A stretch of 64,000 bases of DNA. Origin: Fibrobacterota bacterium (GTDB lineage: Bacteria; Fibrobacterota; Fibrobacteria; UBA11236; JADFYW01). Below the pieces are notes generated by a model, which was not told the origin of the DNA, did no database searches, and saw nothing but the letters and a program-made list of their open reading frames with translations. The stretch covers positions 1,828 through 65,827 of the forward strand of contig JBHPJW010000006.1 of the NCBI GenBank assembly GCA_042567505.1. The letters are read 5' to 3'. Positions 1-64,000 of this stretch are shown here, piece after piece. Numbering within the stretch: the first letter of the stretch is position 1; every line of letters starts with the position of its first letter. Both the position numbers and the translations under genes were made by a program.

Positions 1-6
1 GATCCC

Positions 7-387
7 ATGGGCCGATTGGTGGAGCTGACCGACTTGGTGGGGACGACTCCAAAAATTGCGGAAAATGTTTATCCCAATAGTTATCGAGGTCCAACCTGGC
101 TGCCCGGGTCACGCGCATTGATTTACGCCAAAAGGGAAGCCTCGCGTCTGAACCCGCTGGAGATTGTCAATCTGGAGCAATGGCTTTACAATCAGAATTA
201 TAAGCGCCTCACCATTTCCACTAATTCCAGCATTCATCGTGACGTGGACTGTCTGCCCAATCATCCCATAATTGTTTTCGCGGGGCAGTCAGGTTTGACC
301 TTTAAGATTTTCGGATCTTATCTGACCGGCGCGGATATTAAGCTTAAAAGCAGTAAAACAATGAACGACTATGCCCTTTTCAAGTAA
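7..387 (+). CDS. hypothetical protein, C-terminal part (ORF probably starts upstream of the window)
   Basis: Open frame from the window edge; no recognisable motifs; 17-nt overlap with next ORF. Confidence 0.4.
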   Translation: MGRLVELTDLVGTTPKIAENVYPNSYRGPTWLPGSRALIYAKREASRLNPLEIVNLEQWLYNQNYKRLTISTNSSIHRDVDCLPNHPIIVFAGQSGLTFKIFGSYLTGADIKLKSSKTMNDYALFK

Positions 388-1786
388 GCTGTTAGTCATA
401 GCGCTTTTTTTAATTCCAGCGGTCATCGGCCGGACTGATCCCCTTGATCTTTTGCAGAAGAACCATTTCATTGAATCCATTCAGGAATGGGACAAAGCCG
501 TCCAGGGAAAAAAGATGACCGAAGAGAAACTCAGAGCGTTGAAGGGGCAGGCCGTCGCTTATGAAAAACTCGGCAAGCTGTATAAAAAATTCCACGAGTT
601 TTTCTTCGTACTGTTAGAAGAGTATTATAACGCCATTTCCAAACACATTCAATCACCGACCCTTATGCTTTATCAGGGCCAGATTGATTATTATGACGGC
701 AACTACTCCAATGCCGTGAAGAAAATGGAGAAAGTGATAATAAATAAGAAGGCCTCTTTGCGGGAAAAGGACATGGCAAAGGTATATCGTCATTATGCCA
801 TGAACAAAATCCGCAAAAAGGATTTGAGGCTGGTTTTTAAATCAAAGTTTAATGATGTCAAGTGGCAGATGGTGGAACTGGATGAGCGTTTAGGCGTTCC
901 CAAAGGCTTAAAAGCCAAGGGCCCGCGAAGCGAAAGGAACAAGCTGAATATGCTCTTAAGGGATAAGAAAGCAAAAGATGAGGATGTTCAGAATAGCCTG
1001 GATAAAATACTGGGATTTGATAATTTCGCCGAAATAATATTGAACAAAGGGAAATTAACCCAGGTGAATTTTTATGATCCTATGATGCTTCAAACTCTTT
1101 CCCATGCTTTTTTCTATTTGAGCAAGGCCAAGAATCTGGATATCATAAGAAATGAACGCAAGCATCCGGTTCTTGCAAAAAAATTCAAAACCGCTTATAA
1201 TCTTGCCAACGCTTATTACCATCTGGGCCGTCTCGAAGAAGCTGAGAACCTCCTGCAGGGAGATAACTCAAAAAAAGCCTATCTTCTTCAGGCCCGGATA
1301 AAAATGAAAAGGAAAGAACCCGTTCAGGCCAAAAAAACGCTGGCGAATATTGCCAGAGGGAACCTATCCCCCGCCATGAAGCGGGATGTTGGTTTTGCTT
1401 TTTTTGAACTGGGACTAGATAAACAGAGAGCCTTAAAATTGACAGGGCTGGCTGTGAGCGAGAAGCCCATTTCCTCCTACTATCAGACTTATGCCGCGGT
1501 TTTATTCGGGCTGGGCCAGAAGGAAAAAGCACTTGAGGCTTACGCCAAAGGCTATAAGATTCAGTTTAGGAATAGTATTGAGCACATTAATCCTGAATAT
1601 ATGGTGGATTACACATTCGCCATTTACAGAACCAGCAAAATGAGATATGACGAAGTAGTGGAGACCTTGTATCATCTGCAGAAGGCCTATCCAGCCTCAA
1701 GGCAGATGCATTATTGCATGCAGGGGATCGCCGCAGCAGAAAGCAGGACTTTTGAAGGAGAAAAAATCTTTAAAAAGGGTGGATAG
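371..1786 (+). CDS. secreted hypothetical protein, helical-repeat (TPR-like) rich
   Basis: N-terminal hydrophobic signal-like segment (LLVIALFLIPAVIG); K/A/L-rich helical repeats; no catalytic motifs recognised. Confidence 0.5.
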   Translation: MPFSSKLLVIALFLIPAVIGRTDPLDLLQKNHFIESIQEWDKAVQGKKMTEEKLRALKGQAVAYEKLGKLYKKFHEFFFVLLEEYYNAISKHIQSPTLMLYQGQIDYYDGNYSNAVKKMEKVIINKKASLREKDMAKVYRHYAMNKIRKKDLRLVFKSKFNDVKWQMVELDERLGVPKGLKAKGPRSERNKLNMLLRDKKAKDEDVQNSLDKILGFDNFAEIILNKGKLTQVNFYDPMMLQTLSHAFFYLSKAKNLDIIRNERKHPVLAKKFKTAYNLANAYYHLGRLEEAENLLQGDNSKKAYLLQARIKMKRKEPVQAKKTLANIARGNLSPAMKRDVGFAFFELGLDKQRALKLTGLAVSEKPISSYYQTYAAVLFGLGQKEKALEAYAKGYKIQFRNSIEHINPEYMVDYTFAIYRTSKMRYDEVVETLYHLQKAYPASRQMHYCMQGIAAAESRTFEGEKIFKKGG

Positions 1787-1791
1787 ATCAC

Positions 1792-3444
1792 ATGGGAAAT
1801 ATAATTATGAAACCAGATAATAGAAAAACGGGCCTGATCACCAGATTGGGATGGAGACTTGCCGGGACCTTCACGTTCGTGATGTGTGTCCTGCTCATAT
1901 CAGCTGGTTTGGCAGGATCCGGCGACAAGGGCGGAAAGATTATTTATGCGGAACTCATTCTGCCTGATACCTACAATCCTCTGACGACCACGGATAATGA
2001 AACCGCCCTGAGATTGTCTGAATTGATCTTCGAGTCCCTGGTCTACATTGACCACAGAGGTGACGTCAAAGGCAGGTTGGCGGAGAAATGGAAAGTGTTT
2101 GAAGGGAACAAGAGAATCGTGTTTACTCTGAGGAAAGGAGTTAAATGGCATGATGGGAAACCGTTTACCGCTGATGACGTGAAGTTCACCTATGATGCCA
2201 TCATGAATCCCCTATCGGACGTACCCTCGGAAAGGAGAAAGGCCCTGCAGGTGATAAAGTCCGTGAAGGTATTGAGCCCAAACGTGATCAAATTCGACTT
2301 TATTTCCAGCGTTCCAGAACCGGAAAAAAGGTTTTTATTTAAAATATTGCCCCGGCACGCGCTGGGAGGCAAATCAGTTCTCTCCAAGTTGTCTAAATTC
2401 GCTAAAGATCCGGTAGGCACGGGATATTATAAGTTTATCCGGGAGACTAAAAACAAGGATATCATTTTGGAGGGATTTACCGATCATTACATGGGCACCC
2501 CCAACATTCCCGACATAACCATGCGTTACCAACCGGAGGTTTCCCTTCTCGTTCAGAGCCTCATTTTAAATGCCATTGATTTGATGATAGAGGTTCCTCC
2601 TCAGAAAATAACGGAAATTGCCAACACGGGGAAATTCACCATACTTCCCTATAATTCCCTTACGTTTGCTTTTTTCGGGTTCAATTTTAATAACCCTGTG
2701 TTGAGGATCAAGGAGGTCCGTCAGGCCATCTCCTTTGCTCTGGACAGGCAAAAAATGCTGGATGATATCTATTTCAGCAGGGGAGAGATTATCTCCGGCC
2801 CCTTTTCCCCGGCTTCATGGGGCTATAATCCCGATGTGGCGCCAAGGTCATATAATTTAAAAAAAGCCAAGAAGCTCATTGCTAAGGCCGGTCTTAAAGA
2901 TACAGATAAAGATGGCATTGTGGAATATAATGGAAGGCCTGTGAAACTTAAGCTCAAAATACCTCTTTACAGCGGTAACGAAGGCGGGTTGTCTGTGTGC
3001 CTTAGATTTCAGAACCATTTAAAGAACATCGGGCTTGGGGTCGTGCTGGAACACCGGGAAATCGTAAAATGGAAAAAAGAAGTGAAAGATAAGCATGATT
3101 TTGATATTGTATTCGCTGAGTGGTTATTTGATAATTCCTCAAATATCTATTCTCTGTTTCACTCCAGCGAAAGTAAGCCCATGGGAGATAACTTTATCTC
3201 TTATAAGAATAAACGGGTTGACAGCCTGTTGACGGTCTTTTCCGAGACCATTAACCAGGAAGTGCGCAGGCGCATCAATTATGAACTTCATACCATTCTC
3301 AATGAAGAGGTTCCTTATTGTTTTCTGTGGACGTTGGAGAAGAATTCGGCCATTGATAACAAGGTTAAGAAATTCATTGTTCAACCATACAGGTTTTTTA
3401 CTTTTGCTAACGAATGGTACATTCCGAAGAAAGAAAGGGAATAA
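1792..3444 (+). CDS. ABC transporter substrate-binding protein, family 5 (oligopeptide/dipeptide-binding, OppA/DppA-like)
   Basis: N-terminal TM/signal segment; conserved SBP_bac_5 region (VKWHDGKPFTADDVKFTYD); followed by permease and ATPase genes. Confidence 0.85.
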   Translation: MGNIIMKPDNRKTGLITRLGWRLAGTFTFVMCVLLISAGLAGSGDKGGKIIYAELILPDTYNPLTTTDNETALRLSELIFESLVYIDHRGDVKGRLAEKWKVFEGNKRIVFTLRKGVKWHDGKPFTADDVKFTYDAIMNPLSDVPSERRKALQVIKSVKVLSPNVIKFDFISSVPEPEKRFLFKILPRHALGGKSVLSKLSKFAKDPVGTGYYKFIRETKNKDIILEGFTDHYMGTPNIPDITMRYQPEVSLLVQSLILNAIDLMIEVPPQKITEIANTGKFTILPYNSLTFAFFGFNFNNPVLRIKEVRQAISFALDRQKMLDDIYFSRGEIISGPFSPASWGYNPDVAPRSYNLKKAKKLIAKAGLKDTDKDGIVEYNGRPVKLKLKIPLYSGNEGGLSVCLRFQNHLKNIGLGVVLEHREIVKWKKEVKDKHDFDIVFAEWLFDNSSNIYSLFHSSESKPMGDNFISYKNKRVDSLLTVFSETINQEVRRRINYELHTILNEEVPYCFLWTLEKNSAIDNKVKKFIVQPYRFFTFANEWYIPKKERE

Positions 3445-3446
3445 CA

Positions 3447-3862
3447 TGGGTTTACATATTATCAAAAAAGCAGGAGTTGGCTGGATACTGGTTTTTTTCC
3501 TTTTAGTCGGCTGTGGTCCCAGTCTCAAGGGAATGGTGGTAATGCCGGATGGCTCAAAAATATCTGAACCCAATGTGGTCGTCTATACCAATCCATGGAC
3601 GGATTCGGTGAAGGTGAAGAATGATGGGACGTTTTCCATCCGGAAAAACGTCAATGATAAAAATAAATACACTTTAATTGCGGAAGATCCGGACGGTAAC
3701 ATGGGGTTTGTTCGGGGGTATCAACTCAGTAATGAGAACAAAGACAATGTTGTCATAAGATTATCGCGCGAAATGGATGCCAAGGAGGCGGTGATTGAAG
3801 GAGATCTTTATATAGATCAAGACTCAGGACCAGGAGAGAAAATTTTAAAATCCAGCCAGTGA
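3447..3862 (+). CDS. small lipoprotein with carboxypeptidase-regulatory-like beta-sandwich domain
   Basis: Lipobox-type signal peptide (FFLLVGCGPS); motifs VVMPDGS...GTFSI typical of CarbopepD_reg-like folds; inserted between the binding-protein gene and permease gene. Confidence 0.5.
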
Positions 3863-3991
3863 TTGTTTCCCGGCACGCACTTAAGCCGTGAAGAAAGGCA
3901 GAAATAATCAGTCGCAAGAGTGTACTTTCCTTTGCCTTTCAGGCGCTTTTCAACTGGAATAGAAATATCTGTGAAACATAAGCCCGTTTTT

Positions 3992-4897
3992 ATGACTATT
4001 GTAAAAAAACTGGGGCAGTTTGTTATTTCTGTCTTTTGCGCCAGCATATTGATTTTTTTTATTGTGCAGCTGACACCCGGAAATATTGCGGAAATACATA
4101 GTTTATCCCCTGCCACTGCTGCCGGCCTGCATTTAGACAGACCGGCGTGGATACAGTATTTATACTGGCTGCTGGCTAGCATTCAGCTGGATTTTGGAGT
4201 GTCGCTCACTGACGGAACCCCGGTGCTTCATCTCCTGATTAATTATGCCGGCACTACCCTGGTGTTAACGGTGGGCTCCTTATTGCTTTCTTTATCAGTA
4301 TCTATTCCCATTGCCGTATTCCTTGGCACCGCGCCGGAGTCACGTACTGGTCAATTGCTTACTACCATCATCTACAGTTTTTCCTCCATTCCCGTATTTG
4401 TGGTAGGATACATTGTGCTGGCCATCGTTTTTGGGGTATTCAAATTTTATCCGCTGGATGTTCCCGAAGGAGACTGGAGGTTCTGGCCCTGGATGGCTTA
4501 TTACGTCTTACCGGTGATTGTGCTGGCCCTGGGCAATGGGACCCTGGGTGAATTTGTGCGGGTTCTGTCGCTGGAAATCCGCTCTGCAAACCGCTCGTTG
4601 TTTATCAAGGCCGCGCGTTCCAGGGGAGCGGGATTACTGAGGCATTTTTTCCGTCCGGTTGTCATACCGTTTATGAGTGTGGTAGTTTCCCGTTTTGCCG
4701 TGCTCATTAGCGGGGTGATTGTGGTGGAAAGAATTTTTAACCGGCATGGATTGGGGTGGCTTACCTGGGAAGCTACTTTAAACCGGGATTTTTTTGTCAT
4801 TATGGCTGTGGTTCTCTTGACTGCTTTATCGGTCAGACTTCTCATGCTGCTGCATGAGATACTGGCCTATACGCTGGATCCGAGGTTGAGGAAATAA
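3992..4897 (+). CDS. ABC transporter permease (OppB/DppB-like)
   Basis: Multi-TM protein; BPD_transp_1-type conserved loop; operon context. Start placed at internal Met MTIVKKLG. Confidence 0.8.
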   Translation: MTIVKKLGQFVISVFCASILIFFIVQLTPGNIAEIHSLSPATAAGLHLDRPAWIQYLYWLLASIQLDFGVSLTDGTPVLHLLINYAGTTLVLTVGSLLLSLSVSIPIAVFLGTAPESRTGQLLTTIIYSFSSIPVFVVGYIVLAIVFGVFKFYPLDVPEGDWRFWPWMAYYVLPVIVLALGNGTLGEFVRVLSLEIRSANRSLFIKAARSRGAGLLRHFFRPVVIPFMSVVVSRFAVLISGVIVVERIFNRHGLGWLTWEATLNRDFFVIMAVVLLTALSVRLLMLLHEILAYTLDPRLRK

Positions 4898-4908
4898 CCT
4901 GAAACGTT

Positions 4909-6006
4909 ATGAAGGTAATAGCTTTTTTAAAGGAACCCGGCTCTATCAGGATTATTGTTGGATCCTTTATCGTGGTGTTGCTTATTTTCATGGCGTTATT
5001 TGGGAACAAGGTGCTCTCCTATACTGCCCAGTATATGGATCCCGAATACATCATGGAGCCGCCCTCTCTAAAACTGTTCCGTTCCTTTCTCATTACCGAA
5101 AAAGGTTTGAGAAATCTAGGGCGTTATGAGGAGTCGGATAGGTCGTCCGGCGCTCTATCCGGCAAAAGTCATGATGATGAAGATAGTTATCCCCAGGAAT
5201 CATCCTACGGGGAAGGAGTTGATGCAGACGGGGAATATTTCGCTGAGGAAGAAGAAGACCTTAGCTACCTGGCGGGGGAGGAAAGCCGGGAAGAATCCTC
5301 GACAGCTGGGGCCGCAGGAACAAAGCACAGTCATTATTTTGGCACGGACAGGGACGGACGGGACCTCTTGGCCCTGTTAGTCGCCGGCGCCAAGTCCTGT
5401 ATCCTACCGGGATTGCTGACCTGCCTGGTTGCCCTGGGACTTGGGATACCGCTGGGAATAACAGGAGGATATTATGGAGGCCGTTGGGCCGAATTCATAC
5501 AGTTTTTAAACAGTGTAATTCTTTCCTTTCCCAGGTTTGTGCTTATATTGGTAGTAATTTGTGCTCTGGAACCTAATGTTTATATTACCATGGTGGTTCT
5601 GGGGCTCACTATCGTACCCCGTGTGTCGGAATTGATGAGAAACCGGGTCCGCGCTCTCTCCAATATGGGCTTTGTGCTGGCGGCCAGGGAAAGCGGCCTG
5701 TCCGACTGGAAGATAATGGCGCGGCATTTGTTCTGGTTCCAGAACCGCACTATGTTTTTTGTTCAGGCATCCATAATCATGTCCGAGTCTATTCTGGTGG
5801 AAACGACCTTGAGTTATCTTCAGTTTGGGACAAAACCCCCTGATGTTTCCTGGGGAAATATTATTGAAGGGAGCAGACTGGCGTTTTTCAGTGAATATTA
5901 CTGGATCACTTTTTTCCCCGCTGTAGCCATAGTGACGGCGATCTTGGGCTTTTTTTATCTGGGCGACGGGTTAAACGCGAGGCTGGAGTACCGTGAACGA
6001 AAATAA
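4909..6006 (+). CDS. ABC transporter permease (OppC/DppC-like) with ~85-aa acidic low-complexity insert
   Basis: Conserved segment ILPGLLTCLVALGLGIPLGITGGYYGG; acidic D/E/S-rich insertion after TM1. Confidence 0.8.
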   Translation: MKVIAFLKEPGSIRIIVGSFIVVLLIFMALFGNKVLSYTAQYMDPEYIMEPPSLKLFRSFLITEKGLRNLGRYEESDRSSGALSGKSHDDEDSYPQESSYGEGVDADGEYFAEEEEDLSYLAGEESREESSTAGAAGTKHSHYFGTDRDGRDLLALLVAGAKSCILPGLLTCLVALGLGIPLGITGGYYGGRWAEFIQFLNSVILSFPRFVLILVVICALEPNVYITMVVLGLTIVPRVSELMRNRVRALSNMGFVLAARESGLSDWKIMARHLFWFQNRTMFFVQASIIMSESILVETTLSYLQFGTKPPDVSWGNIIEGSRLAFFSEYYWITFFPAVAIVTAILGFFYLGDGLNARLEYRERK

Positions 6007-6889
6007 TCAGGAATTGTTATCAGTCCGGAACCTTTCCGTTGACTTTGGCGATACCGCAGACAGGTTTAAAGCGGTCATAGACTTGAGTTTGGAAGTCCAT
6101 CCCGGGGAAATAGTGGGACTGATTGGCGAGTCGGGCAGCGGGAAAACTACCTCCGCTCATGCCATACTGGGACTCATTGACGCTTTGCCTGGAGTGTGTT
6201 CCGGGGAAGCATTTTTTAAAGGCAGCTCCATATTGCCGGATCCTTCCAAATACATCAGGGAAAAGAAAGGTAAAATAGCTAAAAGGTTTTCGGCCTTTCA
6301 AAAAAAGCAGAAACAATTGCTGAGGCCCCTGTTGGGAAGGGAGATTGCCGCAATTTTCCAGGAACCAAAGTCAGCTCTGAATCCCTTCATTTCCATCAAG
6401 GGTCATCTGCTGGAATCCATAGCTAGAAGTGAGATTCAGACTCCGGATCCCATCAAGTACGGGCAGGAAATGCTGACCCAGGTAGGAATCGTGGAAGGGG
6501 AAAAAGTGTGGGACCAACACCCTCATCAGCTCAGTGGCGGCATGGCACAGAGGGTCATGATTGCCATGGCGCTCTGTTGCAATCCCAAGCTGATTATTGC
6601 TGACGAACCCACTACGGCCCTGGATGTTACCACCCAGGCCAAGTTGCTGGAATTTTTTCTAAGGCTGAAGAAAGACAGGAGGTTGAGCATGTTGCTGATA
6701 ACCCATGATATAGGAGTGGTCCGTTCAGTATCAGACAGGATTTACGTGATGTTAAAAGGAAAAATTGTTGAATCGGGAAACACTGCAGAGATTATCCAGG
6801 ATCCGAAACATAGGTATACCCAGGGCCTTCTCCATTCTTTCCTGAAAATAGGAGAACGAAGGATAAGGGGACGGAAGAGAGCAGAATAA
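5993..6889 (+). CDS. ABC transporter ATP-binding protein (OppD/DppD-like)
   Basis: Walker A GESGSGKTT; signature LSGGMAQR; Walker B IIADEPTTALD. Confidence 0.9.
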   Translation: MNENNQELLSVRNLSVDFGDTADRFKAVIDLSLEVHPGEIVGLIGESGSGKTTSAHAILGLIDALPGVCSGEAFFKGSSILPDPSKYIREKKGKIAKRFSAFQKKQKQLLRPLLGREIAAIFQEPKSALNPFISIKGHLLESIARSEIQTPDPIKYGQEMLTQVGIVEGEKVWDQHPHQLSGGMAQRVMIAMALCCNPKLIIADEPTTALDVTTQAKLLEFFLRLKKDRRLSMLLITHDIGVVRSVSDRIYVMLKGKIVESGNTAEIIQDPKHRYTQGLLHSFLKIGERRIRGRKRAE

Positions 6890-6961
6890 TTATGAATTCT
6901 GGATTATAAATTCTGAATCAGGTGATAGACCATCAAGGGAAAGAGGCCAGAAGAAAGAAGA

Positions 6962-7046
6962 CAGTAGTGGTCAGGAATCAGGAGTCAGATTGCATACCTG
7001 CCTCACTGACCCCTGAACCCTGGCAACTGACTCCTCAAACGCCTAA
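6962..7046 (+). repeat. ~85-nt CAGGAGTCAG-heptad intergenic element inside the peptide ABC transporter operon (between the ATPase genes)
   Basis: gtagtggtcaggaatcaggagtcagat...cactgacccctgaaccctggcaactgactcctcaaacgcctaagg; collinear with 39015-39095; reverse-complement copy at 14570-14603. Confidence 0.75.
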
Positions 7047-7052
7047 GGAATA

Positions 7053-8063
7053 ATGAAGACAGCCATGCAGACACTGGTAGAAGCAAAAAACCTGGTAAAG
7101 AAATTTTCTCTGGGAGACTCGGAATTCCTGGCTGTGGACGATGTCAGCCTGGAAATAAAACCGGGTAAGACCTACGGACTGGTGGGAGAAAGCGCTTGTG
7201 GTAAATCAACCGTGGCCCTTTCGCTTCTGGCACTGCAAACGGTTGATTCCGGGGAGGTCTGGTTCAACGGCAAGAATATACTGGCTCTGCCGAAACCACG
7301 GTTGAGAGAGCTCAGGCGTCATATCAGGTTGCTTTTTCAGAATCCCGAAGCAGTGCTAAACAGCGGCATGACCGTCAGCCAGGTTCTGTATGAGGAACTG
7401 GAAAAAGAAAAAGAAATGAGCAGGCAGCAAAAGCAGGAATTAATCTGGCAGACTATTAAGCAGGTCGGTCTGAACGAGGGACATCTGCTCAGGCATCCTC
7501 CGGGTTTAAGCACCGGTGAGAAGCAGAGGGCGGCGATTGCCAGGGCTATTATTACCCGGCCTAAATTCCTGGTATGTGATGAGCCTGTCGCAAGCCTGGA
7601 TATGTCACTGAAATCCAGTATCATAGAACTTTTAATGGACCTTCAGTACCAATTGGATTTGTCTTATCTGTATATTTCTCATAATCTGGGACTGGTGAGA
7701 AAGATGGCCCATAATATTGGGATAATGTACATGGGCAACCTGGTGGAAGAGGCTCCTGTGGAGTTTTTCACTGTACACAGGGTTCTGCACCCTTATTCTA
7801 AATTGTTACTGGCCTCCGTACCCAGCACATTTCCCGATGAGTTCCATGAGATTTTAAAAGATTACCCTGACGTGGAACCCAGCCGGTTCCAGGAGGGATG
7901 TCCTTTCCGTAATCGCTGTCCTTTCTATCTTTCCAATCCCATCAGGCCCTGTGAGACCAGGAACCCGCGCCTGGTGAACCATGGAGATAATAGAAAAGTG
8001 GCCTGTCATCAGGTCAAGAGCGCGGTGTACAAGGGGCTGTGGGGGTTGTCAACTGGTGTATAA
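7053..8063 (+). CDS. ABC transporter ATP-binding protein (OppF/DppF-like) with C-terminal oligopeptide-transporter extension
   Basis: Walker A GESACGKST; signature LSTGEKQR; Walker B LVCDEP; C-terminal Cys-containing tail as in OppF. Confidence 0.9.
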   Translation: MKTAMQTLVEAKNLVKKFSLGDSEFLAVDDVSLEIKPGKTYGLVGESACGKSTVALSLLALQTVDSGEVWFNGKNILALPKPRLRELRRHIRLLFQNPEAVLNSGMTVSQVLYEELEKEKEMSRQQKQELIWQTIKQVGLNEGHLLRHPPGLSTGEKQRAAIARAIITRPKFLVCDEPVASLDMSLKSSIIELLMDLQYQLDLSYLYISHNLGLVRKMAHNIGIMYMGNLVEEAPVEFFTVHRVLHPYSKLLLASVPSTFPDEFHEILKDYPDVEPSRFQEGCPFRNRCPFYLSNPIRPCETRNPRLVNHGDNRKVACHQVKSAVYKGLWGLSTGV

Positions 8064-8100
8064 TCCGCTTATCACTTATTAAGATATACTTGATATATCG

Positions 8101-8132
8101 GCGTACCAGCGGTACGCCGCTGGCATGCCGTT
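8101..8132. repeat. variant palindromic element (cggcgtacc-agc-ggtacgccg) after the second ABC ATPase gene
   Basis: cggcgtaccagcggtacgccgctggcatgccg. Confidence 0.55.
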
Positions 8133-8155
8133 AAATATATAGAGGCAATCTTTGG

Positions 8156-8656
8156 TTAACTGAATTCCCTATCAAGTATGGAGTGGATGAATTTTTCCAG
8201 GCTGATGGGATAAAACCGGGGATGAGGGCACCAAATTACCCCGGTGTTTATTTTTTCCTGTCTCTCCAGTTCTTCCAGGACATTTTTCAGGATTTCTTTA
8301 TCACAGGCTTCAAAAATCTCAATGGTAAGGTTTCCTCCTTTAATGTTTTTGTTCTCCTGCGGTGCAATCTTAAAGGAAAAGGTTCTGCTGACAATGCTCT
8401 TGTCCATGAAGGGTTCCGGCTCTTCAAAAATCTCCTCGAATTTTTCATTATTCGGGTGGGGTGAAAAAACCAGTTTGGGGCTGACCGTGATTTCACCCTT
8501 TAATTTGACTGATCCGGAATCTTTGGCGGTATTTGGCCCTACGAGAATATAAGGAAGAATATGATATCCCTGTACAATGCCGGTTATGGGTTTTCTGGAG
8601 ATTTCCGTTGATTTAAAGATCGAATGGATAAATTCATTGTCTACATCATCATGCAT
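8156..8656 (-). CDS. hypothetical protein
   Basis: 166-aa ORF, no recognised motifs. Confidence 0.45.
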   Translation of the reverse strand: MHDDVDNEFIHSIFKSTEISRKPITGIVQGYHILPYILVGPNTAKDSGSVKLKGEITVSPKLVFSPHPNNEKFEEIFEEPEPFMDKSIVSRTFSFKIAPQENKNIKGGNLTIEIFEACDKEILKNVLEELERQEKINTGVIWCPHPRFYPISLEKFIHSILDREFS

Positions 8657-8718
8657 ATGATTCCAAGGTAAAAAATTGCAGACCGGATTTCTAACCCGGG
8701 CAGGTAACCGAGAGGCGC

Positions 8719-11298
8719 TTATCTGTCCGGGACCATGAATTCCCAGCTGCTCCTGAACCGATTGGAATTAAAGCTTACCGCACCATGAGATATTGTCGAA
8801 TAAATCTCAACTCCCTGGTTTGCCAGCCTTTCCAGGGCGGCGGTATGCGGCATCCCGAAGCGGTTGTTCCGCCCTGCGCTGATAATGCCTGCCCCAGGGC
8901 TGACCGCTTTCAGGAATTCCGCCGTGGAAGCGGTAGCGCTGCCGTGGTGGGAGATTTTAACGATATCGGATTGTGTACCGGGAATACCAGCCAACCATTG
9001 TTCTGCCCTTTTTTCTATATCGCCGGTTAAAAGGATTCTTTTCCCGTGCATGGTTAATGACACTACCACGGAATTGTCGTTCCTGGTTGAAAACTGGTTT
9101 TCACGGCATGGGCTGAGGACGCTGAGAGAAACATGAGGATGTTTATAGAGTGTATCGCGGCAGTGGATAATGATAAGAGGTATATCGTGGTTAATCAGCA
9201 TTTGAACTGTCTGTGCCCAGGCCTGAGCTGACGAGGAATCACCTGAATATGCCACCTTTTTAATATCTATCCGGGGAATAAGGAATCTGAGTCCCCCATA
9301 ATGGTCGAGGTCACCGTGGCTTAAGATGACCAGGTCGAGCTCATTGATACCCGAATACTTTAAAAAGGGGAGGATAGTATATCTACCGCTTCCGGATTGC
9401 GCACTTCCAGGTCCGGCATCCAGTAAAACATGATAATCACCGGGCAGGCTGATAAAGGCTGCGTCTCCCTGGCCGACATCAAGAAAAGTGATCCGGGCGG
9501 GTTCGCTGATAACATTTGCCAGGCTGGAAAAAGCATAAATCAGTGAAAAACAGAGTAGATATGATAATGCGATGGGCTTGAGTTTTCTTCTGGAAAGGGC
9601 AAAAGGAATAATCAGCAGGAGGGAGCCTATTAATCCGGCCAGCAGCCAGGAAAGGGAAGGAAGAAACAGACGGCTCAAGGGAATCCGGCTCAGCTTTTCC
9701 ACTGAAACAAGAAGCAGGTTTGCAAACAGGGAACAGGTTTCTCCCATCCAGAGGGCCGGGGCATTGAACAATGGAGACAGAGCTATGGAAAGAGAACCGG
9801 TAAGCACCATTCCGGAGGTGAGAAAGATAGTAAGGATATTGCCGAAAATGGCTAGTGGTGAAACTTGATGTATGGTGTAGGCCAGGAAGGGGAGGGTGGC
9901 AAAGAACAAAAGGCCGCTTACCAGTATCGTTGACATAACAGCTCTCATAAAGGAATTGCGGAGGCCGTATCCGTTCAAAATTGCCGAAATGGTTTTTGAG
10001 TAGTAAAGGAGGAAATAGGTTGCGCAAAAGGAAAGCTGAAATCCAAGAGACAGTATCTGGTAAGGCATGATCAGAAGGCACAGGGTACAGGTAAGCGCCA
10101 GATTGCTCAGGGTGAATCGCGGCCTTTCTAAAAACACGGTGATTACCAGGCAACCGAACATGATAACAGAACGGATGACGCTTATGGAAGCACCTGAGAC
10201 CGGAATGTACAGGACGAGCAGGAGGGCGGCTGTGCCGTAGGCCCATTTCCTGGGGAGCCGCAAAAAAGTCAACAGCTGAATTAATACCAGCGCTATGATT
10301 CCCACGTGCAGCCCGCTGATGGCCAGCAGATGGAACATTCCGGAGTTGGCGAAGTTTTCCCGGATTTCATTGGGAAGCAGGTCACGGGTGCCCAACAGGG
10401 CGGCCTGAACCAGAGGCAGAGCTTCCGGACTGATGGATTTTTCCAGGGCCCGTTCCAGAAACAGGCGGACCTTCGCAACGGCGCGGAACAGGAAATTTGC
10501 CCGGGACGTTACTGTCATGGAATCTGCCTGATAAAGCCAGCTTATGTCCTGGGAAGCCAGGTATTTCGCATAGTCGAATTGACCCGGATTGGTGGGCGGT
10601 TCCAGAGGTTGAAATCGGCCGTATACCTTTACACCTTGTCCGGGGAAAATCCTCTCGGGCATGGTTTTTGATTGGACAATGCCGGTGCCATAATCTGTCT
10701 TCAGTATGATTTTTTTCATGTATGCGCCCGAAGAAAAATTACGGGCCCTTCCGGTTATCTGGTTCAGTTGCCCGGGTATGGCGGTTTTCTCATGGAAAAC
10801 GTGCAGCAACACACACCACAGGCAAAAAACAAGACTCAGGTTGAGAATACGGGTCTTGTGGAGCCCGATGAAAAAAAACAGACAGAAGGTGAAGCCCAGT
10901 ACAGCAGCCCACCGGTTATAAAAGTGGAAAACGCAACCGAAGAGGCAGGGAAACAGCAGTATGATGGCATAGTGCCACTTCACCTTTGCCCTGCAATCCT
11001 GGCGGAAATCAGCCAGGAACCGGTACGCAGCCCTGATATTTGTTAAAATCGGAACCTCATGAGGAATGGTCTTTTCGGCCCTGTTGCCGGAATAATCCTG
11101 CCGTAAATAGTACATAGAAATTAAAAGGTTTTTCAACCCGCCTTTTAGTCCCATAAGCCTTTTTTGCGCCAAAAAGGCCGGTAAATAAGTTTTCAAGAGC
11201 CTGGATTTGATGATTGCACTGATAATTATCGATAAATAATTTAGATTAAGGTAAGTTAGTGGAAACTTTCTTTTAACTTTTGCAGAGGCTTTTCTCAT
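8719..11298 (-). CDS. comEC: DNA internalisation/competence protein ComEC/Rec2 (competence channel domain + metallo-beta-lactamase domain)
   Basis: Polytopic membrane region followed by MBL motif ILSHGDLDHYGG; true start may be an internal Met (N-terminal ~90 aa uncertain). Confidence 0.85.
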   Translation of the reverse strand: MRKASAKVKRKFPLTYLNLNYLSIIISAIIKSRLLKTYLPAFLAQKRLMGLKGGLKNLLISMYYLRQDYSGNRAEKTIPHEVPILTNIRAAYRFLADFRQDCRAKVKWHYAIILLFPCLFGCVFHFYNRWAAVLGFTFCLFFFIGLHKTRILNLSLVFCLWCVLLHVFHEKTAIPGQLNQITGRARNFSSGAYMKKIILKTDYGTGIVQSKTMPERIFPGQGVKVYGRFQPLEPPTNPGQFDYAKYLASQDISWLYQADSMTVTSRANFLFRAVAKVRLFLERALEKSISPEALPLVQAALLGTRDLLPNEIRENFANSGMFHLLAISGLHVGIIALVLIQLLTFLRLPRKWAYGTAALLLVLYIPVSGASISVIRSVIMFGCLVITVFLERPRFTLSNLALTCTLCLLIMPYQILSLGFQLSFCATYFLLYYSKTISAILNGYGLRNSFMRAVMSTILVSGLLFFATLPFLAYTIHQVSPLAIFGNILTIFLTSGMVLTGSLSIALSPLFNAPALWMGETCSLFANLLLVSVEKLSRIPLSRLFLPSLSWLLAGLIGSLLLIIPFALSRRKLKPIALSYLLCFSLIYAFSSLANVISEPARITFLDVGQGDAAFISLPGDYHVLLDAGPGSAQSGSGRYTILPFLKYSGINELDLVILSHGDLDHYGGLRFLIPRIDIKKVAYSGDSSSAQAWAQTVQMLINHDIPLIIIHCRDTLYKHPHVSLSVLSPCRENQFSTRNDNSVVVSLTMHGKRILLTGDIEKRAEQWLAGIPGTQSDIVKISHHGSATASTAEFLKAVSPGAGIISAGRNNRFGMPHTAALERLANQGVEIYSTISHGAVSFNSNRFRSSWEFMVPDR

Positions 11299-11319
11299 AT
11301 ATTTATCAGGAGTATAAAA

Positions 11320-12390
11320 ATGAATAGAAATTTGAGTATAGGGTTTATTATTTGTCTGTTGGCCTCTTTTTCCTGGGGTTTAAGGCAGGATACCCTCTGG
11401 GTAGATGTGGTAAATGACTCTGTGGGATTTGCCAATGTTTACAGTGTCACCGGCATAGGGTCTCCCACCTGGCCTCCTGACGCAGAGGGTGTGCGCTATG
11501 ATGATCCCGCCGACGATCCGAATCAGACCTTTGTCCTTGAGGCCGGTGGAGTGATTACGCATACTGTCTATGAGGAAACAGGCGTGCTTTTCGGATATCT
11601 GGCCACTAAAAAGAAGTACGCCAACTACCGATTCAGGGTGGATTACAGGTTTGATGAGACTAATGATGAGGGCTTTCAAGCTTACAATTCAGGCATACTG
11701 TATCATATCCAGAGCGATTACATCTGGCCTCCCTGTATTGAATCCAATATGTATACCGGACATCCCACTGCCATTAATGGAATAGGCGATGACGGTATGG
11801 TATCGGTCACTCCCACGAAATCAGGCTATGGCAACGGCGGCTCCAATGCCCAGGAATTGGGCAGGGACCACCCTGCCGGGGAATGGTATACCATGGAGAT
11901 CGAAGTCCATGGTAGCGACTTAGTGACCCACTACCTCAGCGGCATAGAAGCGGCCCAGGGGGAGGACGTGACCTTTGGGGGAGATCCGGTTGATTCGGGT
12001 AATGTATCTATTCAGGTCGAGGCTTCCGGCATATCATTTCGGAACATGCAAATCCGCGATTTTGATTCGCCGATTTTCTGGGGCTGCACGAATTCCGATG
12101 CCGATAATTTTGAGCCTGAAGCCACCCATGACGACGGTTCCTGCAATGCCACCGGAGTCCGGATTTCCGGGAATCCCTCATTCTTGAATATTACCCCTGC
12201 GGCTGTTGAAATTAACAGCCCTGGAGAGCACTACCTTGAGGTCCAGGACATTAAGGGCCGCAATATCTTTCAGACAAGGAGCAGCGGACCGCAGACGTAT
12301 CGGTTGGATATGCTGGATAAGCAGGGCGTTTATGTGATACATGCCAGGGTGGGGGAAAAGACAATAGTTAAAAGGATTTTTCTCTATTAG
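11320..12390 (+). CDS. secreted concanavalin-like (DUF1080/3-keto-disaccharide-hydrolase-like) protein with T9SS-type C-terminal sorting domain
   Basis: Signal peptide; motifs NSGILYHIQ and FRNMQIRDF; C-terminus LEVQDIKGRNIF...GVYVIHARVGEKTIVKRIFLY matches the Por/T9SS C-terminal-domain pattern. Confidence 0.6.
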   Translation: MNRNLSIGFIICLLASFSWGLRQDTLWVDVVNDSVGFANVYSVTGIGSPTWPPDAEGVRYDDPADDPNQTFVLEAGGVITHTVYEETGVLFGYLATKKKYANYRFRVDYRFDETNDEGFQAYNSGILYHIQSDYIWPPCIESNMYTGHPTAINGIGDDGMVSVTPTKSGYGNGGSNAQELGRDHPAGEWYTMEIEVHGSDLVTHYLSGIEAAQGEDVTFGGDPVDSGNVSIQVEASGISFRNMQIRDFDSPIFWGCTNSDADNFEPEATHDDGSCNATGVRISGNPSFLNITPAAVEINSPGEHYLEVQDIKGRNIFQTRSSGPQTYRLDMLDKQGVYVIHARVGEKTIVKRIFLY

Positions 12391-12431
12391 ATCGTCGTTG
12401 TTGTTATCTGAGTAATTAGCCATTTGCGCCG

Positions 12432-12491
12432 TCGGCGCGTCATTGGGTCATGAGAAGGTAAAATAATTCCAACCCATGACCTAATGACGCG
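12432..12491. terminator. 18-bp inverted repeat between convergent genes (candidate bidirectional terminator or protein binding site)
   Basis: gcgcgtcattgggtcatg ... catgacctaatgacgcgc. Confidence 0.4.
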
Positions 12492-12548
12492 CCCAACACC
12501 CCATGAAGGTGTTACAAGGAGGCGCTAATGACTAATGATTCATCTCAA

Positions 12549-13145
12549 CTATAGAGAATCAAGCGCCGTCAAAAAATAATCAATAGCCGCCTGGTCCGGC
12601 CGGGTGGGGATAGAAGCATCAAGTAATTCCAGGGTGATGGATTTATTGCCAAGCGTGTCTCCCCTTATGGGGGCAATCAGGTTGAAAAAAAGGGTGGCGT
12701 CAAGCGTGTAGGGTATGCTTTCGCCATTTAGGATTTTCAGGTAAAGGTTGTTGTCTGTCAGCGCAGGATTATCAAGCCGGAAAGGAAAAACAATAGACAC
12801 TTCCGTGCTGGAGTCTCCTTCCACCGTAAAAGCCGGTACGGGAGCGGTGACGACGTTATTGACGTTATTCAGACCAAGGATGGCGTCCGCCCCCTGAAAA
12901 ACAGCCCGGTCCGAGTTTGGATTAGTGGCCTTTATCAACCAGGTGAGGTCAAAACCAAAGTCAGATGAATCCGCCGTGGCCAGGGCAGGACCGGAAGGAT
13001 AGAGAAGGTTTCCCAAGCCAAATCCCAGAGAGGAAAATTCAACCTTGAGTATATTGAGTTTCTCTTTGGCTGAGGAAAAGAGATCACAGTCTGAAAAACA
13101 TGCCAGGCAAAGGAGAATTGTCAGCAGCTTGAATTGTTTTTTCAT
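12549..13145 (-). CDS. secreted hypothetical lipoprotein
   Basis: Signal peptide with Cys-rich lipobox region (LLCLACFSDC); no known motifs. Confidence 0.5.
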   Translation of the reverse strand: MKKQFKLLTILLCLACFSDCDLFSSAKEKLNILKVEFSSLGFGLGNLLYPSGPALATADSSDFGFDLTWLIKATNPNSDRAVFQGADAILGLNNVNNVVTAPVPAFTVEGDSSTEVSIVFPFRLDNPALTDNNLYLKILNGESIPYTLDATLFFNLIAPIRGDTLGNKSITLELLDASIPTRPDQAAIDYFLTALDSL

Positions 13146-13212
13146 TTACACCTCGATATTTATCATAAGGTAGTTTTTTTTAGATAGTGAGGTATAGATT
13201 ATGGATATATTC

Positions 13213-13255
13213 AGGTGTCAGGTGTCAGGTGTCAGGTGTCAGGTGTCAGGTGTGA
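13213..13255. repeat. tandem heptanucleotide repeat (CAGGTGT)x6
   Basis: caggtgtcaggtgtcaggtgtcaggtgtcaggtgtcaggtgtgagg read directly. Confidence 0.9.
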
Positions 13256-13447
13256 GGCTCTCGATCTTGTCATGCCGGACTTGATCCGGCATCTTTCCCA
13301 GGTAATCTTGGTAGTAATTTACCAAGGCAAGACGCTGGGTCTGTGCCCGGTGTGACAGGTGATGGCGACTATCTCTTTTCTCCTTACTCCCCACTCCTTA
13401 CTACCAGAGCCCAGTACTCCATCACTCTAGTATTCTCCAGAGTTACA

Positions 13448-14185
13448 TCACCTGGGAATCGTCAACACCTGACCTGGGAATATGAGATCCGGATTCTTAA
13501 TAAGGTGCTCGTTGGCCCGGTATATTTCCGGCCACCGTTCCGGATCTCCGAATATTTCCGGCTTCTCTGCGATGTGCCATAGGCAGTCCCTATCTCCCGG
13601 CACCTCCCGGACCGTATAGGTGTCGGCCATTGGGATAGAAGAGTTGGCCGGTTCTCCTGGTTGCCCGGCATCGCTCAATGTCTGTTCCTTTGCATGTCTG
13701 GCATCGCTCAACGCCTGTTCCCTTGCCTGCCGTGAATCGCTAAATGACTGTTCCATACCAGTAAAATGCTCTTCCAGCCTGGGAATAATAGCGGCTTTAT
13801 GTTTCCTGAGCCCGGCCAGGTTTTTTTCCCCCTCTGTTATGGCTTTGTCCCATACGAATAGGTCTTCGGAATACTGAGAGGAAAAGGTATTTACGTCTGT
13901 TTTCAGCTCATCAAGCTGATTGATAAATTCATCGTATTCCTGCTGTGTTATGCCTGCTACGGAAAGAATTTCCCTCCATAGTTTCTGAGATTTTTCCCTT
14001 AATTCTTTTAGTTCCAATTTAAGGGCTGCAATTCTGGTTTTTAACTTGGCGATTTTCGGCAGTGCGGATTCTTCTCTGGTTTTAGCATCATTCAACTGTT
14101 CTTGGTAGCTTTCATAGGTCATTTCCTCTGCGGCCAGGGATATGACAAGCGCTAAAAAAATTATTGAAGGTTTCCTGGTCACACT
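13448..14185 (-). CDS. LysM-domain protein with coiled-coil region and signal peptide
   Basis: C-terminal LysM (DCLWHIAEKPEIFGDPERWPEIYRANEHLIKNPDLIFPGQVLTIP); internal repeat QAREQALSDARHAKEQTLSDA; start assigned to GTG giving VTRKPSIIFLALVISLAAEE signal. Confidence 0.6.
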   Translation of the reverse strand, partial: SVTRKPSIIFLALVISLAAEEMTYESYQEQLNDAKTREESALPKIAKLKTRIAALKLELKELREKSQKLWREILSVAGITQQEYDEFINQLDELKTDVNTFSSQYSEDLFVWDKAITEGEKNLAGLRKHKAAIIPRLEEHFTGMEQSFSDSRQAREQALSDARHAKEQTLSDAGQPGEPANSSIPMADTYTVREVPGDRDCLWHIAEKPEIFGDPERWPEIYRANEHLIKNPDLIFPGQVLTIPR

Positions 14186-14189
14186 TTCC

Positions 14190-14411
14190 CTACCGCCCCT
14201 TTTTTTGCTTGACCATTTCCAGTTCCGCTTGGTTCCGCTCCAGAATTTGGTTTTCTTCTTCGCGCTCCGCCTCGAGCCTGGATAGATCTGCCTCCAGCAG
14301 TCTGACCTGGTCTTCTGCCGTGGTGGCAGCATCTTTTGACTGTTCCAAGTCGTCCATTTCCGCCGGAGAAGGTTTCTTAGCGCAGGCACAGACAATGAAG
14401 AGAAAGATAAC
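14190..14411 (-). pseudogene. small coiled-coil lipoprotein-like ORF lacking a canonical start codon (abuts tRNA-Asp)
   Basis: Reading frame ...AVIFLFIVCACAKKPSPAEMDDLEQSKD...LEAEREEENQILERNQAELEM; upstream part of the six-frame ORF is just the tRNA-Asp sequence translated; no ATG/GTG/TTG found after the tRNA. Confidence 0.3.
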
Positions 14412-14439
14412 GGCGCAGGAGAAATGGGTGAGAAGAAGA

Positions 14440-14518
14440 TGGCGGAATGGACGAGACTTGAACTCGCAACCCCCTGCGTGACAGGCAGGTACTCTAACCA
14501 ATTGAGCTACCACTCCGC
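14440..14518 (-). tRNA. tRNA-Asp (GTC)
   Basis: Reverse complement gcggagtggtagctcaattggttagagtacctgcctgtcacgcagggggttgcgagttcaagtctcgtccattccgcca: cloverleaf, anticodon loop cTGTCAc, encoded CCA. Confidence 0.9.
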
Positions 14519-14529
14519 ATATTCAGAAT

Positions 14530-14645
14530 TAAGGTTTCAGTTTTCAGGGGTCAGTTAGGTAAGTATCCGATCTGACTCCTGACTCCTGATTCCTGACCAC
14601 TACAGTCCTCTAACTTCTGACTCCTTATTTCTCACTCTTCTCAAA
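14530..14645 (-). repeat. inter-tRNA copy of the CAGGAGTCAG-heptad intergenic element
   Basis: atctgactcctgactcctgattcctgaccactac is the reverse complement of the 6965-6991 copy; further ctgactcc/ctcactc heptads. Confidence 0.7.
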
Positions 14646-14647
14646 AA

Positions 14648-14722
14648 ATGGGCACTGTAAGATTTGAACTTACGACCCTCTGCTTGTAAGGCAGATGCTC
14701 TGAACCAACTGAGCTAAGCGCC
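14648..14722 (-). tRNA. tRNA-Val (TAC)
   Basis: Reverse complement gggcgcttagctcagttggttcagagcatctgccttacaagcagagggtcgtaagttcaaatcttacagtgccca: anticodon loop cTTACAa, CCA encoded. Confidence 0.9.
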
Positions 14723-14935
14723 CTTTTCCTTATCATTATCCTTGTTGTTTTTATGCCACATGATAGCTACCGGAAAAACCACACAATAGGCAATACATAA
14801 AATTATGGGGGCCACGGTCATTGACCAAACGCTGTTTACCGGAGGTCTCGAAAGAGCGTAAAACCCGATAATAAGTAACCCCAGACCTATTAAGAAAAGG
14901 ACATAATTATTTTTTCCAAAGAAACTATCCTGCAT
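14714..14935 (-). CDS. small two-TM membrane protein (hypothetical)
   Basis: 73-aa ORF with two hydrophobic helices and K/D-rich tail; overlaps the tRNA-Val 5' end by 9 nt. Confidence 0.35.
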   Translation of the reverse strand: MQDSFFGKNNYVLFLIGLGLLIIGFYALSRPPVNSVWSMTVAPIILCIAYCVVFPVAIMWHKNNKDNDKEKGA

Positions 14936-15008
14936 AATAATCTACCTCAAGCCGGTGCAAATATAGGTTTGGCAGTGTTTAATATCAAGTTTCCCCGTCA
15001 AGGATTTA

Positions 15009-15980
15009 TCAGGAATGAGCGTGTGCATGTTCGTAAGCCTTGATGATGTCAATGACCAGCCGGTGACGGACAACGTCTCTCGGTGTCAGGACGACCTGAC
15101 ATATGCCCTTTATATTTTTCAAAATTTTCCTCGCATGGGTCAGGCCTGAGGCTTTGTTCCCGGGCAGGTCTTTCTGAGATTCATCCCCAGTCACTATGAC
15201 CTTGCTTTTTATCCCAATCCTGGTCAGAAACATTTTCATCTGCGATATGGTGGTGTTCTGCGCTTCATCAAGGATAATAAAGCAATTATTCAGGGTCCTT
15301 CCCCTCATGTAAGCCAGGGGCGCGATTTCAATCTGTTCGTTTTCCCTCAATTCCAAAACTTCTTCCTGGGACAGTAGCACATTGAGAGAGTCAAAAAGCG
15401 GGGTCATGTAAGGGGCGATTTTCTCTCTCAGATCTCCCGGGAGATATCCCAAATACTCGCCGGACTCCACAGCCGGCCTCACCAGTATGATTTTTGATAC
15501 TTTTCTTTGCCGTAGATAAGAAACCGCCAGGGCTACTGCTAAAAAAGTCTTACCGGTCCCGGCAGGTCCAGAGGTAAGAGCAAGGTCATAATCATGAACC
15601 GACTTCACAAACTGCACCTGTCCCGGGGTTCTCGGTTGCACCGGTTTGCCCCATCTGTCCAGTAAAATAGGCTGTTCCAGAAAATATTCGTTAGATGGCC
15701 GTTTATCCGGGATGTCTGTTTTTTTTATTGGATGCCGGAGAGATTCCTGTACCAGGAAGTCAGACAATTCCATGCCGGACTTCACAAGGTTTCGCATCCT
15801 GTCCAGGGCCTGGGTAGCTCTTTGTATGGTATCTTCACTGGATGATTGGAGGACAATTCCCGGGTTACGCGTCAGTACCTTCAGGTCGCAGGCTTTTTCA
15901 ATTTTAATAAAATTGGATTCAGCAGGACCGGCCAATTGCGTTTTTTCAATATCATCAACGGGATAGGTGACTTGAATCAT
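15009..15980 (-). CDS. phoH: PhoH-like ATPase (phosphate-starvation-inducible protein PhoH family)
   Basis: P-loop ALTSGPAGTGKTFLAVALAV and conserved PhoH core (IVTGDESQKDLP). Confidence 0.85.
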   Translation of the reverse strand: MIQVTYPVDDIEKTQLAGPAESNFIKIEKACDLKVLTRNPGIVLQSSSEDTIQRATQALDRMRNLVKSGMELSDFLVQESLRHPIKKTDIPDKRPSNEYFLEQPILLDRWGKPVQPRTPGQVQFVKSVHDYDLALTSGPAGTGKTFLAVALAVSYLRQRKVSKIILVRPAVESGEYLGYLPGDLREKIAPYMTPLFDSLNVLLSQEEVLELRENEQIEIAPLAYMRGRTLNNCFIILDEAQNTTISQMKMFLTRIGIKSKVIVTGDESQKDLPGNKASGLTHARKILKNIKGICQVVLTPRDVVRHRLVIDIIKAYEHAHAHS

Positions 15981-16363
15981 TCTGGCATAGTTGATTTTGT
16001 ATCATCCACTTCTTTCTGCTTCTGCTCAAGCAATTTCTTTTGTCTGGCGAGTTCTTCTTCCAGTTCCAACCGTTCTTTTTTTAATTGCTGTAACTGGGCT
16101 TCTGCAGATGCTGCGGCTTTGCGGGCGTCTTCCAGCCGGTTGAGTTCTTCCTGATTTGGTTTACTCGCGCAGGCCGCAAACAGTGCGAGGCAGAAGCAGA
16201 TACAAAAAAAACGAAAAATGAAACAAGGGCGCGAACGGCTTGTGATCAAATCAAGCAGATGCAGCAACAAACTACTGACTTGCCTTTTTCTTCCTGTTGA
16301 GTTCTTCACGTAACCGATGGGCTTCCCATTCAGCAGATTCAGCGGCTTGCTTGCTTTCTTCAA
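15977..16363 (-). CDS. small coiled-coil lipoprotein (start uncertain, probably internal alternative start)
   Basis: Lipobox LALFAACASKP followed by AEAQLQQLKKERLELEEELARQKKLLEQKQ coiled coil; 5' 92 nt overlaps the next ORF in another frame. Confidence 0.5.
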   Translation of the reverse strand: MKKASKPLNLLNGKPIGYVKNSTGRKRQVSSLLLHLLDLITSRSRPCFIFRFFCICFCLALFAACASKPNQEELNRLEDARKAAASAEAQLQQLKKERLELEEELARQKKLLEQKQKEVDDTKSTMPE

Positions 16364-16514
16364 CTTCTTGGCTTTTACCGGTTGCTTCTACTCCCATTGT
16401 TTCATCTTCTGCTTCTGCTTTGGGCTTGTTGCCGGAACAGTTTAACAGTGACATGAAAACAATACCCGATAGGAAGATGAAAGGAAGTGGATATAATTTC
16501 ATTTTTTTAAACAT
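16272..16514 (-). CDS. small coiled-coil lipoprotein
   Basis: Signal/lipobox FMSLLNCSGNKP; E/K-rich helical C-terminus. Confidence 0.5.
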   Translation of the reverse strand: MFKKMKLYPLPFIFLSGIVFMSLLNCSGNKPKAEAEDETMGVEATGKSQEVEESKQAAESAEWEAHRLREELNRKKKASQ

Positions 16515-16741
16515 ATTTTACCTCTCGACCTTCAGGAAAAACTAAACCTTTCAGCATGACTCGTCAATAAAGATAGTTTTTTAACAATTGAGATACTATG
16601 AGACAGAGAATTATCACCTTTGGCGTACTCTGTCCTTTTATCCATTTAGAATCCTGGTCAAAATCATCCTTCAATGAGTTGGTTGTGGTGTCTTGCCCTC
16701 CTGATACCTCTCTCCCGGAAAAAATCCCCGCTGTAAGTTGA

Positions 16742-18523
16742 TTAATCACTGTCAGCAAGCCTAAGCTTTAATTCATCCAGTTGTTCCTGATCCACCTCAG
16801 AAGGACAATCCTCCATAAGCGCCGCGCCTGAAGTAGTTTTGGGGAATGGTATAAAATCCCGTATGGATTCCCTGTTTTCAAGGGTGGCACAGAATCTGTC
16901 GAGTCCAAAGGCTATTCCTCCATGAGGTGGCGCTCCATACTGAAAAGCCTCCACAAAGTATCCGAATTTTCGGGTAACTTCTTTGTCAGAAAGACCCAAA
17001 CAGGAAAAAACTTTTTTCTGGAGGTCTCGCTGATGGATTCTTATGGATCCGCCTCCGATTTCCGCTCCGTTCAATACCAGGTCATATGCCTTTGCTATAA
17101 TGTTTTTCAGGTCATTTTTCTCTAATAATTCAATTTGATCATCATGCGGAGCGGTAAAAGGATGATGCATGGACAGGTAGCGTTGTTCAGTTTCGCTGTA
17201 TTCAAACATGGGGAAATCAGTTATCCACACGAATTCATGTTCTTTTCCCTGAGTCAGGTGTTTTATTTCCGCGATTTTGCGACGTAATTGGCCCAAAGCA
17301 ATGGCAGAAATGTTCTCCGGACCGGCGATCAGGAAAAGCATGTCACCATTCTCTCCCTTCAGCCGTAGCTTTAACTCATCCAATTCATCCGGTTTGAGAT
17401 ATTTCGCCACAGGTGATTCCAAACCTTCCGGTTTGCATCTCATCCAGATAAGGCCTTTTGCTCCGAAATTTCCAACAAAAGCCGAGAGTTGGTCTATTGT
17501 TTTTCTGGTGAAATCAAAGCATTCGGGAGCTGACAACCCGCGCACCACTCCTCCGGAGGCCACTGTGTCCTGAAAGACCTTAAAACCGCTCTCACGGACG
17601 ATTTCACTTACATCAGAAATCTCTAAGCCATATCTCAGGTCCGGCTTGTCGCTGCCAAATTTCATCATTGCTTCTGAATAGGGCATGCGCTTGAAGGGCA
17701 TTGGCAGGTCTTTTTTCCAGACTTCCTTCACTACCCTGGACACTATTTGCTCAAACTGTCTGTAAATGTCCTCACAATCCACAAAAGACATTTCACAGTC
17801 AATCTGCAGAAATTCAGGTTGCCTGTCAGCTCGTAAATCTTCATCGCGGAAACATTTCGCAATTTGGTAGTATTTTTCAAATCCCGCAATCATCAACATC
17901 TGCTTATAAGTTTGGGGACTCTGGGGCAAAGCATAGAATTTTCCAGGATTCATCCGGCTGGGAACCAGAAAATCCCGGGCCCCTTCAGGGGTGCTTTTCA
18001 TCAGAATGGGTGTTTCGATTTCATCAAATCCGCAATCATGAAGCGCCCTGCGCCAGCAGTAAATAAATTCACTTTTTAAACGTATGAGTTTCTGGTTGCG
18101 GGGCCGCCTCAGGTCCAGATACCGGTATTTCAACCGTATGTCCTCACTTTCGGGGACTTCTTCTTTTTCATTAACAAGGATTGGGGTTGTTTCGCTGGGG
18201 TTTAAAATGACCAGTTCGTCTCCCAGGACATCAATTTCGCCGGTGTCCAGGTTGGGATTTATCATGCCCTGGGGCCTTGCTTTCACTACTCCGCTCACCT
18301 GGATAACGTATTCATGCCGTAAGCTTTCGGCTTGTTCAAGGACGGCAAGGTTGTGTTCTGGTTTAAAAACAACCTGGGTTTTGCCATTCCGGTCCCTGAG
18401 ATCAATAAAAATAACTCCACCATGATCTCTGCGCCGGTTTACCCAACCTTGAAGGACCGCCTGTTGTCCAGCATCTGAAGCCCTCAGTTCATTACAATGA
18501 TGAGTGGTTTTCAACCTCTTCAA
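16742..18523 (-). CDS. aspS: aspartate--tRNA ligase (AspRS)
   Basis: Class II motifs FRDEDLRADRQPEFLQIDCEMSF and GGGSIRIHQRDLQ; N-terminal OB anticodon-binding region. Confidence 0.95.
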   Translation of the reverse strand: MKRLKTTHHCNELRASDAGQQAVLQGWVNRRRDHGGVIFIDLRDRNGKTQVVFKPEHNLAVLEQAESLRHEYVIQVSGVVKARPQGMINPNLDTGEIDVLGDELVILNPSETTPILVNEKEEVPESEDIRLKYRYLDLRRPRNQKLIRLKSEFIYCWRRALHDCGFDEIETPILMKSTPEGARDFLVPSRMNPGKFYALPQSPQTYKQMLMIAGFEKYYQIAKCFRDEDLRADRQPEFLQIDCEMSFVDCEDIYRQFEQIVSRVVKEVWKKDLPMPFKRMPYSEAMMKFGSDKPDLRYGLEISDVSEIVRESGFKVFQDTVASGGVVRGLSAPECFDFTRKTIDQLSAFVGNFGAKGLIWMRCKPEGLESPVAKYLKPDELDELKLRLKGENGDMLFLIAGPENISAIALGQLRRKIAEIKHLTQGKEHEFVWITDFPMFEYSETEQRYLSMHHPFTAPHDDQIELLEKNDLKNIIAKAYDLVLNGAEIGGGSIRIHQRDLQKKVFSCLGLSDKEVTRKFGYFVEAFQYGAPPHGGIAFGLDRFCATLENRESIRDFIPFPKTTSGAALMEDCPSEVDQEQLDELKLRLADSD

Positions 18524-18649
18524 TTCCTTCCTCTAGTTGAACGGTAATCATAAAAGGCTTATGAAAAGTATAATTTTTACGGGAAAAGAATAGGTTCTAT
18601 TGAAAACTTCCAGGCTCGGTATATAGTCCAGTTGGCCGGGCAGGCGATC

Positions 18650-21600
18650 CTATTCCAGCGTAAAGGCGTCCAGGTTGCCTCCGGCGGTGCCGAATATCAC
18701 CAGACCGGCATCCTCGCTTATCCAGGGACCGGCGTCAGCGTCGTCAGAAGCGTCGCTGTAGGGCCAATTGGTCATGGTTGCGGCGCTGGAGGCGTTGTCG
18801 TCTATGGCATAATATCGCCCTCCCTGCCGGCCGAAGTACACAACGGTGTCCCAGGGCAGGGGAGCTGCGTTTACGGTATCCAGTGCGTCATAAGCCCAGT
18901 CGACAGTGGCCGCTATGCCTGAGCCGTTGTCGGATACTTTCTTCACGTTGTTTTCCACAGCAACGTAGATGTCTCCGGTGTTGGCGGTGTCGTCGGAGGT
19001 CTTTCCCATAATAAAGGCCGGGCCGGTGTTGGCGGTACCCAGGTTCACGGAAGTGGGAGACCATTTAAACGACCAGGTGGAAATAGTGATGGCGTACAGG
19101 CTGGAGGTGGCGGGTGTCACATAAAGCGTGTTCCTGTCCACCAGCAGGGGCAGCTGAACGTCTGTGCCCATGTTGATACCGGCGCCGGTCTGGGTTCCGT
19201 CGTAATCATACTTGTAGACATATCCGCCCCCGCCCGTGGCCGTGGCGACATATATCTCATCATTTTTTACCACGAGGTCCGCGCTCAGGCTGACGTCGGC
19301 CAGGTTCACCGGCCATCCGCTCATGGTGGAATCATTAATGTAATTATACCTTGTTATGTAGTTTGTATAGGTAATAAAAAACGTGGAGTCGTCCGGGCTG
19401 GCATAGGGATTGCCCGCCGTGGCGTTGAGATCAAGGGGCGTGAAGACTTCGGAAGAGGAAGAAATATCATCCTGCCTGCCTATCACGTATTCTCCGGCTG
19501 AAGCGAAGATCTTGTATTTGCTTACGTCCGTGTCGTAGACATAAGTGGGCATGTTGCATGCCCCGTATGCCGAGGTGGAAAAAAACCATTTCTGCTGCCC
19601 GTCGCTCAAATTATAGCTGAAGAGCCTGTTAACGCCGGATCCTGTGCCTATATAAATCCGGTTCTCGGTAATGGCCCCGCCCTGCACAGGGCCCAGGCCT
19701 GTCTTGCTCCATGCTGCGGCCACCATATTCTTGGTGTAATTGTCTATGGAAGCAGTGGAGTCGCCGTTTCCGATGGCGTCGAAGGCCCAGATTTTGAAGT
19801 AATACAAGGTGTTTATACTCAGTCCGGTGATGGTGGTGGAGGTGGTGGCAGCTGACGTCAGGGCGCCGTCGTCGCCATCGTCCCATTCCGTGCCGGAGCT
19901 GTCCCGCGCCTCTGCCAGGGTGGTGCCGTACCAGATCTCATAGTGATCAAAGTTCCGGTCCGTGGCTGCGGTCCACCCCAGGGTAACCGTGGTGCCCGTG
20001 GAGTCCGATCCCGCCAGGGAGGCCAGCCCGGCCGGAATTTTGGTATCGATGGCAAAAGTATCGCTTTCGGTGGTGTCCCTATTGGATGAGCCGTCGGTGG
20101 CTATCACCCGGACCAGGTACACGGTATCTGTGTTGGGCAGGTCCGTGTCGACGTCCCAGAGGATGGTATCATTTCCCGTGGCCGAGGTGTCTATGCCCGT
20201 GCCTATGTCCCCGGAAGTGGTTTCCAGGCTGTCATTGCTGTCCCAGCTGCCGCCGTAGAGCTTGTACTCCACTTTTATGTCTACCGTGCCGTCATTGGCG
20301 TCATCAACCTCATACCCCACTCTCACGCTGTCTGGGTGGTATTGGGCGGCATTGACATAAGGCGCGTCATCCCATCCCGTCACCACTGGATCATTTGTGG
20401 CCAGGGTGGTGGTGTTTACGTCAGTATCCGTGTCCTCATTGCCCATGGAATCCAGAGCCCATATCTTAAAGTAATAGGTGGAGGAGGGAATGAGCGAAGT
20501 GATATTGGTGGTGTCGGTGGCCATGGTGGCCAGGGATGCGTCATTGTCCTGGTCCCATTCCAGGGCCGTTCCGGTGCGGCCCTGGACGTCCGACTGGCTG
20601 GTGCCATACCAAATTTCATAATGGGAAAAATGGGATTCGCTGCTGGTAACCGTCCAGGAAAGCCCCACGTCGGTGGCATTTGTGGCCCCAACTGTCAGGC
20701 CGGCCAGTCCCGAGGGGTCCACCAGGTCTATATCAAAGCTGCCGGAGACCGTGGTGTCTGTATTGCTGTCGTCGTCGATGCAGTGGACCCTGACGTTATA
20801 GGCGGCGTCTGTGGTACCGGGGATCAAATCAGTGTATACGTCCCACTGCAGGGTGTCATCTATGCTCGCTCCCGTAGAAATGGTATCGTAATCCCCGGAA
20901 AGCGTGGACGGGTTTGTCCAGGAACAGGAGCTCGCCAGGCAGTATTGCAGCGAACAGACGGCCGTGGTATCGTTGTCATCGCTTACCTCATAGCCCACCC
21001 GGACCGTGCCGGAGTCTATTTGCTCGGCGTCAACCTGGGCGGCCTGGTCCCAGCCCGTGACCGTGGGCGCCGGGTCATCCAGGGTGGTTGTGCTGTCCCC
21101 TGTTATCGTAGCTTCGTTATTCATGGCATCCACGGCCCAGATTTTAAAATGATACTTGGTGGAAGGGCTCAAACCGGTAACAATCATGCTGGTGGTGGCT
21201 ATGTCCTTCATGCCGTTGTTGTTGTCCCCGTCCCATTCCAGGGCTGATCCGTTGCGGTTTTCCACTTCGCTTTTAGAAGAACCGTACCAGATTTCATAGT
21301 GGTCGAAATGTCCTTCATCGGATAATGCCGTCCAGGAAAAACTCACTGAAGTGCTTAAAGGATCCACCACGGCAAAGTCGGCCAGCCCCACCGGAGATTT
21401 GGTGTCCAGGCCGAAGGCCGCGCTCTGCGCGGTGTCGGCCAGCCCGCCGTCACTGGCGATGACGCGCACGTAATAGGTGCCGTCTATGGCATCGCCCAGT
21501 TGGTCACGAACGCTCCATCTAATGGTACGATCGGCGTACTCATTGGTGGCGTCCACTCCGGCGCCTATGTTCCCGGCGGTATCGGTGGCGGCGGTCCAGG

Positions 21601-24370
21601 ACCCCCCGTCCGGCTTGTATTGCAGGGTCACGGTAACTGTGGCGTCGTACTGGTCATAGACCTCGTACTGGATGGTGGCGGAATCCGTCTCGTCTTGCGA
21701 AGCAGTCACGGTACTGGTCGCCCCCAGTCCCGTGACCTGGGGAGGATAAAGCACATAGGTCACCTCCACGTACGGAACGTTGGCCCCTTCGGAAGCGTGG
21801 AAATTCTTATAGGATTCGTTGGTCCCTTCGGCATTGGAGATGAACACCATGCCATAATTGGCGCTATCGCCCGAGTGCCAGTCCTTAAAGGTCTGGGTTA
21901 TGTCCCAGGTATACCAGCCGGTGTTTCCCACCGAGGCGCTCACCACAGAGGCTGATCGGTCATTTCCCTCGGATCCTACGCCGGCCGTGGTCCAGGTGTT
22001 TTCATCGGCGTATTCGGTCCAGTTGCTCATGTTGGCCTGGTCCTGGCCCGTTCCAGTTCCCTCATTCCAGTCCCTCAATACCCTGTAGAGAGTGATGGTC
22101 TGGTTGGTGGCGCTGCCCACCGACCCGCAATAGGACTTAAATTCAGCCAGGAGAACAGTGGCCCCGGTGGGCACATCGCTGAAATCATTCACCTTCACCA
22201 GGGAGCGCATAACGTAGCTGCCGCCCCCGCCGGAACCGACCTTGCCTGCCGTGGCCCCGCCCCGCGTGGCGTCATTGCCGTAATTATAACTGGTATTTAA
22301 GTTTTCTATCATATTGTCATCAAGGTCGGTGAGCTGGACCACTGAATCCGCGTCTGTTTCGGCCAGGGTGGTGACGGCCGTATCGTTGATAGCCGTTTCG
22401 TTGCCGTAATCATCCATGGCCCATACCTGGAAGTAGTATGTTCTTTCGGCCAGCAGGCCGGTGATGGTGGTGGAAGTAGTGGCAGCGCTGGCAAGATTGC
22501 TGTCGTCCGGATCGTTGTCCCATTCCGCCGCGTTGCTGCGGTTCTGCACGCTGGTGGAATCTATGCCGTACCATACTTCATAATGATTGAAATTCCCGTC
22601 TGTGGCGGCGCTGGACCAGCTCAGGGCCACGGTGCTCATGGTGGTGTCGGTGGACGAGAGCGTGGCGGAAAAGGAGGGAACCTCGGTGTCTATGATGAAT
22701 TCCGCCGTAGCCGCCGTATCGATATTGCTGCCATCGTCCTCGGCCAGAATCCTGATGTAAGCAGTGGTGTCTGTTGAGCCGAACTGGGTGCGCACGTCCC
22801 AGTAGACAGAAAGGTCTTCCACCATGTCGACCGCGACTGAACCGGTGTCCCCGTCGGTATTGGCCTTGAAGTCGGCCCAGGCGGTCCAGGAGGCATCGTC
22901 CTTGAGTTTCATTTCCATGGTTACGGTGATGGCGGAATCGTCCTGGTCCCAGGCCTCGTATTTCACCTGTACGCTGTCGGTGTTTATCTGCACCGCCACC
23001 GGATCGACGATGGGGTCCCATCCCGTGATGAGCGGAACTACCGAGGTGAGGGTGTTGGCGCTGTCGGGATCCGTGGTCATTTCGTTGCCGGTTGAGTCTA
23101 TGGCCCATAACTTGAAATAATACTTGGTGTTGTATTCCAGCAGGATTACCTGGGCGCTGTCCGTGGAAATAGTGTTCATGACAGCGTAATCATCCGGGTC
23201 CCATACATACGCCGATACGTTCCTTTCTTCCACATTGGTGAGGTTGGTCCCGTACCAGATCTCATACTTGCTGAAATGGGCCTCGCTGGCCACGGTCCAT
23301 TCCAGGTCCACCGTAGAAAAACCCGAGTCCACCACAGTGAAATCCGCCAGGGAAACGGGGTCCCTGGTATCGATTACAAAGGAAGAGGTGCTTACCGTGT
23401 CCGCGTATCCCTCATCATCGGTGGCTATTGCCCTGACTATGTAGCTGCTGTCAATGCCGGACCCCAGCTGAGCATAGGCGTCCCATACAATGACCCGGTC
23501 CGAGGATGAGGAATTGGCTTCCACGCTGCCTATGTCCCCGGAGGTATTTGTGAGTGCAGTCCAGCCGCCGGCTCCGCCCACCTGGTACTGGGCCGTTATA
23601 GTCACATTATCATCGTCGCTGTCGCTGACTTCATAGGAAATATTTACCGTACTGGTGTCCTCCTGGTCTCCGGTGGCGTTGGCCCCGGAGCTGAGGCCGG
23701 TTATGACCGGCAGTACTCTATACCATACATCGAGGTATGGCTTGTTGGACCCGGCGTCCAGTGAGTTGAAATTCTTTCTCAGATCATCCGCTTCGGTGCC
23801 TTCCAGGATGAGCCCGTAATTAGTTAAATCGCCGTCAACCCAATCCTGAGCAGCTCCTGTCACCCGCCATTTGAACCAGGTGGAGGTGGCGTTTATCACC
23901 ACAGAGTCATAGGCCGAGGCCCCGCGGTCAGTCCCGGCCGTGGCGGCGCCGCTTGCATCCCAGGTGGAAACGTTATGTTTGTTTGAGTTCCAGCTGACCG
24001 CGCCGTCCTGTTCGGCGCCGTCTGCGCTGCCTTCCAGCCAGTCCTGCAGCAGGTGGTATACCCAGATTGATTCAGGGCTGGCCACATCTTCGCCTGAGCA
24101 ATACAGTGCCAGGTCAGCACTGTCTATGACGGCATCGCTGGGCAGGGTGTCGTCTATGGGGAAATTGATGACAATCCGGTAGGGTCCCCTATTCGCTAAA
24201 GCCTCCGTGGTTATGTATCCCAGATACAGGGTGGAGGAGCCCCCATAGTTGTCATCTGCGGATTTATCATTGATATGGGCGTCATTTCCAATGGTAAACT
24301 GCTTGTAAGTGGCCTGGCACAGGCTGCCTAATATGGCAATCATAAGCCCTGTTTTTAAAACCTTATGCAT
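18650..24370 (-). CDS. giant (1906 aa) secreted modular surface protein: two copies of a ~150-aa N-terminal module, at least 5 alternating Ig-like/FN3-like domain pairs, C-terminal PQQ-like beta-propeller
   Basis: Signal peptide. FN3-like repeats anchored by H(F/Y)xxYEIWYG...YYFK(I/L)WA(I/V)D. Second repeat type anchored by (V/I)TGWD...YEV.D.D...Y.VR(I/V)(I/H)A. Module with LY/VYxxLxDW(N/L)EG...NYG(L/M)...PY(L/V)(D/E)V occurs twice. C-terminal WxF/DGxxKW propeller blades. Long internal DNA direct repeats. Confidence 0.8.
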   Translation of the reverse strand: MHKVLKTGLMIAILGSLCQATYKQFTIGNDAHINDKSADDNYGGSSTLYLGYITTEALANRGPYRIVINFPIDDTLPSDAVIDSADLALYCSGEDVASPESIWVYHLLQDWLEGSADGAEQDGAVSWNSNKHNVSTWDASGAATAGTDRGASAYDSVVINATSTWFKWRVTGAAQDWVDGDLTNYGLILEGTEADDLRKNFNSLDAGSNKPYLDVWYRVLPVITGLSSGANATGDQEDTSTVNISYEVSDSDDDNVTITAQYQVGGAGGWTALTNTSGDIGSVEANSSSSDRVIVWDAYAQLGSGIDSSYIVRAIATDDEGYADTVSTSSFVIDTRDPVSLADFTVVDSGFSTVDLEWTVASEAHFSKYEIWYGTNLTNVEERNVSAYVWDPDDYAVMNTISTDSAQVILLEYNTKYYFKLWAIDSTGNEMTTDPDSANTLTSVVPLITGWDPIVDPVAVQINTDSVQVKYEAWDQDDSAITVTMEMKLKDDASWTAWADFKANTDGDTGSVAVDMVEDLSVYWDVRTQFGSTDTTAYIRILAEDDGSNIDTAATAEFIIDTEVPSFSATLSSTDTTMSTVALSWSSAATDGNFNHYEVWYGIDSTSVQNRSNAAEWDNDPDDSNLASAATTSTTITGLLAERTYYFQVWAMDDYGNETAINDTAVTTLAETDADSVVQLTDLDDNMIENLNTSYNYGNDATRGGATAGKVGSGGGGSYVMRSLVKVNDFSDVPTGATVLLAEFKSYCGSVGSATNQTITLYRVLRDWNEGTGTGQDQANMSNWTEYADENTWTTAGVGSEGNDRSASVVSASVGNTGWYTWDITQTFKDWHSGDSANYGMVFISNAEGTNESYKNFHASEGANVPYVEVTYVLYPPQVTGLGATSTVTASQDETDSATIQYEVYDQYDATVTVTLQYKPDGGSWTAATDTAGNIGAGVDATNEYADRTIRWSVRDQLGDAIDGTYYVRVIASDGGLADTAQSAAFGLDTKSPVGLADFAVVDPLSTSVSFSWTALSDEGHFDHYEIWYGSSKSEVENRNGSALEWDGDNNNGMKDIATTSMIVTGLSPSTKYHFKIWAVDAMNNEATITGDSTTTLDDPAPTVTGWDQAAQVDAEQIDSGTVRVGYEVSDDNDTTAVCSLQYCLASSCSWTNPSTLSGDYDTISTGASIDDTLQWDVYTDLIPGTTDAAYNVRVHCIDDDSNTDTTVSGSFDIDLVDPSGLAGLTVGATNATDVGLSWTVTSSESHFSHYEIWYGTSQSDVQGRTGTALEWDQDNDASLATMATDTTNITSLIPSSTYYFKIWALDSMGNEDTDTDVNTTTLATNDPVVTGWDDAPYVNAAQYHPDSVRVGYEVDDANDGTVDIKVEYKLYGGSWDSNDSLETTSGDIGTGIDTSATGNDTILWDVDTDLPNTDTVYLVRVIATDGSSNRDTTESDTFAIDTKIPAGLASLAGSDSTGTTVTLGWTAATDRNFDHYEIWYGTTLAEARDSSGTEWDDGDDGALTSAATTSTTITGLSINTLYYFKIWAFDAIGNGDSTASIDNYTKNMVAAAWSKTGLGPVQGGAITENRIYIGTGSGVNRLFSYNLSDGQQKWFFSTSAYGACNMPTYVYDTDVSKYKIFASAGEYVIGRQDDISSSSEVFTPLDLNATAGNPYASPDDSTFFITYTNYITRYNYINDSTMSGWPVNLADVSLSADLVVKNDEIYVATATGGGGYVYKYDYDGTQTGAGINMGTDVQLPLLVDRNTLYVTPATSSLYAITISTWSFKWSPTSVNLGTANTGPAFIMGKTSDDTANTGDIYVAVENNVKKVSDNGSGIAATVDWAYDALDTVNAAPLPWDTVVYFGRQGGRYYAIDDNASSAATMTNWPYSDASDDADAGPWISEDAGLVIFGTAGGNLDAFTLE

Positions 24371-24434
24371 ACCAGCCTTGTTTTTTTCATCTGTTTGCCA
24401 TTGTTAGTGACGTATCCATAGTAATGGTTGTCGC

Positions 24435-24695
24435 TTAGACCTTGAATTCGATATTCAGTCTGGTGCCTGTGGCTTCGGCCACCCGTATCAGCGTGCTGAC
24501 AGTGTTTCCACCGCCTCCATTATGTTCCATCCTGGAAACCACTTGCTGGGTGATCCTCAGGCGTGAAGCCAGTTCTTCCTGGGTCATCCCAACCATCAAG
24601 CGTACTTTCTTGATGAGGTTTTCCGTTTCCGGTACGACGGTTCCGGCGGATCGCTCTGTTTTGGGTTCTTCCAGGGTTGTTTCGGGATTAATCAT
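24435..24695 (-). CDS. XRE-family helix-turn-helix transcriptional regulator
   Basis: HTH motif MVGMTQEELASRLRITQQVVSRMEHN; lies 65 bp upstream, same strand, of the giant surface-protein gene. Confidence 0.8.
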   Translation of the reverse strand: MINPETTLEEPKTERSAGTVVPETENLIKKVRLMVGMTQEELASRLRITQQVVSRMEHNGGGGNTVSTLIRVAEATGTRLNIEFKV

Positions 24696-24739
24696 GGTCT
24701 GTCTCCTTTCTTAAACTCCCGCCTGTGTCGCCGCAGGCA

Positions 24740-25095
24740 AATGAGTCCGGTGATTGAAATTGAAGATGCCAAGCCGGTCCCGGCCTGAAGTCTCAGATAA
24801 GACAGCGGCCGGCTGTATATGAGCAAAGGTCCAGGCACCGGTTGGCAAAAAGTTATGGTTATAAAGATTTCGTACTGTGAGAAGGTTGAAGGCCAACCGG
24901 CGCCGGAGGCACAATGCAGATAAGACAGCGGCCGGCTGATTATCTGGGAAAAGCCGGACATCGGTTGGCAAAAAGATATGGTTATAAAAAGTTCGTACTG
25001 TGAGAAGGTTGAAGGCCAACCGGCACCCTAAGAACAATGCAGATAAGACAGCGGCCGGCTGTTTATGAGCAAAGGTCCGGACACCGGTTGGTTTT
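24740..25095. repeat. ~3.5 tandem copies of a 123-bp repeat (each with an internal 9-bp-stem hairpin ccggttggc...gccaaccgg) immediately upstream of the XRE gene
   Basis: Units begin cagataagacagcggccggctg at 24794, 24917 and 25040 (~85% identity); partial unit at 24740-24793; inverted copy of the core (agccggccgctgtc) at 25278-25291. Confidence 0.85.
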
Positions 25096-25667
25096 AAGAA
25101 GCTGATAAAAACTGACTTGACACGGATAGTATGAAGCGGATGGCAGAGCAGGTCTCTCGCCATCAGGAACCGGGATTTTTGTGGATTGAATGGAAAGCGA
25201 ATGCTACCGAAGATTTTTAACCTTACAGGTACTGCAAGTTTTGTGAGCACACGGAAAAACGTGTGATAAAAGAGAAAGCCGGCCGCTGTCATACTTTATA
25301 TCTGTCGATCTTTTTAGATCGGAAAAATTATGTCTATTTATTTCAAGTATACAGCAAATAGGCTGTATGTGCCACGTAATAAGTATATTTATGATATTCA
25401 TCATAATGTAATTATAAGAACAGTTTATTGCTTTCTCAAAACTTTGCTTTTTTGTGTTATAATTCGGGATTGTTATACATCAAAGAACACCAAAAAACAA
25501 ATAAATTCAAATATCAATAATATTGGTTTTAGGCCTGTGATTACGAACCTGGTTGAGGTAAATCCAGCTGATGCTTATCTACTGGGCCTTGGACAGACCG
25601 GCAAAAGGGAAGGTTTTTTGTGGAATTAAATTGGAACGTACTTAATCAGGGATGATTAAAGGCAGTT

Positions 25668-25722
25668 TTATCCCCCCCCTCCCTTGCCCAGACCCTGAAG
25701 GGAATGGGGTGAAGGGAGGGAA
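25668..25722 (-). terminator. candidate hairpin terminator downstream of pilQ
   Basis: On the minus strand ccctcccttcaccccattcccttcagggtctgggcaagggaggg forms a 9-bp stem (ccctccctt/aagggaggg) 20 nt after the pilQ stop; weak U-tract. Confidence 0.3.
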
Positions 25723-25746
25723 GGTCCGCTCGATCACATAAAAGTA

Positions 25747-27228
25747 TTATTCGTACTGGGCCTCGCCGCCGATTTCATTGAGGAAATCCCCCACCTTTTC
25801 ATCACTTATCTCTTCCTCCTGGATCTCGTCGGGGGGATCATGCCTGGGTGATTCCAGGTTTTCTTCCGCAGACCGGGCTTCCTCCATATCAGAGATCATT
25901 CGCAAAGGAATTGCGGCTGTCCTGGGCTGGGCCTGACCGTTCTTAACAATGTAGGGGGTGATGAAGATTATCAAGTCTTTTTTAACGATGTTCTTTGAGG
26001 TATGTTTGAACAGAATTCCCAGTAAGGGGATGTCTTTTAAAAATGGAATCCCCCTTTCAGTTTCATTTTCAACCTTGGATGTCAGGCCCCCGATCACTAC
26101 CGTTTCGCCGTCATTTACCACCACTGTAGTTTTTGCCTCTGTAGTGGTTACAATGGGCCCGCGGGTAATCGCGTCAGTGCGGGCCTCGCTTCTCTGTGGA
26201 GACAAGTCGAGAATGACCCTGTTGTCATTAGTGATATGGGGAGTGACAATAAGTTCGATTCCCGCGTCCACGAATTCTGTGGTGGAGTTTAGATTCGCGT
26301 CCAACTTGTTGAAGGGCCGCCGTTCGCCGATAAAAATCCTGGCTTCGGTATTATCAAGCGTGGTTATCTGCGGTTTGGCAACCACTTCGCCTTTTCCCTC
26401 TGAAAGGAGGTGTTCAATGGAGGCGCCCAGCCTGCCGTCGAGCAGCCTGGCTGCCACGGCCAGAGTGGGATTGGCCACTCTTCCCGGAGAAGATCTGCCC
26501 AGAACCGCTCCTGATTGGCTGGCTGAAGGAACATCATTCAAATCAGGTGCCGGCGCTCCGGTTCCATAACCCCAGTTGATTCCCAATTCCTGGGCCGCGT
26601 CTGAACTTGCCTCGATTATCTGCGCTTGAATGTGTACTTGATAGGTTTCAACGTCAAGGTTTATGATGGCTTTTTTTATCTCGCCTAATTTTGATTGAAT
26701 GTCGGTTATAATAAAGGCGTTGGACATCTCCACAATAGCCAGTTTCCCCCTTTCAGACAGGAGACCGGTTACGGCGGTTTGCAGATCTTCCACCTTGGTG
26801 TGTTTGAGGTGGATTATCTCCCTAATCAGCTGAGCCTCTTTTTCCTGGGAGTTGAATTCCTTAAGGGACTGCACGTAGATGTATTCGTCCTCAATGGAAT
26901 AGGTAAGGCCGTACATCTGGCACAGCACCTCCAGAGCCTGCTTCCAGGTTTTGGCCGTCAGCGTCAGGTTCAGACGGCCGGAAAGCGTGGGAGACAGGAC
27001 GATGTCTACCTTCCCTGCGGCGGATATGGCCTTGAAAGCTGAGCGAATATCCAGGTTGGGGAAGTAAAAATCCCTGGCAACATTCTGAGAAGATGCGGCC
27101 GGCCCTGGTTGGTTGGTATTATCCGGGTTCTGACCCGAAGGAGGTTCGCTCTGATCCTGGCCTGAGAGCAGGCCGCCCATCAGGAACAACGTGAGAATTA
27201 TTCTTTTCAGTACGTCCCGGTGCTTCAT
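25747..27228 (-). CDS. pilQ: type IV pilus secretin PilQ (GspD/PilQ secretin family, short N-terminus)
   Basis: Secretin C-domain VVIGGLTSKVENETERGIPFLKDIPLLGILFKHT...LIIFITPYIV; signal peptide; last gene of pilMNOPQ. Confidence 0.9.
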   Translation of the reverse strand: MKHRDVLKRIILTLFLMGGLLSGQDQSEPPSGQNPDNTNQPGPAASSQNVARDFYFPNLDIRSAFKAISAAGKVDIVLSPTLSGRLNLTLTAKTWKQALEVLCQMYGLTYSIEDEYIYVQSLKEFNSQEKEAQLIREIIHLKHTKVEDLQTAVTGLLSERGKLAIVEMSNAFIITDIQSKLGEIKKAIINLDVETYQVHIQAQIIEASSDAAQELGINWGYGTGAPAPDLNDVPSASQSGAVLGRSSPGRVANPTLAVAARLLDGRLGASIEHLLSEGKGEVVAKPQITTLDNTEARIFIGERRPFNKLDANLNSTTEFVDAGIELIVTPHITNDNRVILDLSPQRSEARTDAITRGPIVTTTEAKTTVVVNDGETVVIGGLTSKVENETERGIPFLKDIPLLGILFKHTSKNIVKKDLIIFITPYIVKNGQAQPRTAAIPLRMISDMEEARSAEENLESPRHDPPDEIQEEEISDEKVGDFLNEIGGEAQYE

Positions 27229-28865
27229 GGTAGCATCCTTTCCTTTGGAGATTTAAGCTTCAGGGTATAGAAACGGAACACCCCGTATTCTGATATTTCA
27301 AATACGACTTTATGCCGTGTAATCTGAGTGACTTTGCCATTGGATATGGAATCGCCTTTTCTCAGAGCAATTGATATGGCAGGTTCTGTTCTATGCTCTA
27401 ACACGGCCAGCGGGTCTTTGGCATTCCAGATAATCCCTACCAGTTTCATCTGGTCGAGGATTATGTCTCTGTCCGAAAGCGGCGCATGTTCCACAGGGAT
27501 AAAAGGATCACGGCGCCCAAAGCTGGTATACTGGACCTTTTTTCTCTCCCTCTCGCGCTTGCGTTTTTCCTGTTCCTCAATCCTTTTTTTCTCAGCAAGT
27601 ATCCTGGCCATTTCCTGTTCTCTTTCTATTCTTTCCTGTTCAGCCTTGCGCTTTTCTTCCAGGCGGAGCTTTTCTTTTCGCTTCAAATTGAGGATCTCTT
27701 CCTCCTTTTTCCTTTTTTCCTCCCCAGCTTTTTTCCTGGCCAATTTCTCCTCTTTCTTTTTCGCCTCTTCTTCGGCCCTTTGTTTGGGTTCCAGTTCTTT
27801 TTTTTTTAATGCTTCTTCCTCCGCCCTTTGTTTGGCTGCCAGTTCTTTTTGTTTTCTGGCTTCTTCTTCAGCCTTTTGTTTCGCGGCTAATCTCATTTCT
27901 TCAGCTTCCCTCTCCGCTTGTTGTGTTTTTATGCTCTTTCTTTGTTCAGGAGTTAGTTTGTCTTCATATGCCAGTAGGTTGTTCTTGACCCAGCCGGTAT
28001 CCTTCCCAGTGTACACTTGAAACCAGTCCTTTTTTCTGCTGATTCCGGTGACTTTTTCGCCGGCATGTATTGTTCTGATTGTTTGCGAGCCCGTTCCTGG
28101 AGCATCTCTCAGTTTTATCCTGTTGCTGAGAGCGATATAGTCCCGGTTTTCTTCAGAAATAGAGAACGTCTTACCCGGCATGGTTTTTAATCGGGATGTT
28201 TTTCGGTCCATGGCAGTTCCAAGGTCAAAAGCGCTTTCCGTCCCCAGGACATCCTCCAGTTTCACTGAGTCTTCTGCCTGGATCTCCCGGGGATTGCCGG
28301 TATCAGGCGTTTCCACGGTGGGGGGCGGTAATTGGATGGACTCATCGGGATTCTCATTCTGGGCGAGGAGTATATGGCTCGATCCTTCAATTTCTGAAAT
28401 GGGCTGGGTGGAGGGAGAAACCGTCCAGTGGAATTTGTCCCCCCTTGATTTTCCCAACGCGAGGTTGATGGTCCCGGCATTGGATTTTGAGGCCTTGTAT
28501 TTGCTGCTTCGGTTCAGGGTTCGAAGGCTGAAACCCACACTCAGAAAACCACGAACCTTGCCGTGGTTTTTCCCGATGACTTTGCGGACGGCCATATGTG
28601 ACACATAGGGGTTGTTTCTGGCGATGGGATAGTTGCCGTAGATGATACTGCTCCCGGTTTCCAGAAAGTTAATGGAATAAATTCCGGTTTCAGCCTCGAA
28701 ATGCTGGAAAAACCTGGGGATGCGCGAGGCCAGCGAATCCTTCCGGAAAGAAAATTCCACAAACACCTGGTCGCCGTCGCTGGCCAGGCGCACTTTTTCG
28801 AGAATAGCGCCGCGAAGCGGCGCCGTGAGGCACGCCAACAGGAAGAATAAGGCGCCGGGTTTCAT
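27225..28865 (-). CDS. PilP-like pilus assembly protein fused to AMIN-like N-domain, SH3b domain and ~130-aa K/E-rich coiled coil
   Basis: Position between pilO and pilQ. C-terminal RRDPFIP...LVGIIWN...GKVTQITRHKVVF resembles PilP core. SH3b-like segment IKLRDAPGTGSQTIRTIHAGEKVTGISRKKDWFQVY...GWV. Long AEEEA/KK/RKAEQER repeats. 4-nt overlap with pilQ. Confidence 0.6.
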   Translation of the reverse strand: MKPGALFFLLACLTAPLRGAILEKVRLASDGDQVFVEFSFRKDSLASRIPRFFQHFEAETGIYSINFLETGSSIIYGNYPIARNNPYVSHMAVRKVIGKNHGKVRGFLSVGFSLRTLNRSSKYKASKSNAGTINLALGKSRGDKFHWTVSPSTQPISEIEGSSHILLAQNENPDESIQLPPPTVETPDTGNPREIQAEDSVKLEDVLGTESAFDLGTAMDRKTSRLKTMPGKTFSISEENRDYIALSNRIKLRDAPGTGSQTIRTIHAGEKVTGISRKKDWFQVYTGKDTGWVKNNLLAYEDKLTPEQRKSIKTQQAEREAEEMRLAAKQKAEEEARKQKELAAKQRAEEEALKKKELEPKQRAEEEAKKKEEKLARKKAGEEKRKKEEEILNLKRKEKLRLEEKRKAEQERIEREQEMARILAEKKRIEEQEKRKRERERKKVQYTSFGRRDPFIPVEHAPLSDRDIILDQMKLVGIIWNAKDPLAVLEHRTEPAISIALRKGDSISNGKVTQITRHKVVFEISEYGVFRFYTLKLKSPKERMLP

Positions 28866-28867
28866 CG

Positions 28868-29452
28868 TTATTTAGACGTGAATGTTTTCAATTGAAATTT
28901 TGTGTCAATGGTATTGATGATATCATCAATTTGAGATACGTTTTTTACCCTTTTGACTGACGCGTTCTGCATAATATGCACATTGGTGATGGCAGTGGGG
29001 TAGGTAAAGTTCGCTATTTCTTGAAAAAAGGCCCCCAGTCCGTGATAACCGGACTCCACCTTGATAGCGTAATTATTTTCCATGTAAAATTCCTTTTCCA
29101 TGGCATTCAACGGCTCAAAAAGCACCGGTACCACTGAGGACCTTCTCGACGCCCTGGAAAGATCCTGCAGACGCTTGGGAATGAAGTCCTGGTCCGGGAA
29201 CATTTCCTTCAGCCTGATAAAGTCTTCTGAAGCCTGTTTTATCTCCCGCTGCAGTTCTCCTTTTCTTTGGTTCTGTGTCATTATCTTGCTCAACTCAGTT
29301 TTCTTATTGTTGAGCACGCTTTCCAATCGCTGGCTCTCCTCGTTATAGGGAATCCACTCCCTGGACCAGAACAGATACATCAGGTAGAACACAAGAGCCA
29401 TGCACGCTCCGGCGTATATCAGCATTTTGGTTTTCAGGGTAAGTTGTTTCAT
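28868..29452 (-). CDS. pilO: type IV pilus assembly protein PilO
   Basis: N-terminal TM helix, coiled coil, then PilO-like periplasmic core; operon position. Confidence 0.75.
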   Translation of the reverse strand: MKQLTLKTKMLIYAGACMALVFYLMYLFWSREWIPYNEESQRLESVLNNKKTELSKIMTQNQRKGELQREIKQASEDFIRLKEMFPDQDFIPKRLQDLSRASRRSSVVPVLFEPLNAMEKEFYMENNYAIKVESGYHGLGAFFQEIANFTYPTAITNVHIMQNASVKRVKNVSQIDDIINTIDTKFQLKTFTSK

Positions 29453-30069
29453 GAAACCACGTCAGCAACCCGGGCTGACGGTCTTTCCGCTCCCAGATTT
29501 AAATTGACCTTAATTTTCAAAGTAAAGATGAATGCGTCTGGTTTTATTGATCCGTCCACCTGAATTTTATCCAGACTGACGTTCAGGAAATAATTGTCTT
29601 TTTCCAAGGCTATCATGTAAACTGCGACCTCGGAAAATAAATGGGACGTTCCAATTAAAAGCAAGTCTCCGGCCTGCTCATTTTCCTGCTTTATTTCCTT
29701 GATCCAGGTATGGGGCGGCACTGTTTTGCTCAATCCCTCCAGTATGCGGACCCATACCTGTTTGTTGAAGCTTATGCTTTTTAATGAACGGTTCTTGGCG
29801 TTTTTTTCCTGCAGCAACCGCTCCAGCTTTTTGATTTGAGACAGGATTTTTTTATTGGCCTTGATGTCGGCTTCAATGGATGCCAATTTTTCTTTATTGT
29901 CTTTCAGGTCGCTGTGAATGGTGGAAATACCAATCAAGTAGGCCAGCAACGTGATTAACACCACGAGACTGGGAACCACTATTTTAGTATCCAGCAGGTA
30001 GGAATAATCTTTCTTGATTTTCCGTTCCTCAACCGGAAGCAGGTTTATTTCTATTAATTCAGACATCAA
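29449..30069 (-). CDS. pilN: type IV pilus assembly protein PilN
   Basis: Conserved N-terminal INLLP motif (ELIEINLLPVEERK), single TM, coiled coil. Confidence 0.8.
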   Translation of the reverse strand: MMSELIEINLLPVEERKIKKDYSYLLDTKIVVPSLVVLITLLAYLIGISTIHSDLKDNKEKLASIEADIKANKKILSQIKKLERLLQEKNAKNRSLKSISFNKQVWVRILEGLSKTVPPHTWIKEIKQENEQAGDLLLIGTSHLFSEVAVYMIALEKDNYFLNVSLDKIQVDGSIKPDAFIFTLKIKVNLNLGAERPSARVADVVS

Positions 30070-31148
30070 AACCGCCTCAAAGCCAATCCGGTGGCAACCG
30101 TTAAAGTAGTGGAGATGTCTTGAGGGACTGCCCCGACAAATTTTTTCCGGTCATAAGCCATAGTACCCAGCGGGTCAGCGATTTCTACCTGGGTTTCGTG
30201 CCTTTCCGCCAGCAGGTCCGGGAGGTTTTCTATGCAGGCGCCTCCCCCGCAGATGATTATTTTGTCAATGGCCAGATTGTCCTCAGATGACTGGAAATAA
30301 CTGAATGCCAGATCAAGTCCTATGCTGAGCTCTTCCACGGAAATTTCTATGCAGCGCTGGACGGTATCATCGTTGTAATTGCCCCGTTCTCTCCCCTTCA
30401 GGATGGCCATGGCTTCCCACTCTTCCACCTGGAGTTCTTTCTGCAGAGACTGGATAAAATAACTGCCGGCCGTTGGAATGTCCCTGGTAGAATGATATGC
30501 GCCATGCTTTATGAAAGTCAGATTGGTGACGTTTTCTCCTATGTTTACCAGGCACAAGACCTTTTTTTTATCTTCCGGAGAAGCTGTGAAGAAAAAGGCG
30601 TTGGCAACAGCGAAAGTGTCCACATCAATATTGACCGGATCCAGTCCCGCATCCCGGATCAGTGACAGGAATGGCTGCATTACTTTTAATCTGGCCGCAA
30701 CCAGGAGGACTTCCATGTCTCCTGTGACGGGATTTTTATCAAGGATTTTGTAATCGAGCTGAATGTCTTCCACATCAAAAGGGCTGTGCCTTCCCGCTTC
30801 CATGAGAATGAGTTCATCGTCTGATTCGAGTTTGGAGGATTTCAATCGAATACGGTCAGCAATAACCCCATATGACCATGAAAGGGCGAAATTCACTTTT
30901 TTTACCTTTCCCGCCGGATCGGTTTTATTGATGAGAGAAGTTATGGCGTGCAGGAGTTCGTCCCGGTTCTTGATTTCACCGCTTTCCATGGTCCCTTCTT
31001 TGAAAACGTGAATTCCGGCACCCAAAAGGACAGGACCTTTTGTCCCATGTTTGATATAAACGATTTTAACGCTGTGATTACCAATGTCGAGGCCGACACT
31101 GACGGGATCACCTCCAAACAAACGGAGAACTCGCTTCTTTATTTCCAA
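30066..31148 (-). CDS. pilM: type IV pilus assembly protein PilM (actin-like ATPase fold)
   Basis: Phosphate-1 motif VGLDIGNHSVKIVYI; FtsA/PilM-like length and operon position. Confidence 0.85.
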   Translation of the reverse strand: MEIKKRVLRLFGGDPVSVGLDIGNHSVKIVYIKHGTKGPVLLGAGIHVFKEGTMESGEIKNRDELLHAITSLINKTDPAGKVKKVNFALSWSYGVIADRIRLKSSKLESDDELILMEAGRHSPFDVEDIQLDYKILDKNPVTGDMEVLLVAARLKVMQPFLSLIRDAGLDPVNIDVDTFAVANAFFFTASPEDKKKVLCLVNIGENVTNLTFIKHGAYHSTRDIPTAGSYFIQSLQKELQVEEWEAMAILKGRERGNYNDDTVQRCIEISVEELSIGLDLAFSYFQSSEDNLAIDKIIICGGGACIENLPDLLAERHETQVEIADPLGTMAYDRKKFVGAVPQDISTTLTVATGLALRRF

Positions 31149-31435
31149 AGACTTTTTACCCAGTTACTTTTAACCGTATTTGATTCTACAGCCTTAAGTT
31201 ATTTATGTCAAGTTAATATAAATCTTTAATAGTTATGGCAGATACAAATATCGTGTAATATTTATTTTTAATGAATTACATAAGTATTATATTGTGATTC
31301 TAGTTATAGAGGATACTATATGTTGTGGGGATCTGACGTAATTATAATCTCATAGAGATATGAGAATAAATTTTCCGGGATCCCTCTCACAGGGAGGGAA
31401 AGTTCTCTTTTTAAGGTCTGGCAGGGGTGAAAGAT

Positions 31436-32649
31436 CTAGCGGAACTGGGAATCCATCCGGTTTTTTTCAAATACAAAACGGACTATTTTTTCCTGAGTAG
31501 CTGTCTCGATTTCACAGAATTTCAATCGGTGGATGAATACATTCGCGTCATTCTTTTTTAACGCGTCATAATTTATGACCTCGGACAGGATGTTTTTCAA
31601 AGAAGAACCGGGCAGGTCAAAATTCAGAGACAAAGTAGATCCCGAACTTAGGCCGCTGGACAGACGGAGACAAATGCCGCCTCCGCTGATATCCATGATT
31701 CGGCCTTCCAGTACCGTTCCATTGGGTAAATCATCTTTATCAGGGCTTTCATCTTTTCCCCCGGTCTTTTTGACCAAGGTTGCTTTGCAAGGGATATTAA
31801 CGTCTACCCGCACCCAGTTCCGTAATTGCTTTCTCTGGAGATCGTGGGTGTGTTCTAATACAATACTGCCGTCTCGTATTTCCTTTACCCGGATTTTTAG
31901 ACGGTACTCAGCGTCACCTGGTCGGATAAACCAGACTGGCAGACTTTGATTCTGATTTATCTGCCCAATTGGCAGGTCTTTACCCTCCAGAGACCACACT
32001 CTTTCGTCTATTTCCTTAATGGTGGCTTTTATTGACATATCGCTTTTTCTGTTTCCAATGGTAACAGGCATTCCGGGATTGAGCTGTTTCGTGCTGGTCA
32101 GGTGAGTTTCAACTGGAAGTCTGGAGTAATTCAGTTTTTTCCTTAATCGGGACAGGAGGTCGTACGGCATCAGCTCAGAGCTGTCTTTTTTCTCCAGGGT
32201 GTTCAGATAGGCGTCGAGGCTTTCCTCATAGACCGTTGGAGAGTTGAAAATCGTATCGGCCTGAAGCTGCTTTCCCGCTTCCACTATATTTTTAAGAAGT
32301 TTCGTTTCCTTGGGCGTGAGACCTCTTTTTGATACCAGTTCTCCAAAATTCTGCCAACTCAGTTCAATTTTTTCCCGTCTCTGTTTATCGGATTTTAGGA
32401 TTTCCCATGCCACAAAAAAACCGAGAATGAAAATAGCGAGAGAACCCAGCAGAATTATCAAAATGGGGCTGGCGGATGGGAAAGCTTTGCGGATATTGTC
32501 ATAGACACTATCATCCGCCGGGAGAGATATTGCCAGGCCGCTTACCAGGAGGATAATCCTGGCAAGCAGGTATTTTATGTTTTCTTTTTCTTCCACTTCT
32601 GGAACTTTTTTAGAATGAATATAAAAATTAATCAAATTTCGATAACACA
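31436..32649 (-). CDS. membrane-anchored PilZ-domain protein (predicted c-di-GMP receptor) upstream of pilM
   Basis: Two N-terminal TM helices; C-terminal PilZ motifs RKQLRNWVRVDV (RxxxR) and DISGGG (DxSxxG); start taken at internal Met MCYRN. Confidence 0.65.
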
Positions 32650-32705
32650 TTATTTTACTAAATGAAAGATTGTTTACCGCCCTCCGAAATGATAAAATAA
32701 GAAAA

Positions 32706-33020
32706 ATGAAAAAGATACCCCTTTCCGAAGTCCAGGATGGAATGATCCTGGCTAAACCTGTTATCGGTTCCGACGGCAAAATACTTTTGGCCGAAGGTGA
32801 AGTACTCAAGGCAAAAATGGCCATGCGTCTTTCGAATTGGGGTGTGGCTATCGCTTACATTCGTGAGGAAGGCGAGGAAGGAAGTTCTGATGAGGATGGG
32901 GAACAGAAGGCGGCAAGGTTGAAAATGCTGGAAAATACTTTTAAGGGAGTATTGGATAATCCCAATATGAAAACCATCTATGTTGCCATAAAAAAACATA
33001 TCCAGGAAAAAGAGGCATGA
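32706..33020 (+). CDS. small DUF3391-like protein (N-terminal module usually fused to HD-GYP/HD domains)
   Basis: MKKIPLSEVQDGMILAKPVIGSDGKILLAEGEVL resembles the DUF3391 consensus; 4-nt ATGA overlap with the downstream HDOD gene. Confidence 0.45.
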   Translation: MKKIPLSEVQDGMILAKPVIGSDGKILLAEGEVLKAKMAMRLSNWGVAIAYIREEGEEGSSDEDGEQKAARLKMLENTFKGVLDNPNMKTIYVAIKKHIQEKEA

Positions 33021-33883
33021 GCAACCAGGTAGAAAACCTGAGAAACATAACTCAGAGGTTGACAGATCTGCCGACTCTTCCCACTGTGGTTGCAAAAATC
33101 GCCATGTTGATGCAGAATCCCAGGACTTCCGCTAATGAAGTAGGGCAAGCAATAACCAATGACCAATCTCTGACTTCAAAGACGCTTAAACTGGTTAATT
33201 CAGCCTTTTACGGATTCCCCGGGAGGATCAGTACGGTTACCCATGCCATAGTAATTCTGGGGTTTACCACCGTGAAAAATATTGTTTTAACCGCCTCTAT
33301 TTTTGACGCAATAGGGAAGAAGGAAGGTGCCTCGCAGGGTTTTAACATTAAGGCTTTCTGGCTTCATTCAATCGCTACGGGAGCGACCGCAAAAGTACTG
33401 GCTGAATTCCTGAAATCAAAGAAAACCGAGGAAGCCTTTATCGGAGGTCTGTTGCATGACCTCGGAAAAGTAATCTTAAGCCATTTTGCCAGGGATGAAT
33501 TTGAGGCTGTCCTCCAGTACAGGGACGAGCATGATTGTCTGCTCTATCAAGCGGAAAAAGCAATTTTAGAAATTTCGCATCAGGAACTGGGCGGATGGAT
33601 TGCAGACACGTGGAACCTGCCGAAGGATTTGGCTGCAGTTATTCAGTATCATCATACGCCCAATTCTGCTGGAATATACAAGGAAATAACCAGTATCATT
33701 CACCTTGCAGACATACTTACCCGGGCTCTCGGGAGCGGTTCAGGTGGTGATAACCGAATTCCAGTGGTGGATGATTCGGTCTGGGAAAACCTGAAGATGG
33801 GCAGTCTGGATTTGCCCAAGCTGCTTGCCAGAGCCGAGGATGAGATTGAAAAGGCGAGTATCTACCTGCAGGAGGCAATGTAG
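33017..33883 (+). CDS. HDOD-domain signalling protein
   Basis: HDOD consensus LPTLPTVVAKIAMLMQNP...LKLVNSAFYGFP...FWLHSIATGATAKVLAEFL...GGLLHDLGKVIL. Confidence 0.8.
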   Translation: MSNQVENLRNITQRLTDLPTLPTVVAKIAMLMQNPRTSANEVGQAITNDQSLTSKTLKLVNSAFYGFPGRISTVTHAIVILGFTTVKNIVLTASIFDAIGKKEGASQGFNIKAFWLHSIATGATAKVLAEFLKSKKTEEAFIGGLLHDLGKVILSHFARDEFEAVLQYRDEHDCLLYQAEKAILEISHQELGGWIADTWNLPKDLAAVIQYHHTPNSAGIYKEITSIIHLADILTRALGSGSGGDNRIPVVDDSVWENLKMGSLDLPKLLARAEDEIEKASIYLQEAM

Positions 33884-33927
33884 ATCTGGTTGAGTATGTA
33901 TCCAGCATCGCAGGCACAGGATATGAT

Positions 33928-35535
33928 ATGGACGAACTGAAGAAACTCAAGGACATCAACAGGGACCTGCGCCGGTCATTTGACCAACTTTCCGCCCTGC
34001 AGAGCATGACCATCAGCATAAGCGAATCCAAAACGCTAAACGATATCGTTTCATCTCTCATCCAGGTTATTCCACAGATTATTGAATGCCATTCCTGCAG
34101 GATCTATTTATTTGATAATGAAAAATTCAATAAGGTCGGCGAAGCAATCTATAAGGAAAGCATTCCGGTTAAAGCTATTGATGAAGAAGTGATGTACTGG
34201 TGCTGTAAGCGCGGCACCGTTACTGTGCAACCGGGACTTGAGGATAAAACCGGGCACGCTATTGCTCCCCTTACTCATACCGCGGATATTATCGGCGTCA
34301 TAGTGCTCGACTTGGGAGAGTACATAGACTATTATTCGGAGGTCACCGGTCTGGCTCTGACCACTATTGCCAACCACACAGCCCTTGCCATTTCAAACTA
34401 CCGTTTCCACACTCAGATGGAAGAAAAGGCCGGGAAATTAAACGACATGAAGAAATACGTAGATGGGGTGATAGCCTCCATCGCCCATTCTGTGATTACT
34501 GTTGATCACGATGGAAAAATCACGGTTTTCAACCGGAAAGCAGAAGATTTTTTCCAGATTCGCTCAAAGATAGCCGTTGGCAACTCCTATTCAGTGGTTC
34601 TGCCGGAATACCTGCGAAATATTTTTTCCGAGCTGTTGCTCAACATACAAAGCGGAAAAGATCCCGCTCCGGTGGAGCTGGCCTTCTCCACCATCTATAA
34701 TGAGGAAAGAAATACCCTGATTACAGCCTCTCCGTTAAAGGTTACCGGAACCCATAAGCCGGGAATGGTGTGCATTTGCCAGGATCTCGCGCTGTCAAAA
34801 GAGGTGGAGCGTCTGAAGGAATTGGATCAGATGAAAGATGATTTTATTTCAATGGTTAGCCATGAACTGAAAACGCCGTTGGCTTCTATTCTCGCTTATT
34901 CGGAAAGCCTCCTTGATGGTTTGGCTGAGAACAAGGAAGAAGAAAAGGAGTACCTGAAAGTTATTTATGATGAGGGAAACCGTCTTGGCCAATTAGTTAA
35001 CGATATTCTGGATTTATCAAAAATTGAATCAGGTAAAATGGATTTCCACATGGCCTCTTTTGCGCCCGCCGACCTGATAAAAAAGGGAATATCCTCTGTA
35101 AAAACTCTGTGTAAGAAGAAAAAACAAAATCTGATAGTCCAGGTGGATGAGGGCTTACCCGCGGTTCACGGTGACTTTGAGAAAATCACCCAGGTTTTAA
35201 TCAACATGCTTTCCAACGCTGTCAAATTTACCAATGAAGGGGGGGACATTACCGTAGGTTCGTTAGGTTTGGGAGGAGGTGAAACATATGAAGAAAATGC
35301 TGTTTCTACGGTCCTGTTCTTTGTTGAGGATACCGGAATTGGAATCAAAAAGGAAGATTTCAAAAAGGTATTTGATAAATTCACCCATATCGAGCCGGTG
35401 ATGCATCATGTTGAGGGGACCGGATTGGGAATGCCCATTTCCCGGGAGATTATGAGAAAGCATGGCAGCGATCTGGAATTTACCAGTCATCCCGGCAGGG
35501 GATCCAGGTTTGAATTTAAATTGAAAAGTACCTGA
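33928..35535 (+). CDS. sensor histidine kinase (GAF + PAS + HisKA + HATPase_c), cytoplasmic
   Basis: H-box MVSHELKTPLASI; N/G boxes LSNAVKFTNEGGDI, EDTGIGI, GTGLGMPISRE; GAF-like N-terminal region; no TM segments. Confidence 0.85.
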   Translation: MDELKKLKDINRDLRRSFDQLSALQSMTISISESKTLNDIVSSLIQVIPQIIECHSCRIYLFDNEKFNKVGEAIYKESIPVKAIDEEVMYWCCKRGTVTVQPGLEDKTGHAIAPLTHTADIIGVIVLDLGEYIDYYSEVTGLALTTIANHTALAISNYRFHTQMEEKAGKLNDMKKYVDGVIASIAHSVITVDHDGKITVFNRKAEDFFQIRSKIAVGNSYSVVLPEYLRNIFSELLLNIQSGKDPAPVELAFSTIYNEERNTLITASPLKVTGTHKPGMVCICQDLALSKEVERLKELDQMKDDFISMVSHELKTPLASILAYSESLLDGLAENKEEEKEYLKVIYDEGNRLGQLVNDILDLSKIESGKMDFHMASFAPADLIKKGISSVKTLCKKKKQNLIVQVDEGLPAVHGDFEKITQVLINMLSNAVKFTNEGGDITVGSLGLGGGETYEENAVSTVLFFVEDTGIGIKKEDFKKVFDKFTHIEPVMHHVEGTGLGMPISREIMRKHGSDLEFTSHPGRGSRFEFKLKST

Positions 35536-35570
35536 GACAGGAAATTTTCAGGGTTGTCTTCGTTTTTTTT
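35535..35570 (+). terminator. candidate rho-independent terminator after the histidine kinase gene
   Basis: agaca...tgtct short stem followed by tcgtttttttt; weak. Confidence 0.3.
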
Positions 35571-35930
35571 CCAGGTGTTTTTGCCTCCTCGCTTCCTGAC
35601 GTTGATGAAAGACGTCATCCAGATAGCATTCTTTAGATATGAGGAAAACTATTACCATGAAAGACAGGATGAGGCAGGCGCTTTCAAAGGTGACTGTATT
35701 CAAGATGGCGGTCAGCAATTCAGTGTACCTTGTGAAATAATGAAATTTATTGTGGGCATTTCGGTTCGTCCTCAGCAGGATCCCATACCACTACCATTTG
35801 ATTTTATCATGACTTATTGAAAAAATCCATCCGCAATCATCAAAAAACATAATTTTCTAAAAACTCTCAAAAACATTGCACAGGAAAGCTTTAGTAATAG
35901 GCCTGATTTTACGATATAATTAGTATTGAT

Positions 35931-36227
35931 ATGACAGTTAATCCAGAATACCGAATTTCCAACCGTAAAAGGTTAGACATTGAACAGCTGCAGGATGTTC
36001 ATTTAACCATTCGGCTGATCTTGGGCCAGACCAGAATGAAAGTTCGTGAACTGTTGGAGATGAAGCCCGGCAAGGTAGTAGATTTGAACCGTCTGGCCGG
36101 AGAAACAGTGGATATTGTGATAAACAATAAAGTGATAGCCAAAGGTGAAGTGGTCGTGATTGATGATAATTTTGGAGTGAGGCTGGTCACCCTCCTGTCC
36201 CCCGAAGAGCGCTTAAAGCAGATGTAG
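35931..36227 (+). CDS. FliN/SpoA-domain protein (flagellar motor switch / T3SS SpoA family), stand-alone
   Basis: LTIRLILGQTRMKVRELLEMKPGKVVDLNRLAGETVDIVINNKVIAKGEVVVIDDNFGVRLVTLL matches the FliN C-terminal consensus; no other flagellar or T3SS genes in the window. Confidence 0.7.
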   Translation: MTVNPEYRISNRKRLDIEQLQDVHLTIRLILGQTRMKVRELLEMKPGKVVDLNRLAGETVDIVINNKVIAKGEVVVIDDNFGVRLVTLLSPEERLKQM

Positions 36228-36450
36228 ATTGCCCTCCGCTTGGTGGGTCTCTTTTTAATTCAGGTTAGAATTCTCTTCGTCTTCAATATCAAGTGCATAA
36301 TCATCTAATGACAAATGACATTTGACTCGTAATGGGAAAACATTTTTGGCCCCGCTAAAGGTGCGCTAAATTGTAATTTAGAAGGCAAAACTTCACCCTG
36401 GACACTCGCGGTGCGATAGGTCCAGTGGGATAACTCAGAATTGAATAGAT

Positions 36451-38910
36451 TTGCCGGTTTTTAAATTACTTTTCGCCTGCCTCTTGATTTGGTTTTCACT
36501 CGGCCATTCCCAAGAACTGTTTCAGTTGGAAACTGAAGACGTCCTGCCTGTGGACAGTCTTGGCCTGGATACGGATACAGTCGCGGCTGACTCGGGTATT
36601 GCGGGAGACACCATTTCCTGGTCCAGCCGGACATTTCACTATGACGCTCAAAAGGAGAAGTTTTCTCTTTATAATTCTGCGGTGCTCAACTACAAGGGGG
36701 CTAACCTCAGGGCGGACACCATATTTCTTGACAATAAGGCGCAGATGGTGGCGGCTTTCGGCCGTCCAGTGATAAAAGACCGGGACCAGCCGGAAATCAT
36801 AGGCTACCGGTTGAAATACAACCATTCCAGACAGGTAGGGGAAATCTATTACGGGACCACCAGGAGGGATAACCAGATGTTCAACGGCGTAGAGGTGAGA
36901 AGGCAGAAGACGGGGGAAATACACATTGCCCGGGGGGACTTTTCCACCTGCGATCACCTGGAGGACCAGCACTTTTATTTTTACTGCCGCCGCATGGTGC
37001 TTGAGCCCAACAAAAAAGTGATGGCCAGACCGGTGGTGCTGAATGTGAGCAATGTGCCGGTGGCGGTGGCTCCCATGCTGGTTATTCCGCTGGGAAAGGG
37101 GCGGCGCTCGGGTTTTACCCGCCCTAAGATCGGAGGGGACCAATCCCAGGGTTTCTATATGCGTGATCTGGGATATTACTGGAGCATGAATGACTACATG
37201 GACTTGCAGCTGTTCGGCGACCTGATTGAGGGGGAAAGGGGCACCTTTGATAAAACCAATGTCCGGGGACTGTATTACTACAACAAGCGGGACGTTTTAA
37301 GCGGGAACCTGGGAGGTAACGCATACATCAGTGAGTTTAATCCGGGGAACTCCGGATGGGAAATAAACTTTGCCCATGATCAGAACCTGACCCCGGACGG
37401 GGTGCAGAAGTTAAAGGGCGGCGGAAGGTTTGTCTCCAGCCGGAACGTTCTGGGTGAGGCCCTGAATGAGAAAGAGGCCGTTAATCAGACAGCCAACGCC
37501 CGCCTGGGATATACCAATACTCTGGACTGGAACAAGGCACGTCTGAACATAAGCGGGGTGCAGGACTATAATCTGACCACCGGACAGCAGACCAGGGAAC
37601 TTCCCAGGGCCAGTTTTGCCTTTGGGGCCCCGCTTTTTCCCATCGCTGAAAATCACTACTGGGATTTTGAATCAGCAGAGGCGGATGAACCCCCCTGGTT
37701 TAAGCAATTGTACCAGGAGATAAATTATTCCTATTCGGGTGATTTCAGCATATATACCGAAAAGAAACCCGCCTTGGGGGGGGCTGTGGCCGGAGACTCC
37801 AACACTTATGCGGGAGCCAAAAATGTTCTCGGCCTTTCGGCCAAATACCCCTTATTACAATACATAAACGTTGTTCCGACCATAAACAGTCAGCATTACT
37901 GGAACCTGCACTCTTCCATCGCCTCCGGCGGCGGGCCAAAAGCCGATTTTATGCCTTCCCAGGGCAGGATAGGCGACAATGTGTATAAGTTCAATATGGG
38001 GGTGTCGGCAAACACCAAGTTATACGGCATCGCCCAGCCGGACCTGGGGCGCTGGGAAAAAATCCGTCACGTGGTCTCTCCGACCATAGGATATACCTAT
38101 GCCCCTGAGATTGACACGAACAGGACTTTTGTGGCCCATCCCAAATTCAATACCGCGGCCTATCAACTTCGTTCTAAAAGAGTGAATTTGGGCCTGGGAA
38201 ATGATGTGGACATTAAAATCCAGTCCAGTGATACAGCTGCCGGTAAACCTGAGCCCAATGGCCTGAAGATCCTGGCAACCAGCTCAAACATAAGTTATGA
38301 TTTTGAAAAAGAGAAAAGGGACGGCAGGGGCTGGTCGGATATCTCGTCAACGGTCCGAACGGAAATACTTCAGAAACACATTCCCATCAGTGTCAGTATG
38401 ACCCACAGACCCTACAATGATTACGGCCCTGCCGGGCCGGAAAATCAGGTTGTGACGCCCATATTAACAGCTTACAGTTTCAACTGGAGGAAAGATGTCT
38501 CAATAAACGGGAAAATGAATTCCGGACTCTGGGAGCCCGCAAAAGATACTACAGATACTCCGGAATTCACGCGCCTTCCCTGGTCGGCTAAGGTGTTTTA
38601 CAGCTTTAATTACAGCGCCAAACGGGTGAGCGCCACAACTTTCCAGAAGACCTTGACGCATTCATTTTCCGGCAGCATGAATTTTAATCCCAGCCCAAAG
38701 TGGGAAATGTCTTATAACACGAACTATAATTTTACCGAAGGGGAATTTTCCAAGCATTCCTTTGAATTCAACCGGGTCCTGCACTGCTGGAAGATGAAGT
38801 TTTCCTGGACTCCGGTCGGACCCGCCTCAGGCTGGCAGTTCAATATATACGTGATAGACATTCCCGACATTAAGCTCGAGAGCGCGCATACCAATCTCAA
38901 GAAGAGATAG
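36451..38910 (+). CDS. large outer-membrane beta-barrel protein, LptD/OstA-like (LPS assembly) candidate
   Basis: Signal peptide; N-terminal OstA-like segment (YNSAVLNYKGANLRADTIFLDNKAQMVAAFGRPV); ~820 aa with aromatic-rich beta strands and terminal aromatic residue pattern. Confidence 0.5.
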   Translation: MPVFKLLFACLLIWFSLGHSQELFQLETEDVLPVDSLGLDTDTVAADSGIAGDTISWSSRTFHYDAQKEKFSLYNSAVLNYKGANLRADTIFLDNKAQMVAAFGRPVIKDRDQPEIIGYRLKYNHSRQVGEIYYGTTRRDNQMFNGVEVRRQKTGEIHIARGDFSTCDHLEDQHFYFYCRRMVLEPNKKVMARPVVLNVSNVPVAVAPMLVIPLGKGRRSGFTRPKIGGDQSQGFYMRDLGYYWSMNDYMDLQLFGDLIEGERGTFDKTNVRGLYYYNKRDVLSGNLGGNAYISEFNPGNSGWEINFAHDQNLTPDGVQKLKGGGRFVSSRNVLGEALNEKEAVNQTANARLGYTNTLDWNKARLNISGVQDYNLTTGQQTRELPRASFAFGAPLFPIAENHYWDFESAEADEPPWFKQLYQEINYSYSGDFSIYTEKKPALGGAVAGDSNTYAGAKNVLGLSAKYPLLQYINVVPTINSQHYWNLHSSIASGGGPKADFMPSQGRIGDNVYKFNMGVSANTKLYGIAQPDLGRWEKIRHVVSPTIGYTYAPEIDTNRTFVAHPKFNTAAYQLRSKRVNLGLGNDVDIKIQSSDTAAGKPEPNGLKILATSSNISYDFEKEKRDGRGWSDISSTVRTEILQKHIPISVSMTHRPYNDYGPAGPENQVVTPILTAYSFNWRKDVSINGKMNSGLWEPAKDTTDTPEFTRLPWSAKVFYSFNYSAKRVSATTFQKTLTHSFSGSMNFNPSPKWEMSYNTNYNFTEGEFSKHSFEFNRVLHCWKMKFSWTPVGPASGWQFNIYVIDIPDIKLESAHTNLKKR

Positions 38911-38912
38911 TA

Positions 38913-38937
38913 GCGGGGTGGCGTTGGCACGCCGAAA
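38913..38937. repeat. variant copy of the GGCGTGCC..GGCACGCC palindromic element
   Basis: gcggggtggcgttggcacgccgaaac directly after the LptD-like stop. Confidence 0.5.
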
Positions 38938-39014
38938 CAATCGAATATCCGATCATTCGAACAATCAAATGACGAAAGTAGAAAGAGATTCCAGAGGACA
39001 GAGGTCAGAGCAAC

Positions 39015-39095
39015 AGAGTGGTCAGGAGTCAGACAGTAATCGTACCAAACTGACCACTGACCCCAGATCACTGACTCCTCAATTACTCAAGGATA
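39015..39095 (+). repeat. copy of the ~85-nt CAGGAGTCAG-heptad intergenic element
   Basis: agtggtcaggagtcagac...aactgaccactgaccccagatcactgactcctcaattactcaagg is collinear with 6962-7046. Confidence 0.75.
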
Positions 39096-39201
39096 AAACC
39101 ATCTATCACGTCCGCGGGCAGGTACAGCATAATGGTGATAAACAGGAATTGACCCAAGAAATTAATTAATTTTTAGATTCTCACAACCACAGAGGTAAAT
39201 C

Positions 39202-40554
39202 ATGAAACTATTGCTCTCCGCTATCCTGCTCAGTCTCATCCCGGTCTTTTCGGGGCAGGAATTAAACATCCTGATAAAAATGATCCCTGACCAGGAGAAG
39301 TACTTTACTGAAACCATAATCAAGGGATTTGAAAAGCAGAGGGGCTGCAAGGTCAATGTTCATACATTCACCGATCACTGGCAGCTCACCGAAAAATTAA
39401 AACCCGGCCAACCCCCGATGGATGTGGTAAAGGTCCCCATGGGCATGGCCCATCGCCTGGCGTCTAAAAAACTGGTGCACCCCCTGGCCAAAGTGATTCA
39501 GGCTGAAAAGCTGAATAAAATAAAGAAGGATTATTTTCTGCTGAAACTGGCGGAGGTTGAGGGCGAACTCTATTATATCCCCAGGAAATTCGAAACCCGC
39601 ATAATGGTATACTTGAAATCCAAAGTAGTGGAGGCGGTGGAAAACTGGTCCGGCATGCGGCCGGCCATTGAAGCCGAACTCAAAAAGGCCCTGGGAGTGG
39701 GGCTGCCGGACACCTATCTGCTGGTGGATGACCCCAGCGACTGGAGTTATCTGGACGTGTTTGTGGCGGGATATTACTGGGCCCATACCAAATATGAGGG
39801 GACTGCTTTCGGGCGGGTGGCGCACCGGGGCAAGGATTACAGCGGGACCGCGCTCGGCCTTATGGACCGCTGCTTTCAGATGGGCGCAAAGAGACAGGAT
39901 TTGTCTGATGTAAAGTCAAAATATTTTACCGAGGTCCTCAAGTGGGAGTCGCTGTACGCGGGGAATAAAATCTACAACGCAGAGTCCTGGGAATCGGGTT
40001 GGGACGGAAGGGATATCTGGAAGGCCTTTCAGGAAGGCAAGGTGTTTCTTTCCTTTCTGACTCAGCTGGACTGTTACTTTCTGCATGGCTCGGAAGGGGC
40101 CAAGGGATATGTTAAGAATCCCGCGGACCTGGACTTCGCCCTGACGCCCGCGGCCGTTCCCTTAAACGACAAATTCGACGGAAGCCGCCGCATAAGCACG
40201 GGCGGATGGCTCTGGGGCATTGGGTCCCAGTCCAAAAAGGCGGAACTGGCAATGGAGCTCATTCGTTTTATTACCAGTAACCAGAACCAAATTGGGGAGA
40301 CGGAGCGGTTCGGCATGATACCCGTGCGGAAAGACATTCTCGGCCGGTCGGCGCCGTTCAAAGATGACTGGAAAGTAAGAGTATTCAACACTTCTTCAAG
40401 GCAGTTAAGGACCAACAGGAGTAATTACCTGCCCCATGTGGAGGGCTTTGAAAAACTGGAAAAGCAGTATATAGCCGTCTGGAAGAAGGTGGTGATCGCC
40501 AGTGAAAAGGGATACCTGGGAGAGGACAAGGTAAAAAAAATACAGATGAAATAA
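39202..40554 (+). CDS. extracellular solute-binding protein (ABC transporter SBP family 1-like), orphan
   Basis: Signal peptide; SBP_bac_1-like length and composition; no adjacent permease or ATPase genes. Confidence 0.55.
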   Translation: MKLLLSAILLSLIPVFSGQELNILIKMIPDQEKYFTETIIKGFEKQRGCKVNVHTFTDHWQLTEKLKPGQPPMDVVKVPMGMAHRLASKKLVHPLAKVIQAEKLNKIKKDYFLLKLAEVEGELYYIPRKFETRIMVYLKSKVVEAVENWSGMRPAIEAELKKALGVGLPDTYLLVDDPSDWSYLDVFVAGYYWAHTKYEGTAFGRVAHRGKDYSGTALGLMDRCFQMGAKRQDLSDVKSKYFTEVLKWESLYAGNKIYNAESWESGWDGRDIWKAFQEGKVFLSFLTQLDCYFLHGSEGAKGYVKNPADLDFALTPAAVPLNDKFDGSRRISTGGWLWGIGSQSKKAELAMELIRFITSNQNQIGETERFGMIPVRKDILGRSAPFKDDWKVRVFNTSSRQLRTNRSNYLPHVEGFEKLEKQYIAVWKKVVIASEKGYLGEDKVKKIQMK

Positions 40555-40578
40555 ACGTCCCGGCAGGGAAGACAGTGG

Positions 40579-40608
40579 AGATTGTAGCGGCGTGCCGGCG
40601 GCACGCCG
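40579..40608. repeat. palindromic element GGCGTGCC-GGC-GGCACGCC (REP/terminator-like)
   Basis: tagcggcgtgccggcggcacgccgttataaa, 25 nt after the SBP stop. Confidence 0.7.
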
Positions 40609-41119
40609 TTATAAATATTTATTGAACAACAACTTACAAGACGTTTCCCAGGTCGATTGGCAAGCGTGGGTTCCTGATGAAAGAGCTGTCCTGTGTTTTG
40701 TGGAAGACGGAGACAGGGTCATGCTTATCCACAAAAAGACCGGATTGGGAGCGGGAAAGATTAATGCCCCGGGCGGCAGGATCAAACCCGGGGAATCAGC
40801 AGAGGCCGCAGCCATTCGGGAAACCATTGAAGAGACCGGGATAACCCCGTCTGAAACGAAGAAAGCAGGGGAGCTTTCATTTATCTTCACCAATGGATAT
40901 GCACTGCATGGCGAAGTCTTCTTTGCCAGCAGCTATTCTGGTTCGCTCATAACCACACCAGAGGCAGATCCCTTCTGGTGCGACAAGGATAAAATCCCCT
41001 ATGACAAAATGTGGGAAGACGACAGATACTGGCTGCCCCTGGCGCTGGAAGGTAAATACTTTCGCGGATTTTTCATCTTTGATGATGAGGTGATGTTGAG
41101 CCATAGGATTGAAGTGTGA
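40592..41119 (+). CDS. Nudix (MutT-family) hydrolase
   Basis: Nudix box GGRIKPGESAEAAAIRETIEETGI. Confidence 0.85.
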   Translation: MPAARRYKYLLNNNLQDVSQVDWQAWVPDERAVLCFVEDGDRVMLIHKKTGLGAGKINAPGGRIKPGESAEAAAIRETIEETGITPSETKKAGELSFIFTNGYALHGEVFFASSYSGSLITTPEADPFWCDKDKIPYDKMWEDDRYWLPLALEGKYFRGFFIFDDEVMLSHRIEV

Positions 41120-41461
41120 GGATTCGGTTCCATCATTACGAATCCGCTATCCCTTGATGAATCCGGCGATCGTAAAGACCGCAACCCTCAGGCAATCATT
41201 GAATCTCCTGTCACCAGGTATGATATCTTATTCGGCCGGTTAAAAATAGAAGTAGGAAAAGGCAGCCAATGGATTGATGTTGAGGTATTTGATATCAGAG
41301 GGAGCAGAGTCTCTGGCAGTGCGTTAAAGGAATACCGCGCAGGAATGCATTATGTTTCTCTGTTTAACGAATCGTTCCGGAGCGGTGTTTATTTATTGCA
41401 GGTTAATAATGTCACAGCAAATAAAAAATACAGAGAGAAAACCGCATATATAAAAAACTAA
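41120..41461 (+). pseudogene. relic T9SS C-terminal sorting domain, in frame immediately after the Nudix TGA stop
   Basis: Translation ...KIEVGKGSQWIDVEVFDIRGSRVSGSALKEYRAGMHYVSLFNESFRSGVYLLQVNNVTANKKYREKTAYIKN* fits the Por/T9SS CTD pattern (V.V.D..G..V...G.H......SGVY......T..K); no start codon or signal peptide of its own. Confidence 0.45.
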
Positions 41462-42255
41462 GCGAATGAGATAACTGTTCCCAAAACGCGCAAAGTGTTG
41501 CGCAGTCTGGCCCGCCACACACCTTCAGGATTCGGCTATTTTCCTGTATTACGGTGGCAATTACAACCTGCAATATGAAAATGATGTTTACCTGCCGGTG
41601 GACGGGACCAGAAGTACTTATTACGGGGGATATGGCGAAACCAAGGGAGAAAGGAAGCGGCACCAGGCAACACTGGGTGCCGGCATCGGAGGCGAAATAC
41701 ATTTCTGGATCCTGAACTGGTCCCTGATGATGGGCTATGCCGGCACGGGCAGAGTTACTGATTATACTTACTGGGGTGATGTTTACAATCCTATCAGTGA
41801 AGAACCCGAGTTCATGTTTACCCCTTCCATAGAAACTGCGCTGTACCTAAACTTCGGCGGGATATAATAATAGGTCCCGTGACAGGCGGGGGTGGGGAAT
41901 TGATTGGATTATTGTATTGAGGAAGTCAGAAGCAAGTAATTGTTTCGGCTGAAGGCCCATCAGGGATGACTTCTGAAGTCCTCATGAAAAAGGCTATGGG
42001 TTTTAAAAAAGAAAACGATGCAGTTCAGCGAAAATTGAATTTACTGAATCGATGATTTGCTGGGTTTTCCGCAATAATCTAATAAAAAGACAAATATTTT
42101 ACTTGAAATTCAGGTTTTTCTCAAAAAAGCAGAAATATCCCAAAATTCTAAAATTTGAATATTTATTGAGCAATACCTATAATTAGCGGTTCACTAAATC
42201 TCACCTGGTCCCGCATGGGAGGCTGGAAGCGGGTCCTGCAAAAAAAGGAGAAACC

Positions 42256-43446
42256 ATGAAAAAGGCTATACTCATATTTACATTTATTGCTTTGTATTTT
42301 TCCGGGTGTAATACAGCGCCTGTAAGTTCAGATAATAATAAACAGGCCCGGTAGCTGGCAAAAATATCAGACGCGGTCTGGGATACTGAAGATGGAAATC
42401 CTCATTTCTTTTTTCTGCCGCCCATTGTGCCGGCCCCGGCTCCCGAAGGGGTTTTTGATAATACGCTGTCTCCCGTGGTAGAAGTCTGCGAACTCGATGC
42501 GGCGGGCTGCGCCACCGTCGTCCAGTTTACCACCACGCCGGCGGAAGGGGCGGAATACGTGCGCCTGAGCGATGAAGACGAGTCTTATATAGTGAATTGG
42601 CACACAGACCTGTATGACCTGGATGCCTTGAACACCTATCGCATCAAGGTGATGGCCGAAGGACAGGAACTGGGTTACGCCGACGTTGATGTTGTCAACA
42701 GCGGCAAGGATCTCAGACATGTTGACACACAGCAATACATTGCGCTTAAGGACGGCAGGACCCTGCCCATTAAATTCAGAATCGAGCAAGGCGCTTTGCA
42801 GGTACCGGAACCGGGAGGATTGTTTGCCTATTATCCCTTTAATGGTAATGCAAATGATGAGAGTGGCAATGATAATAACGGGACTGTGCATGGTAACGCG
42901 GTATTGACTGCGGACCGGTTTGGAAATCCTAACAGCGCTTACCTGTTCGATGGCGTTGATGATTACATCGATTGCGGAAACGACGCCAGTATAAATATGA
43001 CCACAAATTTCACGGTTTCTGTGTGGGTGAAATTCCATACTTACGGAGATGATAAAACAATCCTTTCCAATGGTTCCGGCCCTTTCTATCAGAATTGGCA
43101 TATTCACAGGCATTCAACACCTTCGGACAAGCTCTATATAGGTATTTATGGGGATTTGCAGCTCAATTTCCTTCCCACAACTCAAACCGGAATCTGGTAT
43201 AATCTGGCATTCTCTATTGAGGATATTGATGGAACCAATGCCAAGGTAACCACTTACCTGAATGGCCAACAGGTCGCTTCAGTTACAGCCATGGCTCCCA
43301 CGGATGTATCCGGTGATAATTTGTATATCGGAAGGTTCACAACCTGTCAGTATCCCTATACCTATGCCTTTAACGGCGTTATTGATGACGTAAGTGTTTA
43401 TAATTACGTTCTAACCGATGCTGAAATAGCTGATTTGTCTAATTGA
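42256..43446 (+). pseudogene. LamG-like (concanavalin/laminin-G_3) lipoprotein gene interrupted by a single in-frame TAG at 42352-42354
   Basis: Lipoprotein signal MKKAILIFTFIALYFSGC (ATG 42256) is in frame with ORF 42427-43446, which has LamG_3 motifs LFAYYPFNGNANDESGNDNNGT...FDGVDDYIDCGN...FTVSVWVK; one amber codon separates them. Confidence 0.55.
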
Positions 43447-43473
43447 TTTAAAAAAAAAACGGGATTTTGTTAC

Positions 43474-43509
43474 CCTGCCGTCGTTTACCTTCGGCAGGTT
43501 TTTTTTTAA
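43474..43509 (+). terminator. rho-independent terminator
   Basis: cctgccgtcgtttaccttcggcagg stem-loop followed by tttttttttt. Confidence 0.8.
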
Positions 43510-43618
43510 AAATCAACCATGCCGGTGCCATCTATATCCTCCACTGGTAACTGGTACCGTTATATTTACCGGGGAAGTAGAGTATTCTATTTTTTTTTAG
43601 AAACGCCTCGGTGCTGTC

Positions 43619-44848
43619 ATGAACAATGAAGACGAAATAAATGAGCTGCTCAACCTTAAGCTTGAAAAGCTGGACAAACTGGATCTTGTCAAAGACGACG
43701 GTGATGATGATACCATTCTGCACGAACCATTAGAAGAAGTAAAGAAGGTTTTCAAACAACTGGACGGCATACCCGGCGGCAGGACCGGATTCATGCTGGT
43801 CTCCAGCAGCCCGGAGGTGCTTCAGCTGGAAAAGGTCCTGGCCAGGCCGTTTCCCGACCGGCCCAGCGGAACGCCTTTGCTACAGTCCATGACCCAACTT
43901 TCCGTCTCAGACAGAACAGACGAGTATAAATCGGAGATCCAGGTAGAGTACGATCTGGCCGTGAAAAGAATTGAGGGCCTTTACAGAAGCATAAGAAACG
44001 GGGAGACTGTTTCCCATTCCAGCATCCTGGAAATAGTGGAGTACTTCATGTCCGTGTTCATCAAGGACAGGTGTATCCTGCTCAACCTGTGCCATTATAA
44101 AAGTAAAAGAAAGGATTACCTGTTCAACCACATGCTGCATGTATGCCTGGTCGCTATCAACATAGCTACGGCCAGCGGTTATTCCCGGAAGCAGGTGCTG
44201 GAAGTGGGGGAGGCCGGGCTGCTGGCGGACACAGGCATGCTGCTGATATCAGACTACGTCAGGTTTAATCCCGGGAAATTGAGTGAGGAAGAGCTTTTTG
44301 ATGTGCATAGACATCCCATGGTGGGGCTTTATGCGCTGGAAAAGATTGAGAATATCCCATTGCCCGTTGCCTTTTGCGCCTACCAGCACCATGAGCGGCT
44401 GACCGGTGCGGGTTATCCCAAAAACAGGAAGGGAAGGCTCACCCACAATTATTCGAAAATAATAGCCATTGCGGATGTTTACCAGGCGCTCTGCAGCCAC
44501 CGGCCGTATAGAAAAGCCTTCCTGCCCCACCAGGCCATGATCAAGATACTTAAAATGGCCCGGCTGGAACTGCTGGACCAGAAGTTCGTGGACGCTTTGA
44601 TAAGGTATGTTTCATTCTATCCGGTAGGGTCTTTCGTGAGACTGGCCGACGGGCGCGTGGCAAAGGTAGTCCGGCCCAATGAGAACAGCGTGGAAAAACC
44701 CGTGGTTTCAGTGATTGCGGACAAAAGAGGAAACCTCCTGCCGGCTGACAGCATAGAGCAGATTAATTTATCCATTAAAAGGCAGTTCAGGATAACCGGG
44801 GCAGTGGACATACAGGTAGAACCGGACAGAGTGATGTATGGTTTATAG
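43619..44848 (+). CDS. HD-GYP domain c-di-GMP phosphodiesterase
   Basis: HD motif and signature HHERLTGAGYP; acidic coiled N-terminus. Confidence 0.85.
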   Translation: MNNEDEINELLNLKLEKLDKLDLVKDDGDDDTILHEPLEEVKKVFKQLDGIPGGRTGFMLVSSSPEVLQLEKVLARPFPDRPSGTPLLQSMTQLSVSDRTDEYKSEIQVEYDLAVKRIEGLYRSIRNGETVSHSSILEIVEYFMSVFIKDRCILLNLCHYKSKRKDYLFNHMLHVCLVAINIATASGYSRKQVLEVGEAGLLADTGMLLISDYVRFNPGKLSEEELFDVHRHPMVGLYALEKIENIPLPVAFCAYQHHERLTGAGYPKNRKGRLTHNYSKIIAIADVYQALCSHRPYRKAFLPHQAMIKILKMARLELLDQKFVDALIRYVSFYPVGSFVRLADGRVAKVVRPNENSVEKPVVSVIADKRGNLLPADSIEQINLSIKRQFRITGAVDIQVEPDRVMYGL

Positions 44849-44854
44849 GCATTG

Positions 44855-45155
44855 CCACTTTGGTAAGTGGTAAAAGGTAAGTGGTAAGTGGTCTCAAAAG
44901 TAGCTTTACTCTGTCATTCCCTGCCTCTCGATTTCACTCGAGATAAACTCCGGCAGGGAATCTTCTAGCTCCGATGTGGCCGAATTATTAAAACGCCTCA
45001 TCGGAAGTTGAGGATCTTCCGCTGGAGCCTGCCTTCCGCGAAGGCGGGAGGCGGAAGATGACACATGGTTGGGACTTTTGAGACAGTCTCTAGTAAAGGG
45101 TTCAGAATTTTTACCAAGATGGTTTTATACCACATCACTTACCACTTACCACTTA
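44855..45155. mobile_element. ~300-bp structured intergenic element with terminal inverted heptad repeats (MITE-like or structured ncRNA)
   Basis: Left end tggtaagtggtaaaaggtaagtggtaagtggtctcaaaagt; right end acttttgagac...cacttaccacttaccacttaccaa; internal hairpins (ttccctgcc/ggcagggaa; cttccgc/gcggaag). Confidence 0.5.
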
Positions 45156-45227
45156 CCAACCAGAACCCATTACTCCACCACTCCATCACTCCAAAGGATC
45201 ATCACCTAAAGGTTTGACAAAACAACC

Positions 45228-46160
45228 CTAGAGGTTAACTAAAGCCCAGTACACTCCCTTCACCACTTCCGCCATTTTCTCAAAGTCAAGGGTGTCGATA
45301 GTATCGGTGATATTGTGGTAGTTGGGATTTCTGTAATTTGCGGTGTCAGTGATCATCACGGCCGGGTAACCCCGGTTCCAGAAGTTGAGATGGTCTGAGA
45401 GGTCGATGGCGGGCAGCAGACGGGGCGCGCAAAGAGACTGGACGTCTATGTTTGAGCCCTGTTTCATAAATGCTTCCATATGGTCGACCAGATCACCCTG
45501 TCCCCATTTTCCCACCACCGCGATAAAGTTCCCCCGCTTGGGATACATCCAATCCAGGAAAAAGGCCGGATATTCCTGTGAGTTTTCCTCGGTAAAAAAA
45601 CCTATCATCTCCAGGCAGATCATGGCCCTGACCTGTACACCGGCGTGGGACAGTGACCAGGCGTGCACGGCGCTTCCCATCAGGTCCGTACGGTAAAAAG
45701 GGGGCTCCTCCAGCGTATAAGCCGCCAAGTCCACCCGGTATTTCAGGTCGGGTTTCAGGCTGTCCAGCAGCCTGGCTATTTCCAGCAATCCCGCCACTCC
45801 GCTGGCATTGTCGTCCGCGCCGGGCTGGCTGCCGGCCACGTCGTAATGCGCGCCTACAATAATCCGTTCCCCGGTTTCCGGTCCAAAGGAGCAGATGATG
45901 TTGCGGTACTGGTTTTCACCGGCCTTGTAGTTTTGTGAATCAACTCTGGCGTACAGCGATTTGAACTTCGCGGAAATATAATCGGCAACTGAATTCAGGG
46001 ATTCAAGGTTGGCGAAGTTCCTGGGCGGTGAAACCGAGGAAAGAACTTCCACGTGTCCATACATCCGATCCCGGTCAGCGGGGATTTCGGGATGAGAGGA
46101 CCTTGATGAGGATTCAGCGGGTGGGCAGACCATGAGGAGGATAAAGACCAGGACAGGCAA
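45228..46160 (-). CDS. M28-family zinc aminopeptidase, secreted
   Basis: Signal peptide; metal-binding region GAHYDVAGSQPGADDNASGVAGLLEIARLL. Confidence 0.8.
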   Translation of the reverse strand: MPVLVFILLMVCPPAESSSRSSHPEIPADRDRMYGHVEVLSSVSPPRNFANLESLNSVADYISAKFKSLYARVDSQNYKAGENQYRNIICSFGPETGERIIVGAHYDVAGSQPGADDNASGVAGLLEIARLLDSLKPDLKYRVDLAAYTLEEPPFYRTDLMGSAVHAWSLSHAGVQVRAMICLEMIGFFTEENSQEYPAFFLDWMYPKRGNFIAVVGKWGQGDLVDHMEAFMKQGSNIDVQSLCAPRLLPAIDLSDHLNFWNRGYPAVMITDTANYRNPNYHNITDTIDTLDFEKMAEVVKGVYWALVNL

Positions 46161-46169
46161 CTTCAGGCC

Positions 46170-48131
46170 TTACTCAATCTTTTCCCGGTATGATAATCCA
46201 AACCTATTATCAGGATCAAGCTTCAGCAGTTCTCCAATTGATTTCCTGGCCTCGTCCGGCTGGTTCATGGTGTTGTATGTGACTGCCAGGGCACCCAGGG
46301 CGTGTATTTTCTGCTTCTGGTTAATCCCGGCATAGGTAAGGGCGTGCTGGTAACAGAGATTTGCTTCCATGATCCTTCCAAAGTCGTTTAACTCATCGGC
46401 CATCCGTAAGCAGCCGGCGGCGTCTGTGGGCCATTGCTCATTGCGGAACATTTGCATCAGCTCTTTTTCCCTGTCAACAGGAGGACCTTTCTCTTCCTGA
46501 GTCCTCTCGGGCTTGGAGGCGATATTCTTTTTCCTGGACTGTCCGGCCCGCTGCTCAAGGTCACGGGATTCACTGTCCATGGCTTCCAGAGCCTGATCAG
46601 TCTCATCAGGCAGCGGGTATTCCATTTCTTCAGTTTTTGTTTTCGCAACAGGGGAACCGGACGGAGGAACGGGTGGAATTTCCTGGAGTGGGATTTGGAT
46701 CTGCCCTGCCCCGGGGGCCGGATCCACTTTACCTTCCCCGGAGGCTATCTGCTTTACCATAAGGGCCGCCAGCACGACAAAAACCAGGGCCAGCCCAGAA
46801 ATCACAATCGACATTACCATTTTGGGATTTTTTCCACGTGGTTTGGGTGGAGTATATACTCCTGTCCTCTGCTGCTGAAACCCCTTAAAGCCAAACATGC
46901 TGTAACTGGCATCCTGTGATTGCGGTGGTGGCGTACCATATTGTTTCTCTTCCAGAGAAGATTCCTTTTGTTGCCGGATCTGGCCGGGAAAATCCCGGGA
47001 GCTGGAGAGTCCCGATACTCCAGGTCTTTCCAGTTCGGAACTGAATTCCCGCGATTCGGGAATGGGTTGGCTTACCGCACCCGGATCAAACATGGTCTGC
47101 TGGGTGATGGGAGGGGCCTGTGGCGGGGAGGGTCTATCCGGCTCCAGGGAGTCCTGGAAATCAGGTTCAGGAGCAAAGGAAGCCGAAGAATCTGATTCAG
47201 GAGCAAAGGAAGCGCTGGAACCCGGCGGGAACATTTCCGCGTCCTTTGCAGGGGTAACGGGGGGGGATGGACTATCAAATGCTGATGGACCGGATTTGGC
47301 AAGACCGGCCCCGGACGGTTTGTTATAAGAAAGAGCAGCAGTCAAATCCCAGAGCGCATTGCTGAAAGTACCGGCCTCCTGGAAACGCTTTTCCGGATCC
47401 GGATCAAGGGCGCGACCGAGAAACTCATTTACCATAGGTTCAGAAAAGTTGAGACCGGCCATAATGTCTCCCGGCTTTTCCGGGACGAGCCTGCCGGTTA
47501 GCAAGCGGTATACCAGGGCTCCAATGCTATAGAGATCCGCACTTGGGTAAGAGAGGGAGCCATCGGTACGGATTTCCGGCGCGCGGCATCCATTGAACAG
47601 AGAAAGGATTGGCAGGTACTTTGAAATTTCCAGGTCGGTCATGCCCCGGGGATCCCAATCCACCAGTTTGGCGCCCATGTCGCTCACGATGATGTTATGG
47701 GGATGGATGTTCAGATGCTTTCCGCTCTCATGCATTTTCTGCAACCCCTGACAGGCCTGCCATAGAATCTCAACGCCTTTGGCAATCTTGTTTGGACTGT
47801 CTTTCTCTTTAGCCAACCATTCATTAAAGTTCTTTCCCTGAATAAATTCCCGTATCAGGTAGATGCGGCCCATTTCCTCATTGATCTCAATACATCGGCA
47901 AAGGTTGTCATGTTGTAGGGAGGTGACTTTTCCCGCCTGCAGGAAAAAATTGGGGCTATTGAGGTAACCGGAAGAAATTTGCGGATAATACAGCTTGATG
48001 CAAACTTTTTCCTCGCTGTAATTCTCATTTCCAAGGAAGCTCTGGCTATTGACAGAAGGATCAAGGATGGATTCAATTACATATTTACCCGCAATAACGC
48101 CGCCGACTTGGTATTCAGATGCTGGGCTCAT
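46170..48131 (-). CDS. membrane-spanning Ser/Thr-kinase-like pseudokinase with extracytoplasmic TPR domain
   Basis: Kinase fold (VCIKL lysine; APE motif CRAPEI) but catalytic loop HLNIHPHNII instead of HRDLKPENIL and DWD instead of DFG; S/P-rich linker, TM helix, C-terminal TPR-like repeats. Confidence 0.7.
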   Translation of the reverse strand: MSPASEYQVGGVIAGKYVIESILDPSVNSQSFLGNENYSEEKVCIKLYYPQISSGYLNSPNFFLQAGKVTSLQHDNLCRCIEINEEMGRIYLIREFIQGKNFNEWLAKEKDSPNKIAKGVEILWQACQGLQKMHESGKHLNIHPHNIIVSDMGAKLVDWDPRGMTDLEISKYLPILSLFNGCRAPEIRTDGSLSYPSADLYSIGALVYRLLTGRLVPEKPGDIMAGLNFSEPMVNEFLGRALDPDPEKRFQEAGTFSNALWDLTAALSYNKPSGAGLAKSGPSAFDSPSPPVTPAKDAEMFPPGSSASFAPESDSSASFAPEPDFQDSLEPDRPSPPQAPPITQQTMFDPGAVSQPIPESREFSSELERPGVSGLSSSRDFPGQIRQQKESSLEEKQYGTPPPQSQDASYSMFGFKGFQQQRTGVYTPPKPRGKNPKMVMSIVISGLALVFVVLAALMVKQIASGEGKVDPAPGAGQIQIPLQEIPPVPPSGSPVAKTKTEEMEYPLPDETDQALEAMDSESRDLEQRAGQSRKKNIASKPERTQEEKGPPVDREKELMQMFRNEQWPTDAAGCLRMADELNDFGRIMEANLCYQHALTYAGINQKQKIHALGALAVTYNTMNQPDEARKSIGELLKLDPDNRFGLSYREKIE

Positions 48132-48182
48132 TTTGTCAGTAGGGGTTTGTTTTTTTTGGGACTATAAAAAGTAATAATAGTA

Positions 48183-48215
48183 GGGAGTAGGGAGAGGGGA
48201 GTTTGATTAATTATA
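48183..48215. repeat. heptad repeat array (GTAGGGAG-type), related to the array at 58345-58372
   Basis: agtagggagtagggagaggggagtt is the reverse complement of ctccctactccctactcc. Confidence 0.7.
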
Positions 48216-48483
48216 AATTAAGTAAAAGACCTTAGGGAATCAGATATGCGGTTAATGTAGATTCTTCTTTCTGATTTCTGGTCCCGCCAACCTGTCCTGC
48301 ATAGCTCGCCAAGAGACGCGGGAAGGTGGGATAAAATCCTGTACATCCTGTTATCTTGTCAAAAAACAACGCCCATTTCCGGTTTGGGCAATTAAAACAT
48401 TATTTACAGGATGAAACACTACCCGATGTTAGATTAATTAATTTGAATAATAATAAGGAAATTATCCCTGAAAACCCAAATCC

Positions 48484-49911
48484 ATGCCTGAGATAGATAT
48501 TAACGCAGTACAATCCGCGCCTTTGCCCGGGCAGTTATTGGATATTGCCGGGAAAATCAGGGCCGAGGGAGGCGAGTCGTATATTGTCGGAGGGTGGGTC
48601 AGGGATTGCCTGCTTGGTATTTCTTCCAGCAATTATGACCTGGAAATATATGGGATTGAACTGGATAGTCTGGCAAACATCCTTTCCAGATACGGTAGGC
48701 CTAAAACAGTGGGTAGAGCCTTTGGGGTGGTGACCATGGATATCGGGGGCGAAAGTTATGATTTTGCCTTTCCCCGCACGGAATCAAAAATTGGAAAAGG
48801 CCACAAGGGATTCATGGTTAAGCCTGATCCGTGCCTTACCTATGAGGAGGCGGCCGCCCGCAGGGACTTCACGGTAAATTCCATGGGACTACGAGTTCCG
48901 GAACTGGAACTTGTTGATCCTCACGGTGGCGTTGCTGACCTGAAAGCAGGCATCTTAAGGCATGTGTCCGATGCCTTTGGGGAGGACCCTCTGAGAGCCT
49001 TACGGGCAGTCCAGTTTTCGGCGCGCTTTACCATGGACATTGATCCCGAAACACAAAAGCTCTGCGCGGTCCAACCGCTGGAGGAATTGCCACCTGAGCG
49101 CATTTACCAGGAGTTCAGGAAGCTCCTGCTTAAAGCGGACAAGCCGTCCATTGGTCTGGAATGGATGAAGAAAATGGACCTGTTGCGATATTTTCCGGAA
49201 CTCAAAGCCCTGATTGGTGTCCAACAGGACCCGGAATGGCACCCGGAAGGGGACGTGTGGGAGCATAACAACAGGGTAGTGGATGAAGCCGCTTTGATTC
49301 GCGACCGGGATATAAAAGATGAAGAAACGGACTCGGAATTTGAAAGAATGTCCCTGATGCTGGGCGCGCTGTGCCATGATTTCGGCAAACCGGGAACGAC
49401 CGTGTTGAAGGACGGTCACTGGCGAAGTCCGGCACACGAAGCTGAGGGGGAAAAACACGCCCGTTCGTTCCTAGCCCGCATAACCAGGGACCAGAGGTTG
49501 ATAAGCAGGGTGGTGGCCTATGTTCGCGAGCATTTAAAACCAGCCCTGTATTACAAGGTCCGGAATGAAATCAAACCTTCCGCTATCCGGCGGTTGTCCC
49601 TTCGTGTCGACATAGACAAACTGGTACGCATGGCAAGAGCGGATCACTTTGGCCGCACGACCCAAGATGCTCTGGAAAGGAGATTTGAGGCAGGGGACTG
49701 GCTGCTGGAACAATCCCGTCAGCTCAACGTCCTGGATCAGAAACCAAAACCCATCCTGACCGGCAAGATGCTGCTATCCCTCGGGATGAAACCAGGGCCC
49801 CGGATGGGACAAATAATCGGGGAAAGTTTTGAGCTTCAGCTTGATAATAAGTTGACCAGCCAAGAGGACGTGCTGGAATGGGCCAAGGATAGGCTAAAAG
49901 GGGAGAGTTAG
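48484..49911 (+). CDS. cca: CCA-adding tRNA nucleotidyltransferase with HD domain
   Basis: Pol-beta NT motif GGWVRDCLLG...DLEIYG; HD motif LGALCHDFGKP. Confidence 0.85.
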   Translation: MPEIDINAVQSAPLPGQLLDIAGKIRAEGGESYIVGGWVRDCLLGISSSNYDLEIYGIELDSLANILSRYGRPKTVGRAFGVVTMDIGGESYDFAFPRTESKIGKGHKGFMVKPDPCLTYEEAAARRDFTVNSMGLRVPELELVDPHGGVADLKAGILRHVSDAFGEDPLRALRAVQFSARFTMDIDPETQKLCAVQPLEELPPERIYQEFRKLLLKADKPSIGLEWMKKMDLLRYFPELKALIGVQQDPEWHPEGDVWEHNNRVVDEAALIRDRDIKDEETDSEFERMSLMLGALCHDFGKPGTTVLKDGHWRSPAHEAEGEKHARSFLARITRDQRLISRVVAYVREHLKPALYYKVRNEIKPSAIRRLSLRVDIDKLVRMARADHFGRTTQDALERRFEAGDWLLEQSRQLNVLDQKPKPILTGKMLLSLGMKPGPRMGQIIGESFELQLDNKLTSQEDVLEWAKDRLKGES

Positions 49912-50058
49912 ATTTTCTCACTTAACCGGAGGTTTCTCATCCCTGAACATCACTTGGTATGAGGAAGGACTGCGGTTTCGGCCAACGATATCTAATATTT
50001 GTAATAATCGGAAAAAATGATTAATATTGCTGATATTATTAAATAAGCAAGAACAGTC

Positions 50059-50352
50059 ATGAAAAAGAAAATCCACCCAAAATACCAACCAGTAGTATTT
50101 GAAGACGTGACCGCAGAACACAGGTTTCTCTCCAAGTCCACCCTGACCTCTGGCGAGACTGTGGAATGGGAGGATGGAAAAAGCTATCCGCTTATACAGG
50201 TGGAAGTTACGTCAGCTTCACACCCCTTTTATACAGGGGAAAAGGTCTTTATAGATACCGCCGGACGAGTGGAAAGCTTTAAGAAACGGTATACTTCCAT
50301 AGTCGGCGCCAAAAGAAAAACCCGCCGGAAAAAACCCGATAAAGACCAGTAG
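50059..50352 (+). CDS. rpmE: 50S ribosomal protein L31 (type B, no zinc-binding cysteines)
   Basis: MKKKIHPKYQPVVFE...HPFYTGEK...GRVESFKKRY; lacks the CxxC pairs. Confidence 0.85.
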   Translation: MKKKIHPKYQPVVFEDVTAEHRFLSKSTLTSGETVEWEDGKSYPLIQVEVTSASHPFYTGEKVFIDTAGRVESFKKRYTSIVGAKRKTRRKKPDKDQ

Positions 50353-50446
50353 CTTGACTTAGCGCAATCCATCCAGTACAGGGGAAACACCACCTGTATA
50401 TTTTAAACTAGCATTCATTGTGTTTTCCATGCAAAGGAGATGACTC

Positions 50447-51529
50447 ATTAATTACCTGGAACAAGCACGTAAGGCCATTCAACGCAGGGAAGATATTGAA
50501 GCCCAGATAGCCGAACCCGAGGTTATTGGCGATGTCTCGAGATATACTGCATTGGCAAAAACTCTCAAGAGCCTGGAAAAAGTAGCGGAAAAATCACGTG
50601 AATATACTGACTTACATACAGAAATACAGGAGTGGATAGAAGTTTCAAAGGACCCCAGTGATCCAGAAATGCAGCAGGCTTCAGAAAGGGAACTCATCGA
50701 TCTGCAGAAAAAGTCCAGGGAAATGGAAGAAGAATTGAAATTTCTGTTAATTCCAAAGGATCCGACCGATTTAAAAAACGTACTGCTTGAAATTCGCGCC
50801 GGGACCGGAGGGGATGAGGCCAGTATTTTTACCGGGGATCTCTTCAGGATGTACAGGGCTTTTTCTGAGTCTAAGGGATGGAGTTTCAACGTAATTAGTT
50901 TTACCGAAGGAACCATGGGGGGATTCAAAGAGATAATATCTGAAATTGAGGGTGATGAATGTTATGGAATCCTCAAGTATGAAAGCGGCGTCCACAGGGT
51001 ACAGCGGGTTCCAGTCACCGAGTCTCAGGGGCGGATTCATACTTCGGCTGCGACTGTGGCCGTGATGCCGGAAGCGGAGGAAGTGGATGTGGAAATCCAG
51101 GATACTGATGTGAGAATAGATACGTATCGTTCTTCGGGACATGGCGGCCAGAGTGTGAATACCACCGATTCGGCTATCAGAATCACCCACCTGCCCACTG
51201 GAATGGTTGTAACCTGTCAGGATGAAAAATCACAACTGAAGAATAAGGACAAAGCAATGAAGGTCCTTAGGTCCAGACTGCTGGACGCCAGGATTGCGGA
51301 ACAACAGCAGGAGAGAGCCGCGCAGAGGAAATCCCAGGTGGGCTCTGGAGACAGGTCAGCTAAAATCAGGACCTACAATTATCCCCAGGGCCGGGTCACA
51401 GACCACAGGATAAATTTATCCCTTTATGCCCTTGACGGCATCATCAGGGGGGACCTCCAGCAGCTGATTGAAGCACTGGCGATTGAGGAAATGACGGAGA
51501 AATTGAGGGAATTAGAACAAATTGATTAA
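50447..51529 (+). CDS. prfA: peptide chain release factor 1 (start codon non-ATG, position uncertain)
   Basis: PVT tripeptide (RVPVTESQGRIHTSAATVAVMPE) and the GGQ motif region around HGGQSVN. The RF1-homologous frame extends upstream of the first TTG to a TGA at 50441; only ATT (50447) or CTG (50456) follow a GGAGA Shine-Dalgarno. Confidence 0.85.
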   Translation: MNYLEQARKAIQRREDIEAQIAEPEVIGDVSRYTALAKTLKSLEKVAEKSREYTDLHTEIQEWIEVSKDPSDPEMQQASERELIDLQKKSREMEEELKFLLIPKDPTDLKNVLLEIRAGTGGDEASIFTGDLFRMYRAFSESKGWSFNVISFTEGTMGGFKEIISEIEGDECYGILKYESGVHRVQRVPVTESQGRIHTSAATVAVMPEAEEVDVEIQDTDVRIDTYRSSGHGGQSVNTTDSAIRITHLPTGMVVTCQDEKSQLKNKDKAMKVLRSRLLDARIAEQQQERAAQRKSQVGSGDRSAKIRTYNYPQGRVTDHRINLSLYALDGIIRGDLQQLIEALAIEEMTEKLRELEQID

Positions 51530-51595
51530 ATAAATGGCCTCGTCCCGGCCACCCTTATCGTTACCCTTGGTTAATAATTCCCTTGGTAAAATCCC

Positions 51596-52474
51596 ATGGC
51601 AGAACTTTCACTAATTGAAATCCTGAACAAAACCGCTGAGCATTTTAAGAAGAAGGGCATCAGGAATCCCCGCCTGGACGCTCAGTTATTATTAGCTACT
51701 GCACTCAAACTCAATAGGATAGATTTGTATTTGAATTATGACAGACCCCTGTCAAAAGGGGAGCTGGACGCAATGAGGGAGATGGTCAGGCGCAGGTCGG
51801 CCCGGGAACCGCTGCAGCACATTCTTGGGAGAGTGCAATTCAGAGAATTAATATTAAATGTTGATAAAAGAGCCCTTGTTCCGAGGCAGGAAACCGAATT
51901 GCTTATCGATCATGTAAAAGATGTTGAGCATCAGCTGGAAACAGCAGGTCATCCCCGGAAGGATCTTACAGCTCTGGATGTCGGTGTGGGATCAGGGGCT
52001 GTTTATCTTTCAATTAAAAGAGAAATTCCCCAAATCACCACTTTTGGGGTTGAGTTGTCCGCTGATGCCTTAGCCCTGGCAAGGGAGAATGCAGAGCTCA
52101 ATACCCTTAAATTGGACGACAACCTGGTGCAGGGTGACACGTTTCAGCCTTTTGCTCCTGGGCAGAAATGGGACCTTATCGTGTCAAACCCTCCCTATGT
52201 GTCCAGACAGGAATTTGATACCCTGGATCCGGAGGTCAAATTTTGGGATCCTCCCTCTGCGCTTATTGGGGGTGATACGGGTACGGAATATCCTGCAAAG
52301 CTCATTCGTGAGTCCTTTGACAGGACTTGTTCGGGAGGATTTCTAATCATGGAAATAGGTGAGGAACAGGGATCGTTTCTTGTTGAGGAGGCTCGTCGAT
52401 GCCGTTGGGAAGTCAGTAGGGTCAAGCGGGACTATAACGGAAAAGAGCGGTTTTTGATACTGAAAAGGCAATGA
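51596..52474 (+). CDS. prmC: release factor glutamine N5-methyltransferase PrmC/HemK
   Basis: NPPY motif (LIVSNPPYVSRQE); SAM-binding LDVGVGSGAV; follows prfA. Confidence 0.9.
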   Translation: MAELSLIEILNKTAEHFKKKGIRNPRLDAQLLLATALKLNRIDLYLNYDRPLSKGELDAMREMVRRRSAREPLQHILGRVQFRELILNVDKRALVPRQETELLIDHVKDVEHQLETAGHPRKDLTALDVGVGSGAVYLSIKREIPQITTFGVELSADALALARENAELNTLKLDDNLVQGDTFQPFAPGQKWDLIVSNPPYVSRQEFDTLDPEVKFWDPPSALIGGDTGTEYPAKLIRESFDRTCSGGFLIMEIGEEQGSFLVEEARRCRWEVSRVKRDYNGKERFLILKRQ

Positions 52475-52485
52475 GTTTTCCCTAA

Positions 52486-52510
52486 CTTATCAACGTAATG
52501 TTGATAATTT
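52486..52510 (+). terminator. hairpin after prmC (ttatcaac-gtaat-gttgataa) with short T-tract
   Basis: Perfect 8-bp inverted repeat read directly. Confidence 0.4.
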
Positions 52511-52639
52511 ATGGAAAAACATAAAACCCCCATTTTTTTACTCTGCTTGGCAATAATTAGGAATAAATTTATACTTTCGGTTCCCTGAAACGCCATTTTT
52601 TCCGAAATCAGATATTTAGATATTAGATTTTCATAGAAA

Positions 52640-52713
52640 AAGGGCATGTAGCTCAGTTGGTTAGAGCACCGCTCTGATAAGGCGGTGGTCGGAAGTTCAA
52701 ATCTTCCCATGCC
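52640..52713 (+). tRNA. tRNA-Ile (GAT)
   Basis: gggcatgtagctcagttggttagagcaccgctctgataaggcgg...; anticodon loop cTGATAa; CCA not encoded. Confidence 0.9.
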
Positions 52714-52723
52714 CAGGTTTCAG

Positions 52724-52762
52724 GAGTCAGTCAAATTGCCGTCTGACTCCTGGAGACGTGGG
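52724..52762. repeat. hairpin built from the CAGGAGTCAG motif between tRNA-Ile and tRNA-Ala
   Basis: caggagtcagtcaaattgccgtctgactcctgg. Confidence 0.7.
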
Positions 52763-52835
52763 GTTATAGCTCAGTTGGTAGAGCACCTGCTTTGCACGCA
52801 GGGGGTCAGGAGTTCGACTCTCCTTAACTCCACCA
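52760..52835 (+). tRNA. tRNA-Ala (TGC)
   Basis: ggggttatagctcagttggtagagcacctgctttgcacgcagg...; anticodon loop tTTGCAc; CCA encoded. Confidence 0.9.
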
Positions 52836-52858
52836 CCTCGCTTCATCCGAAAAATATT

Positions 52859-52888
52859 AGTAACGGCGTGCCGGCGGCACGCCGCTAC
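52859..52888. repeat. palindromic element GGCGTGCC-GGC-GGCACGCC
   Basis: taacggcgtgccggcggcacgccgctac directly after tRNA-Ala. Confidence 0.7.
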
Positions 52889-52958
52889 AATTTCAATTTT
52901 TTCATGGATAGGGGGATCGAGAGAGTGGGGGGACTCCTGACCACTTTCTACTCCCCCA

Positions 52959-53867
52959 TCACCCCGGTTCGCTTGGCAGATTGTGGACCGCTGGCGTGAA
53001 TTTAGCCATGGATTTTTTGTAAGACAGCGGGGAGGTTCCAGTGCATTTTTTAAAAGCGCGGCTGAAAGAGTAAAGAGAGTCATATCCGCATCGATACGCT
53101 ATTTCTGACACATTTAAGCTGGAACTTATTAAAAAGGATCGTGCCCGGTTAATGCGCAACTGCTTTATATAAACTCCTATGCTGATACCCATTTTCTTGC
53201 GGAAAAGATAGCGCAAATGGCTTTCGGAAAGGGAAAAACTTTTCGCGATCTTTTCCAACTTTATCTGCCTGCCTATGTTTTTCCATATATATCCATTCAC
53301 CCTGTCTATCAGGGAGCTCCTAGAAAAGTATCTTCTGGAAGCGGTTCTTGAGCAATTATTAAGAAGTTCCATAAGGATAAGGCCCGCCAGCAGAAACATC
53401 TGGATAAAATTATTGTTTTTTACGTTTTCTTTATGGTGATAGTTGTCCAGGAGGTGTTGCAGATAGACATAACAGGGGTTTGAAAGTTCCAGTTGTGAAT
53501 TTCTCATGGGTTCAAGGGGTGTGGTATCATAGATCTCAAATGTTATGCAGAGCCAGTTGATGGATGTTGAGTCAATATCGAGGTAGTGATGGTATTGGTG
53601 TGGGAATATCAGCAGGGCGTAGCCGGGTCCGAAGTCAAAAATTCGGCTGTCTATTACCACTTTACCCGCGGTCTCCAGGTTAATAATGAGAACGAACCTG
53701 TGATGGAAATGCAGTTCTTTCCCAAGATCCCGGGAGCGGTGTCTGTGGAAAACTATCAGGTTCTTTGGCAGCTCAAACTGGACGGAAGAAATTCCCTTGA
53801 AATAACTCCTGGGAGAGGGAATCCTCCTGGCTATGTTTATGGCTTTTTCCGGTTCTGAAACCTGCAT
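52959..53867 (-). CDS. AraC-family transcriptional regulator (N-terminal cupin-like sensor, C-terminal HTH)
   Basis: C-terminal AraC HTH (LSESHLRYLFRKKMGISIGVYIKQLRINRARSFL...VSEIAYRCGYDSLYSFSRAFKKCTGTSP). Confidence 0.8.
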   Translation of the reverse strand: MQVSEPEKAINIARRIPSPRSYFKGISSVQFELPKNLIVFHRHRSRDLGKELHFHHRFVLIINLETAGKVVIDSRIFDFGPGYALLIFPHQYHHYLDIDSTSINWLCITFEIYDTTPLEPMRNSQLELSNPCYVYLQHLLDNYHHKENVKNNNFIQMFLLAGLILMELLNNCSRTASRRYFSRSSLIDRVNGYIWKNIGRQIKLEKIAKSFSLSESHLRYLFRKKMGISIGVYIKQLRINRARSFLISSSLNVSEIAYRCGYDSLYSFSRAFKKCTGTSPLSYKKSMAKFTPAVHNLPSEPG

Positions 53868-54421
53868 GAGTAATCAAAATTGTTAAAAAATAAGACAAAA
53901 ATGTTATTTAATTGTAAAACTCGATTAATATAATATAAATTTATCAATTTTTAACAATATTCTGGCGTTAGAAGAAGAAACAAGTCTGGAGTGAGGAGCG
54001 GGGAGCAAGAAGAATGGTATCTCAGTGCTCTCAACTAATATACACCCGCCAGCAGGCCCGGGAAAATAAAAAGGAGATATACAGACTGGAAACCGCGAAC
54101 CTTATATAAATGATACGTCAGTTAATTTAATTCAGGCGCCCTGTTTGCGCATGGTTTATTTAATTAAATATGCGTTCATATAAAGATGAATCACTCTTTG
54201 TGGTTTATGGTAAGAGAATCGCTATGTTTCTATTCTTAAACTATAGTAAGACCCTGATAATACGGGACTCCCCGGCCTCCTTGCCAATCTTCGGTAACAT
54301 CTCCCCCGATGTTATATAAGGTCCGTGAACAGTTGACATTTCAACTCCTAATATGTACAATTTACTTCTTTTTTAGAATCATTTCATTCAATTAATATTT
54401 GAGAAACGGAGGAAAAAACTC

Positions 54422-55231
54422 ATGAGGATGCTTATTCATAAAGATTATGAAACCTTAAGCAAATGGATAGCCTGTTATGTCGCCAAGAAGATAAAGGATT
54501 TTAATCCTACCCCGGACAAGCCTTTTGTTCTGGGACTGCCCACCGGTTCGTCTCCCATTGGTACTTACAAAGAACTGGTTAATCTGCACAAAGCCGGCAA
54601 GGTTTCTTTTAAAAACGTGGTTACTTTTAACATGGACGAGTACGTGAATATTCCAGAAGATCACCCGGAAAGTTATCATTTTTTCATGAAGGACAATCTT
54701 TTTGACCATGTTGATATTCCGGCCGAAAATGTGAATATCCTTAATGGAAACGCCGATGATCTGGAAAAGGAATGCCAGGAATATGAAGATAAAATTAAGA
54801 AAATAGGCGGGATACACTTGTTTCTGGGAGGTATAGGTCCTGATGGGCATATCGCTTTTAACGAGCCTGGTTCATCGCTTTCTTCCCGGACCAGGGTAAA
54901 GACTCTTACTTACGACACTATTCTCGCCAATTCCAGGTTTTTTGACAACGATGTTAATAAAGTGCCCAAAACCGCCTTAACAGTGGGCGTCGGCACTGTG
55001 ATGGACTCTGATGAAGTCCTGATTATTATCAATGGATATAAAAAAGGCCGTGCGTTACAGATGGTGGTAGAAGAAGGCGTAAACCACATGTGGACGGTTT
55101 CCGGTCTGCAGCTTCATCCCCACGGTATGATTGTGGTTGATGATGAGGCCACAGCGGAGCTTAAAGTAAACACAGTAAATTACTTTAAAGACATTGAAAA
55201 GGAAGCTCTGGCTAATATGCCGGAAGTATAA
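54422..55231 (+). CDS. nagB: glucosamine-6-phosphate deaminase
   Basis: NagB fold motifs [34 protein letters not shown]. Confidence 0.85.
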
Positions 55232-55412
55232 TACGGTTGTTTCTGTTCACACAATATGAATTCCTCCCCATTACCTGAGGCAAACGAAGGAATGGGGAGG
55301 ATTTTTTTGTTCTGGAGAGGAGTACTGTTTCTCCGGGGAAAAACAGGAAAGCAATCGAAAGAGAGATTTTTCAGTTAAAGATTTAATCACTAGTTAATAA
55401 AGGAGTTCAGGA

Positions 55413-57401
55413 ATGGGTTTTAGAAAATTAAGTGAATCTGAGATTACTTCCCTAACCCAGCAGGGTTGCCGGGCAGAGAGCTGGGACAAGGTCCAGGTGG
55501 CAGACGGCTTCAATACCGAAAGGGTGTACAATGTGAGTTTCGCCGGAGAGGTGAGTCTGGGAGTATTTGATTCAGACGTGTCCTTTCCCTGCGGAATGAA
55601 AAAGCCCTGTGGAGTATACAACAGCAGCATTTATAACAGTGCCATTGGCGATAACGCCTACATTTCAGAGGTAAAAAACCTGGCCAATTACGATATTAAT
55701 AAAAACGCGGTCATAGAAAATGTGGCCAGCATGATAGTAAAAGGCGAAACCGCTTTTGGGAATGGCACAGAACTCGAGATATTGAACGAGGGCGGCGGAA
55801 GAGACCTTAAAATATATGACAAACTCACTTCCCAGATAGCTTATATGATGGTCATGTACCGTCATGATTCAAGTCTGATAGACAACCTCAATAAAATGAT
55901 AGATGAATATGTGGATTCAGTGAAGTCCACCCGGGGACTTGTTGATGAAAATGCCAGAGTCCTGAACACGGGTGAAATCATAAACGTTAAGGTGGGTAGA
56001 AGCGCAACGATAGCGGGTTCCCTGCTCCTGGAAGAAGGCACTATAGTGAGTTGTCCCGAAGCCCCTTCGTTTGTAGGCGAAGGCGTGAGTGCGGAGAACT
56101 TTATAATCCATTCCGGGTCTAAAGTTGCTAATTCTGCCATATTATCTAATTGCTTTGTGGGACAGGGTGTAAAGATGGGTAAGCAGTACTCTGCTGAAAA
56201 TTCCACTTTTTTCGCCAATTGTGAGGGCTTTCATGGAGAGGCTTGCTCGCTTTTTGCCGGACCCTATACCGTTACCCACCACAAATCAACTCTGCTGATA
56301 GCGGTCATGCTTTCATTTTACAACGCGGGCAGCGGCAGCAACCAGAGCAATCACATGTATAAACTTGGCCCCGTGCACCAGGGAATAATGGAGCGCGGCT
56401 CTAAAACTGGTTCTTTTTCCTACCTGCTATGGCCCAACCATATAGGCCCGTTTACGGCAGTGATTGGAAAACACTATTCCAACATAGATACCCCGAACAT
56501 GCCTTTCTCTTATATTTTCGAAAAGGAAGGTAAGACCATGTTACGGCCGGCTTTGAACATGTTTACGGTTGGTACGCGCCGCGACAGCCGGAAATGGCCT
56601 GCCAGGGACAGGCGGGAAGACCCGGACAAGCTCGATTTGATCCATTTTAATCTGTTGAATCCCTTTATCATTCAGAAGATGATGGCCGGGATTGAAATAT
56701 TAAAAGATCTGGACGCCAAGGCCGGTGATGAGGCACTGGTGCCTTATAATGGTACGTTTATAAAACGGAAAGCCATTAAGGACAGCATCGAAAATTATGA
56801 AGCCGGTGTAAACATGTTCATCGGAGATTGTCTGCTTGCTCAGCTGGAGCAGTCCATGGCTGAGGGATCGTTTGAAAATGCCAAAATGAGTTTAAAACCC
56901 CAATGCGCTGCGGAAGCCAAATGGGTTGATCTGTTTGGCCTGCTGGCTCCTGCCAGCTCAGTCCAGTCTCTGCTGGCGGCAGTGGCAAGCGGTGAAGTAA
57001 AGGACATGGCTGAACTCAATAACAGGCTCAAGCAGCTATTTGAAAGCTATGGGGATGCTGAGTGGGCCATGTGTGCGCAAATAATCGAATCAAAACTTGA
57101 CATACAGATCACCGAGATCACCACTAAGCAGGTTTCAGGCCTGATTTCTGCCTGGAAAGAAAGTTATGTCAAGCTGAATAATAAAATCTTAAATGACGCT
57201 CAAAAAGAGTTCGACACAGACTCCATGATCGGATGCGGCATTGATGGAGATCAGGCGGTTAAGGTGGCGGATTTCGAAGCTGTGCGCGGAAAGTACGAAG
57301 ATGACAAATTCGTTAAAGAAGTGATGGCGGAATCAGACTCCATCAAGCAGCGTGCAGAAAAAATGCTGGATGCGTTATCACAGCAGGCTGTGGGAGTGTG
57401 A
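55413..57401 (+). CDS. large cytoplasmic protein with left-handed beta-helix-like repeats (possibly DUF4954 family)
   Basis: 662 aa, no signal peptide, repeated short hydrophobic-Gly hexapeptide-like segments; family name recalled from memory, low certainty. Confidence 0.4.
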   Translation: MGFRKLSESEITSLTQQGCRAESWDKVQVADGFNTERVYNVSFAGEVSLGVFDSDVSFPCGMKKPCGVYNSSIYNSAIGDNAYISEVKNLANYDINKNAVIENVASMIVKGETAFGNGTELEILNEGGGRDLKIYDKLTSQIAYMMVMYRHDSSLIDNLNKMIDEYVDSVKSTRGLVDENARVLNTGEIINVKVGRSATIAGSLLLEEGTIVSCPEAPSFVGEGVSAENFIIHSGSKVANSAILSNCFVGQGVKMGKQYSAENSTFFANCEGFHGEACSLFAGPYTVTHHKSTLLIAVMLSFYNAGSGSNQSNHMYKLGPVHQGIMERGSKTGSFSYLLWPNHIGPFTAVIGKHYSNIDTPNMPFSYIFEKEGKTMLRPALNMFTVGTRRDSRKWPARDRREDPDKLDLIHFNLLNPFIIQKMMAGIEILKDLDAKAGDEALVPYNGTFIKRKAIKDSIENYEAGVNMFIGDCLLAQLEQSMAEGSFENAKMSLKPQCAAEAKWVDLFGLLAPASSVQSLLAAVASGEVKDMAELNNRLKQLFESYGDAEWAMCAQIIESKLDIQITEITTKQVSGLISAWKESYVKLNNKILNDAQKEFDTDSMIGCGIDGDQAVKVADFEAVRGKYEDDKFVKEVMAESDSIKQRAEKMLDALSQQAVGV

Positions 57402-57454
57402 GTATCCCACTTGGGGAATAATCGCCAGGAAGATTACCCACATTCAACTGATGA

Positions 57455-57484
57455 TTTGTAACGGCGTGCAGATAGCACGCCGTT
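57455..57484. repeat. variant palindromic element (aacggcgtgc-agat-agcacgccgtt) between the convergent nagB-side gene and rplQ
   Basis: gtaacggcgtgcagatagcacgccgttac. Confidence 0.65.
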
Positions 57485-58286
57485 ACTTTTCTTTTTTATC
57501 TGAATCCGCGTCCGCCTTTTCCTTAACCTGACCGTCAGTTTTTTCTTCGGTCTTCGCTGCTTTTTTAGGCTTGGTCTCTTCCTCTTTCGCAGTTTTTTCA
57601 TCGGATGTTTTGGCGGGTTTTGCTGCTTTCGCTTCAGTCTTTTTTGTCGAATCAGGTTTAGCCTTCGGTGCCTTTTCTTCTGACTCAATTGGGTCAGGAT
57701 TTTCCTCTGATTTAGCCTGAGGAGCCTTTTTAGAGGCTTTGGGTGTATCAGAAGCTTTTTGTTTTACTGTTTTTGCTTGCTCAGAGTCCGCCTGGCCGCT
57801 CTCTTCAGCCTGCTTATTCTCATCCATTATTTTGTCAGCTTTAGTTTTTTTGGCCACAGGCTTCTTTTTCGGCTTGGATTTCTTCTTCGGTCTGGGCGTG
57901 ATTTCATCCTCCACCAGTGATATGATTGCCATTTCAGCATTGTCACCATGACGCCTGGAAGAGACTTTCAATATTCGGGTATACCCACCTTTGCGGTTCT
58001 GGTACCGATCGCCAAGAATGTCAAAAAGCCCCTGAAGGACATTTTTGTCTTTTATAAAACGGGCAGCCTGTCTTCTGGCAGAGAGGTCGCCTTTTTTTCC
58101 GTAGGTGATAAGCCTGTCAACAAGGCCCCTGACCGCTTTAGCCTTGGGAAGAGTGGTTTTTACCTGCCGTTGCAACTGCTCATCAACCAATCCTTTTAAA
58201 AGTATTGAAGTGGCAAGATTATTGAGCATGGCCCTGCGATGGTTTCTGTGCCGGCCCAGCTTAGCTGTTTTTACTCCGTGTCTCAT
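57483..58286 (-). CDS. rplQ: 50S ribosomal protein L17 with ~140-aa K/A/E-rich C-terminal extension
   Basis: L17 core MRHGVKTAKLGRHRNHRRAMLNNLATSIL...GGYTRILKVSSRRHGDNAEMAIISLVE followed by histone-H1-like low-complexity tail. Confidence 0.9.
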   Translation of the reverse strand: MRHGVKTAKLGRHRNHRRAMLNNLATSILLKGLVDEQLQRQVKTTLPKAKAVRGLVDRLITYGKKGDLSARRQAARFIKDKNVLQGLFDILGDRYQNRKGGYTRILKVSSRRHGDNAEMAIISLVEDEITPRPKKKSKPKKKPVAKKTKADKIMDENKQAEESGQADSEQAKTVKQKASDTPKASKKAPQAKSEENPDPIESEEKAPKAKPDSTKKTEAKAAKPAKTSDEKTAKEEETKPKKAAKTEEKTDGQVKEKADADSDKKEK

Positions 58287-58289
58287 GAT

Positions 58290-58385
58290 ATTTTAGTGGG
58301 GAGTTATGAGTGGGGAGCGGGGAGTTTTAACACTCCCTACTCATAACTCCCTACTCCCTACTCCTTACTTATAATTCCTAACTCC
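58290..58385. repeat. hairpin and heptad-repeat element between rpoA and rplQ
   Basis: gtggggagttatgagtggggagcggggagtt ttaacactccctactcataactccctactccctactcc: 19-bp inverted repeat plus (CTCCCTA) heptads. Confidence 0.7.
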
Positions 58386-58391
58386 TTTAAA

Positions 58392-59369
58392 CTAATTATT
58401 GCTCCCAAGCAAGTTTTCCACATCCATTCCAAAGTGAAGCCCCAGGTTAGCGAGCACTTCATTTAACTCAATCAGTGATTTTCGTCCGAAATTTTTATAC
58501 TTCAACATGTCCGATTCCGGGTTCTTTACCAGGTCGGCCAGGGTATGAATATTTGCTAGTCTCAGGCAATTACTGGAACGGACAGAAAGCTCCAGTTCAT
58601 CCACTCTCATTTTAAGCAGAGTCCTCAAGCGCTCTATTTCATCGTCTTTGATCTCTTCATGGGCAGATTCCAGCTCCCCTTCAAAATTGATAAAAATTTC
58701 CAGATGGTCCACCAGGAGTTTGGCTGTATACGCCAGCGCATCCTCGGGTTCCAGACTGCCGTCAGTCCATATTTCCATAATAAGAGAATTGAAATCAGTT
58801 CTCTGGCCCACCCTTGTGTCAGTGACTTCATACGCGACCTTGGTAACAGGAGAAAAATTAGCGTCAATGGGAATTACGTCAATGGGGTCTTCCTCCATTT
58901 TTAAGTCATCTGAGCTTACGTAACCTCTCCCGTCAGACACTTTCATCTCCATGGTCAAACTTCCATTTTCACTAAGAGTGGCGATATGCAAGTCAGGGTT
59001 TAATATTTCCACTTTGGGGTTGCTTTCTATGTTGGCCGCGGTAACGTCCCCTTCTCCTGAGACATCCAATTTCAGCGTAGTGTCATCGTCAGAAAGCAGC
59101 TTTAACCTCAGTTTCTTAATATTGAGGATTATTTCCGCCACATCTTCCTTAATACCCTCGAGAACGTCAAATTCATGGCTGATGCCTTCAATCCTGACAG
59201 ATACCACAGCTGCGCCCTGCAGACTTGATAGCAATACTCTGCGCAGAGCATTTCCGATGGTAATGCCCCATCCCCTTTCCATTGGTTCAATTACAAATTT
59301 TCCATGTTTAGTGTGGCTTCCTTCAGATTTAATTATGCCTTCCGGCATGGGGAGAGCTTTCCATTTCAT
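58392..59369 (-). CDS. rpoA: DNA-directed RNA polymerase subunit alpha
   Basis: Characteristic N-terminal domain (GWGITIGNALRRVLLSSLQGAAV) and C-terminal alpha-CTD. Confidence 0.95.
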   Translation of the reverse strand: MKWKALPMPEGIIKSEGSHTKHGKFVIEPMERGWGITIGNALRRVLLSSLQGAAVVSVRIEGISHEFDVLEGIKEDVAEIILNIKKLRLKLLSDDDTTLKLDVSGEGDVTAANIESNPKVEILNPDLHIATLSENGSLTMEMKVSDGRGYVSSDDLKMEEDPIDVIPIDANFSPVTKVAYEVTDTRVGQRTDFNSLIMEIWTDGSLEPEDALAYTAKLLVDHLEIFINFEGELESAHEEIKDDEIERLRTLLKMRVDELELSVRSSNCLRLANIHTLADLVKNPESDMLKYKNFGRKSLIELNEVLANLGLHFGMDVENLLGSNN

Positions 59370-59404
59370 ATTTTACAAACTCCGGTTGTTGTTACGACTT
59401 TGGT

Positions 59405-59989
59405 TTATACTCTGCGTTTCTTTTTCGGCCGGCATCCGTTGTGGGGCATACCGGTCACATCTTTGATGGATAGAACCTCCATTCCGGCTGATTTTAAGGA
59501 CCGTACGGCCGATTCTCGTCCAGCCCCTGCGCCTTTTACGGTTACATCCAATCTTCGCACCCCCATGTCCATGGCAGCCCGGGCCGCTGATTCACCTGCC
59601 AGCTGGGCTGCAAAAGGAGTGCTTTTACGTGATCCTTTCACACCGGTCTTACCTCCTGTACCCCAGGAAAGAACTCCGCCGTTGCTGTCAGTAATAGTTA
59701 CCACAGTATTATTGAAAGTGGCCTTAATCATGCACCTACCGTTAATATCAGCCCTTTTTTTACCTTTTTTTACTTTAATTTTCTTTTCAGGTTCGGAGGC
59801 GGCTTCTTTGCCCTCCCCAGTCTGCTGCTCAGATTCAGGCGTTGCCGTGGAATCAGATTTCTGTTTGGTCTCTGGCTTCTGATTAGTGCCAGATTCCTGC
59901 TTGGAGTCAGGTTTTTGTTTAGATACAGAATCCTGCTTATCACCAGATTGCTCTTTTTCTGAAGCAGCGTTTTTACTCTCGTCAGCCAT
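59405..59989 (-). CDS. rpsK: 30S ribosomal protein S11 with ~60-aa K/Q/S/E-rich N-terminal extension
   Basis: S11 core [12 protein letters not shown]...[13 protein letters not shown]...[14 protein letters not shown]; the only in-frame Met lies upstream of the low-complexity extension. Confidence 0.9.
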
Positions 59990-59998
59990 GTTCGTCCT

Positions 59999-60376
59999 CT
60001 ATTTTGTCTCTTTTTTCTTACCCGCGACGGTTTTTCTGGGGCCCTTCCTAGTTCTGGAATTGGTCTGGGTGTTCTGTCCTCTTACGGGCAGGCCCCTTCG
60101 GTGTCGAATACCGCGGTAACATCCAATTTCCGATAAGCGCTTGATGTTCATAGCTATCTGCGTACGAAGGTCGCCTTCGGTTAAGTATTCCTTTTCAATA
60201 ATCTTACGAAGTTTACCAATATCATCAGAAGACAGGTCCCCGATTTTTTGATTTGGATCGATTTCCGCCTTCGTAAGTATTTCCATGGATTTTGAACGGC
60301 CCAAGCCGAACATATAGGTCAAACCTATTTCGCTTCTTTTATTATTTGGCAGATCAACGCCGGCAATACGCACCAT
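59999..60376 (-). CDS. rpsM: 30S ribosomal protein S13
   Basis: [26 protein letters not shown]... Confidence 0.95.
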
Positions 60377-60382
60377 AGTATT

Positions 60383-60499
60383 CTATCCCTGTCTTTGTTT
60401 GTGGCGTGGGTTTTTTTTGCAGGATACCCGAACTACGCCTTTTCTACGAAAAACCCTGCAATTATCGCATCTTTTTCTCACTGAAGCTCTAACTCTCAT
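60383..60499 (-). CDS. rpmJ: 50S ribosomal protein L36 (missed by the >=60-aa ORF track)
   Basis: Reverse-strand translation [38 protein letters not shown] ; located between infA and rpsM as usual. Confidence 0.85.
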
Positions 60500-60505
60500 A
60501 ACTCC

Positions 60506-60724
60506 TCACTTATGCCTGTATGTAATTCTTCCCCGGGTTAAATCATAAGGTGACAATTCTACTAAAACTCTGTCATCCGGTAAAATCCTTATATAATGTT
60601 TCCTCATTGTCCCTGAAATGTGGCCAAGGACGACATGGCCGTTATCCAATTCCACTTTAAACGTTGCATTGGGCAATGCCGCTATCACCTTACCTTCAAC
60701 CTGTATACCGTCTTCCTTAGCCAT
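60506..60724 (-). CDS. infA: translation initiation factor IF-1
   Basis: S1-like OB fold; [30 protein letters not shown]. Confidence 0.95.
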
Positions 60725-62052
60725 TAATACCTTCTTCTCCCTTTTATTTTTCCCTTTCTCATAAAACCGTCATAATTCTGTTCCTGAAGACGTGCCTGGA
60801 GTTGACGAAGTGTTTCCAGAGCAACCCCAATACAGATAAGCACGCTTGTGCCGCCAATGTAGAAGGACATCTGAAGTTTATCTTTGAGATAAAAAGGCCC
60901 AACGCTGATGAAAGCTAAAAAAATGGCGCAAGTCAGAGTTACACGAGTCAATATTGAATCGATAAATTCCGCCGTTCTTCTTCCCGGGCGTATCCCTGGA
61001 ATAAAACCCCCTGATTTTTTCAAATTTTCGGCGATATCATTTGGATTATACTGGATGGCTGTATAGAAGTAGGTAAAAAAGACTATTAATACCACATAGA
61101 CGATAGAGTAGCCCCATTCTCCGGGCAACATACTGCGTCCTATGGCTTGTCCAGTTTGCCAGTTGGGAAAAAATGATACTAATTGTGCGGGCAGAAACAT
61201 TATAGCGGAAGCGAAAATAACAGGCATTACTCCTGCGGTGTTCACTTTCAGAGGCAAGAAGCTGGACTGGCCCCCCATGACTTTTCTTCCCACCACCCGG
61301 CGGGGACTCTGAATCGGGATTCTACGATACCCCTGATCGATATAGATTATGAACATGATAATGGCCACAACTACTCCGACAATTATCATTTCCATTGCCA
61401 GGGAATGCTCCTGATTTACGAACATCTCAAATTCATTTAAAACCGCGACAGGTACCCTGGCGATAATTCCGATAAAAATTATCAGAGAAATCCCATTTCC
61501 TATGCCCCTGGCGGTGATTTGCTCCCCAAGCCACATGATGAAAATTGTCCCTGTGGTCAGCGTAAGGGTGGTCAAGGCTATAAAAGGTAGTCTTCCGATT
61601 CCTTCTATCACCAGAGTTTGACCGGAGGGAGACTGCTGGCTGTACAGCCAGCTGCTGATTCCAATGGATTGTACGGCGCTGATGAAGATGGTAAGGTAAC
61701 GAGTCCACTGGGTGAGCTTGGCACGGCCTTCCGTGCCCTGTTTCTGCAGTTCCGCGATTCTGGGAACCACTGTACCCATAAGCTGGATTATAATGGAGGC
61801 AGTAATGTACGGCATGATGCCCAGCGAAAAGATAGCCGCCCGGGAAAGCGCCCCACCTACAAATGTATTATAAAGGCTGAAGATGTTGTTAACATCCGTG
61901 CTGAAAAACTCTGAGATGGCATTAGCGTTAACTCCTGGAACAGGAATGAAACCTCCCAACCGGTAAATGAACAGAATGAACAGGGTAAAAAGAACCCGGT
62001 CTCGCAGGTCCTTTATTTTGAAAATGTTGGCAAAACCGCTAACTGCCTGCAA
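60724..62052 (-). CDS. secY: preprotein translocase subunit SecY
   Basis: 10-TM protein with conserved SecY segments ([11 protein letters not shown]...; [12 protein letters not shown]). Confidence 0.95.
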
Positions 62053-62490
62053 CTATGCGACCTCCGCCACACCGTTGGCGGCCTCAATAGCCTTTTTTGC
62101 CGAAGCGCTGTAGCAATTCACTTTTATTTTTAATGCTTTGGTTAGGGCGCCAGTACCCAGTACTTTCACAGGCTGGTCCGGCTTTTTAATCAATCCCACT
62201 GCTGCCAGCTCTTTATTAGTAACTTTACCATCACATTTTTTCTCAAGATCACTCAGGTTTACAATTTGAAACTGTTTCGGAGATCTTGAACGGAATCCCC
62301 GTTTGGGCAACCTTCTCTGCAGGGGCATCTGTCCGCCTTCAAAACTTACCGGCATTCCAGCGCCCTTTCTTGATCCCGCACCATCCTGGCCCCTGCCACT
62401 GGTTTTGCCCAGACCGGAACCCGGGCCACGACCTTTCCTTTTTCTGTTTCGTTTGGAGCCTGCTACAGGTTTTAAAGACGACAGGTTCAT
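62053..62490 (-). CDS. rplO: 50S ribosomal protein L15
   Basis: Gly/Arg-rich N-terminus KRKGRGPGSGLGKTSGRG. Confidence 0.9.
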   Translation of the reverse strand: MNLSSLKPVAGSKRNRKRKGRGPGSGLGKTSGRGQDGAGSRKGAGMPVSFEGGQMPLQRRLPKRGFRSRSPKQFQIVNLSDLEKKCDGKVTNKELAAVGLIKKPDQPVKVLGTGALTKALKIKVNCYSASAKKAIEAANGVAEVA

Positions 62491-62672
62491 GATAATTCCT
62501 CTACTGTTACCAGGTGCGCTACCACATCCAGCATTCCGGAAATGGCCGGTGATCTTTCCTTAATGACGCTTTTGCGTATACCCCGCAATCCCAGGGCCTT
62601 CAAGGTTGCTTTCTGCTTTTGAACCCGTCTGACACTGCTCCTAATCTGCGTTATTTTAATTTTATCAGCCAT
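62487..62672 (-). CDS. rpmD: 50S ribosomal protein L30
   Basis: MADKIKITQIRSSVRRVQKQKATLKALGLRG. Confidence 0.9.
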   Translation of the reverse strand: MADKIKITQIRSSVRRVQKQKATLKALGLRGIRKSVIKERSPAISGMLDVVAHLVTVEELS

Positions 62673-62699
62673 ACCTGAAGAACCTTACCATTGATGCGA

Positions 62700-63170
62700 T
62701 TATTCTCTGATACTGTCAAAAAAACTTTTTGCCTTCTGCTGCCTCAGTCCGGACAGGGTAGCTTTTACCACATTGCCCGGATTGGTTGAGCCAAAAACTT
62801 TGGTTAACACATTATGCACGCCTGCAAGTTCCAGAACGGCGCGCGCCGCGCCGCCCGCGATTACTCCTGTGCCCTGGGAAGCCGGGTGCAACATTATTTT
62901 CACCGCTCCGAAAGTCCCTATGACCGGATGGGGCAGGGTATTGTTTACCAGCACTACTTCCTCAATACTTTTGTGGGCGTTTTCCGTTCCCTTGCGTATA
63001 GCCTCGGAAACATCCTTGGCCTTACCGCTGCCGATCCCTACTTTCCCGTTCCCGTTCCCAACGATAACCAGAGAGCTGAATGAGAACCTGCGGCCGCCTT
63101 TAACGACTTTTGCACAACGGTTGATTGATACCACTCTTTCCTGAAATTCTAATTTCTCTTCAGTTTTCAA
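62700..63170 (-). CDS. rpsE: 30S ribosomal protein S5
   Basis: dsRBD-like N-domain and [23 protein letters not shown]. Confidence 0.95.
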
Positions 63171-63183
63171 TTGAAACCTCTAT

Positions 63184-63555
63184 TTAAAACTTCAAACCAG
63201 CTTCCCGTGCAGAGTCTGCCAGAGCCTTGACTCTGCCGTGAAAAAGATAACCGCCCCGGTCGAAAACACATTGGGAAATGCCCTGATCCTTGGCTATGGA
63301 TCCTATTTTTTTACCAACTTCTCTGGAAATTTCAATTTTTGTTTTACCCTTTGCGATTTCCTTAAATTCACTGTTCTGGGAAGACACCTGCATCAGTGAT
63401 CGGCCGGATATATCATCAACCATCTGTGCGTATATATGGTTTAGGCTCCTGCGTACACACAGCCGGGGCCGCTCTCCGTTTCCAGAAAGAGACTTGCGGA
63501 CTCTTCTATGCCTTGATTTTCTTATTTTCAAGCGTACTTTAGCGATATCCGGCAT
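63184..63555 (-). CDS. rplR: 50S ribosomal protein L18
   Basis: RLKIRKSRHRRVRKSLSG...PRLCVRRSLNHIYAQ. Confidence 0.9.
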   Translation of the reverse strand: MPDIAKVRLKIRKSRHRRVRKSLSGNGERPRLCVRRSLNHIYAQMVDDISGRSLMQVSSQNSEFKEIAKGKTKIEISREVGKKIGSIAKDQGISQCVFDRGGYLFHGRVKALADSAREAGLKF

Positions 63556-63614
63556 TAATGCTCCTATTAATTAATCATGTCCTTTTTTGTTCTTTGATTG
63601 GATCTCGTTATCTC

Positions 63615-64000
63615 CTAGGATTTCTTAACTTCTTTTCTCCTTACATATTCATCGCTATACCGTATACCTTTTCCCTTATAGGGTTCAGGTTTTCTGAAAC
63701 CCCGGATGACAGCGGCAACCTGTCCAACCTTTTGCTTGTCAGGTCCAGAAACAGCTATCTTGTTGTTGCCCTCTACTTTTAAGGTAATGCCTTCGGGCGG
63801 TTCATAAGCAATAGGGTGAGAGTAACCAAGTAACAGGTTAATTCCCTTGCCCTTCTGTTCGGCCCGGTAACCTACGCCCACAATCTCCAATTGTTTGCGG
63901 AAACCCTCCGAGACTCCTTTGAGTATATTGGCTACAATGGCACGGTTGGTTCCATGAAGAGCTTTTTCTTCTTTAGTTTCCCCGTGGCGTGTGAAAGTCA
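63615..64000 (-). CDS. rplF: 50S ribosomal protein L6 (3' part; gene continues beyond the window end)
   Basis: C-terminal L6 sequence [57 protein letters not shown]; open frame to window edge. Confidence 0.85.

Follow-up and report, generated by a model that had tools for sequence, protein, structure and literature searches.

Hairpin-forming heptanucleotide repeats in intergenic spacers of a Fibrobacterota genome

The window analysed in this study, a stretch of 64 kb (64,000 nucleotides) from the genome of an uncultured member of the Fibrobacterota, contains four hairpin-forming repeats: three long copies of ~105 nt each (A, B and C), in which NNNTCAG units lie opposite CTGANNN units, and one minimal hairpin (D). 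The first-pass annotation had reported a dispersed intergenic element at four sites, all of which were recovered at or near the coordinates given. The neighbouring genes that it had named (two peptide-transporter ATPase genes, an LptD-like and a solute-binding-protein gene, and two tRNA pairs) were correct, and its question whether the copies are always intergenic was answered in the affirmative, A-D being non-genic throughout. The sites and their parts are as follows.

6942-7049, plus strand: copy A, in the 163-nt oppD-oppF spacer, between two ABC_tran and oligo_HPY ATPase genes
6942-6967, plus strand: copy A, purine-rich NNNNCAG units
6968-6988, plus strand: copy A, left arm, TGGTCAG GAATCAG GAGTCAG
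6989-7005, plus strand: copy A, loop, 17 nt
7006-7033, plus strand: copy A, right arm, CTGACCC CTGAACC CTGGCAA CTGACTC, followed by CTCAA...AAGGA
38986-39093, plus strand: copy B, between the LptD_2 gene and the SBP_bac_8 solute-binding-protein gene
39019-39032, plus strand: copy B, left arm
39033-39049, plus strand: copy B, loop, 17 nt
39050-39077, plus strand: copy B, right arm, followed by CTCAA...AAGGA
14522-14634, minus strand: copy C, most of the 132-nt spacer between tRNA-Val(TAC) and tRNA-Asp(GTC)
14572-14599, minus strand (plus-strand coordinates): copy C, left arm
14555-14571, minus strand (plus-strand coordinates): copy C, loop, 17 nt
14530-14554, minus strand (plus-strand coordinates): copy C, right arm, degenerate
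52719-52754, no strand assigned: hairpin D, in the 44-nt spacer between tRNA-Ile(GAT) and tRNA-Ala(TGC)

The long copies have one layout in common, in which a purine-rich NNNNCAG region is followed by a left arm of 2-4 NNNTCAG units (TGGTCAG, GAATCAG, GAGTCAG), a loop of 17 nt in all three cases and a right arm of CTGANNN units. Written as heptamers, the arm units GGAGTCA, GTGGTCA and GGAATCA stand opposite complementary units across the loop. The heptad basis proposed earlier is retained, but the decamer described with it is not a unit and merely represents 1.4 heptamers (GGAGTCA and variants). Likewise, A and B are collinear as described, but their similarity begins ~20 nt farther upstream (at 6942 and 38986, respectively), in the purine-rich NNNNCAG region. 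Copy A ends 3 nt short of the oppF start codon (ATG at 7053). Copy B is located between the LptD_2 stop codon (38910), which is followed by a GC-rich, REP-like hairpin (38904-38942), and the start of the solute-binding-protein gene (39202). Copy C, which lacks the distal ACTGACTCCTCAA...AAGG part, lies between two minus-strand genes, tRNA-Val (14649-14723) and tRNA-Asp (14440-14516). Hairpin D has the unit of A-C without their loop or flanks; it consists of a 12-bp stem and a 12-nt loop, with perfectly complementary decamer arms (52721-52730 and 52743-52752). The tetranucleotide GTAG immediately precedes the left arm in A and C, and GAG is found in this position in B. A candidate internal promoter (CTGACT-16-AATAAT, 7027-7054) was rejected, as it overlaps the oppF start codon and thus cannot serve oppF.

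Copies A, B and C show a single common polarity relative to the flanking genes, C being reversed along with its tRNA genes. Polarity in the sense of a purine-rich arm that comes first was discarded, since any inverted repeat reads so on both strands; it is definable only by the loop, the flanks and the A-C/G-U asymmetry of the arms. Around hairpin D, the tRNA-Ile(GAT)-tRNA-Ala(TGC) pair (52642-52835) is isolated, with prmC on one side and an AraC-family gene on the other, and has a promoter-like site and a terminator-like hairpin of its own. This tRNA pair is usually located in the rRNA spacer. No rRNA was detected in the window, and an assignment of hairpin D to the V2 helix of an rRNA spacer was rejected on this ground and on that of the prmC/AraC-family setting. 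Next to tRNA-Asp lies a region of ~1.3 kb (13146-14439) without a Pfam-supported gene, in which arrays of TCAGGTG (x6.7) and CTCCTTA units accompany a 33-nt tandem repeat (13662-13754); an open reading frame of 315 aa called within this region may not be real.

The motif CAGGAGTCAG was found 20 times in the window at <=1 mismatch, compared to 2.95 +/- 1.77 expected occurrences (maximum of 8 in 100 shuffles). The phased motifs TCAG-N3-TCAG and CTGA-N3-CTGA together occur 16 times, compared to ~1.8 expected, and all 16 occurrences fall into five non-genic loci (A, B, C, D and an array at 13211), with a non-genic share of ~15% in the window as a whole. Pairwise BLASTN comparison yielded 74.5% identity over 98 nt for A and C (E=1.3e-14, 68 bits), 65.7% over 108 nt for A and B (E=1.9e-9, 51 bits) and E=0.005 for A and D. 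The alignment of A, B and C has a mean column identity of 75%, and its gaps measure exactly 7 and 14 nt. The loops of A and C are identical at 12/17 positions. A profile of the three copies, used with nhmmer, retrieved no additional copy from the 64-kb window, to which all copy counts refer.

If the sites were unrelated and alike only by chance or low complexity, one would point to the low-complexity arms and to the similarity of A to hairpins of unrelated genomes and other phyla, which reaches up to 55 bits, so that the A-B match (51 bits) is no higher. Only the A-C pair (68 bits) exceeds this generic hairpin background. Because the A-B similarity does not stand out from that of unrelated hairpins, the kinship of B rests on the 17-nt loop (8-10 of 17 positions identical), on the 13-mer ACTGACTCCTCAA, which is identical in A and B and placed 38 nt from AGGAGTCAG in both, and on the AAGGA that follows this 13-mer in both copies. 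A chance or low-complexity origin is nevertheless refuted by the motif counts, which lie well beyond those of shuffled sequences, and by the A-C match, which includes the identities in the non-repetitive loop. It is also opposed by the equal loop length of all three copies and the equal offset of the 13-mer, and we regard it as scarcely credible. The earlier claim of sequence conservation across unrelated loci was borne out by the same counts and the same match.

A lag scan of the window identified 20 periodic windows at lag 7 (>=24/28) and none at any other lag between 4 and 12; no tandem arrays were found at lags 5-11 other than 7. With TRF, repeats of period 7 were obtained at 14572-14597 (3.7 copies), 39049-39075 (3.9 copies), 13211-13257 (6.7 copies) and other sites. 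The heptamer arrays with other units are likewise non-genic.

13207-13260, plus strand: (TCAGGTG) x6.7 array, a TCAG-phased heptamer with a different variable part, non-genic
58295-58386, no strand assigned: GGGGAGT / ACTCCCY heptamer hairpin, rpoA-rplQ spacer of the alpha operon
44860-44892 and 45130-45163, no strand assigned: inverted heptamer arrays GGTAAGT and ACTTACC, respectively, between convergent genes
48179: AGTAGGG heptamer array, non-genic

The GGTAAGT and ACTTACC arrays flank an imperfect palindrome of ~195 nt (44891-45084; self inverted match with E=2e-13), and the entire structure (44860-45163) sits between convergent HD-domain and M28 peptidase genes. The only Rfam match of the rpoA-rplQ hairpin was to a microRNA, spurious and below threshold. 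In total, five lag-7 arrays were counted in the window, none in ~92 kb of sequence from relatives (a Fibrobacteria metagenome-assembled genome (MAG) and two other relatives) and two in 1.33 Mb of unrelated loci. Heptamer arrays are thus a habit of the source genome and not of its relatives, and the repeat noted in the first-pass annotation is one case of this genome-wide habit of 7-nt repetition, which the annotation did not recognise.

Two further groups of repeats were observed in the window. The first is a second dispersed family, distinct from the heptamer element: a GC-rich palindrome, GTAGCGGCGTGCCGGCGGCACGCCGYTAC, that is placed just past the 3' ends of genes or tRNAs and begins with GTAG. 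Classical REP elements begin with GTAG. Two of its copies score as terminator-like.

8094-8140, 38904-38942, 40576-40620, 52852-52894 and 57454-57486: copies of the GC-rich palindrome GTAGCGGCGTGCCGGCGGCACGCCGYTAC

The second consists of two stretches (13383-13453 and 45138-45207) that are 72% identical over 72 nt (E=3e-6) and located in unlinked non-genic regions beside heptamer arrays. Paralogous genes were rejected as a source of this similarity, the adjacent proteins being unrelated; the pair looks like a third small dispersed repeat.

For the proteins encoded in the window, the best genome match was the Fibrobacteria MAG, with 58-68% protein identity. Gene order is kept around two of the elements, namely at OppD/OppF (65%/68% identical) and at PhoH-tRNA-Val-tRNA-Asp. 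The oppD-oppF spacer measures 163 nt in the window and 31 nt, with no repeat, in the relative. The tRNA-Val/tRNA-Asp spacer downstream of PhoH measures 132 nt in the window and 9 nt in the relative, where an ordinary terminator follows. In this comparison of two sites (copies A and C) with one relative, the orthologous spacers are short and without the element, indicating that the elements are additions in the lineage of the window. Being lineage-specific, they are not conserved operon or tRNA processing signals, and at neither of the two orthologous sites checked is the proposed functional RNA, or RNase processing site, supported.

Elsewhere in the window, a gene for a 1906-aa protein with fibronectin-III (fn3) repeats (18650-24370; GC 0.53-0.58 compared to ~0.47 for the window) was found between aspS and the pilus secretin operon. 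Relatives (L098 and L100) have only a short gap at its position, so that the gene may be an insertion. Downstream of it, a 123-nt tandem repeat (24794-25162; 2.4-3 copies, 84% and 60% identical to the first) lies partly inside a 193-aa open reading frame without a Pfam match.

Hairpins of the same units were detected in other genomes. A signature of 21 bases that A, B and C share matched 15 metagenome contigs (GC 0.48-0.70). All 15 matches form hairpins; their arms are of the GGAGTCA/GGGGTCA type, their loops (4-31 nt) are unrelated, and several of these contigs carry further heptamer arrays. With the D-type palindrome, 17 stretches were retrieved from IMG/VR contigs, and 15 of these are heptamer hairpins. 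One of the metagenome contigs (L088) is Gemmataceae-like (Planctomycetota), with 71-74% identity to named proteins, and in five related contigs (proteins 91-99% identical) a hairpin of the GGAGTCA kind lies downstream of an acyl-CoA dehydrogenase gene. In the four contigs that fully span the spacer to the phosphonate-binding-protein gene, its length is 83, 132 or 145 nt. These spacers differ in unit counts and loops, with 49 nt (7x7) between the lengths of 83 and 132 nt. Two related contigs contain the same hairpin after the same gene end (L082, 5409-5519; L083, 519-617), directly followed by an ACGAACC-type array in the former and an AACCACT-type array in the latter; arrays of this sort thus turn over fast.

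The polarity of the hairpin equals that of the neighbouring gene in ~9 of 11 determinable metagenome cases, a crude figure given the unreliable calling of open reading frames in GC-rich contigs. In L081, L084, L085, L091 and L095, a variant unit in one arm has its mirror counterpart in the other. An apparent same order of units in both arms (L088, L089 and copy B) was rejected, because L081, L084, L085 and L095b are mirrored and L088 forms a perfect stem of 22 bp after a shift by one unit; the same-order look is an artefact of symmetric unit orders. A tRNA gene is close to 2/4 sites in the window, to the hairpins of 3/15 metagenome contigs (beside tRNAs in L084 and L093, and twice within the 10-tRNA array of L095) and to none in the 17 IMG/VR contigs. 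The association with tRNA spacers, from which a role in RNA processing had been suggested, is thus seen at half of the sites in the window and becomes rare outside it; since no tRNA is near any of the 17 IMG/VR hairpins, the link is weak and suggestive only. The L095 array (1-1723, GC 0.62) comprises ten tRNA genes in 1.7 kb with two GGAGTCA-unit hairpins as spacers, one of them a near-perfect mirrored palindrome with a variant GGGATCA/TGATCCC unit.

Folding predictions gave -21.9 kcal/mol for hairpin D (z=-4.5). On the transcribed strand, the folds of A (z -2.2) and B (z -1.8) are modest and that of C (z -0.9) is no better than those of shuffled sequences; the opposite strand reached z -3.7, -1.8 and -3.7, respectively. 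This advantage of the antisense strand stems from the arm mismatches, which read as A-C in sense and as G-U in antisense orientation. The consensus fold of A, B and C comprises 22 pairs, of which 1 is compensatory, and its covariation term (+1.56, from three sequences only) is unfavourable, so that the folding and covariation check proposed earlier yielded no useful covariation and, with so few sequences, weighs little in either direction. In a search of the window against Rfam 15, only four tRNAs reached the gathering score, and no match overlapped A-D at E<=1, which argues against a known RNA family. The copies resemble intrinsic terminators or attenuators in that they provide a stem-loop in a transcribed spacer. 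Unlike these, they have no U-tract, no terminator-like site in the scan of the window overlaps any copy, and A, C and D are followed by downstream genes that need read-through; the terminator or attenuator suggested at first is not supported. By contrast, the scan scored two separate GC-rich hairpins, at 40582 and 52860, as terminator-like.

REP, BIME and ERIC elements in transcribed spacers, including those of ABC-transporter operons, can act as barriers that stabilise mRNA. It is conceivable, albeit unlikely in our view, that the element described here is a cis-acting RNA element under selection, serving as an RNase III/E processing site or 3'-exonuclease barrier that sets the stability or translation of cistrons or helps to separate tRNAs. 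All copies are located in probably transcribed spacers (the oppD-oppF junction, two tRNA spacers and a 5' leader). The tRNA-Ile/tRNA-Ala pair is preceded by a promoter-like site and followed by a terminator-like hairpin, so that D would lie within one transcript, and D itself folds well. Same-unit hairpins beside tRNAs in L084, L093 and, twice, L095, the retention of a hairpin in a Gemmataceae operon spacer across strains and the mirrored variant units in five contigs fit such a role, although copying at the DNA level within a palindrome also predicts mirrored units. Against it stand the two orthologous spacers of the nearest relative, both free of the element, the weak sense-strand folds and the better antisense ones, the single compensatory pair among 22 and the lack of tRNAs near the 17 IMG/VR hairpins.

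No transposase, RAYT, integrase or reverse transcriptase is encoded in the 64-kb window, and neither target-site duplications nor terminal inverted repeats were found at the aligned ends of A, B and C. Their sole inverted symmetry is that of the heptamer arms, and the right end of C is degenerate. The copies consequently lack the hallmarks of a Correia- or ERIC-like MITE (terminal inverted repeats and a target-site duplication), but they do show the extragenic location, often intercistronic or at gene 3' ends, expected of REP or REPIN elements. REP families can number tens to hundreds of copies and are accompanied by a RAYT (Y1) transposase. REPINs have been described as palindromic intergenic elements of proteobacteria (PMC3116915). 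The copies are like REP, BIME, REPIN and ERIC sequences in being imperfect palindromes in extragenic, mostly transcribed DNA, ERIC being of similar size (~127 bp), and unlike them in having arms of tandem heptamers. Among the options considered initially, a REP/BIME-like element was the best fit for a dispersed, imperfectly palindromic and strictly intergenic repeat.

Three unlinked copies with a loop of equal length and related sequence, which behave as insertions when compared to the short spacers of the relative, could also be explained by a non-autonomous MITE- or REPIN-like element that is mobilised in trans, its phased heptamers being bound by a transposase whose gene lies elsewhere in the genome. 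The GTAG that precedes the left arm of A and of C resembles the tetranucleotide used by REP-associated transposases, but B has GAG at this place. Together with the missing terminal inverted repeats (apart from the arms), target-site duplications and transposase genes, the coexistence of arrays with quite different units, which suits a general habit of slippage better than a single enzyme-specific element, renders such mobility decidedly improbable.

On the sense strand, A, B and C contain 2-4 AGGAG/CAGGAG motifs at 7-nt spacing, and A stops directly before the oppF start codon. The CsrA decoy CsrB carries CAGGAUG-like heptamers. The phased CAGGAG(U) units might serve as multiple sites for an RNA- or DNA-binding protein, such as a CsrA-type GGA-binding protein or a factor that recognises the SD-like AGGAG, in keeping with the binding of S1, Csp or CsrA proposed by MacGregor 2015 for TAACTGA heptamers that immediately precede start codons (PMC4679880). 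We consider such a protein-binding array very improbable, as 2/4 sites are tRNA spacers, which are not translated, the predicted folds place the GGA motifs in stems instead of loops, and other arrays in the window have units without GGA.

The features of the element were compared with those of known heptanucleotide repeats. The STRR heptamers of heterocystous cyanobacteria are reportedly dispersed, intergenic tandem heptanucleotides with several unit families per genome (Mazel et al. 1990, as cited in PMC4692102). The STRR2 unit (TTGGTCA) is similar to the GTGGTCA unit found here. STRR were defined in cyanobacteria as direct arrays, and the present host is not a cyanobacterium. A cyanobacterial origin of the DNA was rejected, since the HIP1 sequence (GCGATCGC) does not occur in the window and the proteins are those of Fibrobacterota.

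According to Mrazek 2007, as summarised in PMC4679880, many bacteria have heptamers as their commonest class of long simple sequence repeats (SSRs), for which polymerase slippage has been suggested as the source. The GGGAATC repeats of Xanthomonas and the GGGGAYT repeats of Nostoc are imperfect tandem arrays of 7-nt units (Rehm et al. 2015, PMC4692102). In Xanthomonas, there are 70-75 convergent, stem-loop-capable pairs of heptamer arrays per genome; 89-93% of the heptamer repeats lie between genes, most are transcribed, and the study found no role for them in regulation (PMC4692102). Heptameric repeats also occur within operons, as in pecE-pecF, and related species usually keep them between the same genes, with widely varying length and sequence (PMC4692102). 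The element described here agrees with this class in its 7-nt units, intergenic bias, inverted arrays, placement in operon spacers and unit-wise variation in length; the variation in length and loop among the Gemmataceae spacers also matches the description for Xanthomonas. It differs in its GGAGTCA-type unit, which is not G4-forming, in the phylum of its host (Fibrobacterota) and in the loop and flanks that A, B and C have in common, a duplication of whole composites not being described in PMC4692102.

TAACTGA repeats of Beggiatoaceae, cyanobacteria and Bacteroidetes often lie just upstream of start codons and occur in ribosomal protein operons (MacGregor 2015, PMC4679880). They show indels in 7-nt steps between strains, a patchy spread across phyla and mixing with other heptamers, and were found in 169 direct sets as opposed to one inverted set (PMC4679880). 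The heptamer with a CTGA core (TAACTGA is TCAGTTA on the other strand) and the intergenic location are shared with the present element, whose arrays are, in contrast, inverted and hairpin-forming and differ in the three variable bases. The cyanobacterial STRR and the TAACTGA, GGGAATC and GGGGAYT repeats all favour intergenic DNA, occur within operons, vary in length by whole units and have no demonstrated function. No relevant report on the unit sequence itself was retrieved in a literature search.

The element consists of tandem units of exactly 7 nt, period 7 is over-represented in the window, the repeats avoid coding sequence, and their lengths vary by whole units; it thus fits the heptameric intergenic class on every feature tested. 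New are the Fibrobacterota host and the GGAGTCA-type unit, whereas the class itself was already known. The initial interpretation was supported in part. We propose that the element is probably a palindromic heptanucleotide intergenic repeat of the STRR/long SSR class, comparable to the inverted GGGAATC arrays of Xanthomonas, whose evolution is driven by slippage and which transcribed spacers tolerate. The sharing of loop and flanks by three copies suggests a twist, in that the whole composite hairpin with its loop, and not just the unit, appears to have been copied between spacers. Replication slippage would lengthen or shorten the arms in 7-nt steps, and the composite with its loop would have been duplicated to at least 2-3 unlinked spacers, through recombination or mobilisation in trans. 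The copies would persist since transcribed non-coding spacers tolerate them. In the mRNA of an operon or in a tRNA precursor, the element would fold as an interrupted stem-loop that does not act as a terminator; at most, it may serve as a REP/ERIC-like nuclease barrier or a substrate of RNase III that uncouples the stability of the flanking segments, and any such effect on RNA would be incidental rather than selected.

This proposal of a tolerated, slippage-evolving repeat has to accommodate several observations that do not favour it. The window encodes no mobilising enzyme, the copies have no target-site duplication or terminal inverted repeat, and B is no closer to A than hairpins of other phyla are. 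Moreover, the maintenance of a hairpin at one Gemmataceae operon spacer across strains, the common polarity of A, B and C and the tRNA adjacency of some copies could each reflect selection rather than tolerance. Slippage alone is insufficient to explain identical units in two phyla. As a speculative extension, to which we attach little weight, hairpins with a CTGA/TCAG core (GGAGTCA here and in Gemmataceae, TAACTGA in Beggiatoaceae, cyanobacteria and Bacteroidetes) may form one cross-phylum class that is actively directed to transcribed non-coding spacers, such as operon junctions, tRNA spacers and those of ribosomal operons, and that is either read by a conserved factor or spread by a novel copying mechanism acting via the transcript or the transcription bubble.

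Of the long simple repeats found in bacteria, heptamers form the most frequent class, and in more than 30 years their origin and function have not been explained. The lineages that carry them now include Fibrobacterota and, through the metagenome matches, Planctomycetota, and the window provides two clean comparisons of an insertion with an empty site. For genome annotation, such hairpins in operon and tRNA spacers are to be regarded as neither terminators nor small RNA genes. Should they persist genome-wide, the proximity to tRNAs and the shared polarity, weak as these signals are, would suggest an origin linked to transcription or a function of these repeats that merits testing.

Follow-up and report, generated by a model that had tools for sequence, protein, structure and literature searches.

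A giant modular protein of a Fibrobacterota bacterium ending in a beta-propeller: architecture, family and linkage to T9SS-type partner genes

How might a bacterium mount a very large secreted protein in which none of the common C-terminal anchors can be recognised, and is such a protein, as a sequence-only reading of the DNA had proposed, part of a variable surface structure under its own regulator? Both questions are raised by a giant gene in a 64-kb stretch of Fibrobacterota DNA (the window). The gene is located at 18650..24370 on the minus strand and encodes, from an ATG start, 1906 aa plus stop; the coordinates of this open reading frame and of that of the adjoining XRE-type gene were confirmed. 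An identical protein is listed at NCBI as 'DNRLRE domain-containing protein [Fibrobacterota bacterium]', and the five full-length relatives share 42-57% identity with the giant protein, which is very acidic (279 D+E, 81 K+R). At its N-terminus (aa 1-20; 24311..24370, minus strand) a type I-like signal-peptide-like segment, MHKVLKTGLMIAILGSLCQA, was read by eye from the sequence, with probable cleavage after CQA, and equivalent hydrophobic segments are present in the relatives; the giant is thus predicted to be a Sec-exported multidomain protein with a putative signal peptide. HMM scans for a T9SS C-terminal domain (CTD; TIGR04183, PF18962 and TIGR04131) detected none in the giant at E<=0.01, and neither an LPXTG motif nor a C-terminal transmembrane segment was detected in it by regular expression and hydrophobic-stretch scan. 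In the signal peptide and the missing anchors the sequence-only reading was borne out, as it was in naming DNRLRE-like modules, Ig/FN3-like pairs and a PQQ-type propeller, which were recovered by HMMs and Foldseek. The modules hence fall into known folds, namely CBM96/DNRLRE, the FN3-type sandwich and the BamB-type propeller, an outcome which that reading had itself set against its proposal, and taken alone the giant gene encodes an ordinary large adhesin-like protein of known folds.

Two of the modules, each ~200 aa long, belong to the DNRLRE/CBM96 type. Module 1 (aa 21-219; 23714..24310, minus strand) and module 2 (aa 673-874; 21749..22354, minus strand), which is 30% identical to module 1, together reach 140.6 bits in two stretches against NCBIfam DNRLRE_dom NF033679 (cut-off 34); scanned alone, they score 49.1 and 33.6 bits, respectively, against PF24517 (CBM96; cut-off 26). 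The duplicated N-terminal module that had been suspected to be glycan-binding or DNRLRE-like is therefore present in two copies above these cut-offs, while searches of PDB sequences with both modules returned nothing significant. DNRLRE/CBM96 modules are known from polysaccharide lyases, one of them has been demonstrated to bind alginate, and the founding CBM96 is itself only ~30% identical to DNRLRE-domain members generally (PMC9971899). Such domains also occur in archaeal disaggregatase and S-layer proteins as well as in alginate, hyaluronate and pectate lyases; the giant, by contrast, has no attached catalytic domain. The two modules, whose CBM96 assignment is by HMM only, may accordingly be regarded as candidate polysaccharide binders.

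Between and behind these modules, five pairs of beta-sandwich domains are arranged in two blocks, A1-F1-A2-F2 (aa 220-672; 22355..23713, minus strand) and A3-F3-A4-F4-A5-F5 (aa 875-1548; 19727..21748, minus strand), in each of which an unclassified FN3/Ig-like sandwich (A) is followed by an FN3 domain (F). The at least five tandem Ig-like and FN3-like pairs noticed earlier are thereby confirmed. Pfam fn3 scores 116.9 bits on the giant, and a Pfam scan of the A domain gave no match. The AF2 model of A3-F3 has a pLDDT of 96.5, and both of its domains align by Foldseek to tandem FN3-FN3 and Ig-FN3 structures; the matches to tandem FN3 structures reach E ~1e-9, as expected for the 7-strand sandwich fold of FN3. 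The A domain thus appears, from its modelled fold only, to be an unclassified FN3/Ig-like beta-sandwich. FN3-rich bacterial adhesins and stalk proteins similarly use a rod to separate binding modules; the giant, with ten FN3-type sandwiches, differs from them in that two sandwich subtypes alternate strictly, one of which (A) has no Pfam model, and in that the rod ends in a C-terminal propeller and not in an LPXTG motif, a T9SS CTD, an autotransporter barrel or a T1SS signal.

The repetitive array had led the sequence-only reading to propose DNA-level direct repeats prone to recombination, by which the number or content of the units would be altered, with the adjacent XRE gene as dedicated regulator. 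The number of A-F pairs does range from 0 to 11 across the wider family described below, over deep evolutionary time. However, the repeat units of the giant share only 32-51% identity, and no exact DNA repeat within the gene is longer than 17 nt (11-16 nt in codon-shuffled controls). The direct repeats noted inside the gene are short stretches that match at 60-80% where motifs are conserved, and nowhere in the gene does DNA identity extend far enough to allow homologous recombination. In addition, six family members share the order DN-A-F-A-F-DN-A-F-A-F-A-F-CT with five pairs each, the first DN being replaced in P0003 and P0005, whose module order is otherwise the same. Among these six proteins, 30/30 A units and 30/30 F units have their best match in the positional counterpart of another protein. 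As all 60 units pair in this way with orthologues at 42-57% identity, the A-F array is ancient and fixed, and not variable.

The remaining support for a variable locus lies upstream of the gene. An 86-aa XRE-type HTH protein is encoded at 24435..24695 on the minus strand (HTH_3 PF01381, 39.4 bits, cut-off 23), separated from the giant gene on the same strand by 64 nt in which no terminator was predicted. The two genes may be co-transcribed in the source genome, and the XRE protein may act as a local regulator. When 5.8 billion protein clusters were searched by word index with the XRE protein, only the protein itself was returned, and no XRE-like open reading frame is present in any of the 18 related loci that were fetched (19 ids, of which L001 overlaps L002), so that the proposed search for homologous loci with the same neighbour came out empty and the notion of a dedicated regulator is not upheld. 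The XRE gene is peculiar to this one locus, where it is an incidental neighbour of the giant gene and no conserved part of its system. A role in a toxin-antitoxin system or mobile element was likewise rejected, as the only NCBIfam models of this kind that matched (mobile mystery protein A and the antitoxins HipB and MqsA) scored far below cut-off and a partner gene was not found.

The repeat-rich upstream DNA, in contrast to the intragenic repeats, was described correctly: three tandem non-coding units of 123 nt, identified by sequence repeat analysis, are located at 24794..25162 (unstranded), each with an inverted repeat of 12-16 bp, GCCGGTTGGC ... GCCAACCGG. No Rfam family matched the leader or the units, and a conserved 22-mer of the repeat was found neither in genome and metagenome collections nor in a further copy in the window. 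Folding of the units gave z values from -0.3 to -3.0, varying with unit and strand. A 193-aa open reading frame over the repeats (24711-25292) was dismissed as spurious: it has no family match, and between two units 13 of the codon changes are nonsynonymous and 2 synonymous, with the differences spread evenly over codon positions. Further upstream, in an AT-rich stretch, the best sigma-70-like match, TTGAGA-17-TATAAT (25411..25439, minus strand; 11/12 positions, a match to consensus only), marks a putative promoter at which an XRE-giant transcript could possibly start. The ancient array and the lack of XRE relatives in the word-index search and in the 18 related loci largely refute the variability model, to which we assign a very low probability in spite of the upstream repeats and the closely spaced XRE gene.

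A second candidate system is located directly upstream on the same strand, where pilM, pilN, pilO, a gene for a 546-aa SH3-domain protein and the gene of the PilQ secretin were identified by HMM matches (25747..31148, minus strand). The giant could accordingly be envisaged as a member of this type IV pilus operon, either as a pilus-associated adhesin or as a substrate exported via the secretin, all the more since no terminator was predicted after pilQ. However, the pil genes are separated from the locus by a non-coding gap of 1051 nt, in which an AT-rich stretch and a separate strong promoter-like site are located, and the giant gene differs from them in codon usage. Moreover, pil genes are absent from all 13 informative related loci, where T9SS-type partners are found instead. 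As the linkage is not conserved, a role of the giant with the PilQ secretin or type IV pili was rejected, its likelihood being slight indeed, and the pil genes are probably mere neighbours. The earlier statement that an obvious secretion-partner gene is lacking had overlooked pilMNOPQ with its secretin; this adjacency is probably coincidental.

What is conserved is the C-terminus. The last domain of the giant (aa 1549-1906; 18653..19726, minus strand) is an eight-bladed BamB/PQQ-type beta-propeller, as determined by AF2, Foldseek and profile search, which runs to the very last residue (...GGNLDAFTLE). Its AF2 model (pLDDT 86.5, pTM 0.86) aligns to the eight-bladed propellers of BamB, YxaL and Tako8 with TM scores of 0.72-0.78, so that the PQQ-type propeller called before is confirmed at the level of the fold. 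In Pfam scans of this domain neither PQQ_2 (20.8 bits, cut-off 27.6) nor Beta-prop_ACSF4 exceeded the gathering score, and the relatives have only precomputed PF13570 matches, some of them weak. The sequence identity to BamB and YxaL is only 15-20%, and the present propeller is not a free lipoprotein but forms the tail of giant secreted proteins. A local HMM of the propeller, which matches the window protein over its full length with 511 bits and a tail of 0 residues, identified 302 representatives at E<1e-30 in a HMMER search. In ~45 of these, a number to be read as a lower bound (~45 or more), a full-length propeller leaves no more than 0-2 residues to the C-terminus, with tails of 12-42 residues in a few. 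Another homologue search, for which the alignment of the propeller was used, returned only 4 matches, most of them on short contigs, which is due to its word index, and the full HMMER scan was the informative one. The propeller-tailed proteins are ~400-3738 aa long, occur in Fibrobacteria, Chitinivibrionales and Candidatus Raymondbacteria MAGs, and carry passengers as different as DUF2341/LamG-like repeats, autotransporter-type PATR repeats and beta-helix-like repeats ahead of the propeller. The propeller is thus the module that defines an uncharacterised Fibrobacterota family, in which it occupies the extreme C-terminus behind a Sec signal and passengers that are interchangeable.

The genes next to these proteins point to a partner. 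In 13/13 informative non-redundant loci (L002, L003, L004, L005, L007, L009, L010, L011, L013, L014, L016, L017 and L018) the propeller-tailed gene adjoins a gene for PQQp, a PorZ-like propeller protein of ~560 aa with a T9SS type A sorting domain. Each of the 12 complete PQQp proteins is recognised by TIGR04183 (E<=1e-3, at best 8.3e-8), and one exceeds the cut-offs of both TIGR04183 (29.8 bits, cut-off 23) and PF18962 (28.3 bits, cut-off 27). In 5 of the 13 loci a gene for a PorV/PorQ-family barrel is a further neighbour. Model NF033709 confirms the barrels in four loci (five genes, as L014 has two), the two tabulated scores being 97.9 and 97.7 bits (cut-off 90); in the fifth, L007, the gene is truncated and supported by BLAST only. 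Four other neighbours of ~300-350 aa were tested as PorQ-like and are unrelated (e.g. FtsY). Distances among the propellers correlate with those among the neighbouring PQQp proteins (Mantel r 0.73, 0/5000 permutations), a correlation for which linkage or shared ancestry alone could suffice. Within single contigs (L014 and L016) every propeller-tailed gene is accompanied by a separate PQQp paralogue. A keyword literature search retrieved no published description of a propeller-tailed giant together with a CTD-bearing propeller protein and a PorV/PorQ-like barrel.

Two known systems resemble this arrangement in part. PorZ, which consists of two propellers and a retained CTD, acts with PorQ in the attachment complex of the Porphyromonas gingivalis T9SS (PMC5121618, PMC11285876), and the neighbours of our family have the same make-up, a propeller with type A CTD and a PorV/PorQ-family barrel. 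With the equivalog models, however, they stay far below the cut-offs (PorZ, 20 bits, cut-off 260; PorQ, 57-64 bits, cut-off 220), and the attachment complex has no counterpart of the giant. Unlike PorZ-PorQ, several paralogous pairs occur per contig, each beside a different giant gene, which suggests that the partners are specific to their cargo and do not represent a single core component. The second system comprises type B CTD cargo and PorP/SprF-like barrels, as in SprB-SprF and PG1035-PorP, where a very large repetitive protein is similarly encoded beside a dedicated outer-membrane partner. Type B cargo is thought to be anchored non-covalently to a cognate PorP-like barrel encoded next door (PMC9143113). 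The giant differs in that it has a CTD of neither type A nor type B; at its C-terminus it carries a propeller of ~340 aa, whereas the type B CTD is an Ig-like sandwich of roughly 70-110 aa. In addition, the partner barrel is of the PorV/PorQ and not the PorP/SprF family, and a CTD-bearing propeller protein is involved as well.

From the architecture, the conserved linkage and these precedents we favour, with moderate confidence, the interpretation that the giant is a glycan-binding surface adhesin which is docked, via the propeller at its C-terminus, to a partner delivered by the T9SS. The data establish the architecture, the folds, the family, the linkage and the stability of the array, while surface location, glycan binding, docking and T9SS dependence are inferred. 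The Sec-exported, non-enzymatic and strongly acidic protein would carry its two CBM-type modules on the rod of FN3-type sandwiches, and the propeller would serve as the cell-proximal docking module, attaching the giant to a partner that is itself delivered by the T9SS and kept at the surface. The CBM-type modules could thereby project outward as a multivalent glycan adhesin. More tentatively, and as a possibility that we rate well below this, it might be speculated that in Fibrobacterota the eight-bladed propeller serves for sorting or anchoring in a way not described before, in effect as a third type of C-terminal domain associated with the T9SS, paired with a cognate PorZ-like protein and a PorQ/PorV-like barrel. 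CTD-less giants might then pair their propeller with these partners either during export, hitch-hiking through the translocon, or by docking afterwards.

The propeller might instead be the working head of the protein, which binds a ligand or scaffolds a complex, with PQQp and the PorQ-like barrels as co-workers and the giant released or held otherwise; co-workers of this kind might be, for example, members of a heteromeric extracellular complex or an assembly factor. This would be in line with the role of BamB-type propellers, which the domain matches in fold, as general protein-interaction scaffolds, with the lack of a T9SS CTD in the giant and with the occurrence of the window copy without adjacent partners. 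The strict position at the extreme C-terminus behind unrelated passengers, PATR and beta-helix repeats included, is nevertheless the pattern of sorting or anchoring, and the individual PQQp paralogue beside each propeller-tailed gene within one contig also speaks against it. We therefore consider a working head rather unlikely, if still a serious competitor to the docking model.

The window copy itself is an exception within its family. A PQQp or PorQ-like gene is not present within the 64-kb window, which makes this the only copy without an adjacent PQQp as compared to all the informative related loci; for this copy, the docking model accordingly depends on parts of the genome outside the window. 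Furthermore, the synonymous GC3 of the giant gene is 0.688, compared to 0.534 expected from the codon usage of the window (z 3.2), while the codon usage of its relatives matches that of their neighbours. The atypical codons and the missing partners are consistent with relocation or transfer of the window copy. Flanked by unique repeats and the orphan XRE gene, this copy might even be a recently transferred or relocated orphan that functions poorly or not at all after losing its partner cassette. However, the open reading frame of 1906 codons is intact and every family-invariant propeller residue is aligned, the partner genes could sit elsewhere in the genome, and an expression-linked bias can also shift GC3. 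An orphan of little or no function thus seems improbable to us.

The main value of the finding lies in the family, for which a repeatable genomic rule emerges: a propeller-tailed giant, a propeller protein with T9SS CTD and a PorV/PorQ-like barrel. Fibrobacterota are polysaccharide degraders. If the propeller docks or sorts its passengers, T9SS-linked surface display would reach past the two known CTD types and past Bacteroidota, and the mounting of very large CTD-less surface proteins by these polysaccharide-degrading bacteria would be explained. It would, in that case, also provide a simple sequence signature by which the surface proteome of Fibrobacterota may be predicted.

The giant protein, encoded on the minus strand (18650..24370, 1906 codons), is found in identical sequence in NCBI as 'DNRLRE domain-containing protein' (Fibrobacterota bacterium). 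Its unit borders, set by motif anchors and internal alignments, place after a signal peptide (aa 1-20) a first DNRLRE/CBM96 module (DN1, aa 21-219), two pairs of an unclassified sandwich, A, and an FN3 domain, F (A1-F1-A2-F2, aa 220-672), a second DNRLRE/CBM96 module (DN2, aa 673-874), the pairs A3-F3-A4-F4-A5-F5 (aa 875-1548) and a C-terminal propeller (CT, aa 1549-1906). DN1 and DN2 jointly match NCBIfam DNRLRE_dom at 140.6 bits (cut-off 34) and, when scanned singly, Pfam CBM96 at 49.1 and 33.6 bits (cut-off 26). DNRLRE domains are known from archaeal disaggregatases, S-layer proteins and several polysaccharide lyases, and the founding CBM96 is an alginate binder (PMC9971899). The F units are ordinary FN3 domains (116.9 bits); a Pfam scan gave no match for the A units. 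Since both domains of an AlphaFold2 model of A3-F3 (30 aligned pairs as input, pLDDT 96.5) align in Foldseek to tandem FN3-FN3 or Ig-FN3 structures, the A unit is predicted to be a divergent FN3/Ig-type sandwich. The CT model (pLDDT 86.5, pTM 0.86) matches eight-bladed propellers over its full length, among them BamB, YxaL and Tako8, a designed protein (TM 0.72-0.78), and this propeller subtype is covered by no NCBIfam or Pfam model. Unit alignments, domain scans and predicted structures thus bear out the architecture proposed in the sequence-only reading, and the giant belongs to the DNRLRE/CBM96 and FN3 domain families and has a propeller of BamB-type fold. The protein is strongly acidic (D+E 279 vs K+R 81), and no LPXTG motif, transmembrane segment or type IX secretion system (T9SS) sorting domain (CTD) of type A or type B was found in it. 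By the membership tests it is neither a canonical T9SS cargo nor a substrate of sortase, and neither an autotransporter nor part of a pilus.

The same reading had regarded the A-F array as prone to recombination and the locus as a candidate for variability. Units of the same type within the giant share only 32-51% identity, matches at the DNA level are short (60-80%) and lie over conserved motifs, and the longest exact repeat in the gene is 17 nt, compared to 11-16 nt in codon-shuffled controls. Five full-length relatives (42-57% identity) have the same number and order of units as the giant, with the exception of P0003 and P0005. In P0003, P0005 and P0012 (loci L003 and L005), the first DNRLRE module is replaced by an unrelated N-terminal module of ~150-200 aa while the remainder is collinear, a swap of the distal module on a conserved stalk. 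Among the six proteins, the best match of every A unit (30/30) and every F unit (30/30) is its positional counterpart in another protein, and their arrays show no sign of concerted evolution, unit gain or unit loss. Together with the shared unit order and number, this pattern strongly suggests that the five-pair array is older than the divergence of the six proteins. In the family at large, members have between 0 and 11 A-F pairs, which reflects module shuffling over long time spans and not variability of the locus.

A dedicated regulator had likewise been proposed. The XRE gene (24435..24695, minus strand, 86 codons) lies 64 nt upstream of the giant gene on the same strand and encodes a bare HTH_3 domain of 86 aa (39.4 bits), identical to an NCBI 'helix-turn-helix domain-containing protein' (Fibrobacterota bacterium). 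Because of this short gap and the lack of a predicted terminator, the two genes may be co-transcribed in this genome. Among 5.8 billion protein clusters, a word-index search retrieved the XRE protein alone, and phmmer (E<=1) identified a similar ORF neither in 18 related loci nor in the rest of the window. By these searches, the regulator is not conserved as a partner of the giant gene. Upstream of the XRE gene, a non-coding gap of 1051 nt (24696-25746) contains three tandem 123-nt repeats (24794-25162), two of which are 84% and 60% identical to the reference copy, each unit with an inverted repeat of 12-16 bp whose arms are about 45 nt apart. An AT-rich stretch of this gap holds the region's best promoter-like site (25439-25411, minus strand, 11/12). 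Rfam has no match for the repeats, and neither the window nor collections of genomes and metagenomes yielded a further copy; possible roles are an array of operators and a structured leader, in either case for the XRE-giant transcript. A 193-aa ORF across them (24711-25292, minus strand) has no family match and is almost certainly spurious; two repeat units compared in its frame differ by 13 nonsynonymous vs 2 synonymous codon changes, evenly spread over codon positions. Taken together, the regulatory and variability reading of the locus is unsupported.

On the same strand, the region further upstream (25747-32824) harbors a type IV pilus operon with pilM, pilN, pilO, a gene for a 546-aa SH3-domain protein, which takes the usual place of pilP, and the pilQ secretin gene; beyond it a 462-aa PilZ-domain protein is encoded. 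Downstream, the giant gene is flanked by aspS, and the remaining window genes are housekeeping genes (comEC, phoH, secY, those for an LptD-like protein and the CCA-adding enzyme, and tRNAs). A tRNA-Ile(GAT)/tRNA-Ala(TGC) pair, an arrangement typical of rRNA operon spacers, is located at 52642-52835 on the plus strand; Rfam detected no rRNA gene in the window.

A profile of six CT domains, searched against 1.84 billion representative proteins, yielded 302 proteins at E<1e-30, which fall into two classes. The first consists of generic multi-propeller proteins with numerous partial matches. The second comprises about 45 proteins of ~400-3738 aa, some of the shortest being fragments from short contigs (e.g. 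P0014), with a single full-length match stopping 0-2 residues short of the C-terminus, usually ...GGNLDAF(T/A)LE(P). A few proteins (P0003, P0005, P0012, P0013 and P0056) continue beyond the propeller with a Lys/Arg-rich tail of 12-42 aa, which may resemble the basic terminal domains known from Fibrobacter succinogenes proteins. The N-terminal passengers of the second class are mutually unrelated and include DUF2341/LamG-like, autotransporter-type PATR and beta-helix-like repeats as well as six-fold [module-(A-F)2] arrays; many proteins retain one A-F pair directly before CT. A common CT with quite different passengers is seen in P0017 (3738 aa), in P0019, P0028, P0035, P0047 and P0059, and in P0013, P0030, P0038 and P0056; one such passenger is a five-fold array of a ~145-175-aa module plus (A-F)2, after which comes a sixth module that has just one A-F pair. 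All genome matches are Fibrobacterota MAGs (Fibrobacteria, Chitinivibrionales, 'Fibrobacteres' fen_1185 and Candidatus Raymondbacteria).

Of 19 locus ids collected, 18 were analyzed, as L001 lies wholly inside the L002 region; 14 of these are non-redundant, and for 13 the flanks are long enough to be informative. Each of these 13 has, directly next to the propeller-tailed gene, a gene for a PorZ-like protein of ~550-590 aa, here termed PQQp, which consists of a PQQ_2/BamB-like propeller and a terminal T9SS type A sorting domain. TIGR04183 is matched by all 12 complete copies (E<=1e-3, 8.3e-8 for the best), one of which reaches 29.8 bits (23-bit cut-off); the PF18962 score is 28.3 vs 27, and 5/12 weakly match PorZ. 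Five loci also contain a PorV/PorQ-family gene (~320-350 aa), confirmed by NF033709 in four (five genes, two of them in L014; tabulated scores for two genes 97.9 and 97.7 bits, cut-off 90) and supported by BLAST only for the truncated gene in L007. Three cassettes follow each other in L014 (1-18050; PQQp, PorQ-like, giant, PQQp, giant, PQQp, PorQ-like, giant), and in L016 (718-20722) two giant-PQQp pairs are oppositely oriented; every giant in both loci has a PQQp paralogue of its own. In L002 (GCA_050293925.1), two radical SAM/SPASM genes and a PqqD-like gene just upstream of the cassette (886-3389, minus strand) look like a peptide-maturation cluster. Between the PorQ-like gene and the giant P0006 of this locus, a 785-aa protein (7642-9999, plus strand) has a faint GHL6 glycoside-hydrolase-like N-terminus and a tail resembling a T9SS CTD (17 bits for TIGR04183, below the cut-off); it is possibly a further cargo of the cassette's gene cluster. 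CT-CT distances correlate with those of the neighboring PQQp proteins (Mantel r 0.73, 0/5000 permutations), suggesting that the pairs have been inherited and duplicated as units; the correlation is no proof of contact.

No PQQp or PorV/PorQ-like gene occurs within the 64-kb window. GC3 is higher in the giant gene than in any other gene of the window (0.70; the 38 other genes 0.53 +/- 0.05, maximum 0.66). With amino-acid correction it is 0.688 observed vs 0.534 expected (z 3.2), and the shift is present for every abundant amino acid. The GC3 of the relatives equals that of their neighbors. This fits a gene that was relocated or transferred from a GC-richer relative; alternatively, the shift might be an expression-linked bias.

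The giant thus combines an N-terminus of Sec type with two CBM-type modules, carried by a rod of ten sandwiches, and with a C-terminal propeller common to many giants. In the family, CT is strictly linked to a propeller protein that bears a CTD, and often also to a PorV/PorQ-type barrel. In the reading that we favor, the giant would be a cell-surface glycan-binding adhesin whose propeller would serve as a cell-proximal docking module binding the T9SS-delivered PQQp, which the PorQ-like barrel would in turn hold. The CTD-less giant might cross the outer membrane, for instance, by hitch-hiking with PQQp. As the main rival explanation, the propeller would be the functional head and PQQp a co-worker, not an anchor. 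There are two precedents: the attachment complex contains PorZ, with two propellers and a retained CTD, which acts together with PorQ (PMC5121618, PMC11285876), and type B cargo such as SprB is anchored to cognate PorP/SprF-like barrels whose genes are adjacent (PMC9143113). In the literature searched, we found no description of the propeller-tailed family or the three-gene cassette. We would class the giant with T9SS-associated surface display; the window locus alone is fairly ordinary, and the part worth pursuing is the family-level pattern.

Follow-up and report, generated by a model that had tools for sequence, protein, structure and literature searches.

A diverged 123-bp tandem array with invariant core sites upstream of an XRE regulator gene and a giant secreted-protein gene in a Fibrobacterota bacterium

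Genes and features at the pilQ-aspS junction

The window, i.e., the whole stretch of 64,000 nucleotides that was analysed, carries on its minus strand a gene for a PilZ-domain protein followed by pilM, pilN, pilO, a gene for an SH3-domain protein, and pilQ (25747-27228). Beyond pilQ, again on the minus strand, there is a gap of 1051 bp, and then a small regulator gene of the XRE family, a giant gene, aspS and phoH. The region between pilQ and aspS comprises the following main features:

18524-25746, minus strand: the 7.2-kb (7,223-bp) block between pilQ and aspS, recognized by synteny
24435-24695, minus strand: gene for an XRE-family (HTH_3) regulator of 86 aa, with the ribosome-binding site AAGGAG
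18650-24370, minus strand: the giant gene, encoding a 1906-aa DNRLRE/Fn3-repeat protein with a signal-peptide-like N-terminus

Read in the direction of the genes, the block consists of an AT-rich promoter region, a single inverted site (L, see below), a tandem array, the XRE gene and the giant gene. The HTH_3 match of the XRE protein covers residues 28-80 (Pfam, E = 6e-10), and the giant gene starts 64 nt downstream of the XRE gene. The original prediction had placed the array in the upstream or leader region of the XRE gene, followed by the gene of the giant secreted protein, and this placement was confirmed.

The order of the PilZ-domain gene, pilMNO, the SH3-domain gene, pilQ and aspS is kept in three relatives, as is phoH where the contig reaches that far (L020 and L022/L023), and the wider synteny with LptD, a histidine kinase, an HDOD protein and ComEC is kept as well. 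In these relatives, with PilQ proteins of 68% (L020), 60% (L025) and 58% (L022/L023) identity, the gap between pilQ and aspS measures 298, 168 and 117 bp, respectively. Since the two genes lie only 117-298 bp apart there, the 7.2-kb block with the XRE and giant genes is a lineage-specific insertion into a conserved pilQ-aspS junction, which is the most solid new fact about this locus. No direct or inverted repeats of at least 11 nt were found at the edges of the block. A 14-mer that also occurs near aspS of L022, in the promoter region, is AT-rich and oppositely oriented there, and was put down to chance. The giant gene has a GC content of 0.565 and a GC3 of 0.70, compared to 0.46-0.48 GC in the neighbouring genes; as its homologues are also somewhat richer in GC than their surroundings, composition alone is a weak sign of foreign origin.

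For the giant protein, five full-length homologues with 42-57% identity were identified (L014-L018), and at all five corresponding loci the XRE gene, a long leader, the array and the core motif described below are missing. No close homologue of the XRE protein was present in the databases searched, where HMMER returned remote, generic HTH relatives only, and neither the XRE nor the PilQ protein was on record as an exact match. No second assembly of the organism was found in the genome, metagenome and viral collections, and strain variants were absent from every collection searched. The names that NCBI gives to identical proteins place the window in a Fibrobacterota MAG.

The tandem array and its core sites

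A single long-period tandem repeat was detected in the window by TRF (24794-25091, period 123, 2.4 copies, 85% matches, score 447). As the adjoining genes are encoded on the minus strand, the array was read on this strand, on which repeat finding and unit comparison resolved it as follows:

24794-25096, minus strand: the tandem array as a whole, period 123 bp, about 2.46 units (TRF, repeat finding and unit comparison)
25096-25062, minus strand: partial unit of 35 nt
25060-24938, minus strand: full-length unit U3
24937-24815, minus strand: full-length unit U2
24814-24794, minus strand: stub of 21 nt

With 85% matches in TRF and copies starting at 24794, 24917 and 25040, the 123-bp tandem repeat that had been predicted is real. 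On the plus strand, these copies show 100, 84 and 60% identity to the reference, the value for the copy at 25040 being calculated over 123 nt while its similarity spans about 57 nt (25040-25096). U2 and U3 are identical at 103 of 123 positions (84%) and differ at 20. No significant colinear similarity extends past the 21-nt stub at 24794-24814, so that the array amounts to about 2.4-2.5 copies. The 3.5 copies originally counted are therefore reduced to two full-length units and their partial neighbours, and, for lack of similarity beyond the stub, the additional partial unit assigned to 24740 is not supported. The end coordinate given earlier for the array, 25292, is the start of a 193-aa open reading frame (24711-25292, minus strand).

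Each of the three copies begins with the same 21-mer, and a further, inverted copy of its core lies upstream of the array:

25040-25060, minus strand: core site S3, exact 21-mer AGCCGGCCGCTGTCTTATCTG
24917-24937, minus strand: core site S2, exact 21-mer AGCCGGCCGCTGTCTTATCTG
24794-24814, minus strand: core site S1, exact 21-mer AGCCGGCCGCTGTCTTATCTG, 99-119 nt 5' of the XRE ATG
25277-25293, plus strand: site L, inverted core copy AGCCGGCCGCTGTCaTA, identified by four-site alignment and repeat finding

The minus-strand 21-mer is exact at all three unit starts (3/3), where shuffled sequences would be expected to give 0. It contains ACAGCGGCCGGCTGT, which forms the imperfect palindrome ACAGC-GGCCG-GCTGT. 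The corresponding motif ACAGC-N5-GCTGT occurs without mismatch at S1 and S3 and with one mismatch at S2 and L; when up to one mismatch is allowed, about one chance occurrence is expected per 64 kb, and an exact match did not occur in any of 23 comparison loci. At the junction of U3 and U2, S2 and the preceding CAGATAA together make up a 30-bp imperfect palindrome (CAGATAA...TTATCTG). The inverted core copy that had been noted upstream is indeed present, being exact at 14/14 positions (25277-25290) and at 16/17 when extended to 25293. L and the sites S3, S2 and S1 thus represent 17-nt arms of 94% complementarity with 216, 339 and 462 nt between them, and the distance from L to the nearest array copy is 230 bp from centre to centre.

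The flanks of L are unrelated to the array on both sides, and the downstream flank of S1 is unique sequence. As the surroundings of these two sites are unrelated, the core behaves as an independent, constrained module and not as a by-product of the duplication. Its conservation far exceeds that of the remaining unit. The differences between U3 and U2 are clustered, leaving identical runs of 33 and 27 nt (p ~1e-4 under random placement) and packing 12 differences into 23 nt (p ~2e-4 under random placement). The 33-nt run constitutes a second long conserved block, CCGGTTGGCCTTCAACCTTCTCACAGTACGAA, which runs CCGGTTGGCC...ACGAA. The best-conserved stretch, CAGATAAGACAGCGGCCGGCTG, is asymmetric, and conservation is lower in the right half of the palindrome than in the left flank, which is not palindromic.

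The 21-mer was absent from genome, metagenome and viral contig collections, and distant blastn searches of the leader against plasmids and phages returned nothing. By blastn, the 1051-bp intergenic region gave chance matches only, both elsewhere in the window and in 18 loci, and neither unit nor core nor intergenic region recurred in the remaining 63 kb or in the comparison loci. The array is real and unique to date, but had been overstated in its earlier description. The stretches that separate the 21-mers are repeats of each other (about 80% identical) and do not represent unique spacers, and a Pfam scan of the window's 56 larger ORFs detected no cas genes; the array is not a CRISPR, as had been concluded before. 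Other intergenic repeat elements are abundant in the window.

Layout, folding and coding potential of the leader

The intergenic region was further characterized by consensus matching and folding, and the following elements were located:

25411-25439, minus strand: strongest promoter-like match in the intergenic DNA, TTGAGA-17 nt-TATAAT, 11/12 of the consensus
25061-25276, no strand assigned: the 216-bp segment between L and S3, with small local hairpins
24834-24846 / 24892-24904: arms of the U2 hairpin, 9 bp without mismatch (13 bp at 92%), separated by 45 nt
24962-25022: hairpin of U3 with the 8-bp arms CGGTTGGC / GCCAACCG, 45 nt between the arms

The promoter-like site at 25439-25411 is located upstream of all four core sites and is the only strong match, as scored by a sigma-70-like consensus in a phylum for which promoter rules are not established. 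If this promoter were used, transcription would be predicted to start near 25404 and to give rise to a leader of about 700 nt, in which L would be located at about +111, S3 at +344, S2 at +467, S1 at +590 and the XRE ATG at +709. Within 25061-25276, neither a sigma-70-like match of at least 9/12 nor the motif TAnnTTTG was found in either orientation, and neither a canonical terminator nor a terminator-like site was present. Inspection by eye gave no fitting sigma-54 promoter near S1, RfaH ops element, DnaA or IHF box, or integron attC-type core. A divergent small RNA on the plus strand, suggested by an extended -10 at 25455-25463, was rejected, its fold being no better than that of shuffled sequences (z = +1.35).

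A 9-bp stem had been ascribed to each unit. Such a stem exists in U2 (24838-24846 / 24892-24900), while that of U3 is limited to 8 bp (24962-24969 / 25015-25022) and the third, partial unit retains a single arm (25084-25091) without a partner. In another reading, the array would act as RNA, in that L would pair with one of the three S copies within the leader of about 700 nt, and the resulting GC-rich L-S helix of 14 bp would, together with the unit hairpins, control processing, stability or translation. The promoter-like site upstream would place all of these elements in the transcript, the L-S3 domain (z = -6.0) and the whole leader (z = -7.4, sense strand, compared to shuffles) fold well, and in the hairpin extensions two of three unit differences retain a G-U pair on the sense strand. 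However, a fold just as good was obtained for the antisense strand (z = -8.0), so that the fold signal of the leader reflects inverted repeats at the DNA level. In addition, the folds of single units on the sense strand are weak (z = -2.8 and -0.4), the 45-nt loops are without structure, and none of 17 consensus pairs shows a compensatory change in a comparison restricted to two unit sequences. Rfam also gave no match in the array, either for the whole window at gathering thresholds or for 24300-25800 at E up to 10; the matches obtained, four tRNAs and one chance snoRNA, all lie outside the array. A function as leader RNA is thus considered improbable, and given the lack of an Rfam match, the weak unit folds and the 0/17 compensatory pairs, the tandem structured RNA units originally suggested were only weakly borne out.

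The 193-aa ORF stays open through the array because 123 bp correspond to 41 codons. An 89-aa ORF (24692-24961, minus strand) occupies another frame and overlaps the XRE ATG with its stop, as ATGA. With two minus-strand frames open through units of 41 codons, one of these ORFs might encode a protein with a 41-residue repeat. This is hardly credible, as the differences between U2 and U3 are distributed over the codon positions as 8/7/5 (7/5/8 in the other frame) without an excess at third positions, and none of the six frames has a match in Pfam, NCBIfam or PHROG even at E up to 10. Moreover, the predicted product has an implausible amino-acid composition, and the sole metagenome match, obtained with a pattern of two cores and sharing a 15-mer, is an unrelated WD40 gene. 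The ORFs of 193, 89, 66 and 99 aa were all rejected as genes. The link to WD40 proteins is a coincidence, since metagenome contig L019 shares the 15-mer only (GACAGCGGCCGGCTG, encoding DSGRL, with a period of 126 bp), and on the basis of the six-frame Pfam scan, decay from a WD40 gene was also rejected as the origin of the array. The array is non-coding.

The array as candidate operators and its relation to known systems

Of the three roles first proposed for the array, iterated operators are the most plausible as judged from the sequence, and the core is most likely a protein-binding site. We tentatively regard the array as a duplicated operator-type cis-regulatory module, probably for the adjacent XRE protein, and rate the chance that this is correct at somewhat below even. 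According to this model, one 123-bp segment with a core site would have been duplicated, and the copies would have drifted to 84% identity while the core site, as the functional part of about 21 nt with the imperfect palindrome ACAGC-GGCCG-GCTGT, stayed invariant. The core sites would be bound by a dimeric helix-turn-helix protein, for which the 86-aa XRE regulator is the candidate. As the sites are located between the promoter-like element at 25439-25411 and the start codon of the XRE gene, a protein occupying the 3+1 sites, perhaps with a DNA loop formed between L and the array, would stop or reduce transcription of the operon of the XRE and giant-protein genes, and the sites downstream of the promoter would serve as roadblocks or loop anchors. 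The giant secreted protein, a recent acquisition, would in this way be expressed under autoregulation and in a threshold-like manner. Binding of a protein to the core, the identity of this protein as XRE, the position of the transcription start and the direction of regulation are what we infer from this arrangement.

Proteins of the HTH_3/XRE type, such as Cro/CI of phages, Xre of PBSX and HipB, often autoregulate via repeated palindromic operators upstream of their genes. In agreement with such a role, the core is retained at 21/21 positions in three copies as against 20 differences over the 123 positions of the unit, all four sites are preceded by the only strong promoter-like match (11/12), an HTH_3/XRE gene adjoins the repeated sites, and the four core sites are all located within 600 bp upstream of this gene. 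Several features do not agree with operators: the conserved stretch CAGATAAGACAGCGGCCGGCTG is asymmetric, the spacing of 123 bp corresponds to 11.7 helical turns and is not helically phased, and the 33-nt block CCGGTTGGCCTTCAACCTTCTCACAGTACGAA is not explained by the model. In addition, the XRE relatives are remote, the homologues of the giant gene come without XRE gene or array, and no orthologues of the XRE protein or of the leader were found.

Alternatively, the array may be a relic minisatellite, i.e., a functionless tandem duplication accompanied by an unrelated inverted core, that arose during or after the 7.2-kb insertion, and in which patchy gene conversion or mosaic repair instead of selection produced the uneven conservation. 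Such an origin would fit an array that is unique to the genome, located within a lineage-specific insertion and limited to about 2.5 copies with degenerate edges. It would also fit the 3' ends of the units, which look like a replaced segment, the partial unit upstream, which is closer to U2 than to U3, and the many other intergenic repeats in this genome. This explanation, and the mode of conservation it invokes, appear doubtful in view of the 21-mer that is perfect in three copies, the recurrence of its 14-nt core in an unrelated context, the highly non-random clustering of differences and the position directly 5' of a gene for a DNA-binding regulator, which is where an operator would be expected. 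The copy-number switch for phase variation, another of the original proposals, is disfavoured: with a divergence of 16% between units, the array is not homogenised as are arrays that slip frequently, and with units of 84% identity and longest identical runs of 33 and 27 nt, it does not resemble a contingency locus. Very unlikely, too, is the arrival and partial duplication of a dispersed mobile repeat of the MITE or REP type. L and S3 resemble terminal inverted repeats flanking about 250 bp, and the window is rich in other intergenic repeats, but no further copy of unit or core occurs in the remaining 63 kb or the comparison loci, no match was obtained in genome, metagenome, viral, plasmid and phage collections, and a target-site duplication is absent from the outer edges of L and S3.

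The inverted core copy also raises a DNA inversion switch as a formal alternative, in which L and S1-S3 would be sites of a recombinase encoded elsewhere and inversion of 216, 339 or 462 bp would switch the XRE/giant operon on and off. In support of an inverton, L and S3 form a perfect 14-bp inverted repeat (16/17 when extended) with 216 bp between the arms, one arm is repeated twice more, and the core sites have a defined orientation, as the central GGCCG is asymmetric. The putative target encodes a giant secreted, surface-type protein, and invertons are typically found near genes for proteins of the surface type (PMC11892184, PMC11602134). However, there is no promoter-like site between L and S3 in either orientation and a strong one outside, the segment contains no canonical terminator, and the assembly shows one orientation of it only. 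Furthermore, the Pfam scan of the 56 larger ORFs across the 64 kb turned up no gene for a tyrosine or serine recombinase. There are global invertases whose genes lie at a distance from the target sites, as exemplified by Mpi of Bacteroides fragilis. We know of no inverton layout with three direct copies of one arm in diverged 123-bp units. We consider an inverton unlikely, and slightly more so a multi-site, shufflon-like switch in the non-coding leader, by which a recombinase encoded elsewhere in the genome could bring the leader into several alternative configurations and so set graded or on/off expression of the giant protein and its XRE regulator.

To our knowledge, gene regulation in Fibrobacterota is almost unstudied. 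Should the core sites act as operators or in recombination, the locus would provide a compact and experimentally tractable example of a control region that accompanies a newly inserted gene, in which a fresh gene for a giant surface or secreted protein would arrive along with a small regulator of its own and a control region that has been duplicated. As a sequence-only observation in a single genome, it is of value mainly as a lead.

The candidate operators resemble those of lambda OR/OL, PBSX Xre and HipB in that the gene of the small HTH_3 regulator itself is preceded by several short, partly palindromic sites and the downstream gene would be co-transcribed. Xre of the B. subtilis prophage PBSX and HipB each have four operators. 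In the multi-operator systems of Cro/CI/XRE proteins, however, the sites are about 20-30 bp apart, compared to 123 bp in the array, where they sit in diverged tandem units and one of them (L) is inverted at a distance of 230 bp; the core also has an asymmetric conserved stretch and no sequence relation to any known operator. With invertons such as fimS and the promoters of capsule and surface-protein genes in Bacteroides (PMC11602134, PMC11892184), the locus shares a perfect 14-bp inverted repeat, a length of a few hundred bp and a surface-type gene. It is unlike them in lacking an internal promoter and a nearby recombinase and in carrying one arm three times in tandem. The presence of more than two copies resembling recombination sites, in both orientations and within a short region, is reminiscent of the R64 shufflon and the Min/Pin/Cin clusters. 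These systems shuffle coding segments and have the recombinase gene (rci or of the Hin family) next to the sites, whereas the DNA of the array is non-coding and no recombinase was found in the 64 kb. Similar to the MIRU/VNTR elements of mycobacteria, BOX and ERIC, the array consists of tandem repeats within putatively transcribed intergenic DNA, with units in the range of 50-130 bp, internal dyad symmetry and ORFs running through. Those elements are dispersed at many loci per genome, and the array differs from them by its one known locus, the 16% divergence of its units and a short core that is selectively kept. The array is thus a so far unique instance of a familiar kind, that is, of repeated regulator-type sites or of a minisatellite in a regulatory leader.

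The block between pilQ and aspS
The segment at 18524-25746, which comprises the leader, the XRE gene and the giant DNRLRE/Fn3 gene, is a 7.2-kb insertion that separates pilQ from aspS. Three related genomes have pilQ and aspS as direct neighbors, with 117-298 bp separating them. Another relative carries two giant-gene paralogues in tandem, which adjoin tyrS instead.

A small perfect palindrome with two GATC sites (CGATCT-N4-AGATCG, 25303-25322) is located about 10 bp upstream of L, the inverted copy of the core of the 123-bp leader repeat; no enrichment of this palindrome was found elsewhere in the window.

A chance match to the repeat core
The two-core pattern search of metagenomes had a single hit, the contig Ga0075163_10160967. 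At 2010-2649, this contig harbors a WD40-repeat gene with a period of 126 bp, in which the 15-mer GACAGCGGCCGGCTG, encoding DSGRL, recurs. The contig is unrelated; its match to the array core is due to chance and serves as a warning for spaced-repeat pattern searches.

Coding repeats and a tRNA pair
Two in-frame coding tandem repeats were observed. One, at 27766-27881 (unit 48 bp, 2.4 copies), lies in the SH3-domain gene that takes the place of pilP within the pil operon. The other, at 13662-13754 (unit 33 bp, 2.8 copies), lies inside the ORF 13448-14395, for which no family match was obtained. In addition, tRNA-Ile(GAT) and tRNA-Ala(TGC) occur side by side after prmC (52642-52835). This pair is usually located in the 16S-23S spacer; no rRNA genes were detected across the whole window.

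Heptamer arrays in intergenic DNA
The intergenic DNA of the window contains numerous short tandem arrays with a unit of 7 bp:

13211-13257 and 13380-13402, arrays
14572-14597, array
39049-39075, array
44861-44892 and 45136-45158, arrays
48179-48202, array (AGTAGGG)
58290-58386, array region

Several of these form inverted pairs of one heptamer enclosing 30-250 bp of hairpin-rich sequence, e.g., (TGGTAAG)n versus (CACTTAC)n, separated by 243 bp. A further inverted pair, GGGGAGT-like versus (ACTCCCT)n, occupies the rpoA-rplQ gap, and the reverse complement of ACTCCCT, when rotated, equals the AGTAGGG of the array at 48179. The heptamer arrays look like a genome-wide family of intergenic elements, which would be STRR-like or MITE-like.

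Follow-up and report, generated by a model that had tools for sequence, protein, structure and literature searches.

PilP is ordinarily an inner-membrane lipoprotein of ~170–180 aa. In the 64-kb stretch of Fibrobacterota DNA analyzed here (the window), the pilP slot of a pilMNOPQ operon is occupied by an uninterrupted ORF of 546 aa, and we asked whether its product is a PilP and what the additional sequence might do. The original prediction had described a fusion of an AMIN-like domain, a bacterial SH3 segment, a charged coiled coil and a PilP core, next to an unusually short PilQ.

The locus and the PilP core

The ORF has pilO on one side and pilQ on the other; pilM, pilN, pilO and pilQ all lie on its strand and each matches its own Pfam family. 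The features of the locus are as follows.

25747–27228, minus strand: pilQ, a 493-aa secretin (Pfam and NCBIfam TIGR02515)
27225–28865, minus strand: long PilP ORF, 546 aa
28868–29452, minus strand: pilO (PF04350, E = 4e-14)
29449–30069, minus strand: pilN (PF05137, E = 5e-10)
30066–31148, minus strand: pilM (PF11104, E = 3e-47; TIGR01175 above cut-off)
31183–31211, minus strand: candidate sigma-70-like promoter upstream of pilM (TTGACA-17-TAGAAT, 11/12), the best match of a consensus scan alone and no proof of function
31436–32824, minus strand: PilZ-domain gene directly upstream of pilM (PF07238, E = 4.6e-10)
33017–33883: HDOD gene, in synteny with the PilZ gene and the operon

Read from the sequence, a gap of 2 nt separates pilO from the 546-aa ORF, and the stop codon of the ORF shares 4 nt (ATGA) with the start of pilQ. 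The long-pilP gene is translationally coupled to pilQ. The ORF, its flanking pil genes and the overlap were all recovered as first described. The order HDOD-PilZ-pilMNO-longP-Q is kept in distant relatives (L024 and L025); the operon order holds in every relative with a long enough contig, and both the 4-nt overlap and the short PilQ are lineage-wide. Neither the window nor any of ~20 related loci contained a further PilP-like ORF or a further secretin, which leaves no separate canonical pilP beside another pilQ there.

The protein was divided into the following segments.

28806–28865, minus strand: signal peptide, residues 1–20, MKPGALFFLLACLTAPLRGA (read from the sequence)
28416–28805, minus strand: N-terminal β-sandwich, residues ~21–150 (AF2 model and family conservation)
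28131–28415, minus strand: acidic linker rich in Pro, Ser, Thr and Glu, residues 151–245, net charge −10 (composition)
27960–28130, minus strand: SH3b domain (Pfam SH3_3, PF08239), residues ~246–302
27537–27959, minus strand: ER/K-type charged helix, residues 303–443, ~134–141 aa (composition and charge pattern)
27766–27881, minus strand: 48-nt tandem repeat within the helix (16 aa, KQ[KR]AEEEA...), 2.4 copies (TRF score 162, 83% matches)
27225–27536, minus strand: PilP core, HR β-sandwich, residues 444–546, with a YxSFGRRDPF motif; its stop codon lies within the pilQ start overlap

The C-terminal ~100 aa form a PilP/HR β-sandwich. When the single sequence was searched against PDB sequences, the top match was M. 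xanthus PilP (3jc8, E = 0.018); a four-sequence profile returned this protein as its sole match (E = 7e-4, with RDPF aligned), and a second profile recovered it again (E = 1e-3). The AF2 model of the core, built like the others used here from a very shallow alignment (4–5 sequences), has a pLDDT of ~85. The best seven Foldseek matches to it in the PDB are PilP from three species (3jc8, 2lc4, 2y4y and 2ivw) and the HR domain of GspC (3oss), all with a probability of 1.00; below rank 7, the probability falls sharply to ≤0.54. Pfam PilP (PF04351) gave sub-threshold matches in 13 of 18 relatives (best E = 4.9e-4) and in 10 of 29 members of a second set. An isolated core scored 22.1 bits against a cut-off of 25.6, no match in the family reached the gathering score, and the 546-aa window protein itself had no match to Pfam PilP at E ≤ 1. 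The RDPF-containing, PilP-like C terminus that had been proposed is thus upheld by sequence, by profile and by fold.

A trivial explanation would be that mis-assembly or read-through has fused a gene for an SH3/coiled-coil protein to a short pilP. Two database records might be read in this way: one relative (L007) has its N-domain in another frame, and in a second (L001), a 119-aa call is preceded by stop codons. Against this, at least 17 independent metagenome-assembled genomes (MAGs), which come from different studies and include contigs of up to 3.75 Mb, encode the protein with its domains in the same order and no break in the ORF; the N-domain and the PilP core are always found together; and an identical protein has been deposited at NCBI as MFC1584363.1. 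Such conservation across genomes refutes a fusion artefact, to which we assign almost no probability. The long-PilP architecture is conserved across Fibrobacterota, with family sizes of 450–790 aa, and a comparison of related genomes, as suggested at the outset, found a long PilP paired with a short AMIN-free PilQ throughout the lineage. We are highly confident that the type IVa pilus (T4aP) machine of Fibrobacterota has its PilP orthologue in the 546-aa protein, with the extended architecture described here.

The identical NCBI entry is named "SH3 domain-containing protein", and public annotation of the family offers only this or "hypothetical" protein. A published inventory (PMC4704652, Table 4) records PilM, PilN, PilO and PilQ in all Fibrobacteres genomes and has no row for PilP. 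Our search of the literature on PilP with SH3, AMIN or Fibrobacter found no prior description. With this assignment, the PilP missing from Fibrobacterota pilus gene inventories is now identified.

The N-terminal extension

The N terminus of the protein is a short signal peptide that, judged from its sequence, is probably cut by signal peptidase I. The window protein has a cysteine at position 12 (LLAC), which its closest relatives do not conserve; across the aligned family, residues 1–45 of most members are free of Cys and contain A-x-A↓HELK-type sites instead. A lipoprotein signal was rejected as a family trait because the Cys is unconserved, and the lipobox that defines canonical PilP has no conserved form in the long-PilP family, a point on which the original prediction had not remarked. 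An N-terminal transmembrane anchor like that of GspC or GspB is also absent.

The module that follows was modeled by AF2 with nine strands (pTM 0.67; pLDDT 70, or ~78 over 120 residues), in agreement with the β-rich region originally described. It is present in 18/18 family members. Searched alone, the first 311 aa of the protein returned no homologues, and relatives were recovered only by a family profile and exhaustive HMMER searching. Among 1.84 billion representatives, the module was found in only 34 clusters (50% identity), always at the N terminus. Some relatives carry a second β-module that is paralogous to the first (hhalign 83%, E = 9e-6), giving one or two copies per protein. The N-module is a new, narrowly distributed domain family, a β-sandwich private to the long-PilP lineage.

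The original prediction likened this region to the AMIN domains normally found on PilQ, and a highly diverged AMIN, moved from PilQ to PilP, would account for several observations. The β-sandwich is of like size (~110–120 aa, 8–9 strands), like AMIN on PilQ it is present singly or as a tandem pair, its pattern of hydrophobic strands is AMIN-like by eye, and the PilQ of the operon has no AMIN. The direct searches nevertheless speak against it. Pfam matched AMIN or AMIN-like in none of the 18 + 29 family proteins (E ≤ 1/0.1), and the N-domains and the second module searched in isolation were equally negative at E ≤ 10; PF11741 did recognize the positive control, AmiC of E. coli, at E = 2e-21. 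Compared with the AmiC AMIN domain by hhalign, the N-domain scored 0.1% and the second module 0.2%, which is a weak test given a single-sequence template. A profile of the N-module found nothing among PDB sequences at E ≤ 10, and no AMIN structure was among the best 50 Foldseek matches in the PDB, whose TM scores were ≤0.35. Bet v 1/START-like Foldseek matches (TM ≤ 0.2) were treated as noise. Sequence and profile comparisons reject an AMIN identity, and the fold gives it no support; we regard it as improbable.

The secretin itself is as short as had been noted. PilQ (493 aa) consists of N0 (STN/GspD_N0), one Secretin_N domain (N1) and the Secretin domain, with no AMIN detected by Pfam; the same AMIN-free architecture was found in 13/13 relatives tested. 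LysM, the mark of TsaP, had no Pfam match at E ≤ 1. AMIN is not universal among T4aP secretins (PMC10653833). The idea that the peptidoglycan function of PilQ has moved to its partner does not hold as a transfer of domains, the N-module being not detectably AMIN. At most, the AMIN domains of PilQ may have been replaced functionally by unrelated modules, the novel β-sandwich and SH3b.

The acidic linker behind the β-sandwich is probably disordered. AF2 pLDDT is <40 from residue ~140 onward, the region contains alignment gaps and insertions, and it is the site at which relatives insert the second β-module.

The predicted SH3-like segment was confirmed by a Pfam SH3_3 match above cut-off (residues 250–298, E = 6.6e-10, 39.5 bits against 27, profile positions 3–53 of 54). 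SH3_3 was matched in 11/18 and 16/29 relatives of the two sets. The domain is missing from some members (L017 and P0030), so it is not essential to the core role of the family. Matches of the segment to polyubiquitin were ignored as sums of 5.9-bit matches over repeats. The nearest solved SH3b domains, 2kq8 (E = 0.019) and 2krs, belong to a cell-wall hydrolase and an enterotoxin, and SH3_3 domains are usually associated with cell-wall enzymes. Binding of a cell-wall ligand is predicted from this usual context only.

The charged helix and possible roles of the extension

Residues 303–443 contain 27% Glu, 23% Lys and 13% Arg (62% in all), with just two Pro and one Gly. The extreme charge that had been remarked upon is real, but the label of coiled coil was rejected: hydrophobic residues occupy ≤18% of a/d positions in any heptad register, and opposite charges are instead paired at i/i+4 (z = +4.25 against 2000 shuffles) and i/i+3 (z = +3.25), with i/i+7 depleted (z = −2.3). 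This pattern is that of an ER/K-type single α-helix; its helicity is predicted from sequence, and it would be ~20 nm long if fully helical. The 16-aa repeat motif recurs at helix positions 20, 36 and 52, and the 48-nt tandem repeat that encodes it indicates that the spacer grew by duplication.

Such a helix was initially seen as a molecular ruler across the periplasm. That reading is weakened by the relatives, in which the helical or low-complexity spacer after SH3 varies six-fold (37–226 aa) while their PilQ proteins are of similar size (474–545 aa). In Fibrobacterales members, the charged helix is located elsewhere along the protein. A long spacer always separates the N-domain from HR, though its position relative to SH3 shifts. 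A spacer of such variable length points to a tether rather than a ruler, and we consider it likely that the identity, the architecture and a tether role, taken together, are correct.

In the model that we favor, the HR domain would dock on the N0 ring of PilQ, by analogy with other PilP, GspC and GspB proteins, and a conserved charged segment just ahead of RDPF may contact PilN/PilO. The long helix and linker would form an extended tether that holds SH3b and the β-sandwich away from the N0 ring. The likeliest target of these two modules would be the peptidoglycan/outer-membrane side, where they could anchor or position a secretin that itself carries no domain for binding peptidoglycan. That the extension works as a cell-wall anchor is a tentative proposal, to which we give somewhat less than an even chance.

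The same parts could be arranged in the opposite sense. The N-module, SH3 or both might take the place of the lipid anchor by attaching to the inner membrane or to the PilN/PilO platform, with the ~20-nm helix spanning the periplasm so that HR reaches the N0 domain of a short secretin near the outer membrane. Such a bridge preserves the polarity of canonical PilP, which has its N terminus at the inner membrane and its C-terminal HR at N0. It would suit a PilQ with only N0 and one N1 and a spacer that is always present between N-domain and HR, and a protein with no lipobox would need some other membrane-proximal attachment. The six-fold variation of the spacer beside a nearly constant PilQ argues against it, as does the cell-wall association typical of SH3_3; moreover, the conserved segment before RDPF is the better candidate for binding PilNO, by analogy with P. 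aeruginosa PilP. We think an inner-membrane bridge unlikely, at perhaps a one-in-four level of belief.

A stronger form of the anchoring model would hold that Fibrobacterota have rebuilt the tie between secretin and envelope, a non-lipidated PilP carrying a phylum-private peptidoglycan- or envelope-binding β-module and SH3b on the end of a ~20-nm ER/K helix in place of PilQ AMIN domains or a TsaP ring. We hold this form to be doubtful as it stands; if true, it would mean a new family of envelope-anchoring domains and the first description of a single-α-helix spacer from a bacterial trans-envelope machine. No principle of pilus biology is overturned, and what the locus offers is a testable hypothesis for the anchoring of AMIN-free secretins. 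Type IV pili have been linked to the attachment of Fibrobacter to cellulose, which gives the architecture of the machine some applied interest for fibre degradation.

Comparison with known systems

Long PilP shares with canonical PilP (P. aeruginosa, N. meningitidis and M. xanthus; PF04351; 2lc4, 2y4y, 2ivw and 3jc8 chain P) the HR fold, an RDPF-type motif before the core, the location of its gene between pilO and pilQ, and an N0-bearing partner secretin. It differs in being three to four times larger (546 aa; family 450–790 aa), in having no conserved lipobox and so not being a lipoprotein, in scoring below the Pfam gathering threshold, and in the addition of a novel β-sandwich, SH3b and the ER/K helix.

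T4aP secretins are known to be anchored to peptidoglycan by the AMIN domains of PilQ and by the LysM protein TsaP. The role proposed for long PilP, to tether the secretin at the cell wall or set its position there, would be functionally analogous to theirs or to that of the C-terminal extension of GspB/OutB, and the β-modules are in tandem in some relatives. In contrast to both, long PilP has no AMIN or LysM homology, and its modules are on PilP rather than on the secretin or a separate ring protein.

The charged segment resembles ER/K single α-helices and TolA domain II-type periplasmic helices in its richness in E/K/R (A/K/E in relatives), its i/i+4 salt-bridge pattern and its lack of a heptad core. 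NCBIfam gave a weak similarity to full-length TolA (E = 0.2); the likeness is one of compositional and structural class, not homology. SH3 and the helix that follows also match TIGR04211 ("SH3_and_anchor") over profile positions 6–152 of 198 (E = 2e-8, 34 bits, below the cut-off of 65), but long PilP has a PilP core in place of the C-terminal membrane anchor.

Among HR proteins of type II secretion systems (T2SS), GspC has a homologous HR domain (3oss_C, Foldseek rank 6) and is also multi-domain. In GspC, however, HR precedes a PDZ domain or coiled coil, the protein has a transmembrane anchor, and the gene belongs to a T2SS operon; the neighbours of long PilP are pilM, pilN, pilO and pilQ, not gsp genes. 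In Dickeya T2SS, GspB/OutB is an HR-domain protein that binds the secretin N0, and a separate region of it binds peptidoglycan (PMC9239104). By analogy, it is the closest functional precedent for an HR domain and a wall anchor in one polypeptide. This proteobacterial protein has an N-terminal transmembrane helix and a short C-terminal peptidoglycan-binding extension, with no SH3b, β-sandwich or long helix, whereas the extra modules of long PilP are N-terminal and their peptidoglycan binding is putative. Long PilP shows that T4aP systems, like T2SS with GspC and GspB, can join the PilP/HR docking module to large periplasmic extensions.

A PilP-fold protein in the P slot of a pilus operon

The predicted open reading frame at 27225-28865 (minus strand) is present and encodes a protein of 546 aa. 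On the same strand it is the fourth of five consecutive genes, in the order pilM, pilN, pilO, 546-aa ORF and pilQ.

Genes of the pilus operon
30066-31148, minus strand, pilM (Pfam PilM_2, 3e-47; the NCBIfam pilM model agrees)
29449-30069, minus strand, pilN (Pfam PilN, 5e-10)
28868-29452, minus strand, pilO (Pfam PilO, 4e-14)
27225-28865, minus strand, 546-aa ORF
25747-27228, minus strand, pilQ (Pfam Secretin, 2e-46; the NCBIfam PilQ model agrees)

The pilO stop codon lies 2 nt ahead of the pilP ATG, and the expected 4-nt overlap with pilQ is seen in the sequence as an ATGA common to the pilP stop and the pilQ start. The strongest promoter-like site is upstream of pilM. The genes form a single, tightly coupled pilMNOPQ-type operon, with the 546-aa protein in the P position.

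The window protein gave no Pfam PilP match, even at E ≤ 1. When its last 113 aa were compared with all PDB sequences, the best match was M. xanthus PilP (3jc8, E = 0.018). A four-sequence profile matched PilP alone (E = 7e-4), aligning the GRRDPF motif of the core with GKRDPF of PilP, and a 14-sequence profile returned PilP again. AF2 predicts a six-strand core for residues 436-546 (pLDDT ~85). The best seven Foldseek matches in the PDB were PilP (M. xanthus, P. aeruginosa, N. meningitidis) and the homologous HR domain of GspC, all with probability 1.00; subsequent matches were at ≤0.54. Sub-threshold Pfam PilP matches occur in 13 of 18 full-length relatives (best 4.9e-4). The predicted C-terminal PilP domain is thus borne out, and by fold, specific sequence similarity and gene context the window protein belongs to the PilP/HR superfamily. 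With the core in isolation, one search gave 22.1 bits where Pfam PilP requires 25.6, which accounts for annotation pipelines overlooking the domain. An identical NCBI entry, MFC1584363.1, is named "SH3 domain-containing protein [Fibrobacterota bacterium]", and relatives are annotated as "hypothetical". In a phylogenomic survey of the Fibrobacteres, PilA/B/C/D/M/N/O/Q/T are listed for all genomes and a PilP row is missing (PMC4704652). Literature searches found no earlier description of this long PilP architecture.

In the window, a PilZ-domain protein (31436-32824, minus strand) is encoded directly upstream of pilM and an HDOD protein (33017-33883, plus strand) is divergently placed; both are also syntenic with the pilus operon in a distant relative (locus L024, 3497-5572), a hint that c-di-GMP may control this pilus. 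A ComEC-type DNA-uptake channel with Competence and metallo-beta-lactamase domains (8719-11298, minus strand) lies ~15 kb from the operon, and the pilus could serve natural competence in addition to adhesion.

Modules preceding the PilP core

The N-terminal region had been likened to an AMIN domain, a resemblance that the searches do not support. Pfam AMIN and AMIN-like models had zero matches among 18 + 29 family proteins, and zero at E ≤ 10 with isolated domains; E. coli AmiC, the positive control, scored 2e-21. An 18-sequence profile of the N-domain reached 0.1% against the AmiC AMIN domain in hhalign and had no match among PDB sequences. AF2 models residues 19-160 as a beta structure of nine strands (pLDDT 70, pTM 0.67); Foldseek found nothing significant for this model in the PDB, and AMIN structures were absent from the top 50. 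An exhaustive HMMER search of 1.84 billion representatives located the N-domain in only 34 clusters, N-terminal in every case and in host proteins nearly all of 450-770 aa. In several relatives a paralog of this domain is inserted as a second module (hhalign 83%, E = 9e-6, 116 columns); it likewise lacks an AMIN signal. The absence of AMIN signal, the narrow distribution and the paralogous second copy therefore indicate a family-private beta-module present in one or two copies. It is a new small domain family joined to PilP.

The SH3b domain was predicted correctly: SH3_3 (PF08239) scores 39.5 bits over residues 250-298 (cut-off 27) and recurs in most relatives. It is absent from locus L017 (4113-5660), which has 6 aa where other members have 57, and from the related protein P0030, which has a Pro/Lys-rich linker in its place. 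These natural SH3-less variants are possible deletion controls for SH3 function.

By composition, residues 303-443 are 27% E, 23% K, 13% R and 12% A; Pro occurs twice and Gly once. Hydrophobic residues at a/d positions do not exceed 18% in any heptad register. Compared with 2000 shuffles, pairs of opposite charge are more frequent at i/i+4 (z = +4.25) and i/i+3 (z = +3.25), and less frequent at i/i+1 and i/i+7. This pattern is of the ER/K single alpha-helix type, not the coiled coil originally proposed. Helicity of the segment is predicted from this signature; a helix of ~134 residues would be about 20 nm long. A 48-nt tandem repeat inside it (2.4 copies, 27766-27881) shows that the segment expanded via duplication.

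Distribution and genomic surroundings

A core-profile scan of species-representative genomes returned 19 loci, all in Fibrobacterota MAGs, three of them labeled "Bifidobacteriales". These three (L003, L017 and L021, "uncultured Bifidobacteriales bacterium") carry a Fibrobacterota-type pilMNO-longP-Q operon with 47-63% identity to the window core, and the label is probably wrong. On complete contigs the core-bearing ORF is 516-789 aa long, and N-domain and core co-occur without exception. There is exactly one ORF of this kind per related locus and one in the 64-kb window. Relatives keep the operon order, the 4-nt overlap and the small size of PilQ (474-545 aa); PilQ is AMIN-less as predicted, with N0, one Secretin_N and Secretin in 13/13 tested. 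In a divergent member that is flagellated, the gene order on a 3.75-Mb contig (ERZ25039538 contig_2699) is HDOD-PilZ-pilM-pilN-pilO-(610 aa)-secretin.

Two loci have irregular sequences. In L007 (634-2759) a frameshift or an assembly error has put the N-domain out of frame with the remainder of long PilP. The contig start of L001 (1-796) has stop codons ahead of a 119-aa gene call and a poly-Phe reading resembling an inverted K-rich stretch, and may be chimeric.

Locus L001 has aspS and phoH immediately after pilQ. In the window, pilQ and aspS (16742-18523) are separated by a gene for a secreted 1906-aa protein, an HTH gene and a repeat region, an arrangement suggestive of an insertion. The 1906-aa protein (18650-24370, minus strand) has at least four fibronectin-III repeats and units of ~300 aa that recur; its gene has a G+C content of 0.53-0.58, against 0.44-0.49 around it. 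Three tandem copies of a 123-nt unit (24794-25162; 100/84/60% identity; no Rfam match) occupy a non-coding-looking stretch between the XRE-type HTH gene (24435-24695) and pilQ. PilQ itself ends in a ~60-aa acidic low-complexity tail past the secretin domain (residues 430-493, …EENLESPRHDPPDEIQEEEISDEKVGDFLNEIGGEAQYE), which no profile covers.

Anchor or bridge

The gene in the PilP slot thus encodes a PilP-fold domain, and its neighbor encodes a secretin with N0 and no wall-binding domain. HR domains are established to bind secretin N0 in PilP, GspC and GspB (PMC9239104), so the long PilP core (residues 444-546) would be expected to dock on PilQ N0 (residues ~53-120). The likeliest PilN/PilO contact, judging from P. 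aeruginosa PilP, would be the conserved stretch ahead of RDPF. The extension may be a tether bearing the beta-module and SH3b. We tentatively favor a reading in which these two modules bind the peptidoglycan or outer-membrane side and anchor or position the secretin; long PilP would then act in trans like PilQ AMIN, TsaP or the OutB C-terminal extension. The main alternative, which we consider rather unlikely, keeps canonical polarity: the N-terminal modules would stay at the inner-membrane platform and the helix would bridge to the N0 ring of the short secretin.

Under either reading, the proposal that the helix is a precise molecular ruler is weakened by the SH3-to-core spacer, which varies from 37 to 226 aa. 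It is E/K/R-rich in the window protein and its closest relatives, and elsewhere Ala/Lys/Glu-rich with Pro/Gly breaks; in Fibrobacterales-type members the charged helix instead separates the N-domain from the second module. Constant features are the N-domain, the core with its conserved pre-RDPF segment and, at some point between the two, a long spacer of low complexity or helical character. Most signal peptides lack Cys and have A-x-A|HELK sites, and the family is therefore not lipidated.

The architecture and non-lipidated state of long PilP would be unexpected to pilus specialists, yet easy to accommodate, and the protein provides a testable handle on the anchoring of AMIN-less secretins. 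Canonical PilP has a lipoprotein anchor and single-domain size, whereas long PilP has neither. In working mode it would be closest to GspB/OutB, which combine HR with a wall anchor, although it is not a member of that group.
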